A stretch of 64,000 bases of DNA from an uncultured Gammaproteobacteria bacterium (GTDB taxonomy: Bacteria > Patescibacteriota > Microgenomatia > UBA10105 > UBA927): assembly GCA_964527425.1 (NCBI GenBank), contig CAZGOA010000006.1, positions 13,928-77,927 on the forward strand, in the 5' to 3' direction. Position 1 is the first letter of the stretch, and every line of letters starts with the position of its first letter. This document shows positions 1 through 64,000 of this stretch, piece by piece. The translations under genes were made by a program, and so were the position numbers. The notes under the pieces are model-generated. The model saw nothing but the letters and a program-made list of their open reading frames with translations, ran no database searches and was not told the DNA's origin.

Positions 1-2
1 TC

Positions 3-368
3 GTGGGTGTTTTTATCTGGATAGTAGGATTTTATATTGAGACTACTGCAGATATGCAGCTTACACGGTTTATACATAATCCTCAAAATAAAGGAAAGAT
101 TATGGACAAGGGGTTATGGCGATATTCCCGGCATCCGAATTATTTTGGTGAGGTGGTTCAGTGGTGGGGTATTTGGATGCTGGCTTTAGTAACCCCAATT
201 GGATTTTTCACTATCATAGGACCGCTGACAATAACATATCTTATTCTATTTGTGTCTGGAGTACCTCTTCTTGAGAATAAATATGAAGGCAGGTATGACT
301 ATGAGCAATATAAAAAAAGAACAAGTAAATTTTTTCCATTACCACCAAGGTCTAATAATACCCACTAA
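3..368 (+). CDS. C-terminal fragment of a membrane protein of the ICMT/DUF1295/steroid-5-alpha-reductase-like family. The 5' end lies outside the window.
   Basis: The translation contains the motif SRHPNYFGE followed by a hydrophobic segment, typical of the isoprenylcysteine carboxyl methyltransferase/DUF1295 superfamily. The ORF is open to the window edge. Confidence 0.5.
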   Translation: MGVFIWIVGFYIETTADMQLTRFIHNPQNKGKIMDKGLWRYSRHPNYFGEVVQWWGIWMLALVTPIGFFTIIGPLTITYLILFVSGVPLLENKYEGRYDYEQYKKRTSKFFPLPPRSNNTH

Positions 369-456
369 CGTTATAATAATGCTCTAGTACACGGACATGT
401 TAACAGTTTGTTAATGTGTAAATACATGGTATTATTTTAGTAATTCTAAAAACGCC

Positions 457-3168
457 TTGGATGATCTAGTTTATAGTTCATCAATTATTACCGGCCAAGA
501 ATTATACTGTGGTCGGTTTTTCATAAAAAATCCCCACAAAACTCTTAATTTTATGAAAGATAAGTCAACAGGATTATCTACACAGCAGGCAAATAAGAAA
601 CTATTAGAAGTCGGGTATAACGAACTTACTGAGCAAAAAAAAGCATCTCCATTAACAATACTTCTTAGACAAGTAAAAGGAAATTTTGTATTATATCTTC
701 TTATTTTTTCAGCTATTCTTTCATTACTTGTTGGTAAAGTAGTAACAACGTATGTAATTTTTTTCGTTATTTCGTTAGTTATTATCGTCGGATTCGTTTT
801 AGAATATAAGGCTGAAAAAGCAATAGAAGCACTGAAAAAAATGGTTCAGGAATTCTCATTAGTATTGCGAGACGGAAAAGAAATAGAAATTCCTTCAAGA
901 GAGCTTGTTCCAGGAGATATTATTCTTTTGCAAAGTGGTAAAAAAATACCGGCAGATGCAGTAATTTTGGAGGCAAATAATCTTCATGTAAATGAAGCGG
1001 TACTAACAGGTGAATCACAAGAGGTTGAAAAACAGGCTTTGGGATCTTCAGAAAATTCTGAAGATATCAATAAGGTCTTTATGGGTACATTCGTTGTAAA
1101 CGGAAAATGTATCGCCAAAGTAATTGACACTGGTATGAGTACAAAATTTGGTGGTATCGCTCATATGATTTCCAGTAGTGAAAAAGATCTTCCGCTTCAA
1201 GAAAAAATAAACCACATTACAAAATACATGATATTTGTATCTCTAACATTTTCCTTCTTAACGGGGTTGCTTATGTTTATGAGAAGTGACTCATTAACAT
1301 ATTCAGTCATTGCAGAAATATTAATCGTTGTGATTGCGTTATCTGTTTCTGCAGTACCTGAGGGTTTACCGGTTGTATTAGTAACTACTTTGGCCAATGG
1401 CGCAATGCGTATGGCGAAAAGAAATGCAATAGTGAATAGAATGTCTGTAATAGGTACTATCGGGGAGACAACGGTAATTTGTTCAGATAAAACCGGAACC
1501 ATCACCAAAGGGGAGATGACAGTAAAAAAAGTATTTACATCAGGTAGTATGTATGACGTTACCGGAGACGGGTATGAACATAATGGTGAAGTTGTAATAA
1601 ATAATCAGAAAGCCGTATGGTCAGAAGATCACTCATTTAATTTTTTGCTTCAGACAGCAGTACTCAATAATGATGCAAAAGTACAAAGAAAAGAAGGGGA
1701 AAATACATATTTAGTTTCAGGAACTCCAACAGAGGCTTCGCTTCTAATTTTTGCTGAAAAAGCAGGATTACAAATAGATACGCTCCCAAATAAACGTATA
1801 GAAGAAATACCGTTTTCTTCGACGAGGAAAATGATGTCAGTCTTAAGTGAAGATGGGAATATCTATGTTAAAGGTGCTCCAGAAATGATTTTACAGCATT
1901 GTTCAAGAATTCAAATTGGTGAAAAAATAGTGAATCTTGATTCTAAACATAAGTCAGAAATTATTAAAAACATGCAATCACTCGCAAACCAGGCCTACCG
2001 CACATTAGCGTTAGCGTATAAAGTTCATGGAACACATAAACAGTATCAAGAGACTGACCTTATTTTTCTTGGTCTAGTAGGCATAGAAGATCCACCTAGA
2101 GAAGAAGTAAAGCATGCTGTCGCAACATCGCTTGCGGCTGGAATCAAGGTCAAAATGATTACTGGTGATAACCCTGATACAGCATTTGCCATTGCAACTC
2201 AAATAGGATTAACCGGAAACATCGTAGAGGGTAAAGAAATAGATGCTCTTTCTGATGATGAATTAGCATACGCAATTAAGGATGTTGTGGTTTTTGCTCG
2301 TGTTCGACCGGAACATAAAGTACGCATTGTTAAAGCTCTAAAAAAGAACGGTGAACTCGTCGCGATGACTGGAGATGGAGTAAATGATGCACCAGCCCTT
2401 AAAGAATCGCATGTTGGTATAGCAATGGGAATAGCGGGTACAGATGTTTCCCGATCTGTTGCTGATATAACCCTTAAGGATGACAATTTTGCGACTATAG
2501 TAGCTGCTATTAAAGAGGGTAGGGGAATCTTTAGTAATATTCAAACCTTTGTCTCTTACCAGTTATCTGTAAATATGGCACAGTTATTTATTATCTTTAT
2601 TGGAGTATTACTGGGACCATATTTGGGTTGGCAAATTCCACTTTTTGTTGCTCTGCAAATTTTATTCGTAAATCTTATTACAGATAGTTTGCCAGCAATA
2701 GCTCTTGGTCTAATTCCAGCAGATAGTGAGGTTATGAAGAGAAAACCTGTACGCAGCGGTATACTTACTCTTCAGTTAACAGTATTTATAATTCTTATCG
2801 GTGTAACAACAGGCTTAGTTGTTTTAGCAACCTTCTTCCTTTTTCATGATCATTTTAATTTACCTCATGAAGAAGCACGGTCTTTAGCTTTTGTTAGTTT
2901 TATACTTATGGCAATTGTGAATGCATTTAATTTTCGTACATTACGATCATCTGTTTTCTCGCATCTTCACGTAAAGAATAATTATTTAGTAATCGCTTCA
3001 TTGATTTCTTTACTGGCAACATTGGTAGTAATTTATACGCCAATTAGGAGGTATTTTGAGCTTGTACCATTGACGTTTGAAGATTGGATGGTTGCGTTCC
3101 TTGCTGCATTTGCAATTACTACTTTTTTTGAAGTTATCAAATTTTTTCATCGAAAACTCTATATATAA
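457..3168 (+). CDS. P-type cation-transporting ATPase, type II (Ca2+/Mg2+-like)
   Basis: 903 aa. The TGES actuator motif, the CSDKTGTIT phosphorylation motif and the hinge TGDGVNDAPAL are present. There are multiple TM helices before and after the cytoplasmic domains. The N-terminus (KTLNFMKDKSTGLS...NEL) resembles canonical Ca-ATPase N-termini. An alternative start at 553 is possible. Confidence 0.9.
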   Translation: MDDLVYSSSIITGQELYCGRFFIKNPHKTLNFMKDKSTGLSTQQANKKLLEVGYNELTEQKKASPLTILLRQVKGNFVLYLLIFSAILSLLVGKVVTTYVIFFVISLVIIVGFVLEYKAEKAIEALKKMVQEFSLVLRDGKEIEIPSRELVPGDIILLQSGKKIPADAVILEANNLHVNEAVLTGESQEVEKQALGSSENSEDINKVFMGTFVVNGKCIAKVIDTGMSTKFGGIAHMISSSEKDLPLQEKINHITKYMIFVSLTFSFLTGLLMFMRSDSLTYSVIAEILIVVIALSVSAVPEGLPVVLVTTLANGAMRMAKRNAIVNRMSVIGTIGETTVICSDKTGTITKGEMTVKKVFTSGSMYDVTGDGYEHNGEVVINNQKAVWSEDHSFNFLLQTAVLNNDAKVQRKEGENTYLVSGTPTEASLLIFAEKAGLQIDTLPNKRIEEIPFSSTRKMMSVLSEDGNIYVKGAPEMILQHCSRIQIGEKIVNLDSKHKSEIIKNMQSLANQAYRTLALAYKVHGTHKQYQETDLIFLGLVGIEDPPREEVKHAVATSLAAGIKVKMITGDNPDTAFAIATQIGLTGNIVEGKEIDALSDDELAYAIKDVVVFARVRPEHKVRIVKALKKNGELVAMTGDGVNDAPALKESHVGIAMGIAGTDVSRSVADITLKDDNFATIVAAIKEGRGIFSNIQTFVSYQLSVNMAQLFIIFIGVLLGPYLGWQIPLFVALQILFVNLITDSLPAIALGLIPADSEVMKRKPVRSGILTLQLTVFIILIGVTTGLVVLATFFLFHDHFNLPHEEARSLAFVSFILMAIVNAFNFRTLRSSVFSHLHVKNNYLVIASLISLLATLVVIYTPIRRYFELVPLTFEDWMVAFLAAFAITTFFEVIKFFHRKLYI

Positions 3169-3406
3169 CATAGTAAAAAGAACAGGCGTTTAGGTTAACA
3201 ATTAATGTTTTAATCTGTAGTTTTTCGATAGGGGATGATCAATAGAGTATAGAATAATTGGTCTTTGTGTTACGCTTCTTGTCATGAATACTAAGTACTA
3301 CACATTACTTTCTCAACGCTACTTACGAAAAGAATAACAGACGCATGTTCGGTTCATAGCTTCTTATTATTGGGAAATATAGCATTGTTAACAACACGGT
3401 GGGTGT

Positions 3407-3847
3407 CTAAGAGGATTTATTCTCTGTATCCAGTTCGTGTTTAATAATATATTTAGTTTCCTTTTCAATATTTTCAATTTTTTGATCGAGCTGACTTATT
3501 CTTTCAAACAGCCTCTCCCAGTAAAATTCTTCTTGGTTTCTGCTCATACTCGAACTAATAATCGCAATGAGGGAACCAAAGAGCATAGTCCCTAAAATCT
3601 GCATAAAAATTCCTATAAAACGTCCGGCTTCAGTTACTGGTGTAACATCACCGTATCCAACCGTTGTGAGTGTTTGCACTGTCCACCAGAGCCCATCGCT
3701 GTAGGAGGTTATTTTTGCATTATTAGCCTGAGATTCAATTGGTACAATTGCAAAAGAAATAATTATGGATAACAGAACAGCTCCTGCTAACATTTGTTTA
3801 AATCGTCTGTGTCGTAAAAGCCGCTGTCTTAAGGAATGTATTTTCAT
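3407..3847 (-). CDS. Minimal two-TM potassium channel (KcsA-like) with a C-terminal coiled-coil tail
   Basis: 146 aa. The selectivity filter TTVGYGDVTP is flanked by two hydrophobic helices. The C-terminus is charged and heptad-like. Confidence 0.8.
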   Translation of the reverse strand: MKIHSLRQRLLRHRRFKQMLAGAVLLSIIISFAIVPIESQANNAKITSYSDGLWWTVQTLTTVGYGDVTPVTEAGRFIGIFMQILGTMLFGSLIAIISSSMSRNQEEFYWERLFERISQLDQKIENIEKETKYIIKHELDTENKSS

Positions 3848-3854
3848 ACGTTGT

Positions 3855-5702
3855 TTACCCTATTAAATCAAAAGCTTTTAGTTTTTCTTGTTGTTCATCT
3901 GAAGGGGATTTGAGAAGTTTTTGTTGTAGGGCAACAAGTTGAGCGTACAATCCTTTTTTATCTTTCAAAAGCTCCTTGTGGTTTCCGTATTGAGCAATTG
4001 TTCCATCTTGCAATACTAATATGGTATCAGCATTGGCAATAGTTGATAGTCGATGAGCAATTATTATCGATGTTCTGTCTTTTAATAACGCTTCTAATCC
4101 TTTTTGGACTTCGATTTCAGCTTTGCTATCGAGCGAGCTCGTTGCTTCGTCTAAAATAATAATAGGGGCATTTTTTAACATAGCTCTTGCAATGGCAATG
4201 CGTTGTTTCTGACCACCACTTAATTTAACTCCACGTTCACCAATCATACTGTCATACCCTTGTGAAAGATCTTCTATAAAATTGTGCGCATTTGCCGCTT
4301 TGGCAGCTGCAATTATTTCTTCATTTGTTGCCTGAGGTTTACCATATCTAATATTTTCTTTTATGGTTCCTGAAAAGAGCAGGGATTCTTGAAAAACGAC
4401 AGCAATATGTTCATGAAGCGATTGTTGAGATACATGTCCAATATCAACATTCCCAATCGTTATTGCGCCTTTTTGTGGTTCATAGTAGCGTAGAAGTAAA
4501 TTGACAATAGTTGATTTACCTTGACCGCTTTCACCAACTAATGCAAATTTTTCTCCTTGTTTTATTGTAAAAGATATATTTTGTAATACGTCCTTTCCTG
4601 ATTCATAAGAAAAATAAACTTTATTAAATTCGATAAAAGAATTATTTTTTTTCTGGTGTTTCTCTAAGTGGAGAGGTATTGTGTTTTTTTTGTCAGTAAT
4701 AATAGATTGTGTTTCTATAACTTGGAAAAAGTCCTTTGAACCACTCGTTGCTTGCTGAATTTGACCTAATATATACGACATTGCAAATAAAGGAAATCGA
4801 GCTTGTTGTACCAGTGTAAGCAACAATGTCATTTCTCCTAATGTAAATCGTTCTAAAAAGGTCCAATAGACGATATAGGCATAAATACAGAAAAGAATAA
4901 TATTTAACACTACCCGTCTAAAAAAATCATACAGGTGCCATTGTCTTGTCTGTTGAAGGGTTAGACCCTCTAGTTTTTTTCTGGCTTTTAAGTATGAAGC
5001 TAATTCTATGAGTTCTGCTGCAAAAGATTTAACGACTCGTATGCCAACTAAACTTTCAAATACTCTTCCTTGTGCCTGATCTTGAATTTGATTTTTTTCT
5101 TGCTCATGTTTCATCCATGCTTGACTTGAGCCATGAGAAATAAGGATGTAAATAGGAAACAGTACAGCCAATAAGATACTTATTACGTACGAATATTGTG
5201 CAAGCAGGAAAATAGTAACGAATGCTGTAAGGAAAAAAGGAAGAAAATTATTCAACATGTTTTGAATAAATTCAGTAATAGAAGTTATTCCTCTGTACAT
5301 CTTATTTACAATTTTTCCTGTTATTTCGTTATCATAATAGCCTATATGAAGACTTAAAATATGACTATAAAATTGCTTTGAAAGGAATGTTTGTAATCGA
5401 ACTGTAAAGATATCTCCGATCCACTGACTAACAGCTGTAAGGATACTTATCGAAATGTCAACAGCAATCATTAGTAAAAGTAAATAATAGAAATCAGAGA
5501 AATTTATGTCATAACCACTAATTTGATTCACAATAAGATCTACTACATTTTTAGACAAAAGGGGTACTACGAGAGAGAGGAGAGAGATAACTATTACAAA
5601 CAATCCTAATACGAGGTACCAAAGAGTATATTTTTTTGTAAAAGCGAGAATTTTTAGAATGGGATGCATGTGTTTATTGATTGAATAATAAAATTGTAGC
5701 AA
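3855..5702 (-). CDS. ABC exporter with fused permease and ATPase (MsbA/lipid-exporter type)
   Basis: 615 aa. The N-terminal half has six TM helices. The C-terminal half has Walker A (GESGQGKST), the ABC signature (LSGGQKQRIAIARA) and Walker B (IILDEATSSLD). Confidence 0.9.
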   Translation of the reverse strand: MLQFYYSINKHMHPILKILAFTKKYTLWYLVLGLFVIVISLLSLVVPLLSKNVVDLIVNQISGYDINFSDFYYLLLLMIAVDISISILTAVSQWIGDIFTVRLQTFLSKQFYSHILSLHIGYYDNEITGKIVNKMYRGITSITEFIQNMLNNFLPFFLTAFVTIFLLAQYSYVISILLAVLFPIYILISHGSSQAWMKHEQEKNQIQDQAQGRVFESLVGIRVVKSFAAELIELASYLKARKKLEGLTLQQTRQWHLYDFFRRVVLNIILFCIYAYIVYWTFLERFTLGEMTLLLTLVQQARFPLFAMSYILGQIQQATSGSKDFFQVIETQSIITDKKNTIPLHLEKHQKKNNSFIEFNKVYFSYESGKDVLQNISFTIKQGEKFALVGESGQGKSTIVNLLLRYYEPQKGAITIGNVDIGHVSQQSLHEHIAVVFQESLLFSGTIKENIRYGKPQATNEEIIAAAKAANAHNFIEDLSQGYDSMIGERGVKLSGGQKQRIAIARAMLKNAPIIILDEATSSLDSKAEIEVQKGLEALLKDRTSIIIAHRLSTIANADTILVLQDGTIAQYGNHKELLKDKKGLYAQLVALQQKLLKSPSDEQQEKLKAFDLIG

Positions 5703-5715
5703 AATTTCCCGAGCA

Positions 5716-6114
5716 TTATTCGTGAGTTTTTTCTATTCTAGAGTTTCGTTTAATTGGATCATTAATCGTCCCTGTTAATAAACACAAAGCGTAAAAGGCA
5801 AAAAGGTAGGCTGCATAGAGAATCATTGCATTTGCAGTCATATTAGGAAATATTGATTCCCAATAGATAAAGAGGGGAATTTCTAACAACAGGAATGTCG
5901 GAAATATTCTCCCGGCAAGTATTGTTTGCGTAACGTTGGTTATATGAAGCCGATCATATAACGTGTACGTCACCAGATACACGAGAGGAATTGTTATAAA
6001 AATAAGTATATATAACAGTGGACTATTTAAATTAAAGATAAGATGACCTAAAAGTCTAATGATACTCTGAGACAGAATCCATAATCCTAAACATATTACT
6101 GTAAATTTCATCAT
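5716..6114 (-). CDS. Small polytopic membrane protein, function unknown
   Basis: 132 aa, about four hydrophobic helices. It lies 13 nt upstream of the ABC exporter on the same strand and is probably cotranscribed. No recognisable motif. Confidence 0.4.
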   Translation of the reverse strand: MMKFTVICLGLWILSQSIIRLLGHLIFNLNSPLLYILIFITIPLVYLVTYTLYDRLHITNVTQTILAGRIFPTFLLLEIPLFIYWESIFPNMTANAMILYAAYLFAFYALCLLTGTINDPIKRNSRIEKTHE

Positions 6115-6132
6115 TCTAGCTATAATTATAGC

Positions 6133-6552
6133 ATGTCTTTAACCGCTAACATGCTTGATGTTGTTGCAATTGTCATTATTCAAGAGAGAAAAGTGTTATT
6201 CACCAAACCATTTAATAAGAAGGTTTATTATTTGCCTGGGGGAAAGAAAAAGAAAAAAGAAACAGATATGGACGCGTTAATAAGAGAAGTAAAAGAAGAA
6301 CTGGGTGTCGCTGTTATTGTTGATTCCTTAACGTTATTCTCTCAGTATTATACTGACGCATATGGAGAAGGAGAGGGTGTTAAACTACATATTCGGTATT
6401 ATTTAGGTGCTTTTGAGGGAACTATTACTCCTTTGTCAGAAATAGAAACGATTTCCTATATGAACGCTTCTGAGTATCTTTCAAAAAAAGAAGTTGCACC
6501 TGCGACACAATTGTTAGTTGCAGATTTAAAAAAAGCAAACTTAATCGATTAG
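6133..6552 (+). CDS. NUDIX hydrolase
   Basis: 139 aa. The Nudix box G-x5-E-x7-REVKEELGV is present as GGKKKKKETDMDALIREVKEELGV. Confidence 0.8.
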   Translation: MSLTANMLDVVAIVIIQERKVLFTKPFNKKVYYLPGGKKKKKETDMDALIREVKEELGVAVIVDSLTLFSQYYTDAYGEGEGVKLHIRYYLGAFEGTITPLSEIETISYMNASEYLSKKEVAPATQLLVADLKKANLID

Positions 6553-6555
6553 TTT

Positions 6556-6584
6556 TTGTAAATAGCTTACTAGTATGGTAAAAT
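6556..6584 (+). promoter_or_regulatory. Sigma-70-like promoter for the RRM gene. It is followed by a 5' leader of about 115 nt containing a hairpin (agaaag/ctttct).
   Basis: TTGTAA (6556-6561), a 17-nt spacer, then TAAAAT (6579-6584). A strong SD (aggagaaaggag) lies just before the ATG at 6702. Confidence 0.45.
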
Positions 6585-6701
6585 ACCCCAGTCTATATCG
6601 TTCACGTCTGATTGTATATCGTGTTTTGTCACAAGAAAGATTCCTTTCTGCAAACATACCGTGTTCGCGTTCGTGTGGTATAGGAGAAAGGAGTTCATTA
6701 T

Positions 6702-6962
6702 ATGAATCTCTTCGTCGGGAATATTCCCTACAGCATGACCGATCAACGTCTTGCTGAAATTTTTGCTGAAGCAGGAACTGTTGTTTCTGCAAAAGTGATC
6801 GTTGATAAGTTTTCAGGACGATCACGAGGATTTGCCTTTGTTGAAATGGCAAGCCAAGAGGAAGGCAAAAAAGCTATAGAGTTACTCCATCAAAAAGATA
6901 TTGATGGTAGACCTCTCGTAGTTAATGAAGCTCGTCCTCGAGAAGATAAACCTCGAAACTAA
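6702..6962 (+). CDS. RRM-type RNA-binding protein (Rbp-like)
   Basis: 86 aa. RNP-2 (LFVGNI) and RNP-1 (RGFAFVEM) motifs are present. The architecture is a single RRM. Confidence 0.9.
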   Translation: MNLFVGNIPYSMTDQRLAEIFAEAGTVVSAKVIVDKFSGRSRGFAFVEMASQEEGKKAIELLHQKDIDGRPLVVNEARPREDKPRN

Positions 6963-6975
6963 AAATATTATTTTT

Positions 6976-7010
6976 AAAGAGCTCCTTACTAAAAAGGAGC
7001 TCTTTTTTTT
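6976..7010 (+). terminator. Rho-independent terminator of the RRM gene
   Basis: 12-bp GC-containing stem (aaagagctcctt / aaggagctcttt), a 6-nt loop, then a T8 run. Confidence 0.8.
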
Positions 7011-7054
7011 GTGTAACACTTGCCAGATACACATAAACGCATTAGTCTTTAAGT

Positions 7055-7729
7055 ATGCCTAAAGTTAGTCAACCGAAAGTGACGGATAATGGATTAGTCG
7101 GAATTTTCCGACTGTGGGCATGGATTTTGCTGATTTGGTCTCTTTATCGTTACTTTTTTAATTTTTCTGAAGTAGTTGATGAATTTGTTGCAAAACCATT
7201 AGTATTTGTTGTCCCAATTTTTCTCTACGTATTATTTATTGAAAAACGTTCTCTTTCTTCATTAGGACTAACTTCCAAGAATTTTTTCACTAGTTTATAT
7301 ACAGGTATCGGTATTGGTTTTTTATTTGCATTGCAGGGGTTAGCAGCAAACTTTATTAAATATGGAGATTTTACAATTAATCCAATTCAGGCATTTAGAG
7401 AGTATGGATTTTTTCTCGTAGTTATTTCTTTAATGACCGCATTTAGTGAAGAATTACTTGGAAGAGGATTCTTATTTTCAAGATTTTTTGAAAAAAGTAA
7501 TGAAAATTTAATTTATTCTTCAGTTTATTCAACAGGAATGTTTGTTCTTCTGCATGTTCCAATATTATTAACAACGTTTAAATATCAAGGAACAACATTG
7601 ATCATGTTTTTTGCAACGAGTATAGCCATTGGGTTTGCAAACTCTATTTTATTTCGTTATTCCAAATCATTAGTTGCTCCAATATTGGTACATCTTTTTT
7701 GGAATATGACAGTAGCTCTCTATTTGTAA
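7055..7729 (+). CDS. CPBP-family (CAAX/Abi) intramembrane metalloprotease
   Basis: 224 aa polytopic protein. It has the EExxxR motif (FSEELLGRGF) and a distal H-x3-N-like motif (VHLFWN) characteristic of CPBP proteases. Confidence 0.7.
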   Translation: MPKVSQPKVTDNGLVGIFRLWAWILLIWSLYRYFFNFSEVVDEFVAKPLVFVVPIFLYVLFIEKRSLSSLGLTSKNFFTSLYTGIGIGFLFALQGLAANFIKYGDFTINPIQAFREYGFFLVVISLMTAFSEELLGRGFLFSRFFEKSNENLIYSSVYSTGMFVLLHVPILLTTFKYQGTTLIMFFATSIAIGFANSILFRYSKSLVAPILVHLFWNMTVALYL

Positions 7730-9354
7730 TTAGTTGAAGGTGAAGATTCTAGAGTATCAAGTAATAATTTAATTTTTTCTGTTTCTCCTGTTTCAGTATA
7801 CAGCTTAAGTAGTGCTTCATATGAAAAATAAAATGCTGGATTCACTTCTAAAGCTTTTAGTAAATAGTATTCCGCTGTTTGATATTGCTTTTGTTCTAAA
7901 TAGAGATTGCCGAGATTATGATAGGCATTGGGTAGCGAAGGATTAAGGGTTATAACTTGATTATATTCAACTATAGCTTTCTCTAGCTCACCACGTTTGT
8001 GATATTCCATGGCTAAATTATTTCTGACTCTAAAACTGTTTGGAACGTATCGCAATGTATGAGTATACAAACGAAGCGGATCCTGCCAGTCATGTTGCCG
8101 TATCCAAGACCTAACAACCCAAATCCCAATGATACACAGTATTAAAACGTACAATAACTTTTTTATAGCTTTTTCATTCTTTTTTGTAGATATAAAAATA
8201 AACAGTAATGACAGGAGTAAACCAAAAAAGAATACTAAAGGAGTATAGAGAAAATGTTCATACATTAATCCGTTTATCAGTAATAATCCTGAAAAAGGAA
8301 GGAAAGCAACAAAAAACCCTAGAAAGAAAAAAAGACAGATTGACCAAACAGGATGGTTTTTATAACGAATAAGTAGTAAAGCGAACATAGTTGTTAAAAA
8401 GAAAAAAACGAGAAATGAAGGGAAATGCCAGAGAGAAGTTGGAATAGTTACACTAAAATCCCTATCATAGTATAAATCTTTAGGAAAAAGCAGAATAAAT
8501 AGGTATTGTGGAAGTAGCGTTAAGAATACGACTATTCGTAATAGTGGTGAATATGTATATGGATGATCTCCCCAAATAGATGACATATCAATTTGTTGTA
8601 TTATCTGAAAGTGATAAATTAAATAGGTTATTGTAATTAATAAAAACATACCAAGACTTCTGAATGCATCAAATATAAGGTCAGTCTTTATTGAGCTTAT
8701 ACTGTTAATTTTTTTTGCTCTATTAAAGAGCCAAAGAAGTAGTATTATTCCACCAAAAATAATTCCTGATTCTTTAGACAAGAGGGATACGGTATAAGCA
8801 GTCATACTAGCAAATGGCATGTTGGTTGGTGGTGTTTTTATAAAGAGAAAAAGACTTAAAAAACCAAAAAAGGTGACCAAAGGATCTGATACCCCAGACA
8901 CATAACTAACCGCTTCTGTTTGCACAGGATGAATTAAGAAAATAAGGGAGATGACTAGAGCGAATATCTGATTATTACGCTTTAAATAGGATGTTGTGGT
9001 ATGGTGTTTATCGGGCAGTACATAGACAAACAGTGAATGTACAAACAAATACACAGTTATTGCTGCAAGTATATGAATGATAATGCTCACAGCATGGAAA
9101 AGAAGGGGAGAGGGACCATTTATCGCATAGAGTAAGGCATAGAGAATAAATTGTATTGGTCTAAAATAATTAGAATCTTTATTGCTGCCTTCAACTGCCT
9201 GTTGGGTAAAGAATTTATCGATTTGAAAGGTTTTTACATACTTATTTTCCAGGATAAAATCTGTATCGTCCCAAAATAATGATCCAGAAAAAGAAGGAAT
9301 ATATGAGATCAATCCAAGTATGATAATGAGGATATAAGCGACACTTTTTTTCAC
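7720..9354 (-). CDS. Polytopic membrane protein with C-terminal TPR repeats (TMTC/PMT-like putative GT-C glycosyltransferase)
   Basis: 544 aa. There are at least 10 TM helices. The first extracytoplasmic loop contains LFWDD. The C-terminal ~130 aa form TPR repeats (AIVEYNQVITLNP..., AYHNLGNLYLEQKQYQTAEYYLLKALEVNP). Confidence 0.6.
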   Translation of the reverse strand: MKKSVAYILIIILGLISYIPSFSGSLFWDDTDFILENKYVKTFQIDKFFTQQAVEGSNKDSNYFRPIQFILYALLYAINGPSPLLFHAVSIIIHILAAITVYLFVHSLFVYVLPDKHHTTTSYLKRNNQIFALVISLIFLIHPVQTEAVSYVSGVSDPLVTFFGFLSLFLFIKTPPTNMPFASMTAYTVSLLSKESGIIFGGIILLLWLFNRAKKINSISSIKTDLIFDAFRSLGMFLLITITYLIYHFQIIQQIDMSSIWGDHPYTYSPLLRIVVFLTLLPQYLFILLFPKDLYYDRDFSVTIPTSLWHFPSFLVFFFLTTMFALLLIRYKNHPVWSICLFFFLGFFVAFLPFSGLLLINGLMYEHFLYTPLVFFFGLLLSLLFIFISTKKNEKAIKKLLYVLILCIIGIWVVRSWIRQHDWQDPLRLYTHTLRYVPNSFRVRNNLAMEYHKRGELEKAIVEYNQVITLNPSLPNAYHNLGNLYLEQKQYQTAEYYLLKALEVNPAFYFSYEALLKLYTETGETEKIKLLLDTLESSPSTNYK

Positions 9355-9364
9355 AGTTATAATT

Positions 9365-10126
9365 CTAGCCGACTAACCATCCACCATCGATATATATAGT
9401 ACTTCCTGTCATGTAACTATTTTCTTCAGAGGCTAGAAATGTAACAAGGTTAGCTATTTCCTGAGTCGTTGCAAATCGTTTTAAGGGGATACGTTTAATA
9501 ATATGTTGAAAAAGCTGTGGGTTTTCCTTTATTGGTGTTGTAATGTCTGTTTCCACGTATCCAGGTGCCACTGCGTTCACCAAAATATTTTCCGAAGCTA
9601 ATTCGCTTGCAAGTGCGCTTGTTAATCCAACAACTGCAGCTTTACTCGATATATAACTCGAAATTTCTTTGTCTGATGCTCCAACACCACCAGTTAACAG
9701 AGATGAGATATTAATTATCCTGCCATATCGTTGTTTTACCATTTCTTGGGCAACTTTTTGAGTTACCATAAATGCCCCCTTTACGTTCGTATCCATGACT
9801 ATGTCCCAAGATTCTTCAGGAGTTTCAAGTAGTGGTGATTCTTTTACTACTCCTGCATTATTCACTAAGATATCGATGCGGCTGTGCATAGAAATCAGCA
9901 AATCAACACCTTTTTCTATTTGTTCTTTTTTTGTTACGTCAAAAGGAATAGGGATTAGTGTGAGTTGTTCTTTTTTTGCAAGAGCTGATAGTTCTTCGAG
10001 TTTTTCAATCTTACGGCTTGAAATTGCTACAATTGCACCCTGTTTTGCGAGTGTTAAGGCGATGGTGCGACCAATTCCACTTGAGGCACCAGTAACAAGG
10101 GCAATTCTACCAGTTAGGTTAAGCAT
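9365..10126 (-). CDS. Short-chain dehydrogenase/reductase (FabG-like)
   Basis: 253 aa. The cofactor motif TGASSGIG, the NNAG motif and the catalytic YxxxK (YISSK) are present. Confidence 0.85.
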
Positions 10127-10129
10127 ACG

Positions 10130-10786
10130 TTATGGATTAATCGCTGATTCTATGGCGTTGGTAAGATCTTGAGCTGATCGCATGGTGATTTTCTGTCCAT
10201 TCAAAAAGAATGTAGGAGTTGAATTTACGCCAAAACGGTTGCCAGCGGCAATATCTTCAGCGATCATGTCTTTAATTTCTCTGCTTTCGAGATCTTGATT
10301 AAATGTTGTTTCATCTAATTCTAATTTTTTAACAATTTCTGAGAGAGTTTGATCAGATAAGTTGGTTTGGTTAGCAAATAACTCGTCATGCATTTCCCAA
10401 AACTTACCTTGTTTTGCAGCAGCCTGAGCAGCCTTGGCTGCTTTTTCAGCGTAGGCATGTTGAGGTAAAGGATAATGTCTGTATGCTACAGTAAGAGCAT
10501 CACCATATTGTGTTATCAAGCTGTCAACTAACGGTGCAAAAGCTTGACATGCTGGACATTGAAAATCAGAGAATTCTACTAAATAGGCTGAAGCAGAAGC
10601 GTTTCCTTTTATTTGAGTATGGGAAGCTATCATTTCTTCACGGGGATAGATTGTTTGATTAGCTGAGGATTGTTCTTGCCGTGAAAATAAAAATAATGCA
10701 CCTACGATTAACACCACGCTAATAACAATAATGCTTAAGAACAATTTAGTTTCGCCAGTTAGTTTCATGGTTTGAATGTATGACAC
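10130..10786 (-). CDS. Membrane-anchored DsbA-like thiol:disulfide oxidoreductase
   Basis: 218 aa. It has an N-terminal TM anchor and the active site CPAC in FSDFQCPACQAF. Confidence 0.8.
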   Translation of the reverse strand: MSYIQTMKLTGETKLFLSIIVISVVLIVGALFLFSRQEQSSANQTIYPREEMIASHTQIKGNASASAYLVEFSDFQCPACQAFAPLVDSLITQYGDALTVAYRHYPLPQHAYAEKAAKAAQAAAKQGKFWEMHDELFANQTNLSDQTLSEIVKKLELDETTFNQDLESREIKDMIAEDIAAGNRFGVNSTPTFFLNGQKITMRSAQDLTNAIESAINP

Positions 10787-10803
10787 TTTTTTGAGATTTA
10801 CAA

Positions 10804-11229
10804 CTATTTCTTAATCTTTTTTAAAAGCGCATCAAGTTGGTTTAAGGCATCTTCTTCTGTTTCAAATTCTATTCTACCTTCTATATGAGGTGCTCCAATA
10901 AGCATTCTGCTAATACGTCGGTTTTTTTCATAGAGAAGATACACAGGAATATTTCGTTCTCTGGCGTATTCAATTTCTATACCTGTACCTGTCGAGGGTT
11001 CGCCAACATAGGCAATCATTACTTCACTTTTTTCTAATTCATAGGTATCAATTTGGAATACCCTATCAGGTAAAACATCTGGATTTTCTTCTGGGTCTGT
11101 GCCGCGTTGAAATGCCCAGTAATACTCAAATCCGTTTGCTTGAGCTACTTGTGCTAGTTTTATGTAAAACGCTTTAGTTTGATCAGGATTAGTTAAATCG
11201 GTTAATGGTCCACCAAAAAAAATTCTCAT
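10804..11229 (-). CDS. Nucleoside 2-deoxyribosyltransferase-like protein
   Basis: 141 aa. The N-terminal FFGGPL and the central GTGIEIEYA match the NDT-family catalytic-Glu region. The assignment comes from motif memory only. Confidence 0.5.
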   Translation of the reverse strand: MRIFFGGPLTDLTNPDQTKAFYIKLAQVAQANGFEYYWAFQRGTDPEENPDVLPDRVFQIDTYELEKSEVMIAYVGEPSTGTGIEIEYARERNIPVYLLYEKNRRISRMLIGAPHIEGRIEFETEEDALNQLDALLKKIKK

Positions 11230-11363
11230 AGAATATATATTATATCTCTTTTACGAAATTTAGGAAGGTGGTATAGTGGCATAATCTCTGAGACATGCAT
11301 CACATATAATGGATATAGATTCTTTTTATAATGATGAGATCTTAAAGAATAAAGGAGGTCAAT

Positions 11364-11687
11364 ATGGCTGATAAAACTTTTACAGATCAAAATTTTGATG
11401 CGGAGGTACTAAAAGCTGAAAAACCAGTACTCGTTGATTTTTGGGCAGAATGGTGTACTCCTTGTTTAGTTCAGGGGCCTATTGTTGATGAAATTGCTAA
11501 AGAACTAGAAGGAAAAGCCGTAATTGGTAAACTTAACGTTGATGAAAACATGAATACAGCTCAAACCTATGGTGTTATGTCAATTCCAACTGTTATGATT
11601 TTTAAAGGTGGACAATTGGCAAAACAATTTGTTGGAGTTCAAAGTAAAGAAACATTGATGAACGAATTAAATAAACTAATTAATTAA
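11364..11687 (+). CDS. trxA: Thioredoxin
   Basis: 107 aa. The active site WCTPC sits in a classic thioredoxin context (FWAEWCTPC). A strong SD (aaaggagg) precedes it. The reductase gene follows 3 nt downstream. Confidence 0.9.
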   Translation: MADKTFTDQNFDAEVLKAEKPVLVDFWAEWCTPCLVQGPIVDEIAKELEGKAVIGKLNVDENMNTAQTYGVMSIPTVMIFKGGQLAKQFVGVQSKETLMNELNKLIN

Positions 11688-11690
11688 TAT

Positions 11691-12689
11691 ATGTACGATG
11701 TTATTATTATTGGATCAGGACCAGCGGGATTAACAGCTGGAATATACTGTCAGCGACTAGGATTGCAGCCTGTAATTATTGCAGGGAGGAAATGGGGCGG
11801 TCAGCTTCAACAAACTACAGAAGTAGAAAATTGGCCAGGAACACGTTCTATTATGGGTCCTGAGTTGATGAGTAACATGAAACATCACGCAGAAGATCTG
11901 GGTGTGCCAATTATAGAAACAATGGCAGTAGATCTAACAACATCATCGCCATTTACCGTTACGCTAGAGGATGGAAAAAAAATTGAAGGGAAATCGATCA
12001 TACTTGCCATGGGAGCTGATACAAAATGGTTGGAAGTGCCCAGCGAAGCACGTTTGCGAGGAAGAGGTGTATCCTCTTGCGCTCCTTGTGATGCGTTTTT
12101 CTTTAAAGGGAGACCAGTTGCCGTTGTTGGCGGAGGGGACAGTGCAATGGAAGAGGCTCAAGTTATAGCAAAAGTTTCCTCCGATGTGGTGTTAATTCAT
12201 AGAAGAGATGAGTTTAAAGCTCAACAGTCAATGATTGACAAAGTTAAAGAGAATAAAAATGTAAGGTTCTTGTACAACAGTAGGGTAATAGATGTACTCG
12301 GTGATAAAGTGCTTTCTGGAATACTGATTGAGACCGATAGTATTTCTCCAAAACAAGGTGTTTCTTCGTTTGATCAGTTAGTAAATGAATTTAATGGAGA
12401 AAAGAAAAGTAACAATCAATGGATATTACCCAGAAGCGGTATATTTGTTGCCATCGGTTTAGTTCCTAATACGCAATTTTTAAAACAATTTGATTTGGAT
12501 AGTCATGGATACATAAAAAGAATTGAAGAAAAAGATAAAGAGGGAAATATTCTCTATAGTATGAAAACAAAGTATAACGGTATTTTTACTGCAGGGGATA
12601 TACACGATAATCGATATAAACAAGCCATTACTGCAGCTGCTTTTGGTTGTATGTCGGCACTTGATGTAGCTAAATGGTTATCTGAATAA
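11691..12689 (+). CDS. trxB: Thioredoxin-disulfide reductase
   Basis: 332 aa. FAD-binding GSGPAG, redox-active CAPCD and the NADPH-binding GGGDSA motif are present. It lies immediately downstream of trxA. Confidence 0.85.
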   Translation: MYDVIIIGSGPAGLTAGIYCQRLGLQPVIIAGRKWGGQLQQTTEVENWPGTRSIMGPELMSNMKHHAEDLGVPIIETMAVDLTTSSPFTVTLEDGKKIEGKSIILAMGADTKWLEVPSEARLRGRGVSSCAPCDAFFFKGRPVAVVGGGDSAMEEAQVIAKVSSDVVLIHRRDEFKAQQSMIDKVKENKNVRFLYNSRVIDVLGDKVLSGILIETDSISPKQGVSSFDQLVNEFNGEKKSNNQWILPRSGIFVAIGLVPNTQFLKQFDLDSHGYIKRIEEKDKEGNILYSMKTKYNGIFTAGDIHDNRYKQAITAAAFGCMSALDVAKWLSE

Positions 12690-12697
12690 TAAACAGT

Positions 12698-13402
12698 ATG
12701 ATTAAACCCCAAAAATTCCAGGCAGTTATTTCTGAAAAAAAATGGATTGCCAAGAAAGTGATAGAAGTTCGTTTTTTGATGAAAAATCCATCTTCTATTG
12801 TATTTAACGCTGGTCAAACAGTAATGATTTATATTATGCCTGGCATCAATCGTTCCATGTCAATTGCGTCAACACCATTAAATTCACAAGAAATAACGAT
12901 TTGTTGGGATGTCTCACCAATGGGACCCGGTGCACATTGGCTGTTGGATCACAAAGTTGGAGATCCGGTAGAATTTATGGCACCGTTAGGTGTTTTTACG
13001 TATGATGAAGAACATAAACGCACATCCATTTTTATGGCTACAGGCACAGGGATTGCACCATTCCGGTCATTTTTAGACACGTATTTAGCACAGGGAAAAT
13101 TAGGTGAAACACATTTATATTGGGGATTGCGACATGAGGATGATATCTTTTGGAAAGACATATTTGAGTCGTATCAGCAGTCTTATGAGCAGTTTAAATT
13201 TACGCTTTCACTGTCTCAGCCAAGTACGGCATGGCAGGGACTTAAAGGACGTATTACGGAGCATGTATTTAAAGAACCAGTGAATAAAGATGCTGATTAT
13301 TATCTCTGTGGCAGTGGAGCTATGGTTGAAGAGACATATACAACATTGACTCAAGCTGGTGTTGCGACAGACCATATTAAAAGGGAGTTGTTTTTTAATT
13401 AA
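12698..13402 (+). CDS. FNR-like oxidoreductase (FAD/NAD(P)-binding, PyrK/ferredoxin-reductase type) without a ferredoxin domain
   Basis: 234 aa. The FAD-binding motif (RSMSIAST), the NAD-binding motif (ATGTGIAPFRSF) and a C-terminal CGSGAMV are present. Confidence 0.65.
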   Translation: MIKPQKFQAVISEKKWIAKKVIEVRFLMKNPSSIVFNAGQTVMIYIMPGINRSMSIASTPLNSQEITICWDVSPMGPGAHWLLDHKVGDPVEFMAPLGVFTYDEEHKRTSIFMATGTGIAPFRSFLDTYLAQGKLGETHLYWGLRHEDDIFWKDIFESYQQSYEQFKFTLSLSQPSTAWQGLKGRITEHVFKEPVNKDADYYLCGSGAMVEETYTTLTQAGVATDHIKRELFFN

Positions 13403-13403
13403 T

Positions 13404-14246
13404 ATGTATTGCGTATTTAACGGTAGACTAATGCCTGTAAATGAAGCTTCTTTATCAATTACTGATTTAGGAGTACTGAGAGGATATGGATTTTTTGATT
13501 ATCTGCGTACATATAACGGAATCCCTTTTTTATTGGACGAACATCTCGATAGACTTGAGCGCACATCTTCAATTTTGAATCTTGAAATACCATATAGTAG
13601 AAATCAAATAATTCAATGGATCAATGAATTGCTTGAAAAGAACGGATTTCAAGAATCTCATATCAAGATTGTTGTAACGGGTGGTCCAAGTAGCGATGGA
13701 ATGACCGTTGAGTCTCCAACTTTTTATATATTGATTACCCCAGTAACTCCAAATCCTTCCTCTTTGTATACAGACGGCATTACGGTGTTGATGCATGAGT
13801 ATTTACGACCCTTTCCCGAAGCTAAGAGTCTGAATTATCTTACCTCTCTGTCTCTCTGGAAAAAAAGAAAAGAAATGAATGCATATGAAGTATTGTATAC
13901 CCATAATGGAAATGTGCTAGAAGCATCAACAAGTAATGTTTTTTTGTTTAAAAATTCTGTACTTATAACACCGAAAGATACTATTTTGGCAGGAATAACG
14001 CGTGATGTTGTTTTGCGAATTGCAAATGATGTGCATACCGTTGAAGTTAGGGATGTAACAATCGATGAATTATTACATGCTGATGAAGTGTTCATAACTG
14101 CATCAAATAAAGAAGTTATGCCTGTTGTGAAAATAGAGAATCAGACTATTGGGAACGGTATTCCAGGTCAACAGACATTATATTTACTAGATTTATACAG
14201 GAAAGCAATTGAGGAATATAGCAAGAACCATGCTTCGATTGATTGA
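13404..14246 (+). CDS. Class IV aminotransferase (branched-chain or D-amino-acid aminotransferase family)
   Basis: The N-terminus MYCVFNGRLMPVNEASLSITDLGVLRGYGFFDY matches the class IV fold. The ORF-track start at 13359 overlaps the previous gene, so the ATG at 13404 is preferred. Confidence 0.75.
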   Translation: MYCVFNGRLMPVNEASLSITDLGVLRGYGFFDYLRTYNGIPFLLDEHLDRLERTSSILNLEIPYSRNQIIQWINELLEKNGFQESHIKIVVTGGPSSDGMTVESPTFYILITPVTPNPSSLYTDGITVLMHEYLRPFPEAKSLNYLTSLSLWKKRKEMNAYEVLYTHNGNVLEASTSNVFLFKNSVLITPKDTILAGITRDVVLRIANDVHTVEVRDVTIDELLHADEVFITASNKEVMPVVKIENQTIGNGIPGQQTLYLLDLYRKAIEEYSKNHASID

Positions 14247-14271
14247 GTTGTACTTCAATATCACGTATAAT
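14243..14271 (+). promoter_or_regulatory. Putative sigma-70 promoter for rpsA
   Basis: TTGAGT (14243-14248), a 17-nt spacer, then TATAAT (14266-14271), about 40 nt upstream of the rpsA start. Confidence 0.35.
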
Positions 14272-14308
14272 CACTACTATTCTTTACAGAAAGGCGGAAA
14301 GTAATTAA

Positions 14309-15466
14309 ATGGCACCAACCAAAAAAAATAAAAAACAACCTAAACCACAAGAAATGGAGGCTACTCCAGTAAAAAAGTTTGAGGGTGAACCAACGACTAT
14401 GGATGAGTTACTCTCTCAAACTGGATACACCCTTAAAGGATTTAAAAAAGGAGATACTGTTGAAGGGACTATTACCCGGGTTTCTGCTCGTGAAGTATTA
14501 ATTGATGTAGGCGGTAAAGCAGAAGGCGTTGTAATTGACCGGGAGCTTGAAGTATATAAAGAATTATTACTCGCATTATCGCTGGGTGATAAAGTCATAG
14601 CACAGGTGATTGTTCCTGAGAATGATAGAGGACAGGCAGTATTATCACTTCGAAAGTTTATTACTGAAAGACGTTGGAATCTATTAACAGAGCAACATAA
14701 GAATAACGAATCTGTAGAAGTTATTATTCGCGAACCAGTGCGTGGTGGATTATTGGTAGAATATGGGGGAATTCGCGGATATATTCCTAATTCACAGCTA
14801 GAAAGTGGCTTCCAAAAACAACTTGACAAGATGAATGGAAGAAAAATTCAAGTAAAGATCATGGAAGTAGATAAGGAAGGGAATCGTTTGGTCTTCTCTC
14901 ACCGGGCAGTTGCTGAAGCAGAAGCATTTGCCAAGCAAAAAGACTTATTGGAAGTACTCGAAGAAGGTGAAACCATTCAAGTTACGATAACAACAGTTGT
15001 TCCTTTTGGAGCATTTGCTAAATTTAAAGTTACCAAAGATGACAAAGAACATGAAATAGAAGGACTCATACATATTTCGGAAATTGCTTGGGAAAAAGTA
15101 GAAGATGCTTCTCAATATGTTAAGTCTGGTGATTCAATCAAGGTGAAAATTATTGGATTAGAGAAAGAAAGTGGGAAAGTAAATCTTTCTATTAAACAAT
15201 TATTACCAGATCCATGGGAGCATGTACTTGATATGTTTGAAAAAGACAGTCAGGTAGGTGGTACGGTTTCTCGTGTCACACCAATTGGTATTTTTGTTAC
15301 CTTAAGTCCTGGAGTCGAGGGATTAATTCATGTCAGTAAATTATCTCCTGGTGATGAGTATAAAGAAGGAGATGAAGTGAATTGTTTAGTTGAGAATGTA
15401 GAGCCTGAAAAGCGGAAAATTAGTCTGTCTATTGCCTTAACAGAGAAGCCAATCATGTACCGTTAA
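14309..15466 (+). CDS. rpsA: 30S ribosomal protein S1, short form with four S1 domains
   Basis: 385 aa. It contains repeated S1 OB-fold segments (GDTVEGTITRV..., GDKVIAQVI..., GETIQVTITTV..., GGTVSRVTPIG...). Confidence 0.8.
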   Translation: MAPTKKNKKQPKPQEMEATPVKKFEGEPTTMDELLSQTGYTLKGFKKGDTVEGTITRVSAREVLIDVGGKAEGVVIDRELEVYKELLLALSLGDKVIAQVIVPENDRGQAVLSLRKFITERRWNLLTEQHKNNESVEVIIREPVRGGLLVEYGGIRGYIPNSQLESGFQKQLDKMNGRKIQVKIMEVDKEGNRLVFSHRAVAEAEAFAKQKDLLEVLEEGETIQVTITTVVPFGAFAKFKVTKDDKEHEIEGLIHISEIAWEKVEDASQYVKSGDSIKVKIIGLEKESGKVNLSIKQLLPDPWEHVLDMFEKDSQVGGTVSRVTPIGIFVTLSPGVEGLIHVSKLSPGDEYKEGDEVNCLVENVEPEKRKISLSIALTEKPIMYR

Positions 15467-15468
15467 CG

Positions 15469-16803
15469 ATGGCTGTGAAACTTAAGTCTTTTTATATTTG
15501 TCAGCAATGTAGTCATGAAACTCCCCAGTGGTTAGGGAAGTGTCCTAATTGTGGGAGTTGGAATAGTCTGGTTGAAACGGTAAAAGACATTGGCAAGAAG
15601 AAAGGCGCTGAAGCTGTACGTAAAGAAGGAGCAATCCCACAAATACTGTCACAAGTTAGCCATATAGAAACAAAAAGACTTGTTACCAATATTGAGGAGT
15701 TTGATCGTGTAATGGGAGGCGGAATTGTTCCGGGGAGTGTTACATTATTAGCTGGAGATCCAGGTATAGGTAAGTCCACATTACTTCTTCATATAGTTTC
15801 AAAGATTGGTGGAATGTATATTGCTGGTGAAGAATCGGCAGAGCAAGTTAAGCTAAGAGCATCACGATTAGGTATAAAAGGTGATAATATTATTATTCTT
15901 CCAGAAACAAATGTTGAAGCAATAGTAGAAGCACTATCTGTTATTCAAACGAAAACAACTGATAACACGAATAAGCAAATGCCTCTTGTTATTGTTGATT
16001 CTATCCAAACATTAACCTCATCAGATTTAGAAGGTATGGCAGGTTCTGTCGGTCAAATACGATACACTGCCGAGAAATTAGTGGTATTTGCAAAAACGCA
16101 TCATATTCCAATGATTTTGATTGGCCATGTTACCAAAGAAGGCACGATTGCTGGTCCGAAAGTCCTTGAACATATGGTCGATACCGTATTGTATGTAGAA
16201 GGGGAACGGTTTGCGAGTGCACGTATACTTCGAACGCTTAAAAATAGATTTGGAGCTATTGAAGAAGTTGGATTGTTTGATATGCAAGAACAAGGGTTAA
16301 AGGAAATAACGAATCCATCTGCATTGTTCCTTCAAGATAGAGTTGAACATGTTTCAGGATCAGTTGTCAGCGTTACGATGGAAGGGACAAGACCTCTCTT
16401 AATTGAGATTCAAGGACTTGTAGTACCTAGTCAACTTGCAATTCCCAGAAGAGTTGCAAATGGATTCGACTATAATCGATTACAGTTGTTAATGGCGATA
16501 GTACAAAAAAGGCTTAATCTACCTATCGGCACGTTTGATATGTTTGTAAATGTAAGTGGTGGGTTAAAGGTAGAAGAACCTGCCGTGGATTTAGCAGTCT
16601 GCTTGGCAATAATATCGTCTTTTAAAAATAAAGCGTTAGACCCCAAAACAGCAGTATTTGGTGAAGTAGGATTATTAGGAGAATTACGCGCTACTGTAGG
16701 GGAGGAAAGGCGGATAAAAGAAGCAAAAAGATTAGGTTTTTCTCATATTATTAGTCCCAAAACAGCTAAAACATTAAAGGAAGCAACAAAGTGGTTATTA
16801 TGA
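15469..16803 (+). CDS. radA: DNA repair protein RadA/Sms
   Basis: 444 aa. The N-terminal C4 zinc finger (CQQCSHE...CPNCGSW), Walker A GDPGIGKST, the RadA-specific KNRFG motif and a Lon-like C-terminal domain are present. Confidence 0.92.
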   Translation: MAVKLKSFYICQQCSHETPQWLGKCPNCGSWNSLVETVKDIGKKKGAEAVRKEGAIPQILSQVSHIETKRLVTNIEEFDRVMGGGIVPGSVTLLAGDPGIGKSTLLLHIVSKIGGMYIAGEESAEQVKLRASRLGIKGDNIIILPETNVEAIVEALSVIQTKTTDNTNKQMPLVIVDSIQTLTSSDLEGMAGSVGQIRYTAEKLVVFAKTHHIPMILIGHVTKEGTIAGPKVLEHMVDTVLYVEGERFASARILRTLKNRFGAIEEVGLFDMQEQGLKEITNPSALFLQDRVEHVSGSVVSVTMEGTRPLLIEIQGLVVPSQLAIPRRVANGFDYNRLQLLMAIVQKRLNLPIGTFDMFVNVSGGLKVEEPAVDLAVCLAIISSFKNKALDPKTAVFGEVGLLGELRATVGEERRIKEAKRLGFSHIISPKTAKTLKEATKWLL

Positions 16804-16820
16804 CAGGATAAGTAGCGTGA

Positions 16821-17726
16821 GTGTGCTACAATGAAACCATGAAGTTATATATTCCGGGTAAAAAACGTTCAAAACCCGAAATTGAAAAAAAAGGTAGTAA
16901 GGAAAACCGAAAAGATAAAAAACAGGAACAAATAACAGCGTTGGTTAAAAAACCACCAGAAAAATCTGCTGAAAAAACAGAAGGCTTTGTGCGACCCAAC
17001 CCGGCAGAATTTGCTGCACTCGTTGCCAGAGAAATTGTAAAAAATTTGACTTCACTTAGGGTTATACGACCTTTTTCTAAAGATGTAGCGATTGAAGGGC
17101 TTTCAGATATTCCCGTCCCTGAAGGATTAAACTTAATGCTCGTTGATACAAGTGTTTTAATTGACGGGCGTATCCTCGCAGTTATTCAGAGTGGTTTTAT
17201 GGCAGGTACATTACTCGTACCACAGTTTGTGTTAGGTGAATTGCAGCATATTGCAGATTCCAGTGATAGTTTACGCAGAGCAAAAGGAAGACGGGGTTTA
17301 GATATTGTTCAAAAAATGACAGTTCAAAAAAACAATACACTAGTAGCTACCAAGATTATTAAGGATGATATTGAACAGGTGAAAGAAGTAGATCATAAGC
17401 TTGCTGCACTCGCTAAACAGTGGAAGACTAAATTAATTACTGTAGACTATAACCTTGCCCAATTAGCTCGTGCTCAAGGAGTTCCTGTGTTAAATCTGCA
17501 CGATTTAGCACAGGCTATTAAATTAGCTATACTTCCTGGTGAAGAACTGACAATAAAAATTACACATGAAGGTAAAGAAAGAGAACAGGGTGTAGGGTAT
17601 CTTTCAGACGGAACGATGGTTGTTGTTGATCAGGCAAAAGATAAAGTAGGTATAGAAGTTGTAATTATTGTTTCTCGAATTGTAAACACTCCAGCAGGGC
17701 AGTTATTCTTCGCACGACTTAAGTAA
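16821..17726 (+). CDS. PIN-domain and TRAM-domain protein (YacL-like)
   Basis: 301 aa. It has a K-rich N-terminus, a PIN core (LMLVDTSVLIDGR...) and a C-terminal TRAM-like beta barrel. The radA-PIN/TRAM synteny is conserved in Firmicute-like genomes. The true start may be the ATG at 16839. Confidence 0.7.
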   Translation: MCYNETMKLYIPGKKRSKPEIEKKGSKENRKDKKQEQITALVKKPPEKSAEKTEGFVRPNPAEFAALVAREIVKNLTSLRVIRPFSKDVAIEGLSDIPVPEGLNLMLVDTSVLIDGRILAVIQSGFMAGTLLVPQFVLGELQHIADSSDSLRRAKGRRGLDIVQKMTVQKNNTLVATKIIKDDIEQVKEVDHKLAALAKQWKTKLITVDYNLAQLARAQGVPVLNLHDLAQAIKLAILPGEELTIKITHEGKEREQGVGYLSDGTMVVVDQAKDKVGIEVVIIVSRIVNTPAGQLFFARLK

Positions 17727-17893
17727 AGGGAACGCTAACATCTTCTTTATAGTTATCAATAAGTTATCCACAAAAATGTATTGGATTTATTTATATTGAT
17801 TTAGCAGTCTATTTTTTAAAGAAAATACTATGAGATTTGCATTTTTGACAACATAAATTTATATGGGTTATTGACTTACATGCAGGAGAGTGG

Positions 17894-18085
17894 TTGAATA
17901 AAACTATGACTGTTCAATCGAAACATAAATTGTCTAAGCTTATACAATGGCTTCTAACTGGAGAAATTCAGGAAAGTAATATAAACCCTACAGATTCTGA
18001 AAATTACGAATTTAGAAGGCTTATGCGAGATCAGCTAAAGCAATTAAAAGATAAAGGAGTACCAATTAGAATTATGACTCTCTAA
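17894..18085 (+). CDS. Small hypothetical protein of 63 aa
   Basis: The ORF sits alone in an AT-rich region with poor SD spacing and no recognisable motif. Confidence 0.2.
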   Translation: MNKTMTVQSKHKLSKLIQWLLTGEIQESNINPTDSENYEFRRLMRDQLKQLKDKGVPIRIMTL

Positions 18086-18470
18086 TTGACTACAAAAAAA
18101 GCATCACTACCGCTAGCAATTGAGAGCGCCACGAGTAGTAATGCCTTTTGACCGTACTAAAATCTTTGAGCAGGAAATCAGTACTTGTGTAGCTACACTA
18201 CACAAAAGTAAATGATTCGTCAAATTTTTTTTTGAAGCAAAAAAATCAATTTAGTTTGATCTAATAGGTAAATCATATATCTACTTCTGTCGGATTGACT
18301 TTTATTTTCCTTGGAACTACAATTATTACTTAGTCAGGCTGTCTTTAAAGTATTGAGTATTGAGCGTATACAGAGATAACCTTGATGGGTACATTTAATA
18401 TTCAAATAAAATCTATATTGTATGGGGGATAGTATGTTGGGCAGGCGTGCTATCTCCCATAGAGTGTAGA

Positions 18471-19772
18471 TTACAGATCTTCTACGATTACTTCGGAAGC
18501 TTTAATTCCTAACTCAACAGCATAGTTTGTTCCTCTATCCCAAGGATATATTGAATCCATATTAGCAATATATATTCCCTTAACAGGGGTTTTTAGGGGA
18601 GGTGCTTTGGTTGAATATTGTTGTGTATGAACCGGCTGTGCAAATGGTGCTTTAAATAGATATGAATTAATAATAGATGTAGGATTAAATCCAGAGTTTA
18701 TGCGTTTTATATAGGGATAAAAATGTTTCCAGAGTTTTTCTTTTGAATATGAAAGATACGGGTGTGATGGCGGAAGGTAATTTCCAATATACGTAATATG
18801 GTGATTAGCATAGTGTTTCTTATCCATGTAGTTGGTATGGGATACAACCGCTAAAAAAGGAAATGATCTATCAGTAATGTTTAGCCAATATACCTTGTCC
18901 AAAAGTGGTTGTTTGCTTTCTATGATTAATACCTGTGCATGCAAATGAGGGATAGTAAGTGGTTTTTTGAAATAAGACTGAGGTATGAACGGCACTATAC
19001 GTTGTGCAATAGGAGTGGGAGTCGTAAGCAGCACACAGTTTGTGGTTAATGATTTAGATTGATTGAAGTGAACTGTAAAGGTTGGCATATCAGCATTTGT
19101 ACTTTTTTGAGGAGTTATCTCTTTTACTGTGGTGTCAGTAAGAATAGTCCCGCCAGCCTGGTGTATATGGGTATGCAAACGATCAACAAGGGTTTGAAAA
19201 CCACCTTCAATATAGGCTAATGAAGGTGTTCTTTTTTTTATACGCGACCATAACCAGGAGGCGGTAATATCTGATGCGTAGGTTCCAAATTTACCTGTCA
19301 TTAATGGTTCCCAAATAACCTTCCATCCAGCCATTCCTCCAATTGATTGTGCAAGCGATTTTGCCGTTACCTGTTCGAGCGGTTTCCAGAAAGGATTACT
19401 TTTCATGAGTGCGATGAATAATCCTGTTCGTATTCGATCGAGAGGTGATAGAGCAGGAAACTGGAGGAGTGAGGATGCAGAATCCAATTGATACATCTGA
19501 TTGTTCCACAACGTAGCTGTTATTGGTCTCTTAATTATTAGTTTGTTATCTAACTCAAGCGTATGGATTAAGGCAAGTATTGCAGTATCATTGGTAAAAA
19601 GATGATGATATGCAGATTCTAAATGCCATGCCCATTGTTTATGTTTAAATCCCTGAGCTAAGCCTCCTAAAAAAGATTCTTTCTCAAGAAGCGTTATCGT
19701 ATGACCCTTGTTTATTAAAGTATACGCTGCGGTTAATCCCGTAAATCCGCCTCCAATAATTGTGATATGCAT
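18471..19772 (-). CDS. FAD/NAD(P)-binding oxidoreductase (amine-oxidase/CrtI/PPOX-like Rossmann flavoenzyme)
   Basis: 433 aa. The N-terminal dinucleotide-binding motif is IIGGGFTGLTAAYTL...LLEKESFLGGL. It is divergent from the UbiA-family gene. A UDP-galactopyranose-mutase-like role cannot be excluded. Confidence 0.6.
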   Translation of the reverse strand: MHITIIGGGFTGLTAAYTLINKGHTITLLEKESFLGGLAQGFKHKQWAWHLESAYHHLFTNDTAILALIHTLELDNKLIIKRPITATLWNNQMYQLDSASSLLQFPALSPLDRIRTGLFIALMKSNPFWKPLEQVTAKSLAQSIGGMAGWKVIWEPLMTGKFGTYASDITASWLWSRIKKRTPSLAYIEGGFQTLVDRLHTHIHQAGGTILTDTTVKEITPQKSTNADMPTFTVHFNQSKSLTTNCVLLTTPTPIAQRIVPFIPQSYFKKPLTIPHLHAQVLIIESKQPLLDKVYWLNITDRSFPFLAVVSHTNYMDKKHYANHHITYIGNYLPPSHPYLSYSKEKLWKHFYPYIKRINSGFNPTSIINSYLFKAPFAQPVHTQQYSTKAPPLKTPVKGIYIANMDSIYPWDRGTNYAVELGIKASEVIVEDL

Positions 19773-19895
19773 GTTGATGAGTATACGTCACAGATAGAGA
19801 AAAAATCGAGTAGAAATATTGATGAAATGTCATTATTGGAACTTTTTTAATGAGAAAGAGCTATACTCATGATATGATTCGTCAAAAGGGAAGTC

Positions 19896-20828
19896 ATGAA
19901 ACGCAATGTCTATCAATTTATTGAAGTGGCCAGACCCTGGTTGTGGGTTAAGAATTTAGGACTTCTGTTACCAGTTTTTTTAGCGGGGAGATTATTTGAT
20001 CCTTCAATTTTGCCAGTAGTGTTATTAGGTATTCTTGCTTTTTGTTTATTGTCTTCTTCAAATTATATTTTGAATGACATCCTTGATGCTGCTAAAGATA
20101 AAACACATCCTATAAAGAGACATAGACCTATAGCTAGTAATAGTATTACGGTTGAACAGGCAATTGCATTAGCATCATTGTTTGGATTTTTAGGTTTACT
20201 GATTGCTTTTTTTATAAATCAGACATTTTTTGTGCTTGCAACTGTATTTGTACTTATACATCATTTATCCTATTTCTTTTTTCGTAAGATGTCTGTTATT
20301 GATGTACTCGCTATTGGGAGTGGGTATTTACTCCGAGTTATGGCGGGGGAACAAGCTGCAGGTATAACAATGTCTGTCTGGTTATTTCTTGCTGTATTAT
20401 CAGGTTCACTGTTGATGGCAATTGGAAAACGTAGACATGAATTTACGCAAGTACGGGAAATTTCCAAGGTTAATAAAGATTTTCATCAAGATGACTTTAT
20501 TTACTCAGAAAAGATATTAGATTCTTATGTGGCAGTTTTTGCAAGTTCGACATTTATTGCATATTCGTATTTTACGTTTTTGATTGGTCCAACAATGGAA
20601 GGAATTTTTTTTAAAGGATATGCTGATTACATATTTCAACTTATAGGAAGAAAATGGATGATGATTACTGTGCCTTTTGTGCTATATGCTATTATGAGAT
20701 ACTTGCAGATTGTTTATTCAGGAAAAGGATTACTTTCTAAGGTCATATCAAATGACTATCCATTATTTATAGCGGGTATACTTTGGACTCTATCAGTATT
20801 AATTGTTGTATATGGTATAGGAGGATAA
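19896..20828 (+). CDS. UbiA-family prenyltransferase resembling decaprenyl-phosphate 5-phosphoribosyltransferase (DPPR synthase)
   Basis: 310 aa with about 8-9 TM helices. The first Asp-rich motif NDILDAAKD is followed by the HP-x-KR-x-RP-x-A signature (KTHPIKRHRPIASN) that I associate with the DPPR-synthase clade. Confidence 0.6.
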   Translation: MKRNVYQFIEVARPWLWVKNLGLLLPVFLAGRLFDPSILPVVLLGILAFCLLSSSNYILNDILDAAKDKTHPIKRHRPIASNSITVEQAIALASLFGFLGLLIAFFINQTFFVLATVFVLIHHLSYFFFRKMSVIDVLAIGSGYLLRVMAGEQAAGITMSVWLFLAVLSGSLLMAIGKRRHEFTQVREISKVNKDFHQDDFIYSEKILDSYVAVFASSTFIAYSYFTFLIGPTMEGIFFKGYADYIFQLIGRKWMMITVPFVLYAIMRYLQIVYSGKGLLSKVISNDYPLFIAGILWTLSVLIVVYGIGG

Positions 20829-21388
20829 TGGCAAAAAAAATTATACAAGTCGGCATAGATTTTGACGGTGTGTTAGCGTATAACCCATTTCGTGTTGTAA
20901 GAGCTCCAATAACGTATGTAAAGCGAAATATCTTAGGTGAGAATAAAACACGTTTTTATGTGCCGAAGACTCCTTTAGAGCGCATTGTCTGGGCAGTACT
21001 TCATGAATCCAGTGTTTTTCCTGCTCAGGGGGTAGACTTATTAAGAACGTTAGTAAAAGAAAAAAAAATTGAGGCGCATCTGGTAACGGCACGCTATAGT
21101 TTCTTACAACCACAGCTTTATACCTGGATTAACAAACACAATATTGAAAACTTATTTTCTTCAATAACAATAAATGAGAAAGATCAACAGCCCCATATAT
21201 ATAAGTCTAATATCGTAAAAGTAAAAAAGTTTGATTACTTTATAGAAGACAATTTAGATATTGTTAATCATATGGCTAAACTTCATCCTACAAATGTGTT
21301 ATGGATATATAACGTCATTGATAGAGGGTATCCATATCCGTATAAATTTCCTTATTTGCAGAAAGCATTGGAGTATATCGCTTCATGA
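20828..21388 (+). CDS. HAD-superfamily hydrolase (putative phosphatase)
   Basis: HAD motif I is IGIDFDGVLA and motif IV is FIEDNLD. The ATG overlaps the UbiA stop (TAATG) after GGAGG. Confidence 0.6.
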   Translation: MAKKIIQVGIDFDGVLAYNPFRVVRAPITYVKRNILGENKTRFYVPKTPLERIVWAVLHESSVFPAQGVDLLRTLVKEKKIEAHLVTARYSFLQPQLYTWINKHNIENLFSSITINEKDQQPHIYKSNIVKVKKFDYFIEDNLDIVNHMAKLHPTNVLWIYNVIDRGYPYPYKFPYLQKALEYIAS

Positions 21389-22515
21389 ATATAGTTATTG
21401 CATTAACATATTATACTCCGCACTGGACAGGACTTACGGAACATGCAAGGAGATTAGCAAAGGGGTTACTATCTAAAGGACATACAGTTACGGTAGTTTG
21501 TACTCAACATAAAAAAGAGCTACCAGTGTTTGAGGTTATGGATGGTGTAAACGTCATAAGGACACCTATTGTTGGCCGATTATCAAGAAGCGTTGTTTCA
21601 TTCGCGTTTATACCAACAGTAGCGTATTATGCAAAAAAAGCTGATATTGTGCTACTGTATACTCCACTTGCAGAGATACTTCCATTATCTGTTGTATTGC
21701 GTTTTTTGCAATTAAACATAATCATTGTTCATAACGGCGACCTATTACTACCGAAGGGAATATTAAACAGAGTCATAGAGTCTTTTTTTACTCTTTCAAT
21801 GCGAATAAGTGGGATAATGGTTCAGGGAATTATTAGTTATTCAGATGACTATACTCATCACTCACGTTTTCTAAAACTTTTCAAAAGTAAAACAGTATCA
21901 ATTCTGCCTTTATTTCCGGCATTACAACATGCTCCTTCAAAAAACATAGATTATCCTGTAAAAGCTGGTCCTATTGTAGGGTTTGCCGGCAGGTTTGTTG
22001 AAGAAAAAGGTTTTGATGTATTGTTGGACGCAATCCCTATAGTTGCAAACACATACCCAGACGTTCTCTTTATGTTTGCAGGAGAAAAACATATTGAGTA
22101 CGAAGCCTTTTATGAAACCAATAGAAGTAAGATAGAGAATCTGAAAAACTATTTACTTTTACTTGGTTTGTTAAGTCAGGAAGAAATGCAATCATTTTAT
22201 AACGCTTTAGATGTATTCGTGCTGCCTTCCAGAAGTGATTGTTTGGCCTTTGTTCAGGTTGAAGCGTTGTTATCAGACGTGCCTGTTGTAGCTACAGATA
22301 TTCCAGGAGCGAGAATTGCTGTTCAAAAAACAGGAATGGGATTATTAGTACAAGCTGAACATGCTGCAGACTTAGCCCAGGGTATTATCAAGGTATATAA
22401 AAGTAGATATCCATCGAAGAAAGTAAAAAAATCGGCTCAAAAAGTATTTGACTATGCTAAAACATTAGATGAATATAACACCTATCTTATGACTATGGCA
22501 CGAAAGAACATATGA
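21385..22515 (+). CDS. Glycosyltransferase family 4 (GT-B, retaining)
   Basis: 376 aa. The GT4 C-terminal domain has the EX7E-type region (FVLPSRSDCLAFVQVEALLSDVPVVATDIPG). The ATGA overlap with the HAD gene is present. Confidence 0.8.
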   Translation: MNIVIALTYYTPHWTGLTEHARRLAKGLLSKGHTVTVVCTQHKKELPVFEVMDGVNVIRTPIVGRLSRSVVSFAFIPTVAYYAKKADIVLLYTPLAEILPLSVVLRFLQLNIIIVHNGDLLLPKGILNRVIESFFTLSMRISGIMVQGIISYSDDYTHHSRFLKLFKSKTVSILPLFPALQHAPSKNIDYPVKAGPIVGFAGRFVEEKGFDVLLDAIPIVANTYPDVLFMFAGEKHIEYEAFYETNRSKIENLKNYLLLLGLLSQEEMQSFYNALDVFVLPSRSDCLAFVQVEALLSDVPVVATDIPGARIAVQKTGMGLLVQAEHAADLAQGIIKVYKSRYPSKKVKKSAQKVFDYAKTLDEYNTYLMTMARKNI

Positions 22516-23360
22516 ATGTATATCGTAAAAGAAGTAATGCATTCTTATCCAAAGAACTTGATCCTGCTTTTGCTAGGAGGGCATCAATTATTGCACGTAA
22601 TTTAGAATTAATCAAAAACGGACATCTATTAGAAATAGGATGTGGAAGAGGGTATTATGAAGGGTTTTTGTCCTATGTTTATCCTTCTTTGCGCATTACA
22701 GCGATTGATCAAAACACTACATATCTTACTACTGCCAAACAATACACGCAATCTAAGCGGGTAACATTTGAAGTAGGTGATGCACTTCATTTGAAGTATA
22801 AACGGAACAGTTTTAATGGCATTCTTGCCAGTGAAGTACTAGAACATCTTTCTGATGATGCGAAAGCCTTGGAAGAAATGTATAGGGTTGTAAAGCCTGG
22901 TGGAATTGTAATGATTACAGTTCCCAATGCATCATATCCTTTATTGTGGGACCCTCTCAATTATGTGCTTGAACGATTTGCAGGTAGTCATATACCAAAA
23001 GATATTTGGTGGTTGGCTGGTATTTGGGCTGATCATGTTAGGCTTTATACAAAACAGCAATTAGTAACAGTTTGTCAACGTGCAGGGTTTACCATTGAAT
23101 CCATATATTTTTCTACGCATTACTGTATTCCTTTTTCTCATTTTCTTTTATATGGAATAGGAAAGAATATTGTAGAATCTGGATTATTGCCAGATTTTTA
23201 TCGATTTAATCAACTGGCAAAGCCTTCATCTTTTTTTAGATTGGTTAAATCTATGCTGTATCTTCGAGATCATTTAAATAACGATTCTCAGTCAGAATAC
23301 CAATCTACTGTAAATATTATTTTGAAATTACGAAAAGCTTATTGGTTTAATAGGACGTAG
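22512..23360 (+). CDS. Class I SAM-dependent methyltransferase
   Basis: 282 aa. Motif I is LLEIGCGRGYY, the acidic motif II is ITAIDQN, and VVKPGGIVMITVPN follows. The ATGA overlap with the GT4 gene is present. Confidence 0.8.
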   Translation: MNVYRKRSNAFLSKELDPAFARRASIIARNLELIKNGHLLEIGCGRGYYEGFLSYVYPSLRITAIDQNTTYLTTAKQYTQSKRVTFEVGDALHLKYKRNSFNGILASEVLEHLSDDAKALEEMYRVVKPGGIVMITVPNASYPLLWDPLNYVLERFAGSHIPKDIWWLAGIWADHVRLYTKQQLVTVCQRAGFTIESIYFSTHYCIPFSHFLLYGIGKNIVESGLLPDFYRFNQLAKPSSFFRLVKSMLYLRDHLNNDSQSEYQSTVNIILKLRKAYWFNRT

Positions 23361-25267
23361 GGAGGGTTGTATTCTGGAGTCTTTTTAAAAATAGTAACTT
23401 TTGGATGATCGTACACTGTAAAACTTTCTTCTGCATAATCATCAATAATTACGATTCCTTTTGAGCAGTGGTTATCTAGTATTTCTTTAAACGCAGAATT
23501 ATCAGGGGTTATGTGTTTGTGAAGTAAAGTATCAACGCTACCATAAGAAAAAAACGGAACAGATATACAACCAGTAATAAAAGGTAAGTGTATTGTTGGA
23601 CGAGAGACAAATTGCGCTACAGGTTCAAATCCCAATTGATTAGAAAAAAGTAAATAATAAAAAACTGCTGTTTGCGGAAATTTATTAGTTGCTGATGTAA
23701 TTGATCCATACACTCTGTTACTCGAGATGATAAGATACTCTATCCTATTGAGCTTTTGTATGATTGTTTCCCATTTCTGAGAATCTTCTGGCGCAAAAAG
23801 TTCCAGTTCTTCTGTTTGATATTGCGCGTTGGCGCCAACATGTTCTAGATTTAGTGGAAGTCCATCATCCCAGTGTTCACTACTTAAGACTGAATTGTTG
23901 GGTATAGTATTGTATATCCACGTAGATGCCTGTACACGAGTATGCGGTTGAGTATATATTGACATATACGCAATCGGCCAACTACTAGCACTTAGTAGCA
24001 AAAATCCCATGATAATGTTTATGATTTTTTTAGGTTTAGTAGATAATAGATGTCCAATAGCAATACCACATAAAATAGAAAGAGAAGGTAGTATAGGCCA
24101 GAAGTATCGTAACGGCATGACATATTGAATACTTTGATACGCAAAAAAAGTGAATACTGCACTAAACGGTATTAGTAGAATGACTGGTGGATAGAGTTCT
24201 TGTATAGTATGTGTTTTTAACAGGTGTACTGTAACATTGTGTGATTTATACCTGAAGTGTTTTATATGCTGTGCTATTTTTTTAATAGCAAGAAGTAAAG
24301 AAATACCACTAATAATTGTTATCGGAATGCCTACTCCCCAAAATACTAATTGAAAAAGAGGAAAGATAATGGAAGTAGTATTAATCCATTGTACTCCAGG
24401 GGGAAACCAGGCATCGGGGGTATTAAAACTTTGTAATTCTTTTAAGTTATTAAGTACTTTTGGATTAATCTTATATAAAGATTCAGCAGTAAATAAATAT
24501 GGGTGGAAAAATCTAAAAAGACAAAAAAAGAAAAAACAAAAAAATAATATAAAATTAAATAATTGAATACTTTTATTTGTGTTATTTCCAAAAGAAATAT
24601 GAAAGAATAAATATAATATGAGAGTTGATCCTATAGGTGCAGCAGATATTTTTGCTGCTAAGGCTAGGGCTAAACAACAACCTGCTAGTATTCCAGTTTT
24701 CCAAGATGGATTAAACGTTAAAAAATAGAGTAATGCAGTTATGCTTACGATCACGTAAGGATCAACAGTTGCAAAATGAGCCAATTGTATTGGAAGAACG
24801 AGTATTGAATATATAAACATGGCAAATAAACCGGAGAGAATAGGGAATAGGTTGTTATGATAAGAAATACGATTAACTATACGTTTAGTTGTAAAGAATA
24901 CTAATAGAACAGTTAGGGTGTCTATACTTGCACTGAGAAACCTTCCAATTTCATGAATGTTTCCATACACTTGTCTATCCGTTAGTTGTGCAAATGCTTT
25001 AATTACAAGTAGAGGCCATGTTCCATAAACAAAAAAATTAAATCCAATAGTATGAGGGTTAAGTGGAGAAGAATTGGTATCAAGATATTCTTGTAGAGAA
25101 GAAGGCCATTTCATTGAAGTAATAACCATTGTAAGAAAACGTTCATCTGGATGAAGATAATTCCCCTGGTCCCAATTTAATCCGGTGAAACGGAAAGTTA
25201 TTGCAATTATAAGAATTACAATAAACGTAAATTTAGCTAAATGATGATGTATTTTGTTTACTTGCAT
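23339..25267 (-). CDS. GT-C-fold polytopic membrane glycosyltransferase candidate (PMT_2/ArnT-like)
   Basis: 642 aa with more than 12 TM helices. TM1 is followed by FRFTGLNWDQGNYLHPDERF, a DE motif in the first extracytoplasmic loop as in PMT/ArnT enzymes. Confidence 0.55.
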   Translation of the reverse strand: MQVNKIHHHLAKFTFIVILIIAITFRFTGLNWDQGNYLHPDERFLTMVITSMKWPSSLQEYLDTNSSPLNPHTIGFNFFVYGTWPLLVIKAFAQLTDRQVYGNIHEIGRFLSASIDTLTVLLVFFTTKRIVNRISYHNNLFPILSGLFAMFIYSILVLPIQLAHFATVDPYVIVSITALLYFLTFNPSWKTGILAGCCLALALAAKISAAPIGSTLILYLFFHISFGNNTNKSIQLFNFILFFCFFFFCLFRFFHPYLFTAESLYKINPKVLNNLKELQSFNTPDAWFPPGVQWINTTSIIFPLFQLVFWGVGIPITIISGISLLLAIKKIAQHIKHFRYKSHNVTVHLLKTHTIQELYPPVILLIPFSAVFTFFAYQSIQYVMPLRYFWPILPSLSILCGIAIGHLLSTKPKKIINIIMGFLLLSASSWPIAYMSIYTQPHTRVQASTWIYNTIPNNSVLSSEHWDDGLPLNLEHVGANAQYQTEELELFAPEDSQKWETIIQKLNRIEYLIISSNRVYGSITSATNKFPQTAVFYYLLFSNQLGFEPVAQFVSRPTIHLPFITGCISVPFFSYGSVDTLLHKHITPDNSAFKEILDNHCSKGIVIIDDYAEESFTVYDHPKVTIFKKTPEYNPPYVLLNQ

Positions 25268-26994
25268 AGAGAACTAACAGAATAGATTGTAATACCTGAT
25301 TCTGAGTTAGAATACATCTGACTGAATTGGTTTTTCCATAATGGGCTTATTGGTTTTAGAAATTCTTCTGGAGAATTATTCACTTCTACATACGATATGT
25401 GCTCCTGATTAAGTAATTGGCATACTTCTATCTTATCTTCTGATTGAAAAATTTCTTTCACAAGTGATTCTCTCTTATATGTGTCATAACCCGCTGACCA
25501 GGTAAAAAATGCATATCCATTATATATTTTTCTGCCCGCAGTAGAGGCAGGGTGATAAAACCAAGTGCTATTTAAGATGATTGCATCTTTAGGAATTGTA
25601 TCTCGTATAAAAGTAGCGTCTTTGTTTTTGGGAATATCAGTTAATGAGATTGTGTAATCATTTTTTATGGCAAAAAAGTCAATGAGCCCCGAGAGCGTTA
25701 GAATGATAAATAAAAGCGGTATTGTTACAAGGAATAATCGTAATGTTTTCTGTTTTGTGAACCATTCGGTTGCCAACACTAGGGCATATGACGAGTAAAG
25801 TGAGATGCATATTGTAAATAAGTTAATAAATTTATGATTATTGATCATATCTGTAGAAAATCTATATATATTAGGGAGTAAAAAAATAACAAGAACAGGC
25901 AGTGCTAGCCATCGTATACGTTTCGGAGCAAGAATCATGCCTATTGGGAATAGTAAGATATGAAGACCCAGATTATGCATCCAGAATTCAAGGAATGTTT
26001 TTATAGCAAGAGGTTTTTCTGACAAATAACCCGGTTCAAATACGGGGGTTCCACCTGTTTGAGCAATGGTATAAAAAAGTACTATCCATGGTATGGAAAT
26101 GAAAAATCCTATGATTAAAGATACTCTACTAGGTGGATGAAAGAGAAAAAATCCAATTGCAAAAATAACGGCTGGAACTAATGCTGCTTGATTTAAAAAT
26201 AGTAGGAGAGAGAATAACAATCCTATACATACAGAAACAGGTATTAATGAAGTGACAACCGGAAAGATTTTTTCAATATAGTTTGACGTGTGTTTTTTTC
26301 GCTGCAATGATAATAGAAGAATAATAATTGCCATCACCAAGGCGAATGATGCTGCTAAATGGCGTTGATTAGTATAGACATTTAAATTAGTAAATGCAGT
26401 TACGAGACTATGATCCCAAGGTCCAAAAGACGGAAAATCTTTAACTGAAGGAATATTTTTTATTGCCCCCAAAATAGTGTCATGCTTATTGAAATAGTTA
26501 ATAAAAGAAAGTGATCCATTAAAGAAAAAAAATACTATCGTTAATACACCTACACTTCTTCGCTGGAACAAAAGAACGGCAAGTTTATAGAGTAAAACGA
26601 GTAAAAGAAATAATCCAAGTGCGCTTGGGATATTTAATGCGTAATCAATGCGAACTCCAATTTTTTCTAATAAACCCACAATACTATAAAAAAGAAAATG
26701 ATATTTTATTTTTTCTCCAGGGAAGAGGGGATATTCTGGTGGCCAGTTTGATCCCAGAGAAAACGAACGTATCAAAGGAATATGTGCACCAAAGTCACTC
26801 CATACTTTGGAACCTAATACCATTTCATTTTCGCTTACGTTGTATCTAAGTGTGTGAAACATTAACCATAAACAACAAACAAATAGTAACGAGAAAAAGC
26901 CAAGTTCAAGTATCGTTAATAACCGATGATTACTAAAATGAAGACGCATGTGATGTATTGTATCTGTAGATTCGGTTGTAAAACTACTCCACAA
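25258..26994 (-). CDS. Large polytopic membrane protein (GT-C-like candidate)
   Basis: 578 aa with more than 12 TM helices. The first loop contains NWPPEYPLFPGEKIKYHFLFY. The gene overlaps the previous one by 10 nt. Confidence 0.4.
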   Translation of the reverse strand: MWSSFTTESTDTIHHMRLHFSNHRLLTILELGFFSLLFVCCLWLMFHTLRYNVSENEMVLGSKVWSDFGAHIPLIRSFSLGSNWPPEYPLFPGEKIKYHFLFYSIVGLLEKIGVRIDYALNIPSALGLFLLLVLLYKLAVLLFQRRSVGVLTIVFFFFNGSLSFINYFNKHDTILGAIKNIPSVKDFPSFGPWDHSLVTAFTNLNVYTNQRHLAASFALVMAIIILLLSLQRKKHTSNYIEKIFPVVTSLIPVSVCIGLLFSLLLFLNQAALVPAVIFAIGFFLFHPPSRVSLIIGFFISIPWIVLFYTIAQTGGTPVFEPGYLSEKPLAIKTFLEFWMHNLGLHILLFPIGMILAPKRIRWLALPVLVIFLLPNIYRFSTDMINNHKFINLFTICISLYSSYALVLATEWFTKQKTLRLFLVTIPLLFIILTLSGLIDFFAIKNDYTISLTDIPKNKDATFIRDTIPKDAIILNSTWFYHPASTAGRKIYNGYAFFTWSAGYDTYKRESLVKEIFQSEDKIEVCQLLNQEHISYVEVNNSPEEFLKPISPLWKNQFSQMYSNSESGITIYSVSSLCK

Positions 26995-27063
26995 TTATAG
27001 CTATAATAAGTAAATTATATCTTATTGTCTCTCTAAATATGGAACAGTAAGGTAGTAAAGTGT

Positions 27064-29445
27064 ATGTTTAATCAAGTATTCATTCATGACCTCCCGTTTA
27101 TTGTTACCTGGTGGGCAGTACTTTTTTTGATTGGAACAGCTGCTTTTCCTTTAACTCGACGGTTATTCTCTTCCTGGTGGGATCAGGGATATATCTTAAG
27201 CAAGTCTGTGGGATTAGCAGGAGTTTCCTGGATTGTTTGGCAGCTCGGGAGTTATAAAATTGTTCCTTTTTCACTGATTTCGATACTATTTTCGATAATT
27301 TTATTATTTTGTATAGGAATACTCATCACTATTTCGCTGAAAAAGCCCATGAATATTCAATGGAATAAGATTTTTTTCTTGGAGTTACTATTTTTTTGTG
27401 CGTTTATTTCCTGGTCTTTTGTAAAAGGTCACGAAGCAGATATCCGTAGTCTTGAAAAATTTATGGATTATGGATTTTCTAGAACAATTCAACAATCCGA
27501 TTATTTTCCACCTCCTGATATGTGGTATGCAGGCGGAACAATTAATTACTATTACTTTGGTCACTTAACCCAGGCGGTATTATCAACACTATCAGGAATT
27601 CATTTAAGCTATGGCTATAACTTAATGTTGGCTACACTTTTTGCATTCTGTTTTTCTATGAGTTTTGGAATTGGTGTACAGCTTTACCTAACGTATATAC
27701 AGAATGCTAAGAAACAATTTTCGAAAAAACATTTATTTTTTGCTTTATGTACAGGAATCCTTGCGGCATATCTGGTTAGCTTATCTGGAAACATGCAAAC
27801 AATATATGCATTTACTCAAGGGTATACAGGGGATAATCCACCACCGTTCTGGACTGTTTTTTGGAAACCAGACGAGTTTTTATCAAATGTATCTCAAGGG
27901 TTAAATACCTACTGGTATGCTAACGCGACTCGATTTATTCCTTTTACCATACATGAATTTCCAAGTTATTCTTTTGTAGTATCTGATAATCATGGGCATG
28001 TTTTTAATATACCATTTACTTTATTAGCCTTAGCATCGCTTTTTACCATATTTGTGATACGGCAACAGCAGCGTGATCGTGCATACAATATAGATATTCG
28101 AAGTGTATTTAAACCGGATACATTCAAGAATTCTATTGGATTGGTATTAAAAGATTTACTTCCTTTTATATTATTTGGGTTATTATGTGGTGTTCTGCTT
28201 ATGACAAATGCTCTTGATGGTCCTATTTATTTGGGTATTTTTTTCGTTTTACTCCTGTTTCAATACTCTCGGTATGAAGTGTTAAGCCTTTATTGGTTAG
28301 TCGAGAAGGGTATTACATTCTTGGCTGTGATAGGAGGATTTATTATTTCGGCATTTCCTTTCTTAATTAATTTTACCTCTTTTGCTTCTGGATTAGCGTT
28401 AAATTGTCCTCCTGCATTGTTAGCTAATAGTCAGATTGGTCCATTTCTTTTTGAAACAGTAGATAAATGTCAAAAATCTCCATTATGGATGATGTGGCTA
28501 TTATGGGGATTTTTCTGGTTTATGGGGATAGTGTTATTACTGCGGCAAGTAAGATTTATTCGATTAAGATTTATTCCCTTGTCTATAAAAACTACGAAGA
28601 CAGAATCATTTCTTACTTTGCTCTTCTTCTTATCGTTAGGGTTAATATTTTTTGCAGAATTCTTTTATTTTAAAGATATTTATCCTGCTCATTTCAGGAG
28701 TAATACAATGTTTAAGCTGGGTTATCAAGCATTTATTATCTGCTCTATACTTGCAGCGTTTGTGACCATTCAGGTATTTGTACAACAGACTCAAACAAGA
28801 CTACAGAAATTTATTAAATTAGTTTGTATAGTACTCATTGTTCCTCAACTACTGCTTGTAAGTGTGTATCCTTTATTTTCTGTTAAATCATATTTTGGAA
28901 ATTTAGAACAATATAAAGGGTTAAATGGTTTGGGGTGGTTTTCTAGAGATTTTCCTGATGACTATAAGGCAATGAGATGGTTGGAAGATCATGTTGATCC
29001 TAAAAACGATCAATCATCACATCAATGGCTTCGTGAGCTAGCAGTTGCAGATATGCATGTGCATGATAATTTTTTTACGTCTCATATATCTCATATACCA
29101 ACAATATTGGAAGCTGATGGAGATAGTTATACCGATTATAATAGAATGTCTGTTTTTACCGGATTGCCAACTATTATTGGATGGGGGGTTCATGAATGGC
29201 TCTGGAGAGGAAGTTATGATATTGTGGCACCTCGTAAAGAAGAAGTGAGAGAATTGTATGAAACCGGTAGTATTACCAGAATGAAAGAACTTATTGAAAA
29301 GTATAATATTCAGTATGTTGTTGTTGGTGCGTTAGAGCGTCAAAAATTTGTCGCTATGCCTGAATATAGATTTTTGTCTGTAGGAAAATTGGTCTATCAA
29401 TCTGGTTTAACGGAAATATATGCCCTTGACAAAATGAGAGAGTAG
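27064..29445 (+). CDS. DUF2298/Chlor_Arch_YYY-family integral membrane protein
   Basis: 793 aa and highly hydrophobic. The diagnostic YYYxG motif is present as GGTINYYYFGH. The C-terminal soluble domain is about 150 aa. Confidence 0.6.
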   Translation: MFNQVFIHDLPFIVTWWAVLFLIGTAAFPLTRRLFSSWWDQGYILSKSVGLAGVSWIVWQLGSYKIVPFSLISILFSIILLFCIGILITISLKKPMNIQWNKIFFLELLFFCAFISWSFVKGHEADIRSLEKFMDYGFSRTIQQSDYFPPPDMWYAGGTINYYYFGHLTQAVLSTLSGIHLSYGYNLMLATLFAFCFSMSFGIGVQLYLTYIQNAKKQFSKKHLFFALCTGILAAYLVSLSGNMQTIYAFTQGYTGDNPPPFWTVFWKPDEFLSNVSQGLNTYWYANATRFIPFTIHEFPSYSFVVSDNHGHVFNIPFTLLALASLFTIFVIRQQQRDRAYNIDIRSVFKPDTFKNSIGLVLKDLLPFILFGLLCGVLLMTNALDGPIYLGIFFVLLLFQYSRYEVLSLYWLVEKGITFLAVIGGFIISAFPFLINFTSFASGLALNCPPALLANSQIGPFLFETVDKCQKSPLWMMWLLWGFFWFMGIVLLLRQVRFIRLRFIPLSIKTTKTESFLTLLFFLSLGLIFFAEFFYFKDIYPAHFRSNTMFKLGYQAFIICSILAAFVTIQVFVQQTQTRLQKFIKLVCIVLIVPQLLLVSVYPLFSVKSYFGNLEQYKGLNGLGWFSRDFPDDYKAMRWLEDHVDPKNDQSSHQWLRELAVADMHVHDNFFTSHISHIPTILEADGDSYTDYNRMSVFTGLPTIIGWGVHEWLWRGSYDIVAPRKEEVRELYETGSITRMKELIEKYNIQYVVVGALERQKFVAMPEYRFLSVGKLVYQSGLTEIYALDKMRE

Positions 29446-29559
29446 TGTTGTAATAGGGAAAACTCCGAACGCTGATTGTATACTTTCACGTTCTTACTCT
29501 CAAACATTATAATAAATAGCCCAACATGAAGATATATAACCAACACCGCCCGCTTTTTT

Positions 29560-31107
29560 ATGGCATTTAAAGCAACACGCAAACCAACCGTTAAACGTTC
29601 CTCAACCACAAAATCTGCAAAAGAAGAAGTTGTTGAGTCTCCTGTTGTATCTGTAACTCCGTCTATCGATGATTTTATAGGGGCTCAAAAGTCACAAGAA
29701 CCAGTTGAACAACCAAGTGTTTCCGAGCCTCCTGTAGAGACATTTATTAAATCACAACCAGATGTACAGGTCAGGCCTCAAGAATCTCGCTATGAACGAC
29801 AAGATCGTCCAGATCAGTCTTTCCATGACCAACATCGCTATCAAGGTGGATATCAAGGGAATACCGGTGGAGGATATGGTGGTTATCGCGGGCGATTTGG
29901 AGGATACCGCAGGCCACCTATGAGACGAGATTTTGGTCCATCTGAAAATGGTATGCAGGATATTAATGTACCAACAGAAACAGTTAAGGGTTTGCTTGAT
30001 ATTATGCCTGAAGGGCATGGGTTTTTGAGACCAAAATTTACACCTAGCGATCGAGATGTATATATTTCTCAATCTCAAATAAGAAGATTTTTATTGCGTA
30101 ATGGTGATATGGTACAGGGACAGGCACGAATGCCTAAGGAAAATGAACGATATTGGGGATTATTAAAAGTAGAGACTATTAATGAAAATGCAGCAGAACT
30201 TATGCAGAATAGACCTCGATTTGATGATCTTACAGCGATTTATCCTAATAAATTATTAAAATTGGAGACGGGAACTATACCTTTATCAACCAGAATCATT
30301 GATTTAGTTGCACCTATTGGATTTGGACAACGAGGAATGATTGTATCTCCTCCAAAGGCAGGAAAAACAACTATTATAAAAGAATTAGCAACAGGAATTT
30401 CTGAAAATTTTCCTGATGTTCATCTAATGGCTGCATTAATTGGTGAAAGACCAGAAGAGGTAACAGATATTTCCAGAAGTGTTAAAGGGGAAGTATTGTC
30501 CAGTAATTTTGACGAGTCACCTCAAGAACAAACAAGAATAGCTGAGGTAGCACTTGACAGAGCGAAGCGTTTAGTAGAAATGGGTAAGGATGTTGTTATT
30601 TTGCTTGATTCTATTACCCGACTGGCTCGAGCGTATAATTTGGTTGTTAATCCATCTGGAAGAACGTTATCTGGGGGATTTGATCCAGCCGCATTGTATC
30701 CCGCCAAGAAATTTTTAGGAGCGGCACGTTGTGTTGAAGCTCCACCTGGTCCTGATGGTCAGCCTACGAAAGGTGGATCATTAACAGTTATTGGAACTGC
30801 ACTTGTAGATACGGGTAGTCGTATGGATGATCTTATCTATGAAGAATTTAAAGGGACTGGCAACATGGAATTACATTTGTCACGAAGTCTTCAAGAGCGA
30901 CGAATTTTTCCAGCTATAGATGTAGCTAAATCTGGAACACGTCATGACGAAATTTTATTAGGTGCAGATAATATGCAAAAAGTAACAACGTTACGACATA
31001 TGTTGTCTCTTCTTTCAGAAGAAGAGCGGACAATGATGTTAATTGAAAGACTTAAAAAATCAGAAAATAATCAAGAATTTTTGAATAGCTTAAGTGTTGG
31101 GGTATAA
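29560..31107 (+). CDS. rho: Transcription termination factor Rho with a low-complexity N-terminal insertion
   Basis: 515 aa. The first ~130 aa are S/P/Q-rich with RGG/YGG repeats (GGYQGNTGGGYGGYRGRFGGYRR). A canonical Rho core with Walker A (SPPKAGKTT) and C-terminal motifs follows. Confidence 0.9.
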   Translation: MAFKATRKPTVKRSSTTKSAKEEVVESPVVSVTPSIDDFIGAQKSQEPVEQPSVSEPPVETFIKSQPDVQVRPQESRYERQDRPDQSFHDQHRYQGGYQGNTGGGYGGYRGRFGGYRRPPMRRDFGPSENGMQDINVPTETVKGLLDIMPEGHGFLRPKFTPSDRDVYISQSQIRRFLLRNGDMVQGQARMPKENERYWGLLKVETINENAAELMQNRPRFDDLTAIYPNKLLKLETGTIPLSTRIIDLVAPIGFGQRGMIVSPPKAGKTTIIKELATGISENFPDVHLMAALIGERPEEVTDISRSVKGEVLSSNFDESPQEQTRIAEVALDRAKRLVEMGKDVVILLDSITRLARAYNLVVNPSGRTLSGGFDPAALYPAKKFLGAARCVEAPPGPDGQPTKGGSLTVIGTALVDTGSRMDDLIYEEFKGTGNMELHLSRSLQERRIFPAIDVAKSGTRHDEILLGADNMQKVTTLRHMLSLLSEEERTMMLIERLKKSENNQEFLNSLSVGV

Positions 31108-31116
31108 CATCCCTTC

Positions 31117-31141
31117 AGATTTGCTTCAAAATCTTTTTTTT
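31117..31141 (+). terminator. Possible weak intrinsic terminator after rho
   Basis: A 6-bp AT-rich stem (agattt/aaatct) is followed by a T8 run. The stem is weak, so this may instead be an attenuator or nothing. Confidence 0.25.
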
Positions 31142-31157
31142 GTTAACCTTAAACATC

Positions 31158-32270
31158 ATGGCTCGATTCCGCGCCATAGCCTCTACGTTTGATGAAATAT
31201 CCCGCTGGCGCAAGGGATGGTTTAATTACATCGAACGACACGTCACCACAAGTGCTAAATCTTTTGAACAGCATAAAGACATGGTGGTGGATATCCTCAT
31301 GGCTAGACGTGGGATGTATCAACGTCCCTTTATGCATTTTTCTGTTGGAGTATTGTTTGTTGCGGGTATCGTATCTGGTCCCATATTAGCAGATACATAT
31401 CCTGGTAGAAATAATAGTCAGGTTTTAGATTCATTTGTTCCTCCATCAGCAGTCGTTACTTCGTTAGATTTAACAGAGTATGGTGTAAAAACCCAAGTAT
31501 CAGAAAAACCCCGGGATCAAGTTATTGATTATTCGGTTGAAGAAGGGGATACATTAAGTACTATTGCAAATAAGTTTGGCATATCTACCGATAGTGTGCG
31601 TTGGTCAAATACGCTTAACAGGGATATGTTACAGGTAGGTCAGGTGCTGAAAATACCACCTGTAACCGGAGTTGTACATAAAGTACGAGAAGGTGAAACA
31701 ATTTATTCTATTGCAAAAAGATACGGTACAGAAGCACAAAAAATTGTTAACTATCCGTTTAATGATTTTGCAAATTTGGAAACTTTTGCGTTGAATGTAG
31801 GACAAACTCTTATTGTGCCTGACGGAGAAGTTGCTCCCGTAGCAACACAAAGGCCAACAACTCCTCGTACGGGGAGTACAACTGTTCAACCACCTGTTTC
31901 TGCAGGTGGTTCAGGACAACTTTCATGGCCTGCAGGGGGGCAAATTACACAGTATCCCATTTGGTATCATATGGCTCTTGATATCGCGAATCGTGAAGCT
32001 CCTGGCATTGCTGTTGCTGCAGATGGAGTAGTTACCTCTGTACAGTATCTTAAATATGGTTACGGCCAGCATGTTATTGTTGATCATGGTGGTGGTATGT
32101 CTACGCTATATGCTCATTTATCTGAGATATATGTAAAACCAGGGGATAAGCTCTCTAGAGGGCAAATACTTGGTAAAATGGGTTCAACAGGCAGATCTAC
32201 TGGCATACATTTACATTTTGAAGTGAGAATAAATGGGGTAGCGAAGAGTCCGTTAGGATACTTAAAATAG
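31158..32270 (+). CDS. LysM-domain and M23 (LytM-type) peptidase
   Basis: There is one TM anchor and two LysM repeats (DTLSTIANKFGIS...LKIP and ETIYSIAKRYGT...LIVP). A P/T-rich linker precedes the M23 domain with HxH (GIHLHFEV). The ORF-track start at 31140 is a TTG, so the ATG at 31158 is preferred. Confidence 0.8.
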   Translation: MARFRAIASTFDEISRWRKGWFNYIERHVTTSAKSFEQHKDMVVDILMARRGMYQRPFMHFSVGVLFVAGIVSGPILADTYPGRNNSQVLDSFVPPSAVVTSLDLTEYGVKTQVSEKPRDQVIDYSVEEGDTLSTIANKFGISTDSVRWSNTLNRDMLQVGQVLKIPPVTGVVHKVREGETIYSIAKRYGTEAQKIVNYPFNDFANLETFALNVGQTLIVPDGEVAPVATQRPTTPRTGSTTVQPPVSAGGSGQLSWPAGGQITQYPIWYHMALDIANREAPGIAVAADGVVTSVQYLKYGYGQHVIVDHGGGMSTLYAHLSEIYVKPGDKLSRGQILGKMGSTGRSTGIHLHFEVRINGVAKSPLGYLK

Positions 32271-32395
32271 ATAGGTAAAAATAGTGTGCTGCTTTTTGTG
32301 CTCCATCTGTTTAACACAGTGAGTATTAGGTATAATACAATATTATCTAAAGGGATTCGGTGTTCTATTTACGTCTGCACCACGCCTAAAAAATT

Positions 32396-32466
32396 GGGCC
32401 GTTAGTACAGTGGTAATACACCGCATTCGCATTGCGGATACGGGAGTTCGATTCTCCCACGGTCCA
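32396..32466 (+). tRNA. tRNA-Ala (anticodon CGC)
   Basis: The cloverleaf was folded by hand. Acceptor stem GGGCCGT/ACGGTCC carries the G3:U70 Ala identity pair. Anticodon stem CCGCA/TGCGG encloses loop TTCGCAT. T-arm GGGAG-TTCGATT-CTCCC. No encoded CCA. Confidence 0.8.
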
Positions 32467-32504
32467 CATAGTTACAGTATTAAGTAACGGATTATTTTGC
32501 AAAC

Positions 32505-32575
32505 GGGCCCGTAGTACACCGGTAGTATAACTCCATGGCATGGAGTAGAAAGGGGTTCGATTCCCCTCGGGTCCA
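32505..32575 (+). tRNA. tRNA-Ala (anticodon GGC)
   Basis: Acceptor stem GGGCCCG/CGGGTCC carries G3:U70. Anticodon stem ACTCC/GGAGT encloses loop ATGGCAT. T-arm AGGGG-TTCGATT-CCCCT. No encoded CCA. Confidence 0.8.
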
Positions 32576-32616
32576 CAACAATTCATGTGTCAGGGTAAAT
32601 TGTATTAAGAGAAGCG

Positions 32617-32838
32617 TTATCTGCCTGTAGAATATCCAGCAACTGTTGGAATGCCGCTATTTAATTCTGCATTAATGTAATTACCGACAATCACTCCAAC
32701 GCCTAACATAATTGCAAAAAGCACTAAAAACACCCAACTTCTTACTAAAATAACATATTTATCATCTTTTGATTGTCTTCGAACAGAAGATTGTCGTGTA
32801 CTATGAGTTTTTTTCTTTGGAGCTACTTTCTTTTTCAT
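32617..32838 (-). CDS. Small single-TM protein with a basic N-terminus
   Basis: 73 aa. A K/R-rich N-terminus is followed by one TM helix. It lies immediately downstream of the YfhO-like gene on the same strand. Confidence 0.35.
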   Translation of the reverse strand: MKKKVAPKKKTHSTRQSSVRRQSKDDKYVILVRSWVFLVLFAIMLGVGVIVGNYINAELNSGIPTVAGYSTGR

Positions 32839-32872
32839 ATATATCTAGTGTTCTCGATTTCAGTTGTTTTTG

Positions 32873-35392
32873 TCAAGAGGATTTTTTTGAAACATATCTT
32901 TTTATGCATATAAAAGTAAGTGCACTCATGCCTAATACCATGAGAAATAATTTTTGTTTAGAGGGTTCATAACGAACTTCTAATACAGCATCTTTGAGAT
33001 TAGAAACAGGCACTCCAATATAAAAAGGGAATACTGTTATTTTGTTTACTTTCTTACCATTGATGTAGGTATGCCAATTAGGATGGTCAGTGACTTTCAG
33101 TATAGCCAAACATTGGTTGCAATCCTCAGGTGCTGAGATTACGGTTTTATACATCATGTCTGCATTTACTGATTCTGGTCCGACGAGTTGCACACGTGAC
33201 GCTGGAGATTCATAGGTGGGTGTTTTATCAAATAGACTTATGTGTTCTCCTCCTCGAATTGAGTAGGTACTTTCATCAACCATTTGAAAATTTGGCAGTG
33301 TATGTGTTGCTGATTCTGCATACTTAAACGTAAGTTGAGGAAATATCTTATTTTTGACGTTATCTGACTGAAGCCATAATCGAATAACGTTTATAAAATG
33401 CTGTTTTTCACTATACACTACTGCTGCATGACTTCCAGTTGTAAAGTAACCCGAAGTTGGTACTGAATACAGTGTCCATGAATTGGTTTCATTGATTTTC
33501 TCCCAGAATGGTTTAGCTTCTATATCTTTTGTGGTAACTACATATCTTACATTCATTAAATCATAATGTTCTGCCCAATCTTCAATAAAGAATTGTTCTA
33601 CGTCTGAATTGGGGGACCATGTTTCTGGCAACCAAAGAATAACAGGAAGGCCATACGTTGAAAGATGCATAAAGTACGTGGTTTCTGCTATTTCTAGATC
33701 TTTTCCCCATGTACCACCACGTCCGGTGAATACTCTACCTGGTTTAAGTTCTCTTATTGTAGAGAATAATAGTTCTACATCTTCGTTTTGTTTAATAAAA
33801 TTATCATTACCTCTATTTATTAAAATATCGTTGAAATTTGCATACCGATAGGTTTGAGGATAGGCTAAGACACTTACCAATACTGCAACCAATAATATGC
33901 TCATTGAAAAAAGAACTGTTGAGTTTATTGAAATCTTCTGTATTAATTTGGAATCCTGGGTCGCTTGATCTTCAAATAGCTCTGCTGATTTTTGAAGTAA
34001 AGAAATACTTTTATGTATTGCTTGAGTAATAATAGATGAAAGCCACCAACAACCAATAGGAATAAGAAAAAATCCTGATAAATGAATACCAACAATAAAT
34101 CGTGATTGATGGAATTCTTTCATGCCTGGGAATAGATCAATTAAACCACCCCACGTAGTTCGACCAAAAAAAAGTACAAACCAAAAAAGAAAGAGGAACG
34201 ATAAAGGATATAACAGGATGTTATCCTTGTTATTACTAAATTGTTTACTAAGACGGGATAGTGAAAATGTAGAAAAACCTCCAATTAATACTAAAACAGT
34301 TAACACAGGAATTCTTCCAAAATCGAAGTGATGACCATTTATCAGCTGTATGACGACTTCTTTCCATCCCCATGAATTAAATTTCCATACCGGGTCCCAA
34401 AATGAAATATTGTGATAATTATCCTGCAGAAGAACTGGAACAATCCAATAACTCAAGATGAGTATCGTTGGTCCCGCAAGTAGTAATAACTTAAAAATAT
34501 TTGATATAAATGTGTCTCGTATTTCTTTCAAAGGCTTTTTTTCTAGTAATGCAAGAAATGTAGGAGATATAGCTACTATTCCTACGGACATTATTGTCAT
34601 AAGTCCTAATCCTAAATGTCCCATTATTGAAAGGGTTAAAAATAGTACTGCTGGTAAAAAGTTGTGTCTACATGAAAATGATAGAAGTGTAGATTTAAAT
34701 GAGTGAAATGTTAGATGTAAGGAGGGATTGTATTCTTGAAAAAAACGCAGCGCGTATGCAATTGCCAAAGGCATAAACATCATTGCGAATAATTGACTCG
34801 AAAGACCAAAACCTCTCCATAGAAACGACGATGGATCCAATCCATACAGTCCGTCCGTTGAAATATGACTTGCAATCAGGGCGCCAATGCCGCTTATTAA
34901 CCAAGGTAGTTTAATGACACGTAATGCTAAAAAGACAGAAATAGGGAATAAACAAAGTAATATATAGATAACAACATGATAATACGCAAATAGTGTTGTT
35001 TGATATGTATCTGTCATGCTATCCGTAACAGTTGTTTCAGTTATTGAATTAATAACTGGCAGTAATCTTATTGTTTTAAAAAGTCTGTATGTGGCTACTA
35101 TTGTTATTTGCGGAGCGTGTGAATAGTAAAAAGGAAGACTATACCCCTGTGCCCAATTGGGAACATTATGATCCACCAGGTATCCAACAAAACAGAGAGG
35201 AAATAACGGATTTTTGGGACACTGTTTGGCTGCAAAGTCCCACATTTCATTCGTTCTGTGCACTAGTGCATATTGAAATGGATTATCATTTGGATCAATT
35301 TTTGCGGTAGGTTCTAAACGATATAGCCATAGATTATAACTTACGGCAAATAGTACCATACAGACTGCAACAATTTTTTTAATCGATTTCAT
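32873..35392 (-). CDS. YfhO-like large polytopic membrane protein (GT-C candidate)
   Basis: 839 aa. It has many TM helices, a large C-terminal extracytoplasmic domain and a final C-terminal TM anchor. The C-terminal signature NWHTYINGKKV...ITVFPFYIGVPV...VEVRYEP resembles the conserved YfhO-family C-terminal motif. Confidence 0.5.
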   Translation of the reverse strand: MKSIKKIVAVCMVLFAVSYNLWLYRLEPTAKIDPNDNPFQYALVHRTNEMWDFAAKQCPKNPLFPLCFVGYLVDHNVPNWAQGYSLPFYYSHAPQITIVATYRLFKTIRLLPVINSITETTVTDSMTDTYQTTLFAYYHVVIYILLCLFPISVFLALRVIKLPWLISGIGALIASHISTDGLYGLDPSSFLWRGFGLSSQLFAMMFMPLAIAYALRFFQEYNPSLHLTFHSFKSTLLSFSCRHNFLPAVLFLTLSIMGHLGLGLMTIMSVGIVAISPTFLALLEKKPLKEIRDTFISNIFKLLLLAGPTILILSYWIVPVLLQDNYHNISFWDPVWKFNSWGWKEVVIQLINGHHFDFGRIPVLTVLVLIGGFSTFSLSRLSKQFSNNKDNILLYPLSFLFLFWFVLFFGRTTWGGLIDLFPGMKEFHQSRFIVGIHLSGFFLIPIGCWWLSSIITQAIHKSISLLQKSAELFEDQATQDSKLIQKISINSTVLFSMSILLVAVLVSVLAYPQTYRYANFNDILINRGNDNFIKQNEDVELLFSTIRELKPGRVFTGRGGTWGKDLEIAETTYFMHLSTYGLPVILWLPETWSPNSDVEQFFIEDWAEHYDLMNVRYVVTTKDIEAKPFWEKINETNSWTLYSVPTSGYFTTGSHAAVVYSEKQHFINVIRLWLQSDNVKNKIFPQLTFKYAESATHTLPNFQMVDESTYSIRGGEHISLFDKTPTYESPASRVQLVGPESVNADMMYKTVISAPEDCNQCLAILKVTDHPNWHTYINGKKVNKITVFPFYIGVPVSNLKDAVLEVRYEPSKQKLFLMVLGMSALTFICIKRYVSKKSS

Positions 35393-35397
35393 ACGTA

Positions 35398-37314
35398 TTA
35401 ATTATTGTATAGTTTTGGATTTAACCAATTGGTGTGATCATCTCTATTACTATCTCCTGCATCTTTCGTGATTAGAGTGAGTGTTTTAACTCCAACTACA
35501 GAAACCTTTGCGTGTTTTGGCAAATCAAATCTTCCCATTTTTTCAGAGATAAATAGAGGCTTGTTATCACCCCAAATTTCAAAAATAGCACTTGCACCAG
35601 TTCCTGCTGTAGTATCAATTCCAAAGTCAGTAGAAAATTGATCAAATTTCTGGGCTAAGTCATACCGTATTTCACTATTGGCATGAGTACCAATACCTTT
35701 TTTATAAAAGACATACTGTGTAGATAACCAAGTCCATGATTTTGGATCATATCCACCATTTACTGGCATATCTTTAACACGTTTTCCGAATTGCTGACTA
35801 CTATACCATGGTGTAAATGAACTTAATGGAATAGGTTTTTTAGTGATATAGGAAAGATTTGCAGAAGTAATCATAACAATAAATAATAAACCAGAGAGAA
35901 GGAAAGGAAAAAAAGTAATAGTTTTTCGAAAGAATAGTAAGAAAAGTATAAAACTGGTCATAAACATAAACGATACTGTCATAGTTGGAAAAGGAGTTAA
36001 AAACCATCCTTGTAAGATTTGAAATGTATTCGCAGGGTAATTAGCGGCAAACGCAGAGTGTAAGTTATAAAAATACAATACAGAGAGAATTACGTAACTC
36101 ATAATGAATATTGTTCTTCTTTTGTGTTCTAAAAAGGGAACAATGAATAAGAGAAACGCAGTTAGGGGATATGCGTAACGCTCATGTGATTGGGTAAGCA
36201 GCAAGAAAAACCCAGCATTAACTACTGAAAGTCCAATAAAAAAACGAAGAGTATTGTTTTTATCAAGATACTGATCCTCAGGTTGATCTTCAGAGTTTGT
36301 AAGTTTTTTTCCAATCAATATTGAGAATATGGTGGGATAAATAATTGATGTGATAGCCAGTAAATAGCTTGAAGAAAAGAGCATAACACCTAAATTATGT
36401 GCCGTTGTAATACCAATGGAAAGTAATTTATCTGATACTCCCATTCCATCTCCCTGGGCTGCAATCCACCACATGTTATACGCATGTAATGACATATAAG
36501 GAAAATAATCATAGTTATCAACAAGAGATCCAATTATGCGAGAACGGTTATTTGATACAAAGAATTCAATATTTAATCCTACAAAACCCGTAATTGCTCC
36601 CAAGAGTGAAACTAATACGTTTTTAAAACCATATTGCTGCCATATAAACGTAAACAATAATGGTCCATAAATCATATTTTGAAGTTTTGTCATCATCGCA
36701 AGCATAAAAATAAATCCAGCGATAAAAAGTTTTTTGCGGGCTATTGCGGCGAATGAGAGGAGAAAAAATATTACTCCCAGACTGTCTACTTGTCCCCACC
36801 ACGCACTATCCATGACAGTGACAGGATTCAGTAGAAATAAGGCAGCCATAACAAAAAATAACTGTTTACTAGAAAGATCAAATAGTGTTAACAATGTCCT
36901 TTTTTTCTTTTTTAGCTGTTCGGGAAATCCAAATTTTGCTGGGTTATTACCAATAAACAGTATTAGTGCTGCAATCCCAAAATCAGCGAGTATGGCAGGA
37001 ATTTTTGAAGCAAAAAGAAATCGGATATTCGTATTTGACCAGTATTGTTCAAAGTTATGAGGATCACCCCCGAGTATTCTGTACAGTGAAACCATTCCAC
37101 CTAGTGTATAAGCAAATGGAGTAGGATAATTATTATTTGTATTTAATATACTCCATACAGCACCTTTGTCAGCAGCAGCCAAACCCCAACCTTTCCAGAA
37201 AGCTACATCTGCTTCAAAACCAGGATTTGGGATAAAGGCTAGCCTTAGAATAAATGCAAGGGTAAAAAGAATAATAACCGGTAGATTTTTTTTCATACGA
37301 TACAATTTATTCAT
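35398..37314 (-). CDS. Polytopic membrane protein (GT-C-like) with a C-terminal NPCBM-like carbohydrate-binding domain
   Basis: 638 aa. The N-terminal loop is GFEADVAFWKGWG. After the last TM, the ~110-aa tail has GIGTHANSEIRYDL...GIDTTAG...AIFEIWGDNKPLF...VSVVGVKTLTLITKDAGDSNRDDHTNW, matching the NPCBM/NEW2 consensus as remembered. Confidence 0.5.
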   Translation of the reverse strand: MNKLYRMKKNLPVIILFTLAFILRLAFIPNPGFEADVAFWKGWGLAAADKGAVWSILNTNNNYPTPFAYTLGGMVSLYRILGGDPHNFEQYWSNTNIRFLFASKIPAILADFGIAALILFIGNNPAKFGFPEQLKKKKRTLLTLFDLSSKQLFFVMAALFLLNPVTVMDSAWWGQVDSLGVIFFLLSFAAIARKKLFIAGFIFMLAMMTKLQNMIYGPLLFTFIWQQYGFKNVLVSLLGAITGFVGLNIEFFVSNNRSRIIGSLVDNYDYFPYMSLHAYNMWWIAAQGDGMGVSDKLLSIGITTAHNLGVMLFSSSYLLAITSIIYPTIFSILIGKKLTNSEDQPEDQYLDKNNTLRFFIGLSVVNAGFFLLLTQSHERYAYPLTAFLLFIVPFLEHKRRTIFIMSYVILSVLYFYNLHSAFAANYPANTFQILQGWFLTPFPTMTVSFMFMTSFILFLLFFRKTITFFPFLLSGLLFIVMITSANLSYITKKPIPLSSFTPWYSSQQFGKRVKDMPVNGGYDPKSWTWLSTQYVFYKKGIGTHANSEIRYDLAQKFDQFSTDFGIDTTAGTGASAIFEIWGDNKPLFISEKMGRFDLPKHAKVSVVGVKTLTLITKDAGDSNRDDHTNWLNPKLYNN

Positions 37315-37339
37315 TCTAGCAAATTCATGAAACCAGATG

Positions 37340-39067
37340 TCATCTATCTAATTGGATTATGACTTCAGTAACTGAGTCAGGAATTTCTATCGGATAATTG
37401 CCTGTTTTTAAAAACTTAGTTTCGTTGTCCATCACGTTTTCTCCATTAACAGTAATTGATTGATTTGGAGGAGTTGTTTGCAGTTTATAGGTCTCTTCAA
37501 TAACAACAGGAAGAATGTTCGGATCAAATTGACTTAATAGTCCTCCTTCGTAGTTAGTTCTGGCACATACTCCTTGATTACATGTATATCTGTATCCAAC
37601 ACTATATATTTTTTTATATGGACTTTGAAGATAGTTTGATCGAATAAACGATAAATGTGGTTCAGGAACTAACCAAAATGCATAGCCACTTCTATCTAAA
37701 ACGATAAATTTGGTTTTATTTTGAATTAATGATTCTGTTAGTGGGGGAGGGAGTGGTTTAATCGTTTGAATAAAATTTGCGAATCGATGACAACACAGTA
37801 CATATCCAGGTGGTCGGTAAATATATGATCCAGTCATATCATAGACAGTTTCATTAGATTTAATGTGTGCTACGACATCTCTAATAACTTGCATTTGCTC
37901 TTGACTACTATTTTCCGGAAGTACACGACTTTTGAATTGTTCATAAAATGATACGAAAGAGAGTAAACAAACGAAGAAAAGTATTATTACATTGGTATTC
38001 TTAAATCGAAAAAGGCGGATACTATATCCGACAAATATAGCAGCAGGTATTGAGCCGATCATCATGACAGGTACAAAATATTGAACAAATGGTGTAGGAA
38101 ACAGGATTAGATATGATACAGCCCCTGAAATGAATAAGGAAAAAAACCAAAAGGCTTTCCATCTCTTGTCAATTGCAAGCAGTAACGTTCCTCCGATCAT
38201 TGCAAACAGTAAAAACGTATTATACGCCCAGGGGATACTTGGTCCCTCATAGGCAACATAGACAAATTGCCAGGGGGTTAAGGCTAAAAATGGAGAAAAT
38301 TTAATGATCTGAAGAGCATAAATATCTTTTGTTGTTCTTATAATAGCGTCCAATCCGATTAGTAACGCACCATTTATTATTAAGTAGAGTAAGAATATGA
38401 CAACAGGTACGCTGCCTCCGAGGATAAAGAAAGCCCATTGCTTCAGTGGTAACGCTGAAATTTTTTTGGTTTTAATCAATCGAAGCAGAGGAGTATAGAT
38501 TAGTAAAAAACCTAACGCTGGAATTGCAAATATCATTTTTTGAAATGTCATCATTGATAATCCAAGCATTAAACCAGATATAAACAATGTTTTAGAGGTA
38601 TGAGGTAAAACAAATAACATCCAAGTAGAAATAATAAAAAATAACACCATTAATACGTCAGGCCTTACTTCTATCCCTTTATCAATCATAATTGGGGAAA
38701 CAATGAGAAAAAGTACAGTTAATAATGCAGATATCTTATGTTTCGTTAAAGAACGTGTTAAATGATAGAGAAGTACTGCGCAAAGACTAAATAGAACAAA
38801 CATGATAATACGAGAAAAAATGATAGCGGCTGGTGAATGTGGAAGTAAAAAAATAGGTAATAAGAACCATTGAAAAAAAGGAATATGATAAATAAAAAAA
38901 TCTTTATACGGAACTTGGCCGATAACAAAATGATATGCCCAGTGTATATGCGCAAACTCGTCAGGGTCAAAATACCGATATATCGATAGATATAACCGCA
39001 TCAATCCCGTTATGCCAATAGAAAAAAGAAGCAATAATCGTAGTAATAAAGATTGACTCATCTTCAT
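37340..39067 (-). CDS. GT-C-fold polytopic membrane glycosyltransferase candidate (PMT_2/ArnT-like)
   Basis: 575 aa. TM1 is followed by YRYFDPDEFAHIHWAYHF, a DE motif in loop 1. There are more than 11 TM helices and a C-terminal soluble ~150 aa. Confidence 0.55.
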   Translation of the reverse strand: MKMSQSLLLRLLLLFSIGITGLMRLYLSIYRYFDPDEFAHIHWAYHFVIGQVPYKDFFIYHIPFFQWFLLPIFLLPHSPAAIIFSRIIMFVLFSLCAVLLYHLTRSLTKHKISALLTVLFLIVSPIMIDKGIEVRPDVLMVLFFIISTWMLFVLPHTSKTLFISGLMLGLSMMTFQKMIFAIPALGFLLIYTPLLRLIKTKKISALPLKQWAFFILGGSVPVVIFLLYLIINGALLIGLDAIIRTTKDIYALQIIKFSPFLALTPWQFVYVAYEGPSIPWAYNTFLLFAMIGGTLLLAIDKRWKAFWFFSLFISGAVSYLILFPTPFVQYFVPVMMIGSIPAAIFVGYSIRLFRFKNTNVIILFFVCLLSFVSFYEQFKSRVLPENSSQEQMQVIRDVVAHIKSNETVYDMTGSYIYRPPGYVLCCHRFANFIQTIKPLPPPLTESLIQNKTKFIVLDRSGYAFWLVPEPHLSFIRSNYLQSPYKKIYSVGYRYTCNQGVCARTNYEGGLLSQFDPNILPVVIEETYKLQTTPPNQSITVNGENVMDNETKFLKTGNYPIEIPDSVTEVIIQLDR

Positions 39068-39101
39068 GGTAATGTATTAACACAACATGTCTGAACCATG
39101 G

Positions 39102-39830
39102 TTATTGAGTAGTTGAATTAATTGTTGGTGTAGTACTCGTCTGATTGTTTGTTGGTTCTCCCCAGGTTAATGTGTCAACAATATTATCAAAAACAGACTC
39201 AGATAAGACTCCATTTGATAAATGAATCACAAGATTTTTGTTTGTTGGTACTTCAAAGAAAATATCATCATTTCCTGAAATGCCGTTTCTTGTAGTGTAT
39301 TTGGCTTTGTACCCTTTTAGACCATTGCTATTGGTAAATGGGGTAATTGAAGAAACTCCTGTTAATCCTCCGAATTGCTTCCACCAATTTTCGACATATA
39401 CAATTTTAGGTTGATTTATATATTGACGTAGATTTTCATTATTTTGTAAATTATCAACTCCAATAAGCACAGCTGACGATGGTGCTATTGATCCATATTT
39501 TACTGCCCAGATATCGTATGGATTATCATCTAGTCGGACTAACTCCAGAGATTCTGGTACTGTAAATGAATAGTTATATTGCTGTCCTTTTATTGTTTTT
39601 TTAGGTTCATCTTCAGGAGCAGTAAATTTGTCAGTTTGCTGAGGTTGATTTGGCCCAGGTGTTGGCGTTGGACCAGTGTACGTTACACCAGAGTGTAGAA
39701 CTACTTCACTTTGTCTTTTAACTGTCCATTGGTGCCATGTAAAAATTATGAGAACTAAAAAAATAAAAATAACACTTACGATAATACCTACTTTTAAAAA
39801 TACTTTTTCTTGTCCTTCTATTTCTTCCAT
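39102..39830 (-). CDS. Membrane-anchored extracytoplasmic protein with Pro/Thr-rich linkers
   Basis: 242 aa. A signal-anchor TM is followed by PTPTPGPNQPQQT, a globular domain and a C-terminal T/N/Q/S-rich tail (TNNQTSTTPTINSTTQ). Confidence 0.5.
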   Translation of the reverse strand: MEEIEGQEKVFLKVGIIVSVIFIFLVLIIFTWHQWTVKRQSEVVLHSGVTYTGPTPTPGPNQPQQTDKFTAPEDEPKKTIKGQQYNYSFTVPESLELVRLDDNPYDIWAVKYGSIAPSSAVLIGVDNLQNNENLRQYINQPKIVYVENWWKQFGGLTGVSSITPFTNSNGLKGYKAKYTTRNGISGNDDIFFEVPTNKNLVIHLSNGVLSESVFDNIVDTLTWGEPTNNQTSTTPTINSTTQ

Positions 39831-39894
39831 AGTAAAGTGATAGTACCTCTATTTGATAAAACAGAAAAGTAGGAAGAACAAAGAGGTTTAAAAC

Positions 39895-41694
39895 TTGATA
39901 CTTATGAATAAATACTATTCAAAATTAAAAGTTATTATACCCTCACTGCTTATTATTGGATTTATCTTATTCTCTTTTGTACCAACGTTTTATGAATGGG
40001 GTAGTAGATGGAAAATTAAACCAATACGTCATTTTGAATTAGTTCATAATTTTCCGACAGATTATAATTTGTATCTTTCTAAAATCCGTCAAGGAAAGGA
40101 AGGTTCATGGCTTGCTCGTGAAAAATATACTGCAGAACCTCATGAGGGTAGTTTAAGTCAAATTTTGTATGTGTTTATTGGGAGAGTATCGGATTGGGTA
40201 AAAGTACAAACACCATATATATGGTTTTCCTATCATGTTATGAGGTTTTTCTTTTCTGCTCTTTTACTTTTTGTTATTTGGCAGGTAACAGGTTGGGTAT
40301 TTCAACGGTTTTCTTGGAGAGTATTGAGTTTTCTTCTTATTGTGACTGCATCTACATGGCCAAAGTTTGAAAGTGTTGACGGCTGGCCGCGTTTTGGAGG
40401 CTACATGCCCTGGTATACCATGGTGGACAGCTTACAAAGAACAACGTTTATGCCCCATGTTATGTTTGGTCAAGCGATGCTGGCTTTTATTGTATGGGTT
40501 TTTGTGGGAGGGTTTTTAACAAAAAAACATCCTCTTAACTGGATATTTTTGGGATTAATTGGATTTATACTTGGCATTATTTTCCCTCCGGCAATATTTT
40601 TCTTATATGGGATGTTGGGAATGTGGTCTGCTTTTGAATTGGTGTTGCTGTTTTGGCATGAAAAAGAACACCTAGGTGATGTCAAGTCACTTGTTCGTAC
40701 ATTAAAAACATGGGGGATGGAACGATTATTCGGGAGAGTAGTGTTTATTGCAATGACGTTCCCGACTATGTTGTATTACGCATTATTATTCTCACAATAT
40801 CCATGGAAGCGATTGGTAGAGTTTGATGTTATTAATCCAACTAAATTTTCCTACATTGAATATTTTTTAGCCTTAGGTCCAACACTATTATTTGGAATAC
40901 TCGGTATTGTAGTTGTGTATATTAATCGAAAAAATGCAATGAGTCAGAAACTTACCGGTTTTTGTGTCTGGGTCATTGCGTGGTTACTATTTACGTTTAT
41001 ATTTAATTTTATACCTCAACAATCACCAACGCGTTTTTCGCAGATGATACCGCATCTTCCGTTAGGCTTGCTCACAGGATATTTATTTTATTCGCTTATG
41101 AATCTTGTAGGCCGTATGCGAAAAAATTATACTGCAAAACATACTAAAGACAGTCAAGTCTACACTGTATTAACGTTTATATTGTATGCTTGTTTCTTTG
41201 TGCCGCTTACAATTGTTTTATTTGGAATAGGTTCTATGTTTTCATCATGGCTATGGCAGAAAGATTTTGTTGATCATAAATTACGGGCAGATATTCCATT
41301 GGTTCCAACAGGGGCACAGGTCATGTATCCCTTAAAAGATTTAGCCGAAGCCATGGTTTGGTTACAAGTTAATACTCCACGTTCAGCAGTAGTATTTTCT
41401 GGTAAAGCGACAGGAAATATGATTCCGGTATATGCAGGAAATACAACTCATGTAGGACATGCAAATACCGTAGCTTCTGAAATTAAGGAGATTGCTGTAG
41501 CAAATGTCTATGGTCGTAAAGTTCCCCGTCAAATTGTTGAAGATTATTTCAAACAATACTCTATTGCCTACGTTCTATTTGGTCCCGAGGAAGCAGAATT
41601 AGCTTTTGGAGCGACTGATCTACGAGAATTTTATCCATTTTTAGAAGAGGTTTATAGGAATCAATTCGTTATTCTTTATAAAGTAAATCTATAA
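39895..41694 (+). CDS. Polytopic membrane protein, member 1 of a four-copy paralog family in this window
   Basis: 599 aa. The first extracytoplasmic loop carries DYNLYLSKIRQGKEGSWLAREKYTAEPHEG...YVFIGRV, shared with genes at 44962, 46606 and 55338. Confidence 0.5.
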   Translation: MILMNKYYSKLKVIIPSLLIIGFILFSFVPTFYEWGSRWKIKPIRHFELVHNFPTDYNLYLSKIRQGKEGSWLAREKYTAEPHEGSLSQILYVFIGRVSDWVKVQTPYIWFSYHVMRFFFSALLLFVIWQVTGWVFQRFSWRVLSFLLIVTASTWPKFESVDGWPRFGGYMPWYTMVDSLQRTTFMPHVMFGQAMLAFIVWVFVGGFLTKKHPLNWIFLGLIGFILGIIFPPAIFFLYGMLGMWSAFELVLLFWHEKEHLGDVKSLVRTLKTWGMERLFGRVVFIAMTFPTMLYYALLFSQYPWKRLVEFDVINPTKFSYIEYFLALGPTLLFGILGIVVVYINRKNAMSQKLTGFCVWVIAWLLFTFIFNFIPQQSPTRFSQMIPHLPLGLLTGYLFYSLMNLVGRMRKNYTAKHTKDSQVYTVLTFILYACFFVPLTIVLFGIGSMFSSWLWQKDFVDHKLRADIPLVPTGAQVMYPLKDLAEAMVWLQVNTPRSAVVFSGKATGNMIPVYAGNTTHVGHANTVASEIKEIAVANVYGRKVPRQIVEDYFKQYSIAYVLFGPEEAELAFGATDLREFYPFLEEVYRNQFVILYKVNL

Positions 41695-42348
41695 TCAGGC
41701 AAATACTTCTAGCATATCTTTTTTTTCTACATGTATTGCTTGTTTAACCATGGTGATAACTTGCTCTCTATCAGTTTCTGAATTTACTACATCAACTGAA
41801 TTACAATCTATAAATATTGTTGGAATATGCTTGTGGTTATCGATAACAGCTTTATTTAATTCATGTAATAATTCTATATATTGGAGAGGAATGTCCCTTT
41901 CATAACTCCTTCCACGTGTTTCAATGCGATTCATGATTGTTTCAATAGTTGCATCGAGGTAAATGATTAATGAAGGCTGAGGTAAATGGTTAATAATGCC
42001 ATTATATAATTTTATGTATAAGGCCCATTCATCTTGATCCATATTTCCTAAACGATGTTGAGCTAATGCATAGGAGTATACATCTTGAAAAATAGGTGTA
42101 TCTTGAACAACACTTGATACTTCAAGAGAAACACTAATTTCCTCAAGTTGTTTTGCTTTTTCGAGTAAAAAAAACGCTTGAGAATGAAATGCCCAGCGTT
42201 TCATATCAGTATAAAATCTCGGTAAAAAGGGATTGTCGTTATAGTTTTCTGTAACTAGTGAATACGCAAGTCTTTCTGCAAGAAGAGTAGAGTACGTTGT
42301 TTTTCCTATACCAAGAGTACCCATTACACTGATTAGCTGATTTAGCAT
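41695..42348 (-). CDS. Deoxynucleoside kinase (dNK family)
   Basis: 217 aa. The P-loop GTLGIGKTT, the ERS-type motif (ETRGRSYERD) and the overall size match dAK/dGK/dCK-type kinases. Confidence 0.7.
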   Translation of the reverse strand: MLNQLISVMGTLGIGKTTYSTLLAERLAYSLVTENYNDNPFLPRFYTDMKRWAFHSQAFFLLEKAKQLEEISVSLEVSSVVQDTPIFQDVYSYALAQHRLGNMDQDEWALYIKLYNGIINHLPQPSLIIYLDATIETIMNRIETRGRSYERDIPLQYIELLHELNKAVIDNHKHIPTIFIDCNSVDVVNSETDREQVITMVKQAIHVEKKDMLEVFA

Positions 42349-42363
42349 ATTTATTTGGTTTTA

Positions 42364-43062
42364 TCATTTTTTCATATCTTTATACAACCGTATCATTTCT
42401 TTAATAGTTACAACGATCATAGTTGGGTCACCACCCTTAGGAAATCCACCAATTCGTGAATGATACCGAAATCCAACGTCTGTAAATTTTGCTCCCATGT
42501 TCCATGCTTTATAGATAACTTCTGGTTGTATAAGAGCGCTTCTGTCGAGTGCAGTGATTTCTATTTGATCGAGAATTTTTTTCTTCCATAAAATTGCTGT
42601 AGATATTTCACGAAGTGTTACTCCAAACAATAATCTATACATCATATGAAATATAAATGAATTTAACTTACGGGTAATTGGTTCTGGATTGCTATTCCTG
42701 AATCCAACTACTACATCCACGTCTTTGGTTTTACTAATAAATAGAGGGAGAACATCCATTGATACTTGACCATCTGCTGGAGCTAAAAAAATCCATTCGT
42801 TTCGTGCTTTTTTATAACAGCTTTTAATTGCTCCAGAAAAGCCTTTGTTTTCGGCATGCCTTACTATTGTAATAGTTGGATGTTGTTTTGCTGCATTCTT
42901 CATAATGTCATATGTGTGGTCTGTAGATCCATCATCAACTAACAGTAATTCAAATTTTTCACTTACTTGAGGGCCGATTTGCAGAGCACTGTTAATTACA
43001 GTTTGAATAGACGCTTCTTCGTTAAAGGCGGGAATGGATATTGTAAGAGATGATACTTTCAT
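42364..43062 (-). CDS. GT2 polyprenyl-phosphate sugar synthase (DPM1/GtrB-like, soluble-sized)
   Basis: 232 aa. The GT-A motifs ISIPAFNEE...LLLVDDGSTD and a DxD-like region are present. There is no C-terminal TM. Confidence 0.7.
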   Translation of the reverse strand: MKVSSLTISIPAFNEEASIQTVINSALQIGPQVSEKFELLLVDDGSTDHTYDIMKNAAKQHPTITIVRHAENKGFSGAIKSCYKKARNEWIFLAPADGQVSMDVLPLFISKTKDVDVVVGFRNSNPEPITRKLNSFIFHMMYRLLFGVTLREISTAILWKKKILDQIEITALDRSALIQPEVIYKAWNMGAKFTDVGFRYHSRIGGFPKGGDPTMIVVTIKEMIRLYKDMKK

Positions 43063-43065
43063 GAG

Positions 43066-43527
43066 TTATTTATTAAGTATTCGTGCAGGATTTCCAACTA
43101 CAGTTGTCTGGGGAGGAACATCTTTTGTGACAACACTTCCTGCTCCAACCATTGCTCCTTCACCTATTGTTACTCCGCATCGTATAGTTGCTCCAGCACC
43201 AATTGCTGCACGTGTTTTAACGACTGTTTTTTCTACAATCCAGTCGCTGGGTTGTTTTAAATCACCGGTTTCTGATACTGCTGCTGGAAAACGGTCATTG
43301 GTAAAGGTGACATTCGGTCCTATAAATACGCCATCTTCTATGACGACGCCCTCAGGTATGAAAACAAAGGGTTCTATTTTTACTCTATTACCGATAATGA
43401 CAGTAGGTTTTATCTCTACAAACGTTCCGATTTTACAGTCATTGCCAATAGTACATCCATAAATATTTACTAATTCAGGATGAAATATACTGGTATTTTT
43501 GCCAATGATTGCCGATTTATGAACCAT
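43066..43527 (-). CDS. Left-handed beta-helix (hexapeptide-repeat) sugar N-acetyltransferase
   Basis: 153 aa. Tandem hexapeptide repeats ([LIV]GxxxxI) run throughout. The size and pattern are like amino-sugar-nucleotide N-acetyltransferases (QdtC/WxcM/PglD-like). Confidence 0.7.
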   Translation of the reverse strand: MVHKSAIIGKNTSIFHPELVNIYGCTIGNDCKIGTFVEIKPTVIIGNRVKIEPFVFIPEGVVIEDGVFIGPNVTFTNDRFPAAVSETGDLKQPSDWIVEKTVVKTRAAIGAGATIRCGVTIGEGAMVGAGSVVTKDVPPQTTVVGNPARILNK

Positions 43528-43532
43528 AATAA

Positions 43533-44957
43533 TTAATCTGTTGAAATAAATAATGTACTGATGCGTTTACATAGTATAACAATCCATTGGATTCCGATCA
43601 CGATTAAAATTGCGTAAAGGGGATAAAGGGGAATAAGAAATCTTCCTTCAACCCATTCAGAAGCCGATTGAAAAAAATGCTGAAATAAAAATAACACAGC
43701 AACACTTATTAAAGGTATATTTCTTTGTAAGAATACTTTTATGATGCCAATACCAGCAATGAACATAAGGAGGGAAGTGATTATGGGATAAAGAGTTTGA
43801 TTAAATTGGATAGTACGTGCAAATATTGTATTGATAACCTGATTCGTTCGTAATGGCTGACAATACTCGGGTATCCACATAAATCGACACTGTTTAGTTC
43901 CACATATCAGACAATCAGGTTCTACGAAGCCTAATTGGGTTAATACGTTGCCATAGTAGGGAATTGTATTTGGGGTAATCAAAGCCATAGAGATGATATG
44001 CTGAATGTACTTTAAGGGATGTTCTTTTATTCCTTGTATGCTAACAGCGAGAAATAAATTATCAATTTCGATTTCTGTGAGCTCTTTGGTATAAAAAGCG
44101 TTAGCAAACAGTGGAAGCATGTCCCACCAGGGTTTGGTGATATCCATATCCGGGGGAATATACTTAAAAAATTGTTGAACTGTTGGGTTATCTCTTATCT
44201 GAGGAATAAATTTTCCAGCAGTAATGACGTTATTATATGCGTGTCTTCCTGTAAAAGATGACATCATTACTTTGTTATAGTGAACCTTATTAAACAGAAG
44301 CCACCACACAATGATAAACAAGCCGACTATTCCAGGTAAAATTGATACTAATTTGTGAGGTCTGCTTTTAAATGCAGGCATCCAATTCCATAATCCAACA
44401 AGCCACCATATACCTGCAAATAACACCCAGGGAATAAATGCATATCTGGTCAAACTGAGTAAGGCACAACACAATAAGACGATACTTCTTTTCCAGTAAT
44501 CAGGTTTTATTTGTAGGTAAATATGCAACGTTAAAGCAACTAAAAACATTGTTGTTACTTCAGACATAAAAACAAAAGCATACAGGAGATTAAAGGGGAG
44601 TAATAAAAATACGACACTACTCACAAGTCTCATTGGTTTTGTTAGATACTGTTTTAGACAGAAATAAATAAGCAAACTGGAACCTCCAATCATTAACAGT
44701 TGAAGAAACGGTAGTGTAAACTGTATTCCTGGCTTGACGTAAACCAGTGGGTAGGAAAGCACAGCAAACAAGGGACCAAATAATGTTTGAGGTATTTCTG
44801 CATTTAGCGGGGCTACAGGCAGTAATTGTCCTGTTAGGAGATAATGCCCAAGTACATAATAAAAATATGCGTCAGGTATCTCAAATATTCCAATGTATAT
44901 TGAGGCAAAAAAAGAGACTAGTATGAAAATTACTGAACCGAGTAGAATTTTTTTCAT
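43533..44957 (-). CDS. Polytopic membrane protein (GT-C-like candidate)
   Basis: 474 aa, about 12 TM helices, with a first loop EIPDAYFYYVLGHY. It lies in an operon with the acetyltransferase and GT2 genes. Confidence 0.4.
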   Translation of the reverse strand: MKKILLGSVIFILVSFFASIYIGIFEIPDAYFYYVLGHYLLTGQLLPVAPLNAEIPQTLFGPLFAVLSYPLVYVKPGIQFTLPFLQLLMIGGSSLLIYFCLKQYLTKPMRLVSSVVFLLLPFNLLYAFVFMSEVTTMFLVALTLHIYLQIKPDYWKRSIVLLCCALLSLTRYAFIPWVLFAGIWWLVGLWNWMPAFKSRPHKLVSILPGIVGLFIIVWWLLFNKVHYNKVMMSSFTGRHAYNNVITAGKFIPQIRDNPTVQQFFKYIPPDMDITKPWWDMLPLFANAFYTKELTEIEIDNLFLAVSIQGIKEHPLKYIQHIISMALITPNTIPYYGNVLTQLGFVEPDCLICGTKQCRFMWIPEYCQPLRTNQVINTIFARTIQFNQTLYPIITSLLMFIAGIGIIKVFLQRNIPLISVAVLFLFQHFFQSASEWVEGRFLIPLYPLYAILIVIGIQWIVILCKRISTLFISTD

Positions 44958-44961
44958 ATTT

Positions 44962-46596
44962 TTATTGCTGTTTCACTTTGTAGACTGTAACATCAGAATT
45001 TGTGAATATGGATTCTAAGATAGTAGGATAAAGAGTTGTTGTGTTAGAAAATGATTTTTCATCCGGTCCCCAAAATACATGAGTAATATGTTCTTTTTGC
45101 AGTAATTCTCGTGCATCTTTATCGGAAAGCTGTGCTTTATAAAAATGTTCAGCTATCCATCGTCTTTCAAGCCAATCGGTAAACCCATGTCCTCCTCCAA
45201 TATATACTGATACTGGTCCAAACGCAGGTAACATTTCTCCAAAATATTCTTTTACCATTACATTACTCTGTTGGGGCAGGTTTTTCATAAACAGTACTCC
45301 CTGCCAGGTTTCTTTCGTTGGATAGATATTTATCCAAAAGTTTTCTTGAGCTGTATATATTTGTTTGGTATATTGCCAGGTAAAAAATGTAGAAATGAGA
45401 ATGAGAGTAATGGTCAATATAAATCCTACTGATTTTCGTACTGTCGAGGGAAAGATAGATAATAAGTGCCATATTCCAATAGTACTGAGTATTCCAGCAG
45501 GTGCGTAACCGTGCAGATCAACAAGCCGAAAATTTGCAAATGGAAACCACGACAAATGACTAATAGAAATTAAACCTATTGGAAATAGTAACCAGCTTAA
45601 TGAAAGGATAAAAGAGGTCCACAATTTCGTGGACATTTGCTTATAGCGAATAATACTTGCCCCAATAGCGGTAATTATAAAAGGAACATAGAGCAGTAAA
45701 GAATTTACATATTGGTTGATGACTACACTGTGCTGCATCCATGACTTTTCTTCAGCTGTCCATTCTGTCCAGGGACTCCCTTTACTAAATTCTACTTTTA
45801 ATAATAGGGCGGCAAGTATTATTCCAATAAAAGCTGAAACTAGGATGAGTGTGTAATATTTCCAATGGGTTTTCTTTTTAATAAGAAGAAATAGAAATGC
45901 AATACCTGACATGGCAAAGTAGGGAACGATAAAAGATGGAAGCACTGTCGTTGCCCAGAACCCAAGCAGAAACAGTAATACTGACTGAAGTATCCATAGT
46001 TTTTTCTTGGTACTTGGGTTAAATAGGCAATAGAGTATGAATCCGAAAAATAAAAACCCAAAGGCGTCTCCCCAGGTGTGATGAGGAAGAGAAAATCGTC
46101 GTTCAAATAATATATGAACATCCCACGCTGGTACTAATTGAAAGAGGCCATTTTTTAGTGAACTAAATGATGGACTTGTTTCTAAACCAACAGCTAAGAT
46201 GGTTGCAACAGTTGCCCATCTGGATGGAAATAATTGTTTAGCTAGGAAATATAAACAGAATGCACTACTTATTACCCCTGTTAATCGTAATAGTTGGTAC
46301 ATGTCTACTGGATCAATGGAAAAAAGTGAAGCTATTTTTCCAGCGACAACAAAAAAAAGCTGTGCATAAACGATTGGTGTTTCTCTGGTGGTATGAGTGT
46401 CTTTTATTCCCCAGCTTCCGTCTTTAGCTTGTCTTATCATCGAAGGATAATAAAAATTTTTCCCTAATACATTGTATGTTCTGCCTTCAGGAGCTATTGT
46501 GTATGGTCTGTTGCTTACGGATAAAAAATATATACTTTGAAAGATCAGTACAATAATGACAAACAGTATTGGATGAGAACGGATAAGTTTTAACAT
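44962..46596 (-). CDS. Polytopic membrane protein, paralog-family member 2
   Basis: 544 aa. The loop-1 motif is FYYPSMIRQAKDGSWGIKDTHTTRETPIVYAQLFFVVAGKI. Confidence 0.5.
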   Translation of the reverse strand: MLKLIRSHPILFVIIVLIFQSIYFLSVSNRPYTIAPEGRTYNVLGKNFYYPSMIRQAKDGSWGIKDTHTTRETPIVYAQLFFVVAGKIASLFSIDPVDMYQLLRLTGVISSAFCLYFLAKQLFPSRWATVATILAVGLETSPSFSSLKNGLFQLVPAWDVHILFERRFSLPHHTWGDAFGFLFFGFILYCLFNPSTKKKLWILQSVLLFLLGFWATTVLPSFIVPYFAMSGIAFLFLLIKKKTHWKYYTLILVSAFIGIILAALLLKVEFSKGSPWTEWTAEEKSWMQHSVVINQYVNSLLLYVPFIITAIGASIIRYKQMSTKLWTSFILSLSWLLFPIGLISISHLSWFPFANFRLVDLHGYAPAGILSTIGIWHLLSIFPSTVRKSVGFILTITLILISTFFTWQYTKQIYTAQENFWINIYPTKETWQGVLFMKNLPQQSNVMVKEYFGEMLPAFGPVSVYIGGGHGFTDWLERRWIAEHFYKAQLSDKDARELLQKEHITHVFWGPDEKSFSNTTTLYPTILESIFTNSDVTVYKVKQQ

Positions 46597-46605
46597 TATG
46601 TAATA

Positions 46606-48201
46606 TTATTTTAGTATTACTTTTGTAACACTGATTGAATCCATTTCAAAGACTTTCTGAAAATACGGCAATGTATTATATTTAGAATCGTTAAATGGAA
46701 TAGTCTCGTATCCCCAAATGATATAATCAACTTTTAACGAATCTAATACATTGTACACCTCCTCATTTGTTAAGTAATTGTTATAAAAGAGTCCGATTGT
46801 ATGTTTTTTTTCATCGTAGTAAGTGGTATTTCCATTGTGTCCTATAATTACTTTATTGTGAGAGATTGCTGGTATTGTAGAACTTAACGCTTCAGGTGCG
46901 AGGATAACACTCCGATATTCTGTTTTTGTTCTTAAAAAATGATAGACAGGAGTCATGGTAGTTATGAGTCTTGCAGTATTCGTATAATGAATATTTGGGT
47001 ATGAATATTCCAGGAGATTAGTGAGAAACGGGGGTACGGCAAATACTATACAGAATATGGCAAACATACTCGCAATAACATTTCGAAATCTAAAGGGAAT
47101 TATTGTACACTTTGAAAGTGTATAAGCAGATAATAATGCAAGAGGAATATGTTGATAGGTTTGAAATAATCTAATTCCTCCAGTAGGTATACCAATATTT
47201 GGCATATAAAATAATCCAATAGGAAGTAAACCCCATGCAATGAGAAAACGAGTTTGTACATTTTTCCAGTTTGAAGGTACCCAGAGTGATAAAAAAAACG
47301 GTATGAATAATGGTCCTAGTGCCAGTAAGTAATTCGGCAACGAAACCGCAGGTGGAGACCAAACCATGGTATCTGCATTAGCAGTCGAAGCATTCTGCCA
47401 CACATTGGTTAGTAAATATCGGTTATATACAATACTTGGGGCTGAAGCAATGATGGCAGTTAAACAATGAAAGAGCAATATCAGTGTTTGTTTCCTATTA
47501 AATAGAACTGCAGTTACTGATGTGAAGATAAAAAAATAGATAAGAAATATGACAACATAGGGATGGAGAAACGAAAGAAATATAAAACTTGTGAAGGTAA
47601 TCGTTAGTGAAGTAATAGTAAATGACAATGATGGCAAGCGCAGCCACAGCAAAAGTATCATTACTGAAGCAATATAATGATGAGGAGGAATGTGGATAAA
47701 TTTTTTTATAGCATTAAACCAATTAGAATATGTCTCTACATCTACGGCTTTGGTAATGTCATTGGCAATTAGATAATATACGCTTGTACTCGTTGTCCAA
47801 AGTACAAGACCGATATATTTAAAAGAATTTTTAATTAGTGTAAAAAAACTAAAAGTGACAAAGAAAATAAGTATAATAATTGCAAAAAATCTAGCTATTG
47901 TATACACATGAAACGGACTGATATTGAATGGAGAAGAAAGTAGGCCAAGTATATTGTAATGTGGCTGTAACAGCATGGGTGGAAAATTTTGTTCAGAGTA
48001 TTGGTTGTGGAAAAGCAATCTCCCTTCCTGTCCTGATTTAATCATCCATGCGTATTGCATTAAATCCATCGGATAGGGAGAAGGGAACCCATATTCAGTT
48101 GGTAATGATTGTGTATTGCTATACACAATATACATATATGCGTTTGTTACTACTGCAAATGCAATCATAACAAGCGATGTTATGATGTATGATCTCCTCA
48201 T
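46606..48201 (-). CDS. Polytopic membrane protein, paralog-family member 3
   Basis: 531 aa. The loop-1 motif is DLMQYAWMIKSGQEGRLLFHNQYSEQNFPPMLLQPHYNILGLL. Confidence 0.5.
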   Translation of the reverse strand: MRRSYIITSLVMIAFAVVTNAYMYIVYSNTQSLPTEYGFPSPYPMDLMQYAWMIKSGQEGRLLFHNQYSEQNFPPMLLQPHYNILGLLSSPFNISPFHVYTIARFFAIIILIFFVTFSFFTLIKNSFKYIGLVLWTTSTSVYYLIANDITKAVDVETYSNWFNAIKKFIHIPPHHYIASVMILLLWLRLPSLSFTITSLTITFTSFIFLSFLHPYVVIFLIYFFIFTSVTAVLFNRKQTLILLFHCLTAIIASAPSIVYNRYLLTNVWQNASTANADTMVWSPPAVSLPNYLLALGPLFIPFFLSLWVPSNWKNVQTRFLIAWGLLPIGLFYMPNIGIPTGGIRLFQTYQHIPLALLSAYTLSKCTIIPFRFRNVIASMFAIFCIVFAVPPFLTNLLEYSYPNIHYTNTARLITTMTPVYHFLRTKTEYRSVILAPEALSSTIPAISHNKVIIGHNGNTTYYDEKKHTIGLFYNNYLTNEEVYNVLDSLKVDYIIWGYETIPFNDSKYNTLPYFQKVFEMDSISVTKVILK

Positions 48202-48274
48202 AAAGTAAATATTAGAAAATTTAGGTACAAACAGTGTTGTATAACTCTATATTTTATATTATAGTTTGAGGACT

Positions 48275-49063
48275 ATGAAGACAATTATTTTATGCGGTGG
48301 ATTAGGATATAGATTAAAAGAAGAAACAGAATTTAAACCTAAACCTATGGTTTCTATTGGGAATAAACCGATGTTGTGGCATATTATGAAAATATATGCT
48401 GCGTATGGATTTAATGAGTTTATTATCGCATTAGGTTATAAAGGAGATTGTATAAAGGATTATTTTCTTCAACAGAAATATTTTCTTCATGATTTTACAC
48501 TCAAAACTAAAAGCGGAGTTACAAAAATATATAAAGGGAATGGAAACGCTGCTCGTGTTGATAATTTTTCTATTACGTTTGTAGATACAGGACTCGAGAC
48601 GCTGCCTGGAGAACGTATTCTTCGATGTAGAGAATTTATCCCAAATACAGATGAGCAATTTATGGTTACGTATGGAGATGGAGTATCGACTATTAATATT
48701 AAGAATTTAATTGCATTTCATAATAAGCAAGGTACGATAGGAACAATAACCGGTGTACATCCAAGAACAAAATTTGGAATGGTGAAGGTGAATACTCATG
48801 GTTTAGTAACGAACTTTATTGAAAAACCAGTGTTAAAAAATGATTGGGTAAATGGTGGATTTATGGTTTTTAAAAAAGAGTTTTTTGAGTACTTACGAGT
48901 TGGGGAAATGGAACATGAGGCAATAAAGCGATTAATTGCAAAAAAACAATTATCGTTATTTATTCATGAAGAATTTTGGCATGCTATGGACACCTATGTT
49001 GATGTGGAAAATTTAAATTCCTTATGGTATGCAAACCCACCATGGAAAGTGTGGAGTGACTAA
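48275..49063 (+). CDS. rfbF: Glucose-1-phosphate cytidylyltransferase
   Basis: The N-terminus MKTIILCGGLGYRLKEETEFKPKPMVSIGNKPMLWHIMKIY is the classic RfbF/DdhA signature. The ORF-track start at 48266 is a TTG, so the ATG at 48275 is preferred. Confidence 0.85.
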   Translation: MKTIILCGGLGYRLKEETEFKPKPMVSIGNKPMLWHIMKIYAAYGFNEFIIALGYKGDCIKDYFLQQKYFLHDFTLKTKSGVTKIYKGNGNAARVDNFSITFVDTGLETLPGERILRCREFIPNTDEQFMVTYGDGVSTINIKNLIAFHNKQGTIGTITGVHPRTKFGMVKVNTHGLVTNFIEKPVLKNDWVNGGFMVFKKEFFEYLRVGEMEHEAIKRLIAKKQLSLFIHEEFWHAMDTYVDVENLNSLWYANPPWKVWSD

Positions 49064-49064
49064 T

Positions 49065-50054
49065 ATGAAATCTTATAAACAATCATTTCCATATAAGTCG
49101 GTATTAGTCACTGGAGGAACAGGGTTTGTTGGTAGCCATCTTGTTGAAACCTTAATCGACAAACACATTCAAGTCATTGTTCCATATCGCAGTATTGATT
49201 ATGCTTCATATTTTTATAAAAAAGGATTGGAGAAAAAAGTAACTTTGGTGCCTTGCGATATAAAATCGAGAGAGCAAGTGCTGGATGTAGTTGGTAAGTA
49301 TGAAGTTTCTTTTATTTATCATCTTGCAGCTCAACCAATTGTTACGACTGCATTTTATAATCCTGTAGAAACATTACTTACAAATATTATGGGGACGGTC
49401 TATTTATTGGAAGCAGTCAAAGCACTATCACACGTTAAAGGTATTATTGTCGCTTCTTCTGATAAAGCATATGGAATGACAAAAAAAGAATATACAGAAG
49501 ATTCTCCATTGAGAGGGTTACATCCGTATGATGTTTCAAAATCTTCCTGTGATTTAATTGCACAAACATATGCAACTACGTATGATTTACCAGTAATAGT
49601 AACTAGATTTGGCAATATTTATGGTGAAGGTGACCGAAATATGAACAGAGTGATACCTGGTATTATTCAATCTATGTTGCGAAAAGAAGAGTTTATCATC
49701 AGAAGTGATGGAACATACGTACGGGAATATTTATATGTAAAAGACGTGGTGAATGGGTATATTGCTTTAGCAGAAAAATTTAAAGACGTAGTAGGCGAAG
49801 CGTTCAATTTTGGTACTTCTTACAGACGTTCTGTTATAGAGTTAGTTCATGATGTTGAAAAAATACTTAATGTAAAAGTGCCCTTTAAAATTGCCAATAC
49901 TGCAAAGAAAGAAATTCCATTTCAAGCGCTTAATTGGGATAAAGCAAAAAGCAAGCTTTTATGGAAACCAACTCATACGCTCTCTCAGGTTTTGCCGGCA
50001 ATAGTTGAATGGTACTCACATTACAATTCGTATGAGAATTTTGTTACTAGCTAA
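49065..50054 (+). CDS. rfbG: CDP-glucose 4,6-dehydratase
   Basis: This is an extended SDR. It has VLVTGGTGFVGSHL and the catalytic YDVSK, and it is syntenic with rfbF. The ATG lies 2 nt after the rfbF stop. Confidence 0.8.
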   Translation: MKSYKQSFPYKSVLVTGGTGFVGSHLVETLIDKHIQVIVPYRSIDYASYFYKKGLEKKVTLVPCDIKSREQVLDVVGKYEVSFIYHLAAQPIVTTAFYNPVETLLTNIMGTVYLLEAVKALSHVKGIIVASSDKAYGMTKKEYTEDSPLRGLHPYDVSKSSCDLIAQTYATTYDLPVIVTRFGNIYGEGDRNMNRVIPGIIQSMLRKEEFIIRSDGTYVREYLYVKDVVNGYIALAEKFKDVVGEAFNFGTSYRRSVIELVHDVEKILNVKVPFKIANTAKKEIPFQALNWDKAKSKLLWKPTHTLSQVLPAIVEWYSHYNSYENFVTS

Positions 50055-51471
50055 TAATTGGGTGGGGTGGGAGATAACAAAATTTCTTTCATCAGACACA
50101 GATGTTGATATTGTTGGACTTGGAATTCACGCACCTTCTAAACAAAAATATACCAAGTATATTCTTCAATCAGTTAATTTACCAAAGTCGAAAATTTTAT
50201 TAGGATCTACATTTAAACAATCAACAACCATTGAACGTATCAGACGATTAAAACCAGATCTAATAATCAGCGCATTTTGGGGGTATATCTTAACAAAAGA
50301 TATTATTGCTATTCCGACCAAAGGAAGTATCAACTTTCATCCAGGATATCTACCAACCAATCGAGGAATGAACCCTAATGTATGGCCGTTTATTGATAAC
50401 ACTCCCGCAGGAGTAACTATTCATTATGTTGATGAAGGTATTGATACAGGAGACATTATTGCTAGACGGAAAGTTCCTATTACTCCTTACGATACAGCAG
50501 AATCAATATATGAAAAAACAATGGCGGATATTGTTGAATTGTTTAAAGAAATATGGCCGAACATAAAAAAAGGCACTGCTCCTCGTATAAATCAGAAAAC
50601 ATTACCAGAAATATCAACGCATCATTATGCTCAAGATATTGAGTCTATTAATACTATAGATGTAGATAAAACGTATACTGGTCAACAACTTATCAATTTA
50701 CTTAAAGCAAGAAGTTATCAGGACAAGTTATTTTTATCCTATACGGATAAAGGTGATCAAGTATACCTTAGTGTACAGTTATACTCTCCAAAAAAATTAC
50801 CGGTCAATACCAAATCTGAGTATCAAAAGTATGTAGAGTATGCGTTAAAGTCATATAAAGAACCATATAGACCGTTAATAATTTCAGTACAAAATAACTT
50901 AAAAATTAAGTTAAAGCCATTTACAAGAAAAGATATAGATGATGAACAACTCGTTCAGATACTAACTAGATGGAGAAAAAAAGCCCAACCATTTTTCCCA
51001 AGTACATTTCGTGTAACCAATGAGAGGACAAAAAAATGGCTCCAATCAGAACTAATAAATAAAAACGATAGAATACTCTTTCTAATTTACTTGCAAGATC
51101 GAAAAACTCCCTTAGGACATGTTGGACTGTATCGATTTGAATGGGATTCATATTCGTGTCAAATCGATAATGTCATAAAAGGTATCAACAGGAAAGAAAC
51201 TAAAGGTATTATGACAATGGCAATACATGAATTAGGTGAATGGGCATTGAATCATCTTGGTGTTCGTACTTTAACATTATATGTCTTTGAAGATAATGAA
51301 AAAGCAGTCAATTTATATACACGCTGCGGATTCATTATAAAAAAAAGAATTCCTCAGCGATTTGAAAAACTAAACAGTCAGGAATTTCACTGGGTCAATG
51401 ATGATCGAATTTCGATAATGAAACCTGAGAGAGTATTGTTGTATATGGTCAAATATCTTTCTAAGGGATAG
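50030..51471 (+). CDS. Fusion protein: formyltransferase domain (ArnA-N/Fmt-like) and C-terminal GNAT acetyltransferase
   Basis: The N-terminal ~200 aa carry the formyl_trans_N core (HPGYLPTNRGMNPNVWPFID...GVTIHYVDEGIDTGDII). The C-terminal ~170 aa have a GNAT fold with the acetyl-CoA motif (GHVGLY...ETKGIMTMAI...LYTRCGF). Confidence 0.7.
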
Positions 51472-53641
51472 TCGTTTCATACAAACTAAAATCATAATCT
51501 GATTTTACTAATTTGCTGTATGGTTGTAATTTGGACCATAGTGCAGGATATGCATGTTTTGTTTCCCAATACGGAGAATAAAATTCTTTTTCATTGATAA
51601 ATACATAAAACGTTGAACCTCTTGCTATCTGTAAAGCATCTTCAATTTGTTCTTCACTAACGATTAAACTGCGTATGAAGGTATACGGTAAAGCTGGTTT
51701 TAAATGCAAGGCTGCGATTAAATCAATACTATTATCAAACAACACTATCTTAGAATTTTTAGGAATACTTGATAAGAAAACATATTGTTCTGATTGTTTT
51801 ACATCCCATTGTTTTAATCTGGTATGCATAATTGCAAAAATTTCTGATGTTGTATGGATAGGATTTTTCCAATATTCAACAATTAATAAGCCATTTCTAA
51901 AGGTTGCCAGCAACAGAATAAATCCGAATATGTATGTTACAACTCTGGGTAATATATGCTTATCCTTATACTGGTTTTCAATTATGTGTACTACCATCGT
52001 CATAAGTAGAATAGTAGGAATTAAGATACTGTAGAGCAGAGGAGGGAGTGATCGGCCAAGATAATAAGGAAGCAACGATAACTGTGTAAATGATACATAT
52101 AGTAATCCAATACCAATTTTATGTTGTTTGCTCATTAAATGGAGTCCCAGTACAATACTGATGACAGAAACTATAAAGGGAATAAGCATCATACCCTGTT
52201 TATCTACAGGAACTAAATAAAACCCAGAACTAAATATTTTTATGAACTCATAATACAGAGAAAAATCAGGGAACGTTTGTTTGGTTATGAGAGTAAGAAG
52301 TACAATACTAAATATTGAACCAACTAATGATGTAAGTGTAACTACACTTACTAATCGGAATAATGCAGTTTTTTTACTACTAAAAAATATTGCATAGATA
52401 CATATGCTTGCCAGTCCTGATACTGCTATACCAATACCGATTTCGAATGAAAAAAAGAACATAAGGACACTAGCAATAATAAATAAAATGAGAGGTAACT
52501 TTTTAGAATTGTGTATATAAGAAGCAAGAAAATAGAAAGGAAAAATCATAGGACCTAAACGCAGAGGAGTAAAAGCTGGTGCACCAATCAGTGACCATTG
52601 ATCTTCAAAATAAAAAGACCTATTTATTAGCGTATAGTAAACAGCTGTAAAAGTTCCAAGTGCAGAGAGAATATTGTTTTTTGTGATTTTTTTTAAAGTA
52701 ATGTAAAAAAATACATAATATACAAATAAAAATAATAAGGTAACCATTGATGTAAATTCTCTTGAAAGTGGGAGAAAAGGGAATGCTTTTATCCATATCA
52801 GCCAAGGCAATAAATAGATGATTCCGTATTGGCTAATAACATCTACAAATGGTGTGGCACCGGTAATAATATGATATGCAGGCAGAGTCGTAAAAAATAA
52901 ATCACCATAATATCTATCCAGAGTAAGAAATGGTAATAATACTAATACAAGAATGATTATTGTTGCGAATGTGATTATAGGATTAATAAATTTTATTGAA
53001 CGTATGTACTCGAATACCTGTTTTATAGCAGGTTTTATTCCCAACAAAAGGGGTAATACTATAAAAAGATAACTATACTGCATTATGATCTTATCAGGTA
53101 AAATTATGGCTGAAGAATCAATCGTTGGTGGAGAAAAGAGATACACCCCCGCATCTAATTCCAGGAAACCTGGAATAAAATATTTGGCAACCGAAGCGAT
53201 GAATAATAGCTGGGTAGTTTGAGCACTAAATGGTTTTTGTAAGATAAATAATTGAAACACAAGCACTATCATAAACAGGAGATAAAAGCGCATATCAGTT
53301 GCCAGTTGCAGTGGAAAAGGATAATCACCTACAACAAGTAATCCAATAAAGGTGCTCGGGAGAATATACATTGATATTTTTTCTAGAAGAACTCTATTTT
53401 CTGAAGTTGTGAACAAGTAAAGCAGTAATTGAGAAACAAGAATAAATAACGCGACAAGAATAATAAAACAAATATAAAAAAGTACATCTTTTTCTGGTGC
53501 AAAATGTCCGTCTATTAATAACGCGTAGGCTGGTTCTGTAGGAAGGGGAATACGAGAAATAATCAGTGGAGTTAGTATTGAAGAAAAGAAAGACGAAAGA
53601 ACAAACTGCAACGATAAAATAGGTAGAGCAAATAAATTCAT
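51461..53641 (-). CDS. Large polytopic membrane protein (GT-C-like candidate)
   Basis: 726 aa with more than 14 TM helices and a C-terminal ~150-aa soluble domain. No named motif. Confidence 0.4.
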   Translation of the reverse strand: MNLFALPILSLQFVLSSFFSSILTPLIISRIPLPTEPAYALLIDGHFAPEKDVLFYICFIILVALFILVSQLLLYLFTTSENRVLLEKISMYILPSTFIGLLVVGDYPFPLQLATDMRFYLLFMIVLVFQLFILQKPFSAQTTQLLFIASVAKYFIPGFLELDAGVYLFSPPTIDSSAIILPDKIIMQYSYLFIVLPLLLGIKPAIKQVFEYIRSIKFINPIITFATIIILVLVLLPFLTLDRYYGDLFFTTLPAYHIITGATPFVDVISQYGIIYLLPWLIWIKAFPFLPLSREFTSMVTLLFLFVYYVFFYITLKKITKNNILSALGTFTAVYYTLINRSFYFEDQWSLIGAPAFTPLRLGPMIFPFYFLASYIHNSKKLPLILFIIASVLMFFFSFEIGIGIAVSGLASICIYAIFFSSKKTALFRLVSVVTLTSLVGSIFSIVLLTLITKQTFPDFSLYYEFIKIFSSGFYLVPVDKQGMMLIPFIVSVISIVLGLHLMSKQHKIGIGLLYVSFTQLSLLPYYLGRSLPPLLYSILIPTILLMTMVVHIIENQYKDKHILPRVVTYIFGFILLLATFRNGLLIVEYWKNPIHTTSEIFAIMHTRLKQWDVKQSEQYVFLSSIPKNSKIVLFDNSIDLIAALHLKPALPYTFIRSLIVSEEQIEDALQIARGSTFYVFINEKEFYSPYWETKHAYPALWSKLQPYSKLVKSDYDFSLYETTIP

Positions 53642-53729
53642 GTAGATGGAATAGTAGGGTGTTACCTATGTTTGTATAGGTACTATAATAGTATACTTAA
53701 CAATACTATCAATTATCGTATCACTAATA

Positions 53730-55334
53730 ATGAGTAAAGTATCTTCATATTTCATCATCTCGTTTTTTAGTATTTGTTTAATAATAATTGGGTTATTTTT
53801 ACGATTATATAAATTGGATTCTGTTCCGTATGGATTAACGAATGATAATGTCGGAGGATATTATGCAAGCAGTATATTAATGAATACAGGTAAGAATTTT
53901 GAAGGAGTCTTTTTACCCCGTTCATTTCAGTTGGATAATTCTTTTTCTGCAGGGTTTGTTTATTTTTATGCACCGTTTACCATGCTTTTGCCAAAATCTC
54001 CATTTGCGGTGCGTTTTCCAGCTGTGTTAGCTAGTCTGATCGCTATATGGTTGTTATATAAGGTTGCCTATAATTTATTTAATAATCGAAATATTGCGTT
54101 GCTAAGTGCTGTAGTGTTAAGTGTATCTCCCTGGCATATTCATATGAATAGGGGAGCGTATGATGGGCCTATTTCTCTTTTTGTAATTTTATTTCTCTAT
54201 GCTCTTTTGTTATTTATACGATATAAGAACATATTACCGATGATTATTGCATTTCCTTTAGCTTACTATGTTTATCATCCAATAAAAATTTTCTTATTAG
54301 CGTTTATTCCTTTTATTAGTATTAATTATCTTCAATTTTTATTCTCACAAAAAAGAAAAGTCTTTTTATTTGGAATTGTATTCTTTGTAACAGTTATTTC
54401 TTTTTTTGTTGTCATTAAACAGGAGGGGGTTAATAGACAAGAAGTATTATTATGGAGTAATCAATCAAATGCTTCATCATTTGTAAATTGGGAACGAACG
54501 GTTAATCTTGCGCCTCAATTTATGCGTGTTTTATTTAGTAACAAAGTAACATACTACGGCTTTGAAATTGCGAGTAGATACATGGATGCCTTTTCTTTTA
54601 ATCGATTATTTATATCTGGTGAGGGTGGAATCTACGGTACGTACAGACATGGATTTTTTTACTTCATAGAATTAGGATTTTTTATTGTGGGTTTATATTA
54701 TCTTGTTACAAAACGCACTTATAAGGAAAGCATTATTGTCCTGGGTGGTTTATTTATTGCTCCTCTACCTACTGCATTTTCAAGTGATTTTTCGATGGGT
54801 TTGAGAAGTATAAGTATGCTGCCATTTATGAGCATTATTATTGGCTGCGGCATGTTTTATCTTACTGAATATATTGGTACCTTTCGAAGATTTTCTGTCC
54901 CCATAACAACATTAATTTTTTTAGGATATATGTTTTCTGTAATTGCCTTTGGGTATTTATATTTTTATAGATACTCCGTGTATGGAGCCGAATATTATTT
55001 TTCAAGCAACAGAGAGGTTATTGAGTATGTTACTACAAAAAAAGACAGCTACGATTCTATTCATTTTGTAAATACGGGTCCTATGTTTTTATTTCAATAT
55101 GCTTTTTTTAGTGATACAACTATGGATGAAGTACTAGTAGCATGGAAATCAGAGTGGCCAAAATCTCTTGGGAAAATAAAGTTTATTAATGATTGTGATA
55201 CATCAAAACTTTCTCTACAACCTAAAGAAATGTATATCGCACCAACGTCTTGTTTTAAAGAGACTACTCCATCAGCCACTATTGTTGACAAGGCTGAACC
55301 GTTGCGGGTTATCTGGAATATATTTGAGCGTTAA
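53730..55334 (+). CDS. GT-C-fold polytopic membrane glycosyltransferase candidate (PMT_2/ArnT-like)
   Basis: 534 aa. TM1 is followed by LRLYKLDSVPYGLTNDNVGGYY. The 12-13 TM helices and C-terminal soluble domain give an ArnT-like topology. Confidence 0.5.
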   Translation: MSKVSSYFIISFFSICLIIIGLFLRLYKLDSVPYGLTNDNVGGYYASSILMNTGKNFEGVFLPRSFQLDNSFSAGFVYFYAPFTMLLPKSPFAVRFPAVLASLIAIWLLYKVAYNLFNNRNIALLSAVVLSVSPWHIHMNRGAYDGPISLFVILFLYALLLFIRYKNILPMIIAFPLAYYVYHPIKIFLLAFIPFISINYLQFLFSQKRKVFLFGIVFFVTVISFFVVIKQEGVNRQEVLLWSNQSNASSFVNWERTVNLAPQFMRVLFSNKVTYYGFEIASRYMDAFSFNRLFISGEGGIYGTYRHGFFYFIELGFFIVGLYYLVTKRTYKESIIVLGGLFIAPLPTAFSSDFSMGLRSISMLPFMSIIIGCGMFYLTEYIGTFRRFSVPITTLIFLGYMFSVIAFGYLYFYRYSVYGAEYYFSSNREVIEYVTTKKDSYDSIHFVNTGPMFLFQYAFFSDTTMDEVLVAWKSEWPKSLGKIKFINDCDTSKLSLQPKEMYIAPTSCFKETTPSATIVDKAEPLRVIWNIFER

Positions 55335-55337
55335 CAT

Positions 55338-56939
55338 ATGATACATTCTTTTTTTCCTAAGATTACTAGTACGTTTTTGATCATGGTTGTAGTTGTTTGT
55401 ACTATTCTCTTCTCAAATATTATTCCAATATTATCTATTCAGCAAAAACTTCCTGGTGCAGTAGCTTATGGTTTTTTTAAGTCCCATCCTGAAGATTATT
55501 TTCAATATGTTTCAATGATTCGACAAGGCAAGGAGCATAATTCATTATTATTTACTAATCAGTATGATTCAACACAGTTGCGAACGTATTTTATTCAGCC
55601 TTTCTATAATATCGTCGGTGTTGTTACACAATTTCTCCCTTTTGATCAGTTTCAAATTTTTTTTTTAATAAGAATGATATCAGCGTTGTTGTTTTATCTG
55701 GTTTTTTTAGAATTAGTATTTAAAGTATTGTCCCAAAACCGACAACGATTATTTGCTATTCTTTTATTCAGTACTATTACTGCATTTAGTGTTGCTTCTG
55801 TGTGTGAGGGTATAGCTTGCAGAATGGATCCTCAAACATATGCAGGTGCTTATTTTAATGCTTGGTTACGACTGTTAATTTTACCTCCACATCATTACCT
55901 GGCATTGTTGTTGGTTATGAAATTCTTAATACGTATACCTAATCTAAACATATCTTACAGATCTTTATTAATTACTATACTTATGTCTGTTGTTTTAGGA
56001 TTATTACATCCATATATTGCTTCAAGTTTTTTTAGTATATTTTTCATCACTGTTTTTGTGAAAAGTATAGCTAAACGGGCATTTTTAAAAGAACTCACAG
56101 TACATTTATTCATCCTGGGATTTATTGTTGCTTTACTGGCTGTTTATACAAAAATTCAAACAAGATATGAGTTGGGAAGTGTATTTAGATATGTTCAATA
56201 TGAGTATGTTATTGAGTATATAAAAGCGCTTGGAACAGGAAGTTTGCTGTTGGTGTTATCAATGTTTTTTATACGAAAGATAGTAAAACTACCGCATGGT
56301 ATTCCCATGGTAGTATGGGCAATATTTCCTGGTTTAGCCATACTTACTCCTATAATACGAACACTATTAGGAGAATATAGAATTTTTCAGATAATGCAGC
56401 ATATACCAATAAGTATATTAGGAGGATTTGTTTTAGATTACATAATAAAAAAATTCAAGATCATAGGAATCATTACAACAACGGGTCTTTTTTTAGTAAT
56501 ACTGTATATACTCGCCCCTGTGTATCTTATTCATTGGAAGTATATGACAAATCCAGGTAGTGTCGAATTTTTTCAATATAAAATATTTTCAATTGTGAAG
56601 TCCATGGTCCCTTCATTAAACATGACTGGACCAGCATACAAAGTAGTACTCAGTGGAGATATGGTATCGGCTATGTTACCAGCATTAGGACCTTACAGAG
56701 TTGTAAATGCAAGAATAGGGAATACCCCTGATTTGGAGCAGAGCTTAGTGGACGTGCAACAGTTTTATTATGGTCTGCCTGAACAACAATTAATACGATT
56801 TTTTAATACATATCATCCATCAAGTGCTTTATTTGGGATTGATACAGTAACGTTTTCGACTAGTCAGTATACTCATTCACCATATTTTACAGAAACAGCA
56901 CGTATGGGAGAAATATCACTTGTAGAAATTAACCGTTAA
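55338..56939 (+). CDS. Polytopic membrane protein, paralog-family member 4
   Basis: 533 aa. The loop-1 motif is DYFQYVSMIRQGKEHNSLLFTNQYDSTQLRTYFIQPFYNIVGVV. Confidence 0.5.
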   Translation: MIHSFFPKITSTFLIMVVVVCTILFSNIIPILSIQQKLPGAVAYGFFKSHPEDYFQYVSMIRQGKEHNSLLFTNQYDSTQLRTYFIQPFYNIVGVVTQFLPFDQFQIFFLIRMISALLFYLVFLELVFKVLSQNRQRLFAILLFSTITAFSVASVCEGIACRMDPQTYAGAYFNAWLRLLILPPHHYLALLLVMKFLIRIPNLNISYRSLLITILMSVVLGLLHPYIASSFFSIFFITVFVKSIAKRAFLKELTVHLFILGFIVALLAVYTKIQTRYELGSVFRYVQYEYVIEYIKALGTGSLLLVLSMFFIRKIVKLPHGIPMVVWAIFPGLAILTPIIRTLLGEYRIFQIMQHIPISILGGFVLDYIIKKFKIIGIITTTGLFLVILYILAPVYLIHWKYMTNPGSVEFFQYKIFSIVKSMVPSLNMTGPAYKVVLSGDMVSAMLPALGPYRVVNARIGNTPDLEQSLVDVQQFYYGLPEQQLIRFFNTYHPSSALFGIDTVTFSTSQYTHSPYFTETARMGEISLVEINR

Positions 56940-57016
56940 TATTTCTTATGCATCGGATGTAAACGTTTTGTAATGGATTTATTGGAATGTATTCTTTTGA
57001 GCGGGAAGGTTGAAAA

Positions 57017-57547
57017 TTATTTTGTTTTGGGAAAAAGAATGAAAATTGATAATTGAATGAGTCTTCTGATTTTAAACATGAATGGTATTGTATTAAGGAT
57101 GTAGTCGTTTTTATCCTTTAAAAGAGCATGTTGAGTTTCCAATCTGTTGAGCCGCCGATTAATGATGACTTCTTTGTTATAGAGTTTCTGAAGATTATGT
57201 ACAGTTATTCCTTTTTTATGTTGAGCTATTAATGATAATAATTTAATCGTAATAGATGATTCAGTATAGCTATAGAACGTAAGTAAATAAAACGCTAATA
57301 CGATTAAGTTAATACATAATGAAACACTTGCATAAAACAGTATATTTATCAACGGATATTGAAGTACAACTAAGGTTAATCCAATTAGTAGACAATTCAA
57401 TATTGCGATGAGTATCGCACAAAGTACCAACCAATAATATGATGTCAGTTTATTCGTATATTTCAAAATGAATCGTTGTAAACACAGAAATAAAACACAT
57501 GATACTAAAGTAGTGCTGATTAGAATGATATCCATGTTATCCACCAA
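57017..57547 (-). CDS. Membrane protein with N-terminal TM helices and a C-terminal winged-helix-like domain, paralog A
   Basis: 176 aa. Three or four TM helices are followed by ITVHNLQKLYNKEVIINRRLNRLETQHALLKDKNDYIL, an apparent MarR/PadR-like wHTH. Confidence 0.45.
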   Translation of the reverse strand: MVDNMDIILISTTLVSCVLFLCLQRFILKYTNKLTSYYWLVLCAILIAILNCLLIGLTLVVLQYPLINILFYASVSLCINLIVLAFYLLTFYSYTESSITIKLLSLIAQHKKGITVHNLQKLYNKEVIINRRLNRLETQHALLKDKNDYILNTIPFMFKIRRLIQLSIFILFPKTK

Positions 57548-58046
57548 TAGATAATCCTAAACTTTTACTTATAGAGTAAAAAATGTCCCATATTGTATTA
57601 CCACGCTTGCTAAGTCTATACGTATTGACGTTGGATTTTATTATTATGTTTTTTGACTCCAGACTATCAAGTCGTTTAGTTATTAATAAATCATTAGAAA
57701 AGAGGGAGAAAATATCTTTTTTCGAGAGTATTTTTTTATGTAAAAATGCATCAAAAAGTGTATCAATAGGAGTTTGTCCTTCCTGAAATTGAAAAAAAGA
57801 ATACAGAGTAACAATACTAGATAGTAGTATAAAAAGCATTAAAGAGGTTACAGGAAGCGGAGAGGTATCTGTATGTATTAGTTGATAGTTCGTTGCGTAG
57901 AGAACAACTAATAGTAAAAATGAGACAATAGTAACGAATATACTAACCACAAACGGTTTTACTTGTTTAGAGCATACGCGATAAATAACACTTTGGAGAA
58001 TAAGCGAATTAATAAACATGAGCATGAATAACAGAACTTCATTCAT
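57537..58046 (-). CDS. Membrane protein with N-terminal TM helices and a C-terminal winged-helix-like domain, paralog B
   Basis: 169 aa. Three TM helices are followed by ILSKKDIFSLFSNDLLITKRLDSLESKNIIIKSNVNTYRLSKRG. The gene overlaps paralog A by 11 nt. Confidence 0.45.
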   Translation of the reverse strand: MNEVLLFMLMFINSLILQSVIYRVCSKQVKPFVVSIFVTIVSFLLLVVLYATNYQLIHTDTSPLPVTSLMLFILLSSIVTLYSFFQFQEGQTPIDTLFDAFLHKKILSKKDIFSLFSNDLLITKRLDSLESKNIIIKSNVNTYRLSKRGNTIWDIFYSISKSLGLSIGG

Positions 58047-58071
58047 ACGAATTACGCGCAGGATACATTGA

Positions 58072-59376
58072 TTAGACCTTTTGGGATTTCATAAACGAGT
58101 GAATTGTATTGACAACATACGAACGCATCGTATTTGTTATACCGGGATATACTCCAATCCAAAACCCATCATTCATGATGCGGTCAGTATTGGTTAATGC
58201 TCCGACGACACGATACTGTTGGTGTTTCATAAATGCAGGATGTTTAAGTAAATTTCCCGCAAACAATCGTCTTGTTGCTATATGGTTTTTTTCAAGAAAG
58301 TCAATTAAATCATTACTTGTAAACGGTGCGGTAGGGGATACTAGTATCATAAAACCAAACCAACTTGGAACTGCCTCATTAAGATGTTTGGTGAAGTTTA
58401 GTAGTGGTTCATACTGTTGTAAATGTTTTTTATAGAATGCAAATGTCTCGTTTCTTCTTTTGATAAAATCTGGAAGTTTTTGAAGTTGAGCTAAGCCTAT
58501 TGCCGCCTGCATATCTGTTAATTTTAGATTATATCCAATTTGTGAATATATGTATTTATGATCATATCCATACGGTAGATTGCCTAATTTCCAGTCAAAT
58601 CTCCGGTTACAGGTATTATCTTTTCCTGTTTTGCACCAGCAGTCTCTGCCCCAATCTCTGAATTGTCTTACGCTTCTGGATACTAAAGAATTATTTGTTA
58701 CGACTGCACCACCTTCTCCCATAGTCATTTGGTGTGCCGGGTAAAATGAATATGTTGCAACATGACCAAATGTGCCTACTGGTTTACCTTGATAGGTTGC
58801 TCCTAATGCATCACAACAATCTTCTACTAACCATAAATTATGCTCTTTACACAAAGAGACTAGTTCTTTAAGCGGCATAGGATTTCCTAAAGCATGCGCC
58901 ATCATTATTGCCTTAGTTTTTGGGCTAATAGCTTTTCGTAGATTTTCTATTGAGACATTCTTTGTGTTTAAATCTACGTCAACAAATACTGGTATAAGTC
59001 TATTTTGGATAATGGGATTAACTGTCGTTGGAAATGACGCAGCAAGTGTAATAACTTCATCACCTGGTTTGAGCGCTTTATCGCCAAACACATCTGATGT
59101 AAGAGCTGATAACGCCAAGAGGTTTGCAGATGAACCAGAATTTGTTAATGATACTAATTTGCATCCACAAATCTTTGAAAATTCACGTTCAAACTGTTGT
59201 GCAAATGCTCCTTCTGTCCACCAACCATCTAAAACAGCTTGTGTGGCATTCATAATTTCTTCATGATCGAAAATCTTTCCAGAGACAGGTACGGTAGATG
59301 ATCCGGCAATAAAACGAGATGGCTTATGATTTTTTTTATAGTATGACGTAATGGATGATGACAATGTTTTGTTCAT
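58072..59376 (-). CDS. rfbH: CDP-4-dehydro-6-deoxyglucose 3-dehydrase (E1; RfbH/DdhC-like). A PMP-dependent DegT-family enzyme.
   Basis: 434 aa. Near-colinear conservation with RfbH as I remember it: FIAGSSTVPVSGK...LDGWWTEG...NSGSSANLLALSALTS...ALKPGDEVITLAASFPTTVNPIIQNRLIPVFVDVD...EDCCDALGATY...FRDWGRDCWCKTGKDNTCNRRF (Cys cluster)...TDRIMNDGFWIGVYPG. Confidence 0.8.
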   Translation of the reverse strand: MNKTLSSSITSYYKKNHKPSRFIAGSSTVPVSGKIFDHEEIMNATQAVLDGWWTEGAFAQQFEREFSKICGCKLVSLTNSGSSANLLALSALTSDVFGDKALKPGDEVITLAASFPTTVNPIIQNRLIPVFVDVDLNTKNVSIENLRKAISPKTKAIMMAHALGNPMPLKELVSLCKEHNLWLVEDCCDALGATYQGKPVGTFGHVATYSFYPAHQMTMGEGGAVVTNNSLVSRSVRQFRDWGRDCWCKTGKDNTCNRRFDWKLGNLPYGYDHKYIYSQIGYNLKLTDMQAAIGLAQLQKLPDFIKRRNETFAFYKKHLQQYEPLLNFTKHLNEAVPSWFGFMILVSPTAPFTSNDLIDFLEKNHIATRRLFAGNLLKHPAFMKHQQYRVVGALTNTDRIMNDGFWIGVYPGITNTMRSYVVNTIHSFMKSQKV

Positions 59377-60338
59377 AGCATTGAATGCTCAGGTTTTTTG
59401 TCGAGATTAATAGTTTGCTTAATAATAAATCTTGGCCGGGCCTTTACTTCTAAAAAAATTTTAGCCAGATATTCTGCAATGACACTTAAGCTTAATAGCT
59501 GTACACCACCCAAAAACAGCGTTGCTATTAAAACTGTCGGTACACCAGGTGCACGTTGGTTAAAAACTAGTACCAAGAGTAAATTAAGAATAATAAATAA
59601 TATTGACATGATAGTAACAGAAAACCCTAAATAAGAAATCCATAGTAACGGTTGAAACGAGAAGTTTAAGATAATTTGTTTTGCCCACCATAATCCTTTA
59701 AAAAAACTCTCTGTTGATTGACCATGTATACGTGCTTGGCGGACATAGGGTATGCCTATTTGTTTAAATCCAACAAACGCTCTTAAACAGCGGACGAAAT
59801 AATCGTATTCCGGTATCCGTAATAATTCTTTTACAACCTGTTTGCTCATTAACGAGAATTCTCCAGCATCAAGGGGAACAGAAATGTATGCTAGTTTCTT
59901 AAGTAGGTAATAAAACGTTTTATAAGAAAGATTCCAAAAAAATCCATAGCCATCTCTTTTCGTTCTAATTCCGTACACTACATCATATCCAGCTTTCCAG
60001 GTTTGAATAAATGTAGGGATTATCTCAGGTGGATCTTGAATATCACCATGTAATAATACAACTGCATCGCCTGAAGCGTACGTCATACCCGCTAAAAAAC
60101 TTGGTTGAGGAGATCCAAAATTTCGACTCATTTTAATTACTTTAACTCGTTTGTCTTTTTTTGTTAATTTTGTGTAGATTGAATCTGAGTTATCGGTAGA
60201 ATCATTGTCAACAAAAATAATTTCTGGAGAATAATTTTTTAACTTTTTAAATATATTCACAATTCTTGAATACATTTCTTGAATATTCTCTTGTTCGTTG
60301 TAGCAGGTGATTACAATTGATAGTATTTCTCGTTTCAT
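59373..60338 (-). CDS. GT2 polyprenyl-phosphate glycosyltransferase with C-terminal TM helices (ArnC/GtrB-like)
   Basis: 321 aa. The N-terminal GT-A has SIVITCYNEQENI...IIFVDNDSTDNS. Two C-terminal TM helices are present. The size and topology are identical to ArnC-type lipid-linked sugar synthases. Confidence 0.75.
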   Translation of the reverse strand: MKREILSIVITCYNEQENIQEMYSRIVNIFKKLKNYSPEIIFVDNDSTDNSDSIYTKLTKKDKRVKVIKMSRNFGSPQPSFLAGMTYASGDAVVLLHGDIQDPPEIIPTFIQTWKAGYDVVYGIRTKRDGYGFFWNLSYKTFYYLLKKLAYISVPLDAGEFSLMSKQVVKELLRIPEYDYFVRCLRAFVGFKQIGIPYVRQARIHGQSTESFFKGLWWAKQIILNFSFQPLLWISYLGFSVTIMSILFIILNLLLVLVFNQRAPGVPTVLIATLFLGGVQLLSLSVIAEYLAKIFLEVKARPRFIIKQTINLDKKPEHSML

Positions 60339-61456
60339 GACCGTACTTTTAAGACCCGTCGTATCATTCTTGCAATATAATCTACTTCTTTTTCTTTTAA
60401 CATAACTCCACTTGGTAAATTTATACTGGAATACGAAACAGTATGAGCTTGAGGAGTCGGTATATGAGGAGTTTTATATAATTTGAAATCACTAATAGGA
60501 TAAAAAAATGCCCGGGTATCAATGAGTAAGTCTTTTAACTGCTTTCTCATCATGTCTCTATCGATGTGTAATGATTTATCTACTGTAATTGAAGTCATCC
60601 AAAAACTACTTGATACACCTTTTCGTTCAGGATTAAGACTTAATCCTTCAATACCATCCAGTCGCTCTTTATACCACGTATAAATTTTTTTCTTCCTCGC
60701 GATGAGATCATCAATATCTTCCAGTCTTGAAAGTCCCAGTGCTGCCTGAATATTAGACATCGGATACATATATCCTATGTCATTTATCCAAAATTGTCTT
60801 TGTAAATCAACGCCATGATCTACTAATGATAATGCTTTTTGGTACCAGTCTTTACGATTGGTAACAAACATGCCACCTTCCCCTATAGCCAACATTTTTG
60901 CTCCCTGGAAACTAAAGGCAGCACAATCGCCAATTGAACCTAATTGTTTACCATTTAAGGTGCTACCTAACCCTTCGCATGCGTCTTCTATGACGATTAA
61001 GTTGTGTTTTTTTGCAATGGTTAATATGCCATCCATATCTGCAACATTGCCGTATAAATGAACTGGCATGATTGCTTTTGTCTTTTTAGTAATATATGTT
61101 TCTACTTTGCTTACATCGATACTCCAGGTTTCTTTGTCAATATCAACCAGTACTGGTGTTGCTCCGCAATAATGTACTGCATTTGAACAGGCAACATACG
61201 TCATATCGGGTACGATAACTTCATCTCCAGGTTGAAGACCTGCCAGGACACATCCTAAATGCAGAGCAGAAGTACCAGTGGATACCGCTAGAGCATATTT
61301 AACGCCTAAATATTCTGCGAATTGTTTTTCGAATTTAGCGATATAGTCACTGTGATGAGTATTCCATCCATTTTTGGCCGCATCTTTTACATAAGCAAGA
61401 TCATGCGGAGAAATTTTGGGGCCAGCGGTTAGGATTAGCTTTTTAGGTGAAAACAT
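60335..61456 (-). CDS. DegT/DnrJ/EryC1/StrS-family PLP-dependent sugar aminotransferase
   Basis: 373 aa with the characteristic AVSTGTSALHL...PGDEVIVPDMTYVA...DACEGLGS...FSFQGAKMLAIGEGGMFVTN. Confidence 0.8.
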   Translation of the reverse strand: MFSPKKLILTAGPKISPHDLAYVKDAAKNGWNTHHSDYIAKFEKQFAEYLGVKYALAVSTGTSALHLGCVLAGLQPGDEVIVPDMTYVACSNAVHYCGATPVLVDIDKETWSIDVSKVETYITKKTKAIMPVHLYGNVADMDGILTIAKKHNLIVIEDACEGLGSTLNGKQLGSIGDCAAFSFQGAKMLAIGEGGMFVTNRKDWYQKALSLVDHGVDLQRQFWINDIGYMYPMSNIQAALGLSRLEDIDDLIARKKKIYTWYKERLDGIEGLSLNPERKGVSSSFWMTSITVDKSLHIDRDMMRKQLKDLLIDTRAFFYPISDFKLYKTPHIPTPQAHTVSYSSINLPSGVMLKEKEVDYIARMIRRVLKVRS

Positions 61457-61465
61457 ATAAGAATA

Positions 61466-62401
61466 TTAGTGTTTTTTTTGTAATACTTCAATTCTGTTTT
61501 TAATAGCATTACAAATAGAATTTACAGAAAGATGATTCACTTCTCGCATATATTCTTGAGGACCAATTGTTTTTGTAAATCTATCTGGTATACCAAAACG
61601 CAACACAGGAATTTGAATTGCGTTATCTGCTAAAGTTTCTAATACTGCGCTTCCTAGTCCTCCAATGATACTATGCTCTTCAAGTGTGACGAGGAGAGGA
61701 GTTTTAGCGGCAGCTTTCTTTATTGCTTCATTATCAAGTGGTTTAATCGTATGCATACTTATGAGTTGTGCATGTATATTTGTTGTTAATAATTGTTGTC
61801 TGACAAGATGTCCTGTTTCCAGCATCGTTGATGTTGCAATGATTGTTACGTCTTTACCTTCAGCCATTGATATTGCTTTTCCAATAGAAACGGTTTGATT
61901 TGATGAATGGAGTATAGGTTCTCCTTTTTTACCAATTCGAAGATATGTTGGTTGTGGATTGGTAAACAGCTGTTTGGTCAGTGCTTTTACTTCATGGGGA
62001 TCACCGGGTGCTAGAATTCTTAAGTTTGGAATGGTTCGTAGCATTCCTATATCCTCAAGAGCATGGTGTGTATGTCCGTAAGGTCCATATGAAAACCCAG
62101 CTCCAACCCCTACAATAGTAACTGGTAGATGTTGGTAACAAATATCATTACGAATTTGTTCAATATTGCGAATAGTAATAAAAGGAATGATGGAATAAAT
62201 AACAGGCAGGTAACCCTCACTTGCAAGTCCAGCTGCTATTCCTGTCATTGATTGTTCGATCATGCCACAGTTTATGTACTGATTTGGACATGCTTCTATT
62301 AAAGGCTCAAACACAGAAAACCCCAAATCTCCGGTTAAAAGAATTAAGCGTTTATCAGTTTTTGCTAATTCTAAGAATGTATTTGCAAACGTATTTCTCA
62401 T
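61466..62401 (-). CDS. Transketolase, C-terminal section (split TK)
   Basis: 311 aa. Pyrimidine-binding and C-terminal domains are present (GDLGFSV...MIEQSMTGIAAGLASEGYLPV...). It overlaps the N-terminal section by 4 nt. Confidence 0.8.
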   Translation of the reverse strand: MRNTFANTFLELAKTDKRLILLTGDLGFSVFEPLIEACPNQYINCGMIEQSMTGIAAGLASEGYLPVIYSIIPFITIRNIEQIRNDICYQHLPVTIVGVGAGFSYGPYGHTHHALEDIGMLRTIPNLRILAPGDPHEVKALTKQLFTNPQPTYLRIGKKGEPILHSSNQTVSIGKAISMAEGKDVTIIATSTMLETGHLVRQQLLTTNIHAQLISMHTIKPLDNEAIKKAAAKTPLLVTLEEHSIIGGLGSAVLETLADNAIQIPVLRFGIPDRFTKTIGPQEYMREVNHLSVNSICNAIKNRIEVLQKKH

Positions 62402-63207
62402 AGTTTTTTTAGTAAATCAGTATATTCTTTTTCTGTTGGAGCTTTGTATTGTGAAGAAATTTGATTAATATGCTGAGGAACACCGCCTTTTCCTTTGATG
62501 GTTTTTGCTCGGATGACAGTTGGTTTATCCATTGTATGTTGAAAACTTCTGTATGCTTTTTCTAATTGAGCATACGAATGTCCGTTAACTGTGATAACGT
62601 TGCAACCGAAGCTTTTCAGTTTAGATGATAATGGATATGTGTTAAGAACGTCTTTTGTATATCCAAATCCTTGAAGCTTATTTTCGTCAATAATGACGAG
62701 TAAATTATCAAGTTTGTGGTGTGCTGCAAACAGGAAAGATTCCCAAGTGGTTCCTTCATTTAATTCTCCGTCGGAAATAATCACAATGGTTTTCCAATGT
62801 TGTTTTTTACGTTTTGCTGCGAGTGCAATACCTACAGCTAATGGCAGTCCATGTCCTAATGAACCCGAACTGTAATCTATTCCAGGAAGAGATCCTCTAA
62901 TAGGATGACCAGCTAACAATCCATTTTGTTGTTCATATCCCTTAAAGAGTTCTAACGGGAAATATCCTCTTCTTGCCAGTACTGCATACAGCGCTTTTGC
63001 ATCATGTCCTTTGGAGAAAACTACTCTATCTCTGGTTGGCATGTCGGGTTTTTGAGGGTTAATATCGAGAAGCTTAAAATAGAGAGAAACAAGTATTTCC
63101 ACACAAGATAAAGCTCCACCAGCATGTGCACTTTGGGCTGTAAAACTCATGGTAAGAATATCGTGGCGGATATGTTTTGAGATGTCTTCTAAATTTTTTA
63201 CGTTCAT
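62398..63207 (-). CDS. Transketolase, N-terminal TPP-binding section (split TK)
   Basis: 269 aa with GHPIRGSLPGIDYSSGSLGHGLPLAVGIALA and the TPP motif ISDGELNEG. Confidence 0.8.
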   Translation of the reverse strand: MNVKNLEDISKHIRHDILTMSFTAQSAHAGGALSCVEILVSLYFKLLDINPQKPDMPTRDRVVFSKGHDAKALYAVLARRGYFPLELFKGYEQQNGLLAGHPIRGSLPGIDYSSGSLGHGLPLAVGIALAAKRKKQHWKTIVIISDGELNEGTTWESFLFAAHHKLDNLLVIIDENKLQGFGYTKDVLNTYPLSSKLKSFGCNVITVNGHSYAQLEKAYRSFQHTMDKPTVIRAKTIKGKGGVPQHINQISSQYKAPTEKEYTDLLKKL

Positions 63208-63301
63208 GATTTTGGTACAGTTACTCTACACTATTTTAGGCAAATTTCTAGGGGGAATCTATGGGTTTTAATAGAGTAAAAACATAATTAATAAATCGTA
63301 C

Positions 63302-64000
63302 TTATCGCACGATGTTTAGTAGTGTATCGACAACCATTTGAACTTCTTTTTTTGTTATCGCTGTGAAAACAGGCAGGCATACTGTTTCTTCTGAGGCAAG
63401 TTCTGTGTTGGGGAGTGATAAGGTTTTATACATACGTCTATATGGAGGTTGTAAATGAGCGGAGGGTATGCCTTGACGAATAACGATTCCGTTATCCAGC
63501 ATCTTTTGCATGACACGATTTCTTTTCCCTTTATACCCTTTTAACCGTACCTGGTAGGTCTGAAAGGTGTGGTGATATCCGTTGGGAACATAGGGTGGAG
63601 TAATAACGGGGTGATTGTCAAATGCCTGTGTGTACTGTTTTGCTACTTCCTGTCGTTTTTTCATGATGATATCGAGTTTATGAAATTGAGTTATGCCGAG
63701 TGCTGCATGGATATCACTCATACGGTAATTAAACCCTACAACGGGAAATTCTTCCGGAATGATTGTTTTGCTGGCATTGCGTGTTGCAACGGATACATTT
63801 GCTCCATGTGCTCTCATAATCGAAGCCAAATCTGCCCATTGTTTATTACGTGTTACTACTAAACCACCTTCTGCTGTCGTAATTGCTTTTCTGGGATGGA
63901 ATGAAAAAACGCCTATGTCTCCAAATGTGCCAGCATGTTTCTGTTTATACGTACTGCCGAATCCACATGCTGCATCTTCTAAAATGAGTAATTTGTGCTT
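63302..64000 (-). CDS. DegT-family sugar aminotransferase/dehydratase (partial; the 5' part continues beyond the window end)
   Basis: The frame is open all the way to position 64000. It translates as ...LILEDAACGFGSTYKQKHAGTFGDIGVFSFHPRKAITTAEGGLVVTRNKQWADLASIMRAHG...FNYRMSDIHAALGITQ. The ORF-track start at 63829 is an internal TTG. Confidence 0.75.
   Translation of the reverse strand, partial: KHKLLILEDAACGFGSTYKQKHAGTFGDIGVFSFHPRKAITTAEGGLVVTRNKQWADLASIMRAHGANVSVATRNASKTIIPEEFPVVGFNYRMSDIHAALGITQFHKLDIIMKKRQEVAKQYTQAFDNHPVITPPYVPNGYHHTFQTYQVRLKGYKGKRNRVMQKMLDNGIVIRQGIPSAHLQPPYRRMYKTLSLPNTELASEETVCLPVFTAITKKEVQMVVDTLLNIVR

What the first reader, a model, noticed from the sequence alone, without database searches (positions are those of the whole stretch)
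50030..51471. Formyltransferase-GNAT fusion protein
One polypeptide carries two domains. The N-terminal N10-formyl-THF-dependent formyltransferase domain has the catalytic region HPGYLPTNRGMNPNVWP and the substrate-binding DTGDII. The C-terminal GNAT acetyltransferase domain has an acetyl-CoA-binding motif. The protein lies directly after rfbF-rfbG. This could be a bifunctional sugar N-formyl/N-acetyl transferase, giving alternative N-acylation of the same amino sugar. Alternatively the GNAT half may be a pseudo-enzyme or substrate-recruitment domain. I am not aware of this architecture in characterised sugar pathways.
Basis: seen in the sequence. Interest (0 to 1): 0.6.

Follow-up and report, generated by a model that had tools for sequence, protein, structure and literature searches.

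The report
Fused sugar N-formyl/N-acetyl transferase
One bacterial protein joins two enzymes that can each cap an amino group on an unusual cell-surface sugar, one with a formyl group and the other with an acetyl group; the fusion is real and recurs in several lineages, but nobody has characterised it.

Summary
A 479-aa ORF (ATG 50032 to stop 51471) encodes a complete two-domain sugar N-formyltransferase (residues 1-252; Asn101/His103/Asp138 invariant) joined directly to a complete PseH-like GNAT (residues ~255-479; CoA-contact Asn422/Ala425 and general-acid Tyr429 invariant).

It is not a sequencing artefact. The identical ORF lies on 20 contigs from at least 8 sequencing runs, and 11 further protein clusters (39-78% identical) carry the same two domains, two of them in the reverse order.

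Context explains it. A cassette conserved in candidate-phyla bacteria and Gammaproteobacteria holds RfbF, RfbG, RfbH, a ThDP enzyme (split transketolase or YerE-like), a DegT aminotransferase and a polyprenyl-phosphate GT2. The slot after the aminotransferase holds the formyltransferase alone, this GNAT alone, or both fused.

The best reading is a bifunctional N-acylase that formylates or acetylates the same sugar amine (inferred, not shown). One caveat: a Glu that is invariant in 27 stand-alone GNATs is Gln here, so the acetyltransferase half may be weakened in this lineage.

This is a new variant of known enzyme kinds, of moderate interest. The sugar made by the cassette may be the more novel item.

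The parts
50032..51471 (+). Fusion gene, 479 aa: sugar N-formyltransferase joined to a PseH-like GNAT
50032..50787 (+). Residues 1-252: Formyl_trans_N core plus the small N_formyltrans_C dimerisation domain; catalytic Asn101, His103, Asp138
   Evidence: Pfam. PDB sequence hits: PseJ 6ci2 at 8.5e-27, plus WbtJ, VioF, Rv3404c. Foldseek target TM-scores 0.81-0.87 to WbtJ, Rv3404c, VioF, WbkC and others. Triad invariant.
50794..51468 (+). Residues 255-479: complete GNAT protein, including the N-terminal helix found in stand-alone homologs; Asn422, Ala425, Tyr429 invariant; Gln377 in place of the family Glu
   Evidence: Pfam; PseH 4xpk at 1.6e-5; family alignments; profile search, 368 hits at or below 1e-30; AF2 pLDDT 90.6 with SpeG/RimL-class fold
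48266..49063 (+). RfbF-like glucose-1-phosphate cytidylyltransferase
   Evidence: TIGR02623 at 5.8e-78 (261.9 bits, below the 300 cutoff); 59-73% identical orthologs in L001, L002, L004, L007, L016
49029..50054 (+). RfbG-like CDP-glucose 4,6-dehydratase
   Evidence: TIGR02622 at 2.5e-59 (below cutoff); orthologs in cassette loci
58072..59376 (-). RfbH / E1, CDP-4-keto-6-deoxyglucose 3-dehydrase
   Evidence: NF011936 at 660.8 bits (cutoff 423); PDB 3bcx at 2.4e-148, with the active-site His in place of Lys and the C-X-C-X7-C iron-sulfur motif kept
59373..60338 (-). GT2 polyprenyl-phosphate glycosyltransferase (ArnC/PgfS/GtrB-like)
   Evidence: Full-length matches to PgfS (1.5e-71) and ArnC (4.4e-41), both below cutoff; 61-64% identical orthologs in L002, L003, L008, L016
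60335..61456 (-). DegT1 sugar aminotransferase, the conserved partner that makes the amine to be acylated
   Evidence: Pfam DegT at 1.2e-108; best PDB hit perosamine synthase 3bn1 at 3.4e-93; lies immediately upstream of the acylase in L001-L003, L004, L007, L008, L026
61466..63207 (-). Split transketolase (TK_N 62398-63207, TK_C 61466-62401), the cassette's ThDP enzyme
   Evidence: Pfam and NCBIfam; PDB split-chain transketolase 6yak at 1.1e-59; conserved next to the acylase in nearly all loci and replaced by a YerE-like enzyme in L016 and L017
63302..64000 (-). Second DegT-family aminotransferase (PLP-Lys motif SFHPRK); runs off the window edge; not part of the conserved cassette
46606..48201 (-). 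531-aa polytopic membrane protein, candidate GT-C-type transferase; paralogs at 44962-46596, 55338-56939 and 39895-41694
   Evidence: No Pfam hit; homologs beside the cassette in L016 (33%, 5e-55), L008, L002, L003
53730..55334 (+). PMT_2 (GT-C) membrane glycosyltransferase
   Evidence: Pfam PMT_2 at 9.7e-11
57017..58046 (-). Two small membrane proteins (176 and 169 aa) downstream of rfbH; flippase role is only a guess
   Evidence: No family hits; weak homologs as an adjacent pair in L016

Best explanation
The gene encodes a genuine, selectively maintained end-to-end fusion of two complete enzymes. One is a folate-dependent sugar N-formyltransferase of the WbtJ/VioF/WbkC structural type. The other is an acetyl-CoA-dependent, PseH-like GNAT N-acetyltransferase. 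It performs the N-acylation step of a conserved CDP-sugar cassette.

Proposed pathway: RfbF, RfbG and RfbH make CDP-4-keto-3,6-dideoxyglucose. A ThDP enzyme (a split transketolase here) probably adds a two-carbon keto branch. DegT1 installs an amine. The fusion protein caps that amine with formyl (from N10-formyl-THF, using Asn101/His103/Asp138) or with acetyl (from acetyl-CoA, with Tyr429 as general acid). An ArnC/GtrB-like GT2 then loads the sugar onto polyprenyl phosphate, for transfer outside the membrane by GT-C-type enzymes.

Shown: domain identities, catalytic residues, recurrence of the fusion, and cassette conservation. Inferred: both domains act on the same amine, the identity of the sugar, and the lipid-carrier route.
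For: Domains and triad.

Fusion is real: the identical ORF lies on 20 contigs from at least 8 runs, and 11 further clusters are 39-78% identical.

The two domains are linked by several independent arrangements: FT-GNAT in 10 clusters, GNAT-FT in P0009/P0012, the same GNAT fused to the DegT aminotransferase in either order (P0053, P0158, P0174, P0245, P0189, P0147), and a separate GNAT plus PseJ-type FT fusion, P0067.

The slot beside the aminotransferase (between DegT1 and the transketolase in most loci) holds FT alone (L004, L005, L007, L008, L028), GNAT alone (L014, L015, L026; L016 and L017 with a YerE-like enzyme) or the fusion (window, L001-L003, L030).

Only one aminotransferase is conserved, because RfbH is a true dehydrase and DegT2 has no orthologs in the fused loci.

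The fused GNAT keeps every invariant residue of 27 stand-alone members. It matches H. pylori PseH Asn131/Ala134/Tyr138 in spacing and SSAT Asn133/Tyr140 by hhalign. FT and GNAT cores are equally conserved between the window protein and P0002, at 82% and 80%.

Precedent: PseH and PseJ respectively acetylate and formylate the same amine, giving Pse5Ac7Ac or Pse5Ac7Fo (that both act on the same amine is from my own knowledge).
Against: No enzymology exists for any family member. Position 377, a strand-beta4 Glu invariant in stand-alone GNATs, is Gln in the window protein and P0002 and Ala in P0010. By spacing it may correspond to SSAT Glu92, whose Gln mutant loses activity, but hhalign did not cover that region. 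All five amino-acid differences in the close strain variants P0121 and P0122 lie in the GNAT half, including F322S at an otherwise invariant site. Two enzymes competing for one amine is an odd design, and no regulatory logic is evident. The window has a second aminotransferase (63302-64000). The AF2 inter-domain geometry is undetermined (pTM 0.52). No E3 reductase is encoded in the window.
Confidence: 0.5

Rival explanations
1. The formyltransferase is the working enzyme. In this lineage the GNAT half is catalytically weakened or dead and serves as a substrate- or CoA-binding, oligomerisation or regulatory module.
For: Gln377 replaces the family-invariant beta4 Glu in the window protein and P0002, and Ala replaces it in P0010. 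All 5 strain-level substitutions lie in the GNAT half, including F322S at an invariant site. The GNAT halves diverge faster than the FT halves (34.6% versus 52.6% mean pairwise identity). FT-only cassettes function without any GNAT.
Against: All other invariant GNAT residues are kept, including the CoA contacts and the general-acid Tyr429. The GNAT core is as conserved as the FT core between the window protein and P0002, 80% versus 82%. Nine of 12 fusions keep the Glu. H. pylori PseH itself has no titratable side-chain positioned to act as a general base and is proposed to use a water held by Ser78, so loss of the Glu need not abolish activity. The AF2 model of the domain is confident (pLDDT 90.6).
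Confidence: 0.2
2. Both domains are active but act on different positions. One option is a second amine, made by the extra aminotransferase at 63302-64000 or by one encoded elsewhere. Another is a hydroxyl of the ThDP-installed branch. Either way the product would carry both formyl and acetyl groups.
For: The window encodes a second true DegT aminotransferase next to the transketolase, and L001 has extra DegT genes. In every case seen where the two co-occur they are fused, which would suit sequential action on one molecule.
Against: DegT2 has no ortholog in L001-L003, and L002 and L003 have a single aminotransferase within +/-10 kb. FT-only and GNAT-only cassettes with otherwise similar gene sets argue that each enzyme alone completes the pathway. 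The RfbH-like gene is a dehydrase, not an aminotransferase.
Confidence: 0.2
3. The GNAT half acts on something unrelated to the sugar pathway (a protein, polyamine or antibiotic), and the fusion is an accident of gene order.
For: The closest structural neighbours are the polyamine and protein acetyltransferases SpeG and RimL. The PseH model score is below cutoff (37.7 versus 93.1).
Against: In every stand-alone context examined this GNAT subfamily sits beside the DegT aminotransferase, is also found fused to it, and is embedded in the cassette in every locus large enough to show it. Independent fusions in both orders are not expected by accident.
Confidence: 0.05
4. Artefact: a sequencing or assembly error joined two separate genes.
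For: None found.
Against: The identical 479-aa ORF lies on 20 contigs from at least 8 independent runs. Full-length homologs extend down to 39% identity. The junction aligns with the native N-terminus of stand-alone GNATs.
Confidence: 0.01

Closest known systems
PseJ / PseH pair of pseudaminic acid biosynthesis
   Same: PseJ is the best solved sequence relative of the FT core (6ci2, 8.5e-27). C. jejuni PseH is the best solved sequence relative of the GNAT half (4xpk, 1.6e-5). In that pathway a formyltransferase and a GNAT are alternative cappers of one nucleotide-sugar 4-amine, giving Pse5Ac7Fo or Pse5Ac7Ac (and my own knowledge).
   Different: PseJ and PseH are separate proteins, and PseJ lacks the N_formyltrans_C domain. 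Here the context is CDP-based (RfbF/G/H) with a ThDP enzyme and has no PseB/PseG/PseI. The PseH model score is below cutoff (37.7 versus 93.1).
Two-domain sugar 4-N-formyltransferases: WbtJ, VioF, Rv3404c, WbkC
   Same: Same fold over about 250 residues (target TM-scores 0.81-0.87). Same Pfam pair, PF00551 plus PF18216. Same Asn-His-Asp triad. Each is paired with a DegT aminotransferase; here the aminotransferase is perosamine-synthase-like.
   Different: Those enzymes have no GNAT and use dTDP- or GDP-sugars. The NCBIfam equivalog for the dTDP-Qui4N formyltransferase is not reached (99.4 versus 238 bits).
ArnA and the Arn pathway (ArnB, ArnC, ArnT)
   Same: A formyltransferase domain fused to a second enzyme of the same sugar pathway. 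The overall logic also matches: an aminotransferase, N-formylation, a GT2 that loads polyprenyl phosphate, then a GT-C transferase.
   Different: ArnA's partner domain is an SDR decarboxylase acting earlier in the pathway, not a second N-acylase. No ArnD-type deformylase was found in the window.
QdtF / FdtF, sugar N-formyltransferases with extra C-terminal domains
   Same: A formyltransferase core followed by an additional C-terminal domain (PDB 4xd1 and 5uij among the hits).
   Different: As I recall, their extra domains are non-catalytic (an ankyrin repeat in QdtF). Here the extra domain is a complete GNAT enzyme.
YerE/ErwE acyl-branched 3,6-dideoxyhexose pathways (yersiniose, erwiniose)
   Same: RfbF/G/H supply CDP-4-keto-3,6-dideoxyglucose, and a ThDP enzyme sits in the cluster. 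L016 and L017 carry a YerE-like enzyme, and L016 also has the ErwI/ErwJ-like pair.
   Different: In place of a YerF-like reductase there is an aminotransferase plus an N-acylase. In the window the ThDP enzyme is a split transketolase, whose role is inferred only from its position.

Membership tests
Sugar N-formyltransferase (Formyl_trans_N + N_formyltrans_C) | PF00551 and PF18216 both above Pfam gathering scores | tested here: met
   86.6 bits (cutoff 26.1) and 30.6 bits (cutoff 25.8)
Sugar N-formyltransferase (Formyl_trans_N + N_formyltrans_C) | Catalytic Asn-His-Asp triad | tested here: met
   Asn101, His103 and Asp138 are invariant in 12 fusion homologs
Sugar N-formyltransferase (Formyl_trans_N + N_formyltrans_C) | Fold matches solved sugar N-formyltransferases over both subdomains | tested here: met
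   AF2 model (pLDDT mostly 85-95 over residues 1-200, lower in the C-terminal subdomain) against 4nv1, 6v33, 4pzu, 5vyr, 4yfy: target TM-scores 0.81-0.87, E about 1e-16
Sugar N-formyltransferase (Formyl_trans_N + N_formyltrans_C) | Formyl transfer from N10-formyl-THF to a nucleotide-sugar amine | not testable with these tools
   Needs enzymology
dTDP-4-amino-4,6-dideoxyglucose formyltransferase (VioF equivalog, NF005755) | Score above the NCBIfam curated cutoff | tested here: not met
   99.4 bits versus cutoff 238
PseJ (pseudaminic acid 7-N-formyltransferase) | Single-domain FT within a Pse cluster (PseB/C/G/I/F) | tested here: not met
   PseJ is the best PDB sequence hit (8.5e-27), but the protein carries the extra N_formyltrans_C domain, and its neighbours are RfbF/G/H, a transketolase and a GT2, with no Pse genes
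GNAT superfamily | Pfam GNAT model above cutoff and a GNAT fold | tested here: met
   PF13302 at 52 bits (cutoff 25.4) and PF00583 at 38.4 bits (cutoff 20.7). The AF2 model of the GNAT half has pLDDT 90.6 and pTM 0.87, and Foldseek matches SpeG/RimL at E about 1e-10 with target TM-scores 0.69-0.79.
GNAT superfamily | Acetyl-CoA contacts and the general-acid Tyr | tested here: met
   Asn422, Ala425 and Tyr429 are invariant. They share the spacing of H. pylori PseH Asn131/Ala134/Tyr138, and Asn422/Tyr429 align with SSAT Asn133/Tyr140.
GNAT superfamily | General base for deprotonating the amine | tested here: inconclusive
   The family-invariant beta4 Glu is Gln377 here. Its equivalence to SSAT Glu92 rests on spacing only, and general bases are not conserved across GNATs.
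PseH (TIGR03585 equivalog) | Score above the curated cutoff | tested here: not met
   37.7 bits versus cutoff 93.1. Stand-alone relatives score 20-45 bits. This is a distinct PseH-like subfamily with no curated model.
ArnA-type bifunctional formyltransferase | FT domain fused to an SDR decarboxylase domain | tested here: not met
   The partner domain is a GNAT. The ArnA model scores 89 bits against a cutoff of 777, over the FT region only.
YerE-type C-4 acyl-branched 3,6-dideoxyhexose pathway | RfbF, RfbG and E1 (RfbH) supplying CDP-4-keto-3,6-dideoxyglucose | tested here: met
   The E3 reductase is absent from the window but lies adjacent to the cassette in Vibrio L015.
YerE-type C-4 acyl-branched 3,6-dideoxyhexose pathway | A ThDP-dependent carboligase that branches the 4-keto sugar | tested here: inconclusive
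   The window has a split transketolase, not a YerE homolog. A YerE-like enzyme occupies the equivalent place in L016 and L017. No activity data exist.

The most novel reading that the evidence does not exclude
The fusion marks a previously undescribed, widely distributed sugar pathway found in candidate-phyla bacteria, a cultured Vibrio and other Gammaproteobacteria. In it, CDP-4-keto-3,6-dideoxyglucose receives a ThDP-dependent C-4 keto branch, from a split transketolase or a YerE-like enzyme. The branch is transaminated and the new amine is capped by interchangeable or fused formyl and acetyl modules. The sugar is then exported on polyprenyl phosphate for GT-C transfer. The product would be a new class of N-acylated, branched amino-3,6-dideoxyhexoses, with the formyltransferase-GNAT fusion generating formyl/acetyl microheterogeneity on the cell surface.
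Probability: 0.3. Interest if true: 0.7.

Novelty: new variant of a known kind. Interest (0 to 1): 0.5.

Why it matters
N-acyl groups on bacterial surface amino sugars determine antigenicity and recognition by phages and hosts. A single protein able to install either formyl or acetyl on one amine would be a compact way to diversify a glycan, and a useful tool for chemoenzymatic synthesis of N-acyl sugar variants. The swap-or-fuse pattern gives an unusually clean natural experiment showing that folate-dependent and CoA-dependent N-acylases are interchangeable modules. The surrounding cassette points to an uncharacterised sugar. That sugar can be tested directly in a cultured organism, Vibrio sp. 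MEBiC08052, as well as in the uncultured lineages where surface glycobiology is almost unknown.

Tried and rejected
1. A word-indexed homolog search with the GNAT half alone returned nothing, not even the query's own protein. The exhaustive profile search and a profile query replaced it.
The full-length alignments seeded only on formyltransferase motifs.
3. Literature searches for a characterised formyltransferase-GNAT fusion, or for a transketolase acting on nucleotide keto-sugars, found nothing relevant. The searched library excludes most subscription journals, and the original PseJ paper was not read.
4. I first noted the DegT at 63302-63829 as a fragment or pseudogene. That was wrong: it reads through to the window edge and has the PLP lysine.
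5. The hypothesis of two amines with one acylation each was tested by looking for orthologs of that second aminotransferase in the fused loci. None were found.
6. Mapping Gln377 to the SSAT general base Glu92 by profile alignment failed, because only the alpha3-beta5-alpha4 region aligned.
7. The full-length AF2 model gives no reliable inter-domain geometry (pTM 0.52), so substrate channelling could not be assessed.
8. A search for an ArnD-like deformylase or an E3 reductase in the window found neither.
9. Neighbour-joining trees suggest repeated fusion or fission, but they have no bootstrap support.
10. The organism was not identified. GC content is 34.9%, and the closest relatives are Gottesman-, Roizman- and Levybacteria.
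Full report
OBSERVATION. The window has an ORF at 50005 (TTG) or 50032 (ATG) to 51471 on the + strand. All homologs begin M-R/K-I/V-x-L-L-A-N, so the start is ATG 50032 and the protein has 479 aa. Pfam finds Formyl_trans_N at 63-164 (E 2.2e-24), N_formyltrans_C at 202-251 (E 2.7e-7, above cutoff) and Acetyltransf_3 at 293-434 (E 1.6e-13). The gene overlaps by 23 nt the end of a CDP-glucose 4,6-dehydratase-like gene (49029-50054), which follows an RfbF-like cytidylyltransferase (48266-49063).

IS THE FUSION REAL? Yes. The identical 479-aa protein is encoded on 20 contigs from at least eight sequencing runs, differing by only 1-2 nucleotides. Eleven further protein clusters carry the same two enzymes in 470-495 aa, at 78% and 39-50% identity. 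Two of them, P0009 and P0012, have the opposite order, with the GNAT first. The GNAT part begins at the position corresponding to the N-terminus of stand-alone homologs, so two whole proteins are joined with almost no linker.

THE FORMYLTRANSFERASE HALF. Asn101, His103 and Asp138 are invariant. The best solved sequence relative is PseJ (6ci2, 8.5e-27), followed by the formylation domain of the gramicidin synthetase LgrA and the sugar N-formyltransferases. An AF2 model (mean pLDDT 84.7) superposes over about 250 residues on WbtJ, the P. congelans and Shewanella enzymes, Rv3404c, WbkC and VioF, with target TM-scores of 0.81-0.87. It is therefore a complete two-domain sugar N-formyltransferase. 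It does not reach NCBI's cutoff for the dTDP-Qui4N enzyme (99 versus 238 bits).

THE GNAT HALF. The best solved sequence relative is C. jejuni PseH (4xpk, 1.6e-5), but the PseH model scores below cutoff (37.7 versus 93.1). A profile of the 12 GNAT halves, searched against 1.84 billion representative proteins, finds 368 relatives at or below 1e-30. Most are stand-alone proteins of 200-235 aa, and some are fused to a DegT aminotransferase in either order. None reaches a curated family cutoff, so this is a distinct PseH-like subfamily.

The fused domain keeps every residue that is invariant in 27 stand-alone members. Asn422, Ala425 and Tyr429 have the spacing of H. pylori PseH Asn131, Ala134 and Tyr138, which are the pantetheine contacts and the general acid. 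Asn422 and Tyr429 also align with SSAT Asn133 and Tyr140. A GNAT-only AF2 model is confident (pLDDT 90.6, pTM 0.87) and matches GNATs of the SpeG/RimL class.

There is one exception. The Glu on strand beta4 (S/T-C-E-I-D-N-V) is invariant in the stand-alone proteins but is Gln377 in the window protein and P0002, and Ala in P0010. By spacing alone it could correspond to SSAT Glu92, a water-mediated general base whose Gln mutant is inactive. This mapping is unproven, and PseH itself has no titratable side-chain positioned to act as a general base.

CONTEXT. On the minus strand, at 58-63 kb, lie the following genes:
- A true E1 3-dehydrase, RfbH. It scores 660 bits against a cutoff of 423 and matches 3bcx at 2.4e-148, with the active-site His and the C-X-C-X7-C iron-sulfur motif kept.
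- An ArnC/PgfS-like GT2.
- The DegT1 aminotransferase, whose best solved relative is perosamine synthase (3.4e-93).
- A split transketolase.
Large polytopic membrane proteins, two of them PMT_2 (GT-C), surround the fusion gene.

The same gene set travels with the fusion in distant homologs. L001 and L002 carry RfbF, RfbG, (GT2), DegT1, FT-GNAT, TK_N, TK_C and an RfbH-like gene. L003 and L030 carry TK_N, TK_C, GT2, DegT1 and GNAT-FT.

THE KEY COMPARISON. The slot beside the aminotransferase (between DegT1 and the transketolase in most loci) is occupied in three ways:
(a) Formyltransferase alone, in two Gammaproteobacteria MAGs, a Gottesmanbacterium, a Roizmanbacterium and L028.
(b) This GNAT alone, in L014, L026 and cultured Vibrio sp. 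MEBiC08052. The Vibrio locus L015 lays out E3, RfbF, RfbG, RfbH, TK_N, TK_C, GNAT, DegT, GtrA, GT2 and a 771-aa membrane protein. L016 and L017 also belong here, with a YerE-like ThDP enzyme replacing the transketolase.
(c) The two fused.
P0053 fuses the GNAT to DegT itself, again next to the transketolase and GT2.

Only one aminotransferase is conserved. RfbH is a dehydrase, and the window's second DegT (63302-64000, a true aminotransferase running off the window edge) has no ortholog in the other fused loci. Across 4 genome loci and 20 metagenome loci carrying this type of formyltransferase, no case of separate adjacent formyltransferase and GNAT genes was seen. Wherever both occur, they are fused.

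By pairwise identity, the formyltransferase halves of the fusions resemble each other (55-60%). Several GNAT halves are closer to stand-alone GNATs (up to 51%) than to other fused GNATs (35-40%), which suggests repeated fusion or fission. The trees supporting this have no bootstrap values.

MECHANISM. The most economical reading is that the formyltransferase and the GNAT are alternative cappers of the amine made by DegT1, and that the fusion carries both activities. The pseudaminic acid pathway gives a precedent: PseH acetylates and PseJ formylates the same 4-amine (and my own knowledge). P0067 is an independent fusion of a GNAT with a PseJ-type formyltransferase.

Downstream, the GT2, the GtrA gene in Vibrio and the GT-C-type proteins indicate a Gtr/Arn-like route through polyprenyl phosphate. 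That route is inferred.

The position of the amine is unresolved. YerE is known to branch CDP-4-keto-3,6-dideoxyglucose at C-4, and such acyl branches can be transaminated. The transketolase and the YerE-like enzyme are positionally equivalent, and L016 also has the ErwI/ErwJ-like pair. These points favour an amine on a C-4 branch. DegT1's similarity to perosamine synthase, and the formyltransferase's resemblance to 4-N-formyltransferases, leave a direct C-4 amine possible.

CAVEATS AND RIVALS. Three observations keep open the possibility that the acetyltransferase half is weakened in this lineage: Gln377, the five strain-level substitutions that all lie in the GNAT half (including F322S at an invariant site), and the faster divergence of the GNAT halves. 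Against that, the GNAT core is as conserved as the formyltransferase core between the window protein and P0002 (80% versus 82%). Action on two different positions cannot be excluded. An artefact is excluded.

NOVELTY. Both enzyme families, and fusions of formyltransferases with other domains (ArnA, QdtF), are known. I found no characterised formyltransferase-GNAT fusion, only automated names such as 'methionyl-tRNA formyltransferase/RimJ/RimL family'. It is a rare architecture: among the 150 best-scoring representatives of this GNAT subfamily, 7 are formyltransferase fusions. I rate it a new variant of a known kind, with moderate interest (0.5). The conserved cassette, which may make an undescribed branched N-acyl amino sugar, could be the more novel finding.

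Noticed in passing
window 63302-64000 (-): A second DegT-family aminotransferase (PLP-lysine motif SFHPRK) sits next to TK_N and reads through to the window edge. The ORF lister shows only a 175-aa piece. It has no ortholog in the other fused loci.
   Followed up: partly
window 51461-53641 (-); L018-L025: The 726-aa membrane protein that converges on the fusion gene is one ORF in the window and in L019. In L018, L020, L021 and L025 it is called as two genes (362 aa and at least 304-337 aa). This suggests population-level disruption or phase-like variation.
   Followed up: no
L027 5851-6678: A stand-alone formyltransferase of this subfamily (P0015, 49% identical to the window's formyltransferase half) lies on a phage-like contig with a D5-type primase, an integrase and many small ORFs. 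It may be a phage gene that modifies the host glycan.
   Followed up: no
L016 6048-11891; L017 145-5648: A Patescibacteria locus carries ErwJ/ErwI-like acetaldehyde dehydrogenase and aldolase genes, a YerE-like ThDP enzyme, the GNAT and a DegT. This is the erwiniose-type branching gene set, with amination and acetylation in place of reduction.
   Followed up: partly
L015 (Vibrio sp. MEBiC08052, KQ947475.1 119164-139802): A cultured isolate carries the complete GNAT-only cassette, including the E3 reductase, GtrA, GT2 and a DUF7024 membrane protein. It would be a tractable organism for identifying the sugar.
   Followed up: partly
window 39895-41694, 44962-46596, 46606-48201, 55338-56939: A paralogous family of 531-599-aa polytopic membrane proteins has no Pfam match. 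Homologs lie beside the cassette in L002, L003, L008 and L016, so they are probably uncatalogued GT-C-like transferases.
   Followed up: partly
window 57017-58046 (-): Two adjacent small membrane proteins (176 and 169 aa) lie downstream of rfbH. Each has a soluble C-terminal part, and weak homologs occur as a pair in L016. A flippase or regulatory role is only a guess.
   Followed up: no
proteins P0033, P0041, P0052, P0067: Relatives of this formyltransferase occur in other fusions: PseG-like plus FT (P0033, P0041), FT plus PseI-like synthase (P0052), and GNAT plus PseJ-type FT (P0067).
   Followed up: partly
proteins P0121, P0122 (strain variants of the window protein): All five amino-acid differences from the window protein lie in the GNAT half: F322S, K424R, N427S and T430K in P0121, and V418I in P0122. 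None lie in the formyltransferase half. F322 is otherwise invariant in the family.
   Followed up: partly
window 42364-43527 (-): An LbH (NeuD/PglB/VioB-type) sugar acetyltransferase and a GT2 lie here. The same acetyltransferase, 57-62% identical, recurs in L002 and L003 together with a GFO_IDH_MocA oxidoreductase. This suggests a second co-travelling amino-sugar pathway.
   Followed up: no
window 35398-37314 (-); 27064-29445 (+): One 638-aa protein combines a weak GT87-like membrane region with a C-terminal NPCBM/NEW2 glycan-binding domain. A second, 793-aa, is a DUF2298 membrane protein. Both add to an unusually dense set of envelope-glycosylation genes.
   Followed up: no
whole window: No Fer2-containing E3 (RfbI/AscD-type) reductase partner for RfbH was found in the window. 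The only FAD/NAD reductase (12698-13402) lacks a ferredoxin domain, so the electron donor for the 3-deoxygenation step is unidentified.
   Followed up: partly

Follow-up and report, generated by a model that had tools for sequence, protein, structure and literature searches.

The window analysed here, a stretch of DNA of 64,000 nucleotides, carries a sugar operon that ends with two small genes (A and B) for membrane proteins with a soluble C-terminal tail, raising the question of whether the pair handles a lipid-linked sugar, regulates transcription from the membrane or serves some other partner. Little is understood of how polyprenyl-phosphate monosaccharides cross the membrane. The minimal GT2/GT-C modules that house A-B have no recognisable flippase in their vicinity, and A-B provides a concrete, testable candidate.

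The A-B gene pair and its operon

Both open reading frames are present on the minus strand as initially annotated (Table 1), and they are indeed tandem paralogues: BLASTP aligns A with B at E=1e-6 (29% identity over the C-terminal 87 aa), and a single family HMM matches both proteins (B, 1.4e-42; A, 7.8e-21). The overlap ascribed to the two genes, however, is probably spurious. For the orthologues of gene B, gene callers choose a start at GTG (175 aa) or at ATG (172 aa), that is, one or four codons, respectively, downstream of the TTG found in the window, and ATG 57535 has an SD-like GGTGGA 5 nt ahead of it. This ATG, which would give a B protein of 172 aa, is the likely true start; it leaves one base between the TAA stop of gene A and gene B, so that the genes are probably tightly coupled instead of overlapping.

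Near-identical copies of the pair occur in several public assemblies (L001, L005-L008), and a second version, 58-59% identical to that of the window, is found in L002-L004. Between the window and L002, dN is ~0.32 and dS is saturated for both genes; together with the 236 relatives and the high model confidence of B (pLDDT 93.4) described below, this identifies A and B as real genes, beyond chance ORFs. Gene A is frameshifted in the L002-L004 lineage and may therefore be dispensable there. A terminator scan around A and B returned none, and promoter-like sites occurred at or below shuffle expectation.

The minus-strand operon runs in the order split transketolase, DegT aminotransferase, GT2, RfbH, A, B, and the pair does stand at its end, as had been noted. 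The GT2 enzyme gives full-length matches to GtrB (5ekp, E=1.3e-62) and to ArnC (E=2.7e-34), displays below-cutoff similarity to the NCBIfam models of PgfS and ArnC, and contains hydrophobic C-terminal segments in its sequence. Because of its full-length alignment with GtrB and ArnC, we assign it by homology as a polyprenyl-phosphate glycosyltransferase, and the Arn/Gtr-like context proposed for the operon is borne out by the presence of this homologue. The RfbH-type PLP enzyme scores 660.8 bits against the NCBIfam equivalog model (cutoff, 423) and matches Pfam DegT_DnrJ_EryC1. Two large polytopic membrane proteins are encoded convergently with the operon; the one of 534 aa matches PMT_2/GT-C (Pfam, 9.7e-11), the one of 533 aa gave no family match, and both are presumed to be extracytoplasmic users of the lipid-linked sugar. 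A PMT_2 match is also found in a 575-aa protein, and a formyltransferase-GNAT fusion, a dehydratase and a nucleotidyltransferase are encoded farther along the window.

In a hydropathy screen of the cluster, no small membrane ORF other than A and B was left unassigned. The sole other small polytopic ORF that it detected in the window, 50 kb away, encodes a four-TM protein of 132 aa (5716..6114), which was considered as a GtrA candidate and rejected, as it matches DUF5367 instead. A DegT ORF (63302..63829) that could have been taken for a truncated gene simply runs past the end of the window. From its sequence, the host is assigned as a Microgenomates-type CPR bacterium: the GC content of the window is 35%, and its Rho protein is closest to those of Patescibacteria/Microgenomates MAGs (80% identity for the best), with many hits in Gottesmanbacteria and Levyibacteriota. 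With A-B, the envelope biology of CPR/Patescibacteria, of which little is known, gains a conserved component that had no annotation.

Table 1. Genes A and B, their predicted domains and their operon neighbours in the window
Feature	Position	Strand	Basis
Gene A, A-type subunit	57537..58046	-	ORF, 169 aa, ATG start
Gene A, membrane domain, residues ~1-88	57783..58046	-	Hydropathy, positive-inside charge, AlphaFold2
Gene A, TM1 ~4-22, TM2 ~31-52, TM3 ~65-85			Hydropathy
Gene A, predicted cytoplasmic winged-helix-like domain and C-terminal helix, residues ~89-169	57540..57782	-	AlphaFold2 order
Gene B, B-type subunit	57017..57547	-	ORF, 176 aa from first TTG (57547)
Gene B, membrane domain, three long TM helices	57263..57535	-	AlphaFold2, column conservation
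Gene B, predicted cytoplasmic part: E96-S-S98 junction, winged helix-turn-helix, C-terminal helix	57020..57262	-	AlphaFold2, conservation
RfbH-type PLP enzyme, 434 aa, directly upstream of gene A	58072..59376	-	NCBIfam, Pfam
GtrB/ArnC-type polyprenyl-phosphate glycosyltransferase (by homology), GT2, 321 aa	59373..60338	-	PDB profiles
Two convergent large polytopic membrane proteins, 534 aa and 533 aa	53730..56939	+	Pfam

Predicted architecture of the two proteins

Hydropathy reveals three hydrophobic segments in each protein, and AlphaFold2 (AF2) places the membrane helices at residues 2-26, 31-57 and 64-104 of A and at residues 2-30, 33-61 and 66-97 of B. Both proteins are thus membrane-anchored, as originally described; of the three or four TM helices then counted, three are retained and a fourth is not. 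Loop 1 and the C-terminal part are enriched in positive charges, from which an outside N-terminus and an inside C-terminus are predicted. The model of B, built on a 132-sequence alignment, reached a pLDDT of 93.4 and a pTM of 0.78. That of A, built on six sequences, is of low confidence (pLDDT 62) and nonetheless displays the element order of a winged helix-turn-helix (wHTH).

The C-terminal domain had been estimated at ~70 aa; the domain is there, but it spans ~80 aa, made up of a ~57-aa winged-helix unit and a ~20-aa helix. Its winged-helix topology comprises three helices followed by a two-strand wing in the AF2 models. In B, these are helices 99-109, 116-122 and 125-138 and a hairpin of strands 142-145 and 148-151, after which comes a final helix (156-171) that is hydrophobic and rich in aromatic residues. 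In A, the order is strand 106-108, helices 109-115 and 119-131, strands 135-137 and 142-145, and helix 147-162. The proposed succession of helix, helix, recognition helix and wing therefore agrees with the AF2 model of B, as well as with sub-threshold matches to the wHTH clan that fall in register. In the model of B, TM3 (66-97) passes directly, with no linker, into helix 99-109. Since TM3 is linkerless and the helix after the wing is hydrophobic, the model has the winged-helix domain of B held at the membrane.

The tail had been likened to MarR/PadR-type wHTH domains. The order of its fold elements upholds this likeness, but membership of these families does not follow, all matches being sub-threshold and none of the wHTH regulator families (MarR/PadR/ArsR) being matched at threshold. 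B-block_TFIIIC gave a sub-threshold Pfam match in 11 of the 132 family members, EutK_C likewise stayed below threshold, its best match reaching 2.1e-6 in one member, and HTH_45 appeared at a sub-threshold E of ~0.01; further sub-threshold Pfam matches were to Rpc34, to the O-methyltransferase dimerisation domain and to DUF1803. Orthologues of the A type produced sub-threshold matches to HTH_45 and HVO_A0261_N. Profile matches between the C-terminal part of B and PDB entries 2lvs (E=0.038) and 3bpv (MarR, E ~1) are in register, and so is an hhalign comparison with a MarR sequence (P=0.006, probability 6%). Searching PDB sequences with the profiles of the full protein, the C-terminal part and the TM domain returned nothing significant. 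Foldseek searches of the PDB with the B model gave nothing below E=1, the top hits being generic three-TM subunits and wHTH-containing proteins.

The membrane domain was equally devoid of significant matches to SMR/EamA, DUF2304 and PQ-loop/MtN3 families in Pfam and NCBIfam. A PDB profile search with this domain was empty, and hhalign of its profile against EmrE gave a probability of 0.2%. A match to GtrA (PF04138) would have pointed to a known family; Pfam scans revealed none for A or B at E<=10, nor for the 132 members (E<=0.1) or seven A-type proteins (E<=1). DUF2304, the family of GacJ, was likewise missing from the Pfam matches of A, B, the 132 members and the A-type proteins. SemiSWEET proteins have three TM helices and an N-out/C-in topology, which is common to A and B. 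As three-TM dimers of the PQ-loop type with a polar residue in TM1, they were considered but gained no support: TM1 has Q/H and no Pro-Gln motif. A single MtN3_slv match in one A-type protein (E=0.71) is noise, and no SemiSWEET was present among the top 50 Foldseek PDB hits of the B model.

Distribution of the family and conservation of the pair

An exhaustive HMMER search of 1.84 billion proteins, using a profile of both paralogues, retrieved 236 cluster representatives of ~170 aa at E<=1e-3 (19 of them at E<=1e-10), nearly all within 150-197 aa and matched end to end. Word-indexed homologue searches returned two clusters per gene, and five with the 132-sequence profile, and a metagenome scan with alignment A4 recovered one locus only. 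A scan of GTDB genomes with patterns derived from A and B, which were over-specific, found none, and tblastn of one family member against plasmids and phages gave no match. Neither Pfam nor NCBIfam assigned A or B to a family, and the literature searches found such a family nowhere described. The initial annotation had allowed that orthologues might lack the C-terminal tail; they retain it.

The A-type and B-type proteins are readily told apart. TM1 carries the motif H-x-x-x-H-R in the A type, and a polar Q/H plus F-R in the B type; TM3 is preceded by P-x-P in the A type, whereas in the B type Y87 lies inside it. TM3 is followed by (Q/E/D)-T-P in the A type (GQTP in gene A itself) and by E-S-S-I-(T/R)-x-(K/R)-L-L in the B type. 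The third helix of the wHTH reads K-R-L-x-x-L-E in the A type, with a net charge of -3 to +1, against R-R-L-x-R-L and +1 to +6 in the B type, whose domain is basic (mean net charge, +5). The C-terminal end is usually G-G in the A type, as in gene A, whose C-terminal helix ends in GG, and F-P in the B type. The A-type features are kept in L089, L090, L091 and L095-L099. Conservation of the B type (alignment A3, 176-aa numbering) is highest at R132 (99%) and R135 (96%), both in the third helix of the wHTH, and at S98 (89%); D6, the polar Q/H24, R29 and Y87 are conserved as well. The conserved polar residues gather at what is predicted to be the cytoplasmic membrane interface.

To score pairing, the family HMM was run against every ORF in the loci retrieved. 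The order is A-type gene, then B-type gene, both on one strand, in all ten distinct loci where both genes are visible (the window group, the L002 group, L089, L090, L091, with L091/92 counted as one locus, and L095-L099), at a spacing of -8 to +25 nt. One of these loci, L098, comes from NCBI assembly GCA_001779035.1. On two short contigs (L093 and L094), A-type C-terminal tails are found upstream of B. From the fixed A-then-B order and the tight coupling, we infer that A and B form a stoichiometric heterodimer.

Co-occurrence with an ArnC-like GT2, proposed as a check, is conserved in L089, L090 and L097, where GT2 orthologues 62-73% identical to that of the window are adjacent or close to A-B. 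In L089, A, B and GT2 (67%) stand amid purine, pyrG and ribosomal genes, in an otherwise housekeeping context; in L090, GT2 (73%), A, B and a 534-aa polytopic membrane protein follow each other back to back on one strand; in L097, the orthologue (62%) is three genes away. A GT2 40% identical to that of the window is one gene away in L098, and the GT2 adjoining the pair in L096 has only 228 aa and is not orthologous to the 321-aa enzyme. The available flanks of L091 and L099 show no GT2, but these contigs are short and therefore uninformative on this point. Across the same loci, GT2 is conserved at 62-73% and A or B at ~25-35%. GT-C-like or unassigned large polytopic proteins flank the pair in the window, L090, L091, L097 and L098. 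The nucleotide-sugar enzymes vary between loci and A-B is constant, at varying positions in the glycan gene runs and close to its neighbours in most loci. GtrA, SMR/ArnEF and Wzx were absent from all locus gene tables and from the scanned window proteins.

Three-component glycosylation systems consist of a GtrB-type GT2, a small membrane protein and a GT-C enzyme (PMC8035078). The gene content of L090 is that of such a system, A-B taking the place of the small membrane protein. The type of system is known; what is new is an unannotated family of small proteins with an architecture unprecedented for this slot. Very probably, A-B represents a new, conserved and obligately paired family of proteins with three TM helices and a winged helix, which forms part of GtrB-type lipid-carrier glycosylation modules in CPR bacteria.

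Possible roles of A-B in lipid-linked sugar handling

ArnE and ArnF form a heterodimeric SMR-like flippase for undecaprenyl-P-L-Ara4N, encoded in the arnBCADTEF operon; the flippase role of these proteins, as that of GtrA, has been assigned chiefly by genetics. Like A and B, they are small paralogous membrane proteins encoded in tandem, and the arn operon shares with the window a DegT-type aminotransferase, an ArnC-type GT2, a formyltransferase and a PMT_2/GT-C enzyme. In contrast to the four-TM ArnE/ArnF, however, A and B possess three TM helices and an extra cytoplasmic domain, and the sugar pathway of the window is RfbH-type and probably CDP-linked. GtrA, known from gtrABC and from GtcA/CflA systems, is thought to be dimeric and to move polyprenyl-P-monosaccharides outward (PMC8035078). 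Like A and B, this small membrane protein has a GtrB-type GT2 and a GT-C enzyme as genetic neighbours; but it has four TM helices, whereas A and B have three with the N-terminus predicted outside, form an obligate heteropair of diverged paralogues, and carry an 80-aa cytoplasmic winged-helix tail that GtrA does not have.

We tentatively read A-B as a six-TM heterodimer that would handle or translocate the polyprenyl-P-sugar, as a counterpart of GtrA or ArnE/F. The evidence tilts toward lipid-linked sugar handling because the pair occupies the slot and no other candidate lies nearby, and because it is paired as ArnE/F is and bears the conserved polar and charged cluster at the predicted cytoplasmic membrane interface; flippase activity as such we infer from position and by elimination. 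In the proposed mechanism, the GT2 enzyme would load the sugar onto polyprenyl phosphate at the cytoplasmic face, the A-B heterodimer would take the polyprenyl-P-sugar from it at the inner leaflet and assist its translocation, and the GT-C enzymes would use the lipid-linked sugar outside the cell. Contacts might be made by the polar cluster of B (Q/H24, R29, E96-S-S98, R132 and R135) and by the H-x-x-x-H-R and T-P motifs of A, and the winged helix, apposed to the membrane, would serve for docking or gating and not as a free DNA-binding regulator.

Speaking against a flippase, A-B shares neither sequence nor fold similarity with any known flippase or transporter, and its three TM helices per subunit are fewer than those of GtrA or ArnE/F. 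The flippase for this sugar could be encoded elsewhere in the genome; it has also been proposed that a DPMS enzyme could flip its own glycolipid product (PMC12992685). More doubtful is the further-reaching idea that A-B constitutes a new class of 3+3 TM heterodimeric polyprenyl-phosphate-sugar translocase replacing GtrA/ArnEF in CPR bacteria, with cytoplasmic winged-helix domains that lie flat against the membrane, dock on the GtrB-type synthase and gate the hand-over of the lipid-linked sugar. We know of no precedent for a winged-helix domain among lipid-linked sugar flippases, and if the translocase reading is true, A-B would be the first case of such a domain in lipid-carrier flipping. In addition, the pair would be a case of a winged-helix domain working as a module apposed to the membrane.

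The main rival to sugar translocation by A-B is an accessory or activating role on the polyprenyl-phosphate GT2, comparable to that of GacJ for GacI or of DPM2/DPM3 for DPM1. A and B would then serve to anchor the synthase, to orient or stimulate it, or to supply it with polyprenyl phosphate, with the wHTH docking onto the cytoplasmic catalytic domain and translocation being carried out by something else. GacJ, a DUF2304 protein, stimulates the GT2 enzyme GacI. It is a small three-TM partner of that enzyme (PMC8035078), and, like A and B, it is encoded by a gene adjoining a polyprenyl-phosphate GT2. The close linkage of A-B to GT2 in L089, L090 and L096, the GacI-like size (228 aa) of the GT2 in L096, and the prediction that the wHTH and the GT2 catalytic domain share one side of the membrane are all consistent with such a role. 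GacJ, however, is the product of a single gene and has no winged-helix domain, unlike the A-B heteropair, and DUF2304 was not matched in the Pfam scans. In contrast to GacI, the partner GT2 of A-B has TM helices of its own, its full-length alignment with GtrB/ArnC implying a membrane region, and we know of no small subunit required by enzymes of the GtrB/ArnC type. The gap in conservation between GT2 (62-73%) and A or B (~25-35%) would, moreover, be unusual for a tight obligate complex. On balance we regard an accessory role as rather unlikely.

A-B could also be a pair of membrane-tethered one-component transcription regulators, whose TM domain would sense a lipid-linked intermediate or the state of the envelope and whose wHTH would control the glycan operon. 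The wHTH fold order, the sub-threshold matches to the DNA-binding HTH_45, MarR 3bpv and EutK_C, the predicted cytoplasmic location of the domain, its basic character in the B type and the near-invariant R132 and R135 in the third helix would all suit a regulator. The third-helix pattern RL..L...G.I and the two-strand wing of the A-B family align in register with the MarR HTH, and ToxR and BcrR also have an HTH attached to TM helices. The HTH of A-B differs, however, from those of MarR/PadR/ArsR, the membrane-tethered ToxR/CadC, BcrR and RodZ in being C-terminal to the TM helices and linkerless, and it comes without the dimerisation helices of MarR. In the AF2 model, the linkerless junction and the hydrophobic helix after the wing would clamp the domain to the membrane, and the acidic or neutral third helix of the A type departs from MarR/ToxR-type HTH proteins. 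Furthermore, A-B lies inside glycan gene runs and not at the divergent-promoter position typical of regulators (with L098 as a possible exception), and no regulator family was matched at threshold. The evidence leans away from a classical regulator, which we consider distinctly unlikely; if the regulator reading is nevertheless true, it would be a rare instance of dedicated transcription control in reduced CPR genomes.

Similarly improbable is that A-B plays another envelope part in the glycan pathway, as a membrane scaffold recruiting the soluble nucleotide-sugar enzymes (RfbH, aminotransferases, formyltransferase) or as an acceptor or specificity adaptor for the GT-C enzymes next to it: wHTH domains often serve protein-protein contacts, the variable neighbours include both nucleotide-sugar enzymes and GT-C-like proteins, and L091 and L099 show no GT2 in their available flanks, but these two contigs are too short for the missing GT2 to be informative, and the nucleotide-sugar enzymes differ from locus to locus while A-B stays the same.

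Lesions and annotation gaps in gene A

A 59%-identical relative, present in three related samples, has a 14-bp tandem duplication (GTTTCTTTATCTTA x2) within gene A (L002:9602-9629; also L003:9602 and L004:1119). The duplication causes a frameshift that splits gene A of this group into ORFs of 57 aa and 99 aa, and deletion of one GTTTCTTTATCTTA copy restores a 168-aa orthologue; gene B is intact. The gene A lesion is either an inactivation of recent date or a variant within the population.

At L098, another locus carrying the A-B pair, the A-type gene is absent from the gene table: no gene is listed between 5331 and 8001, a stretch that contains masked or N bases. Because this gene is missing from its record, the A/B family is under-annotated in public records.

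Features of the window and of L098
Feature	Position	Strand	Remarks
A-type gene	L098:7497-7997		NCBI GCA_001779035.1, MFIZ01000009.1 (deposited MAG)
132-aa 4-TM ORF	window 5716-6114	-	adjoins ABC exporter
Polytopic ORFs	window 32873-56939		839, 638, 575, 599, 474, 544, 531, 726, 534 and 533 aa
726-aa polytopic membrane ORF	window 51461-53641	-	single ORF in window
Sugar-pathway genes	window 48266-51471 and 58072-63207

Sugar pathway and polytopic membrane proteins

The sugar pathway of the window includes an RfbH equivalog, which scores 660 bits where the cutoff is 423, along with two further DegT aminotransferases and a split transketolase. It also has a nucleotidyltransferase, a 4,6-dehydratase-like enzyme and a formyltransferase-GNAT fusion of 488 aa. 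Such a combination of enzymes suggests that the product is an unusual amino sugar, dideoxy or branched, that is N-formylated or N-acylated.

At least nine large polytopic membrane ORFs are densely arrayed in the window; they probably encode an extensive group of divergent GT-C enzymes. Pfam signal was obtained for only three of them (PMT_2 in two, and a weak GT87 with an NPCBM domain in the third). The 533-aa and 531-aa proteins share a common match, the 534-aa membrane protein of the A-B locus L090 (27% and 36% identity, respectively). In three otherwise near-identical assemblies (L005:13904-16083, L006 and L007) the 726-aa ORF is called as two genes, of 337 and 362 aa, which suggests a frameshift or stop variant, or else a difference between the assemblies.

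Other small features

The 132-aa ORF is a member of DUF5367 (E=1.1e-11) and not a GtrA. A tandem tRNA-Ala pair (window 32396-32576, + strand) carries anticodons CGC and GGC, with 38 nt between the two genes.
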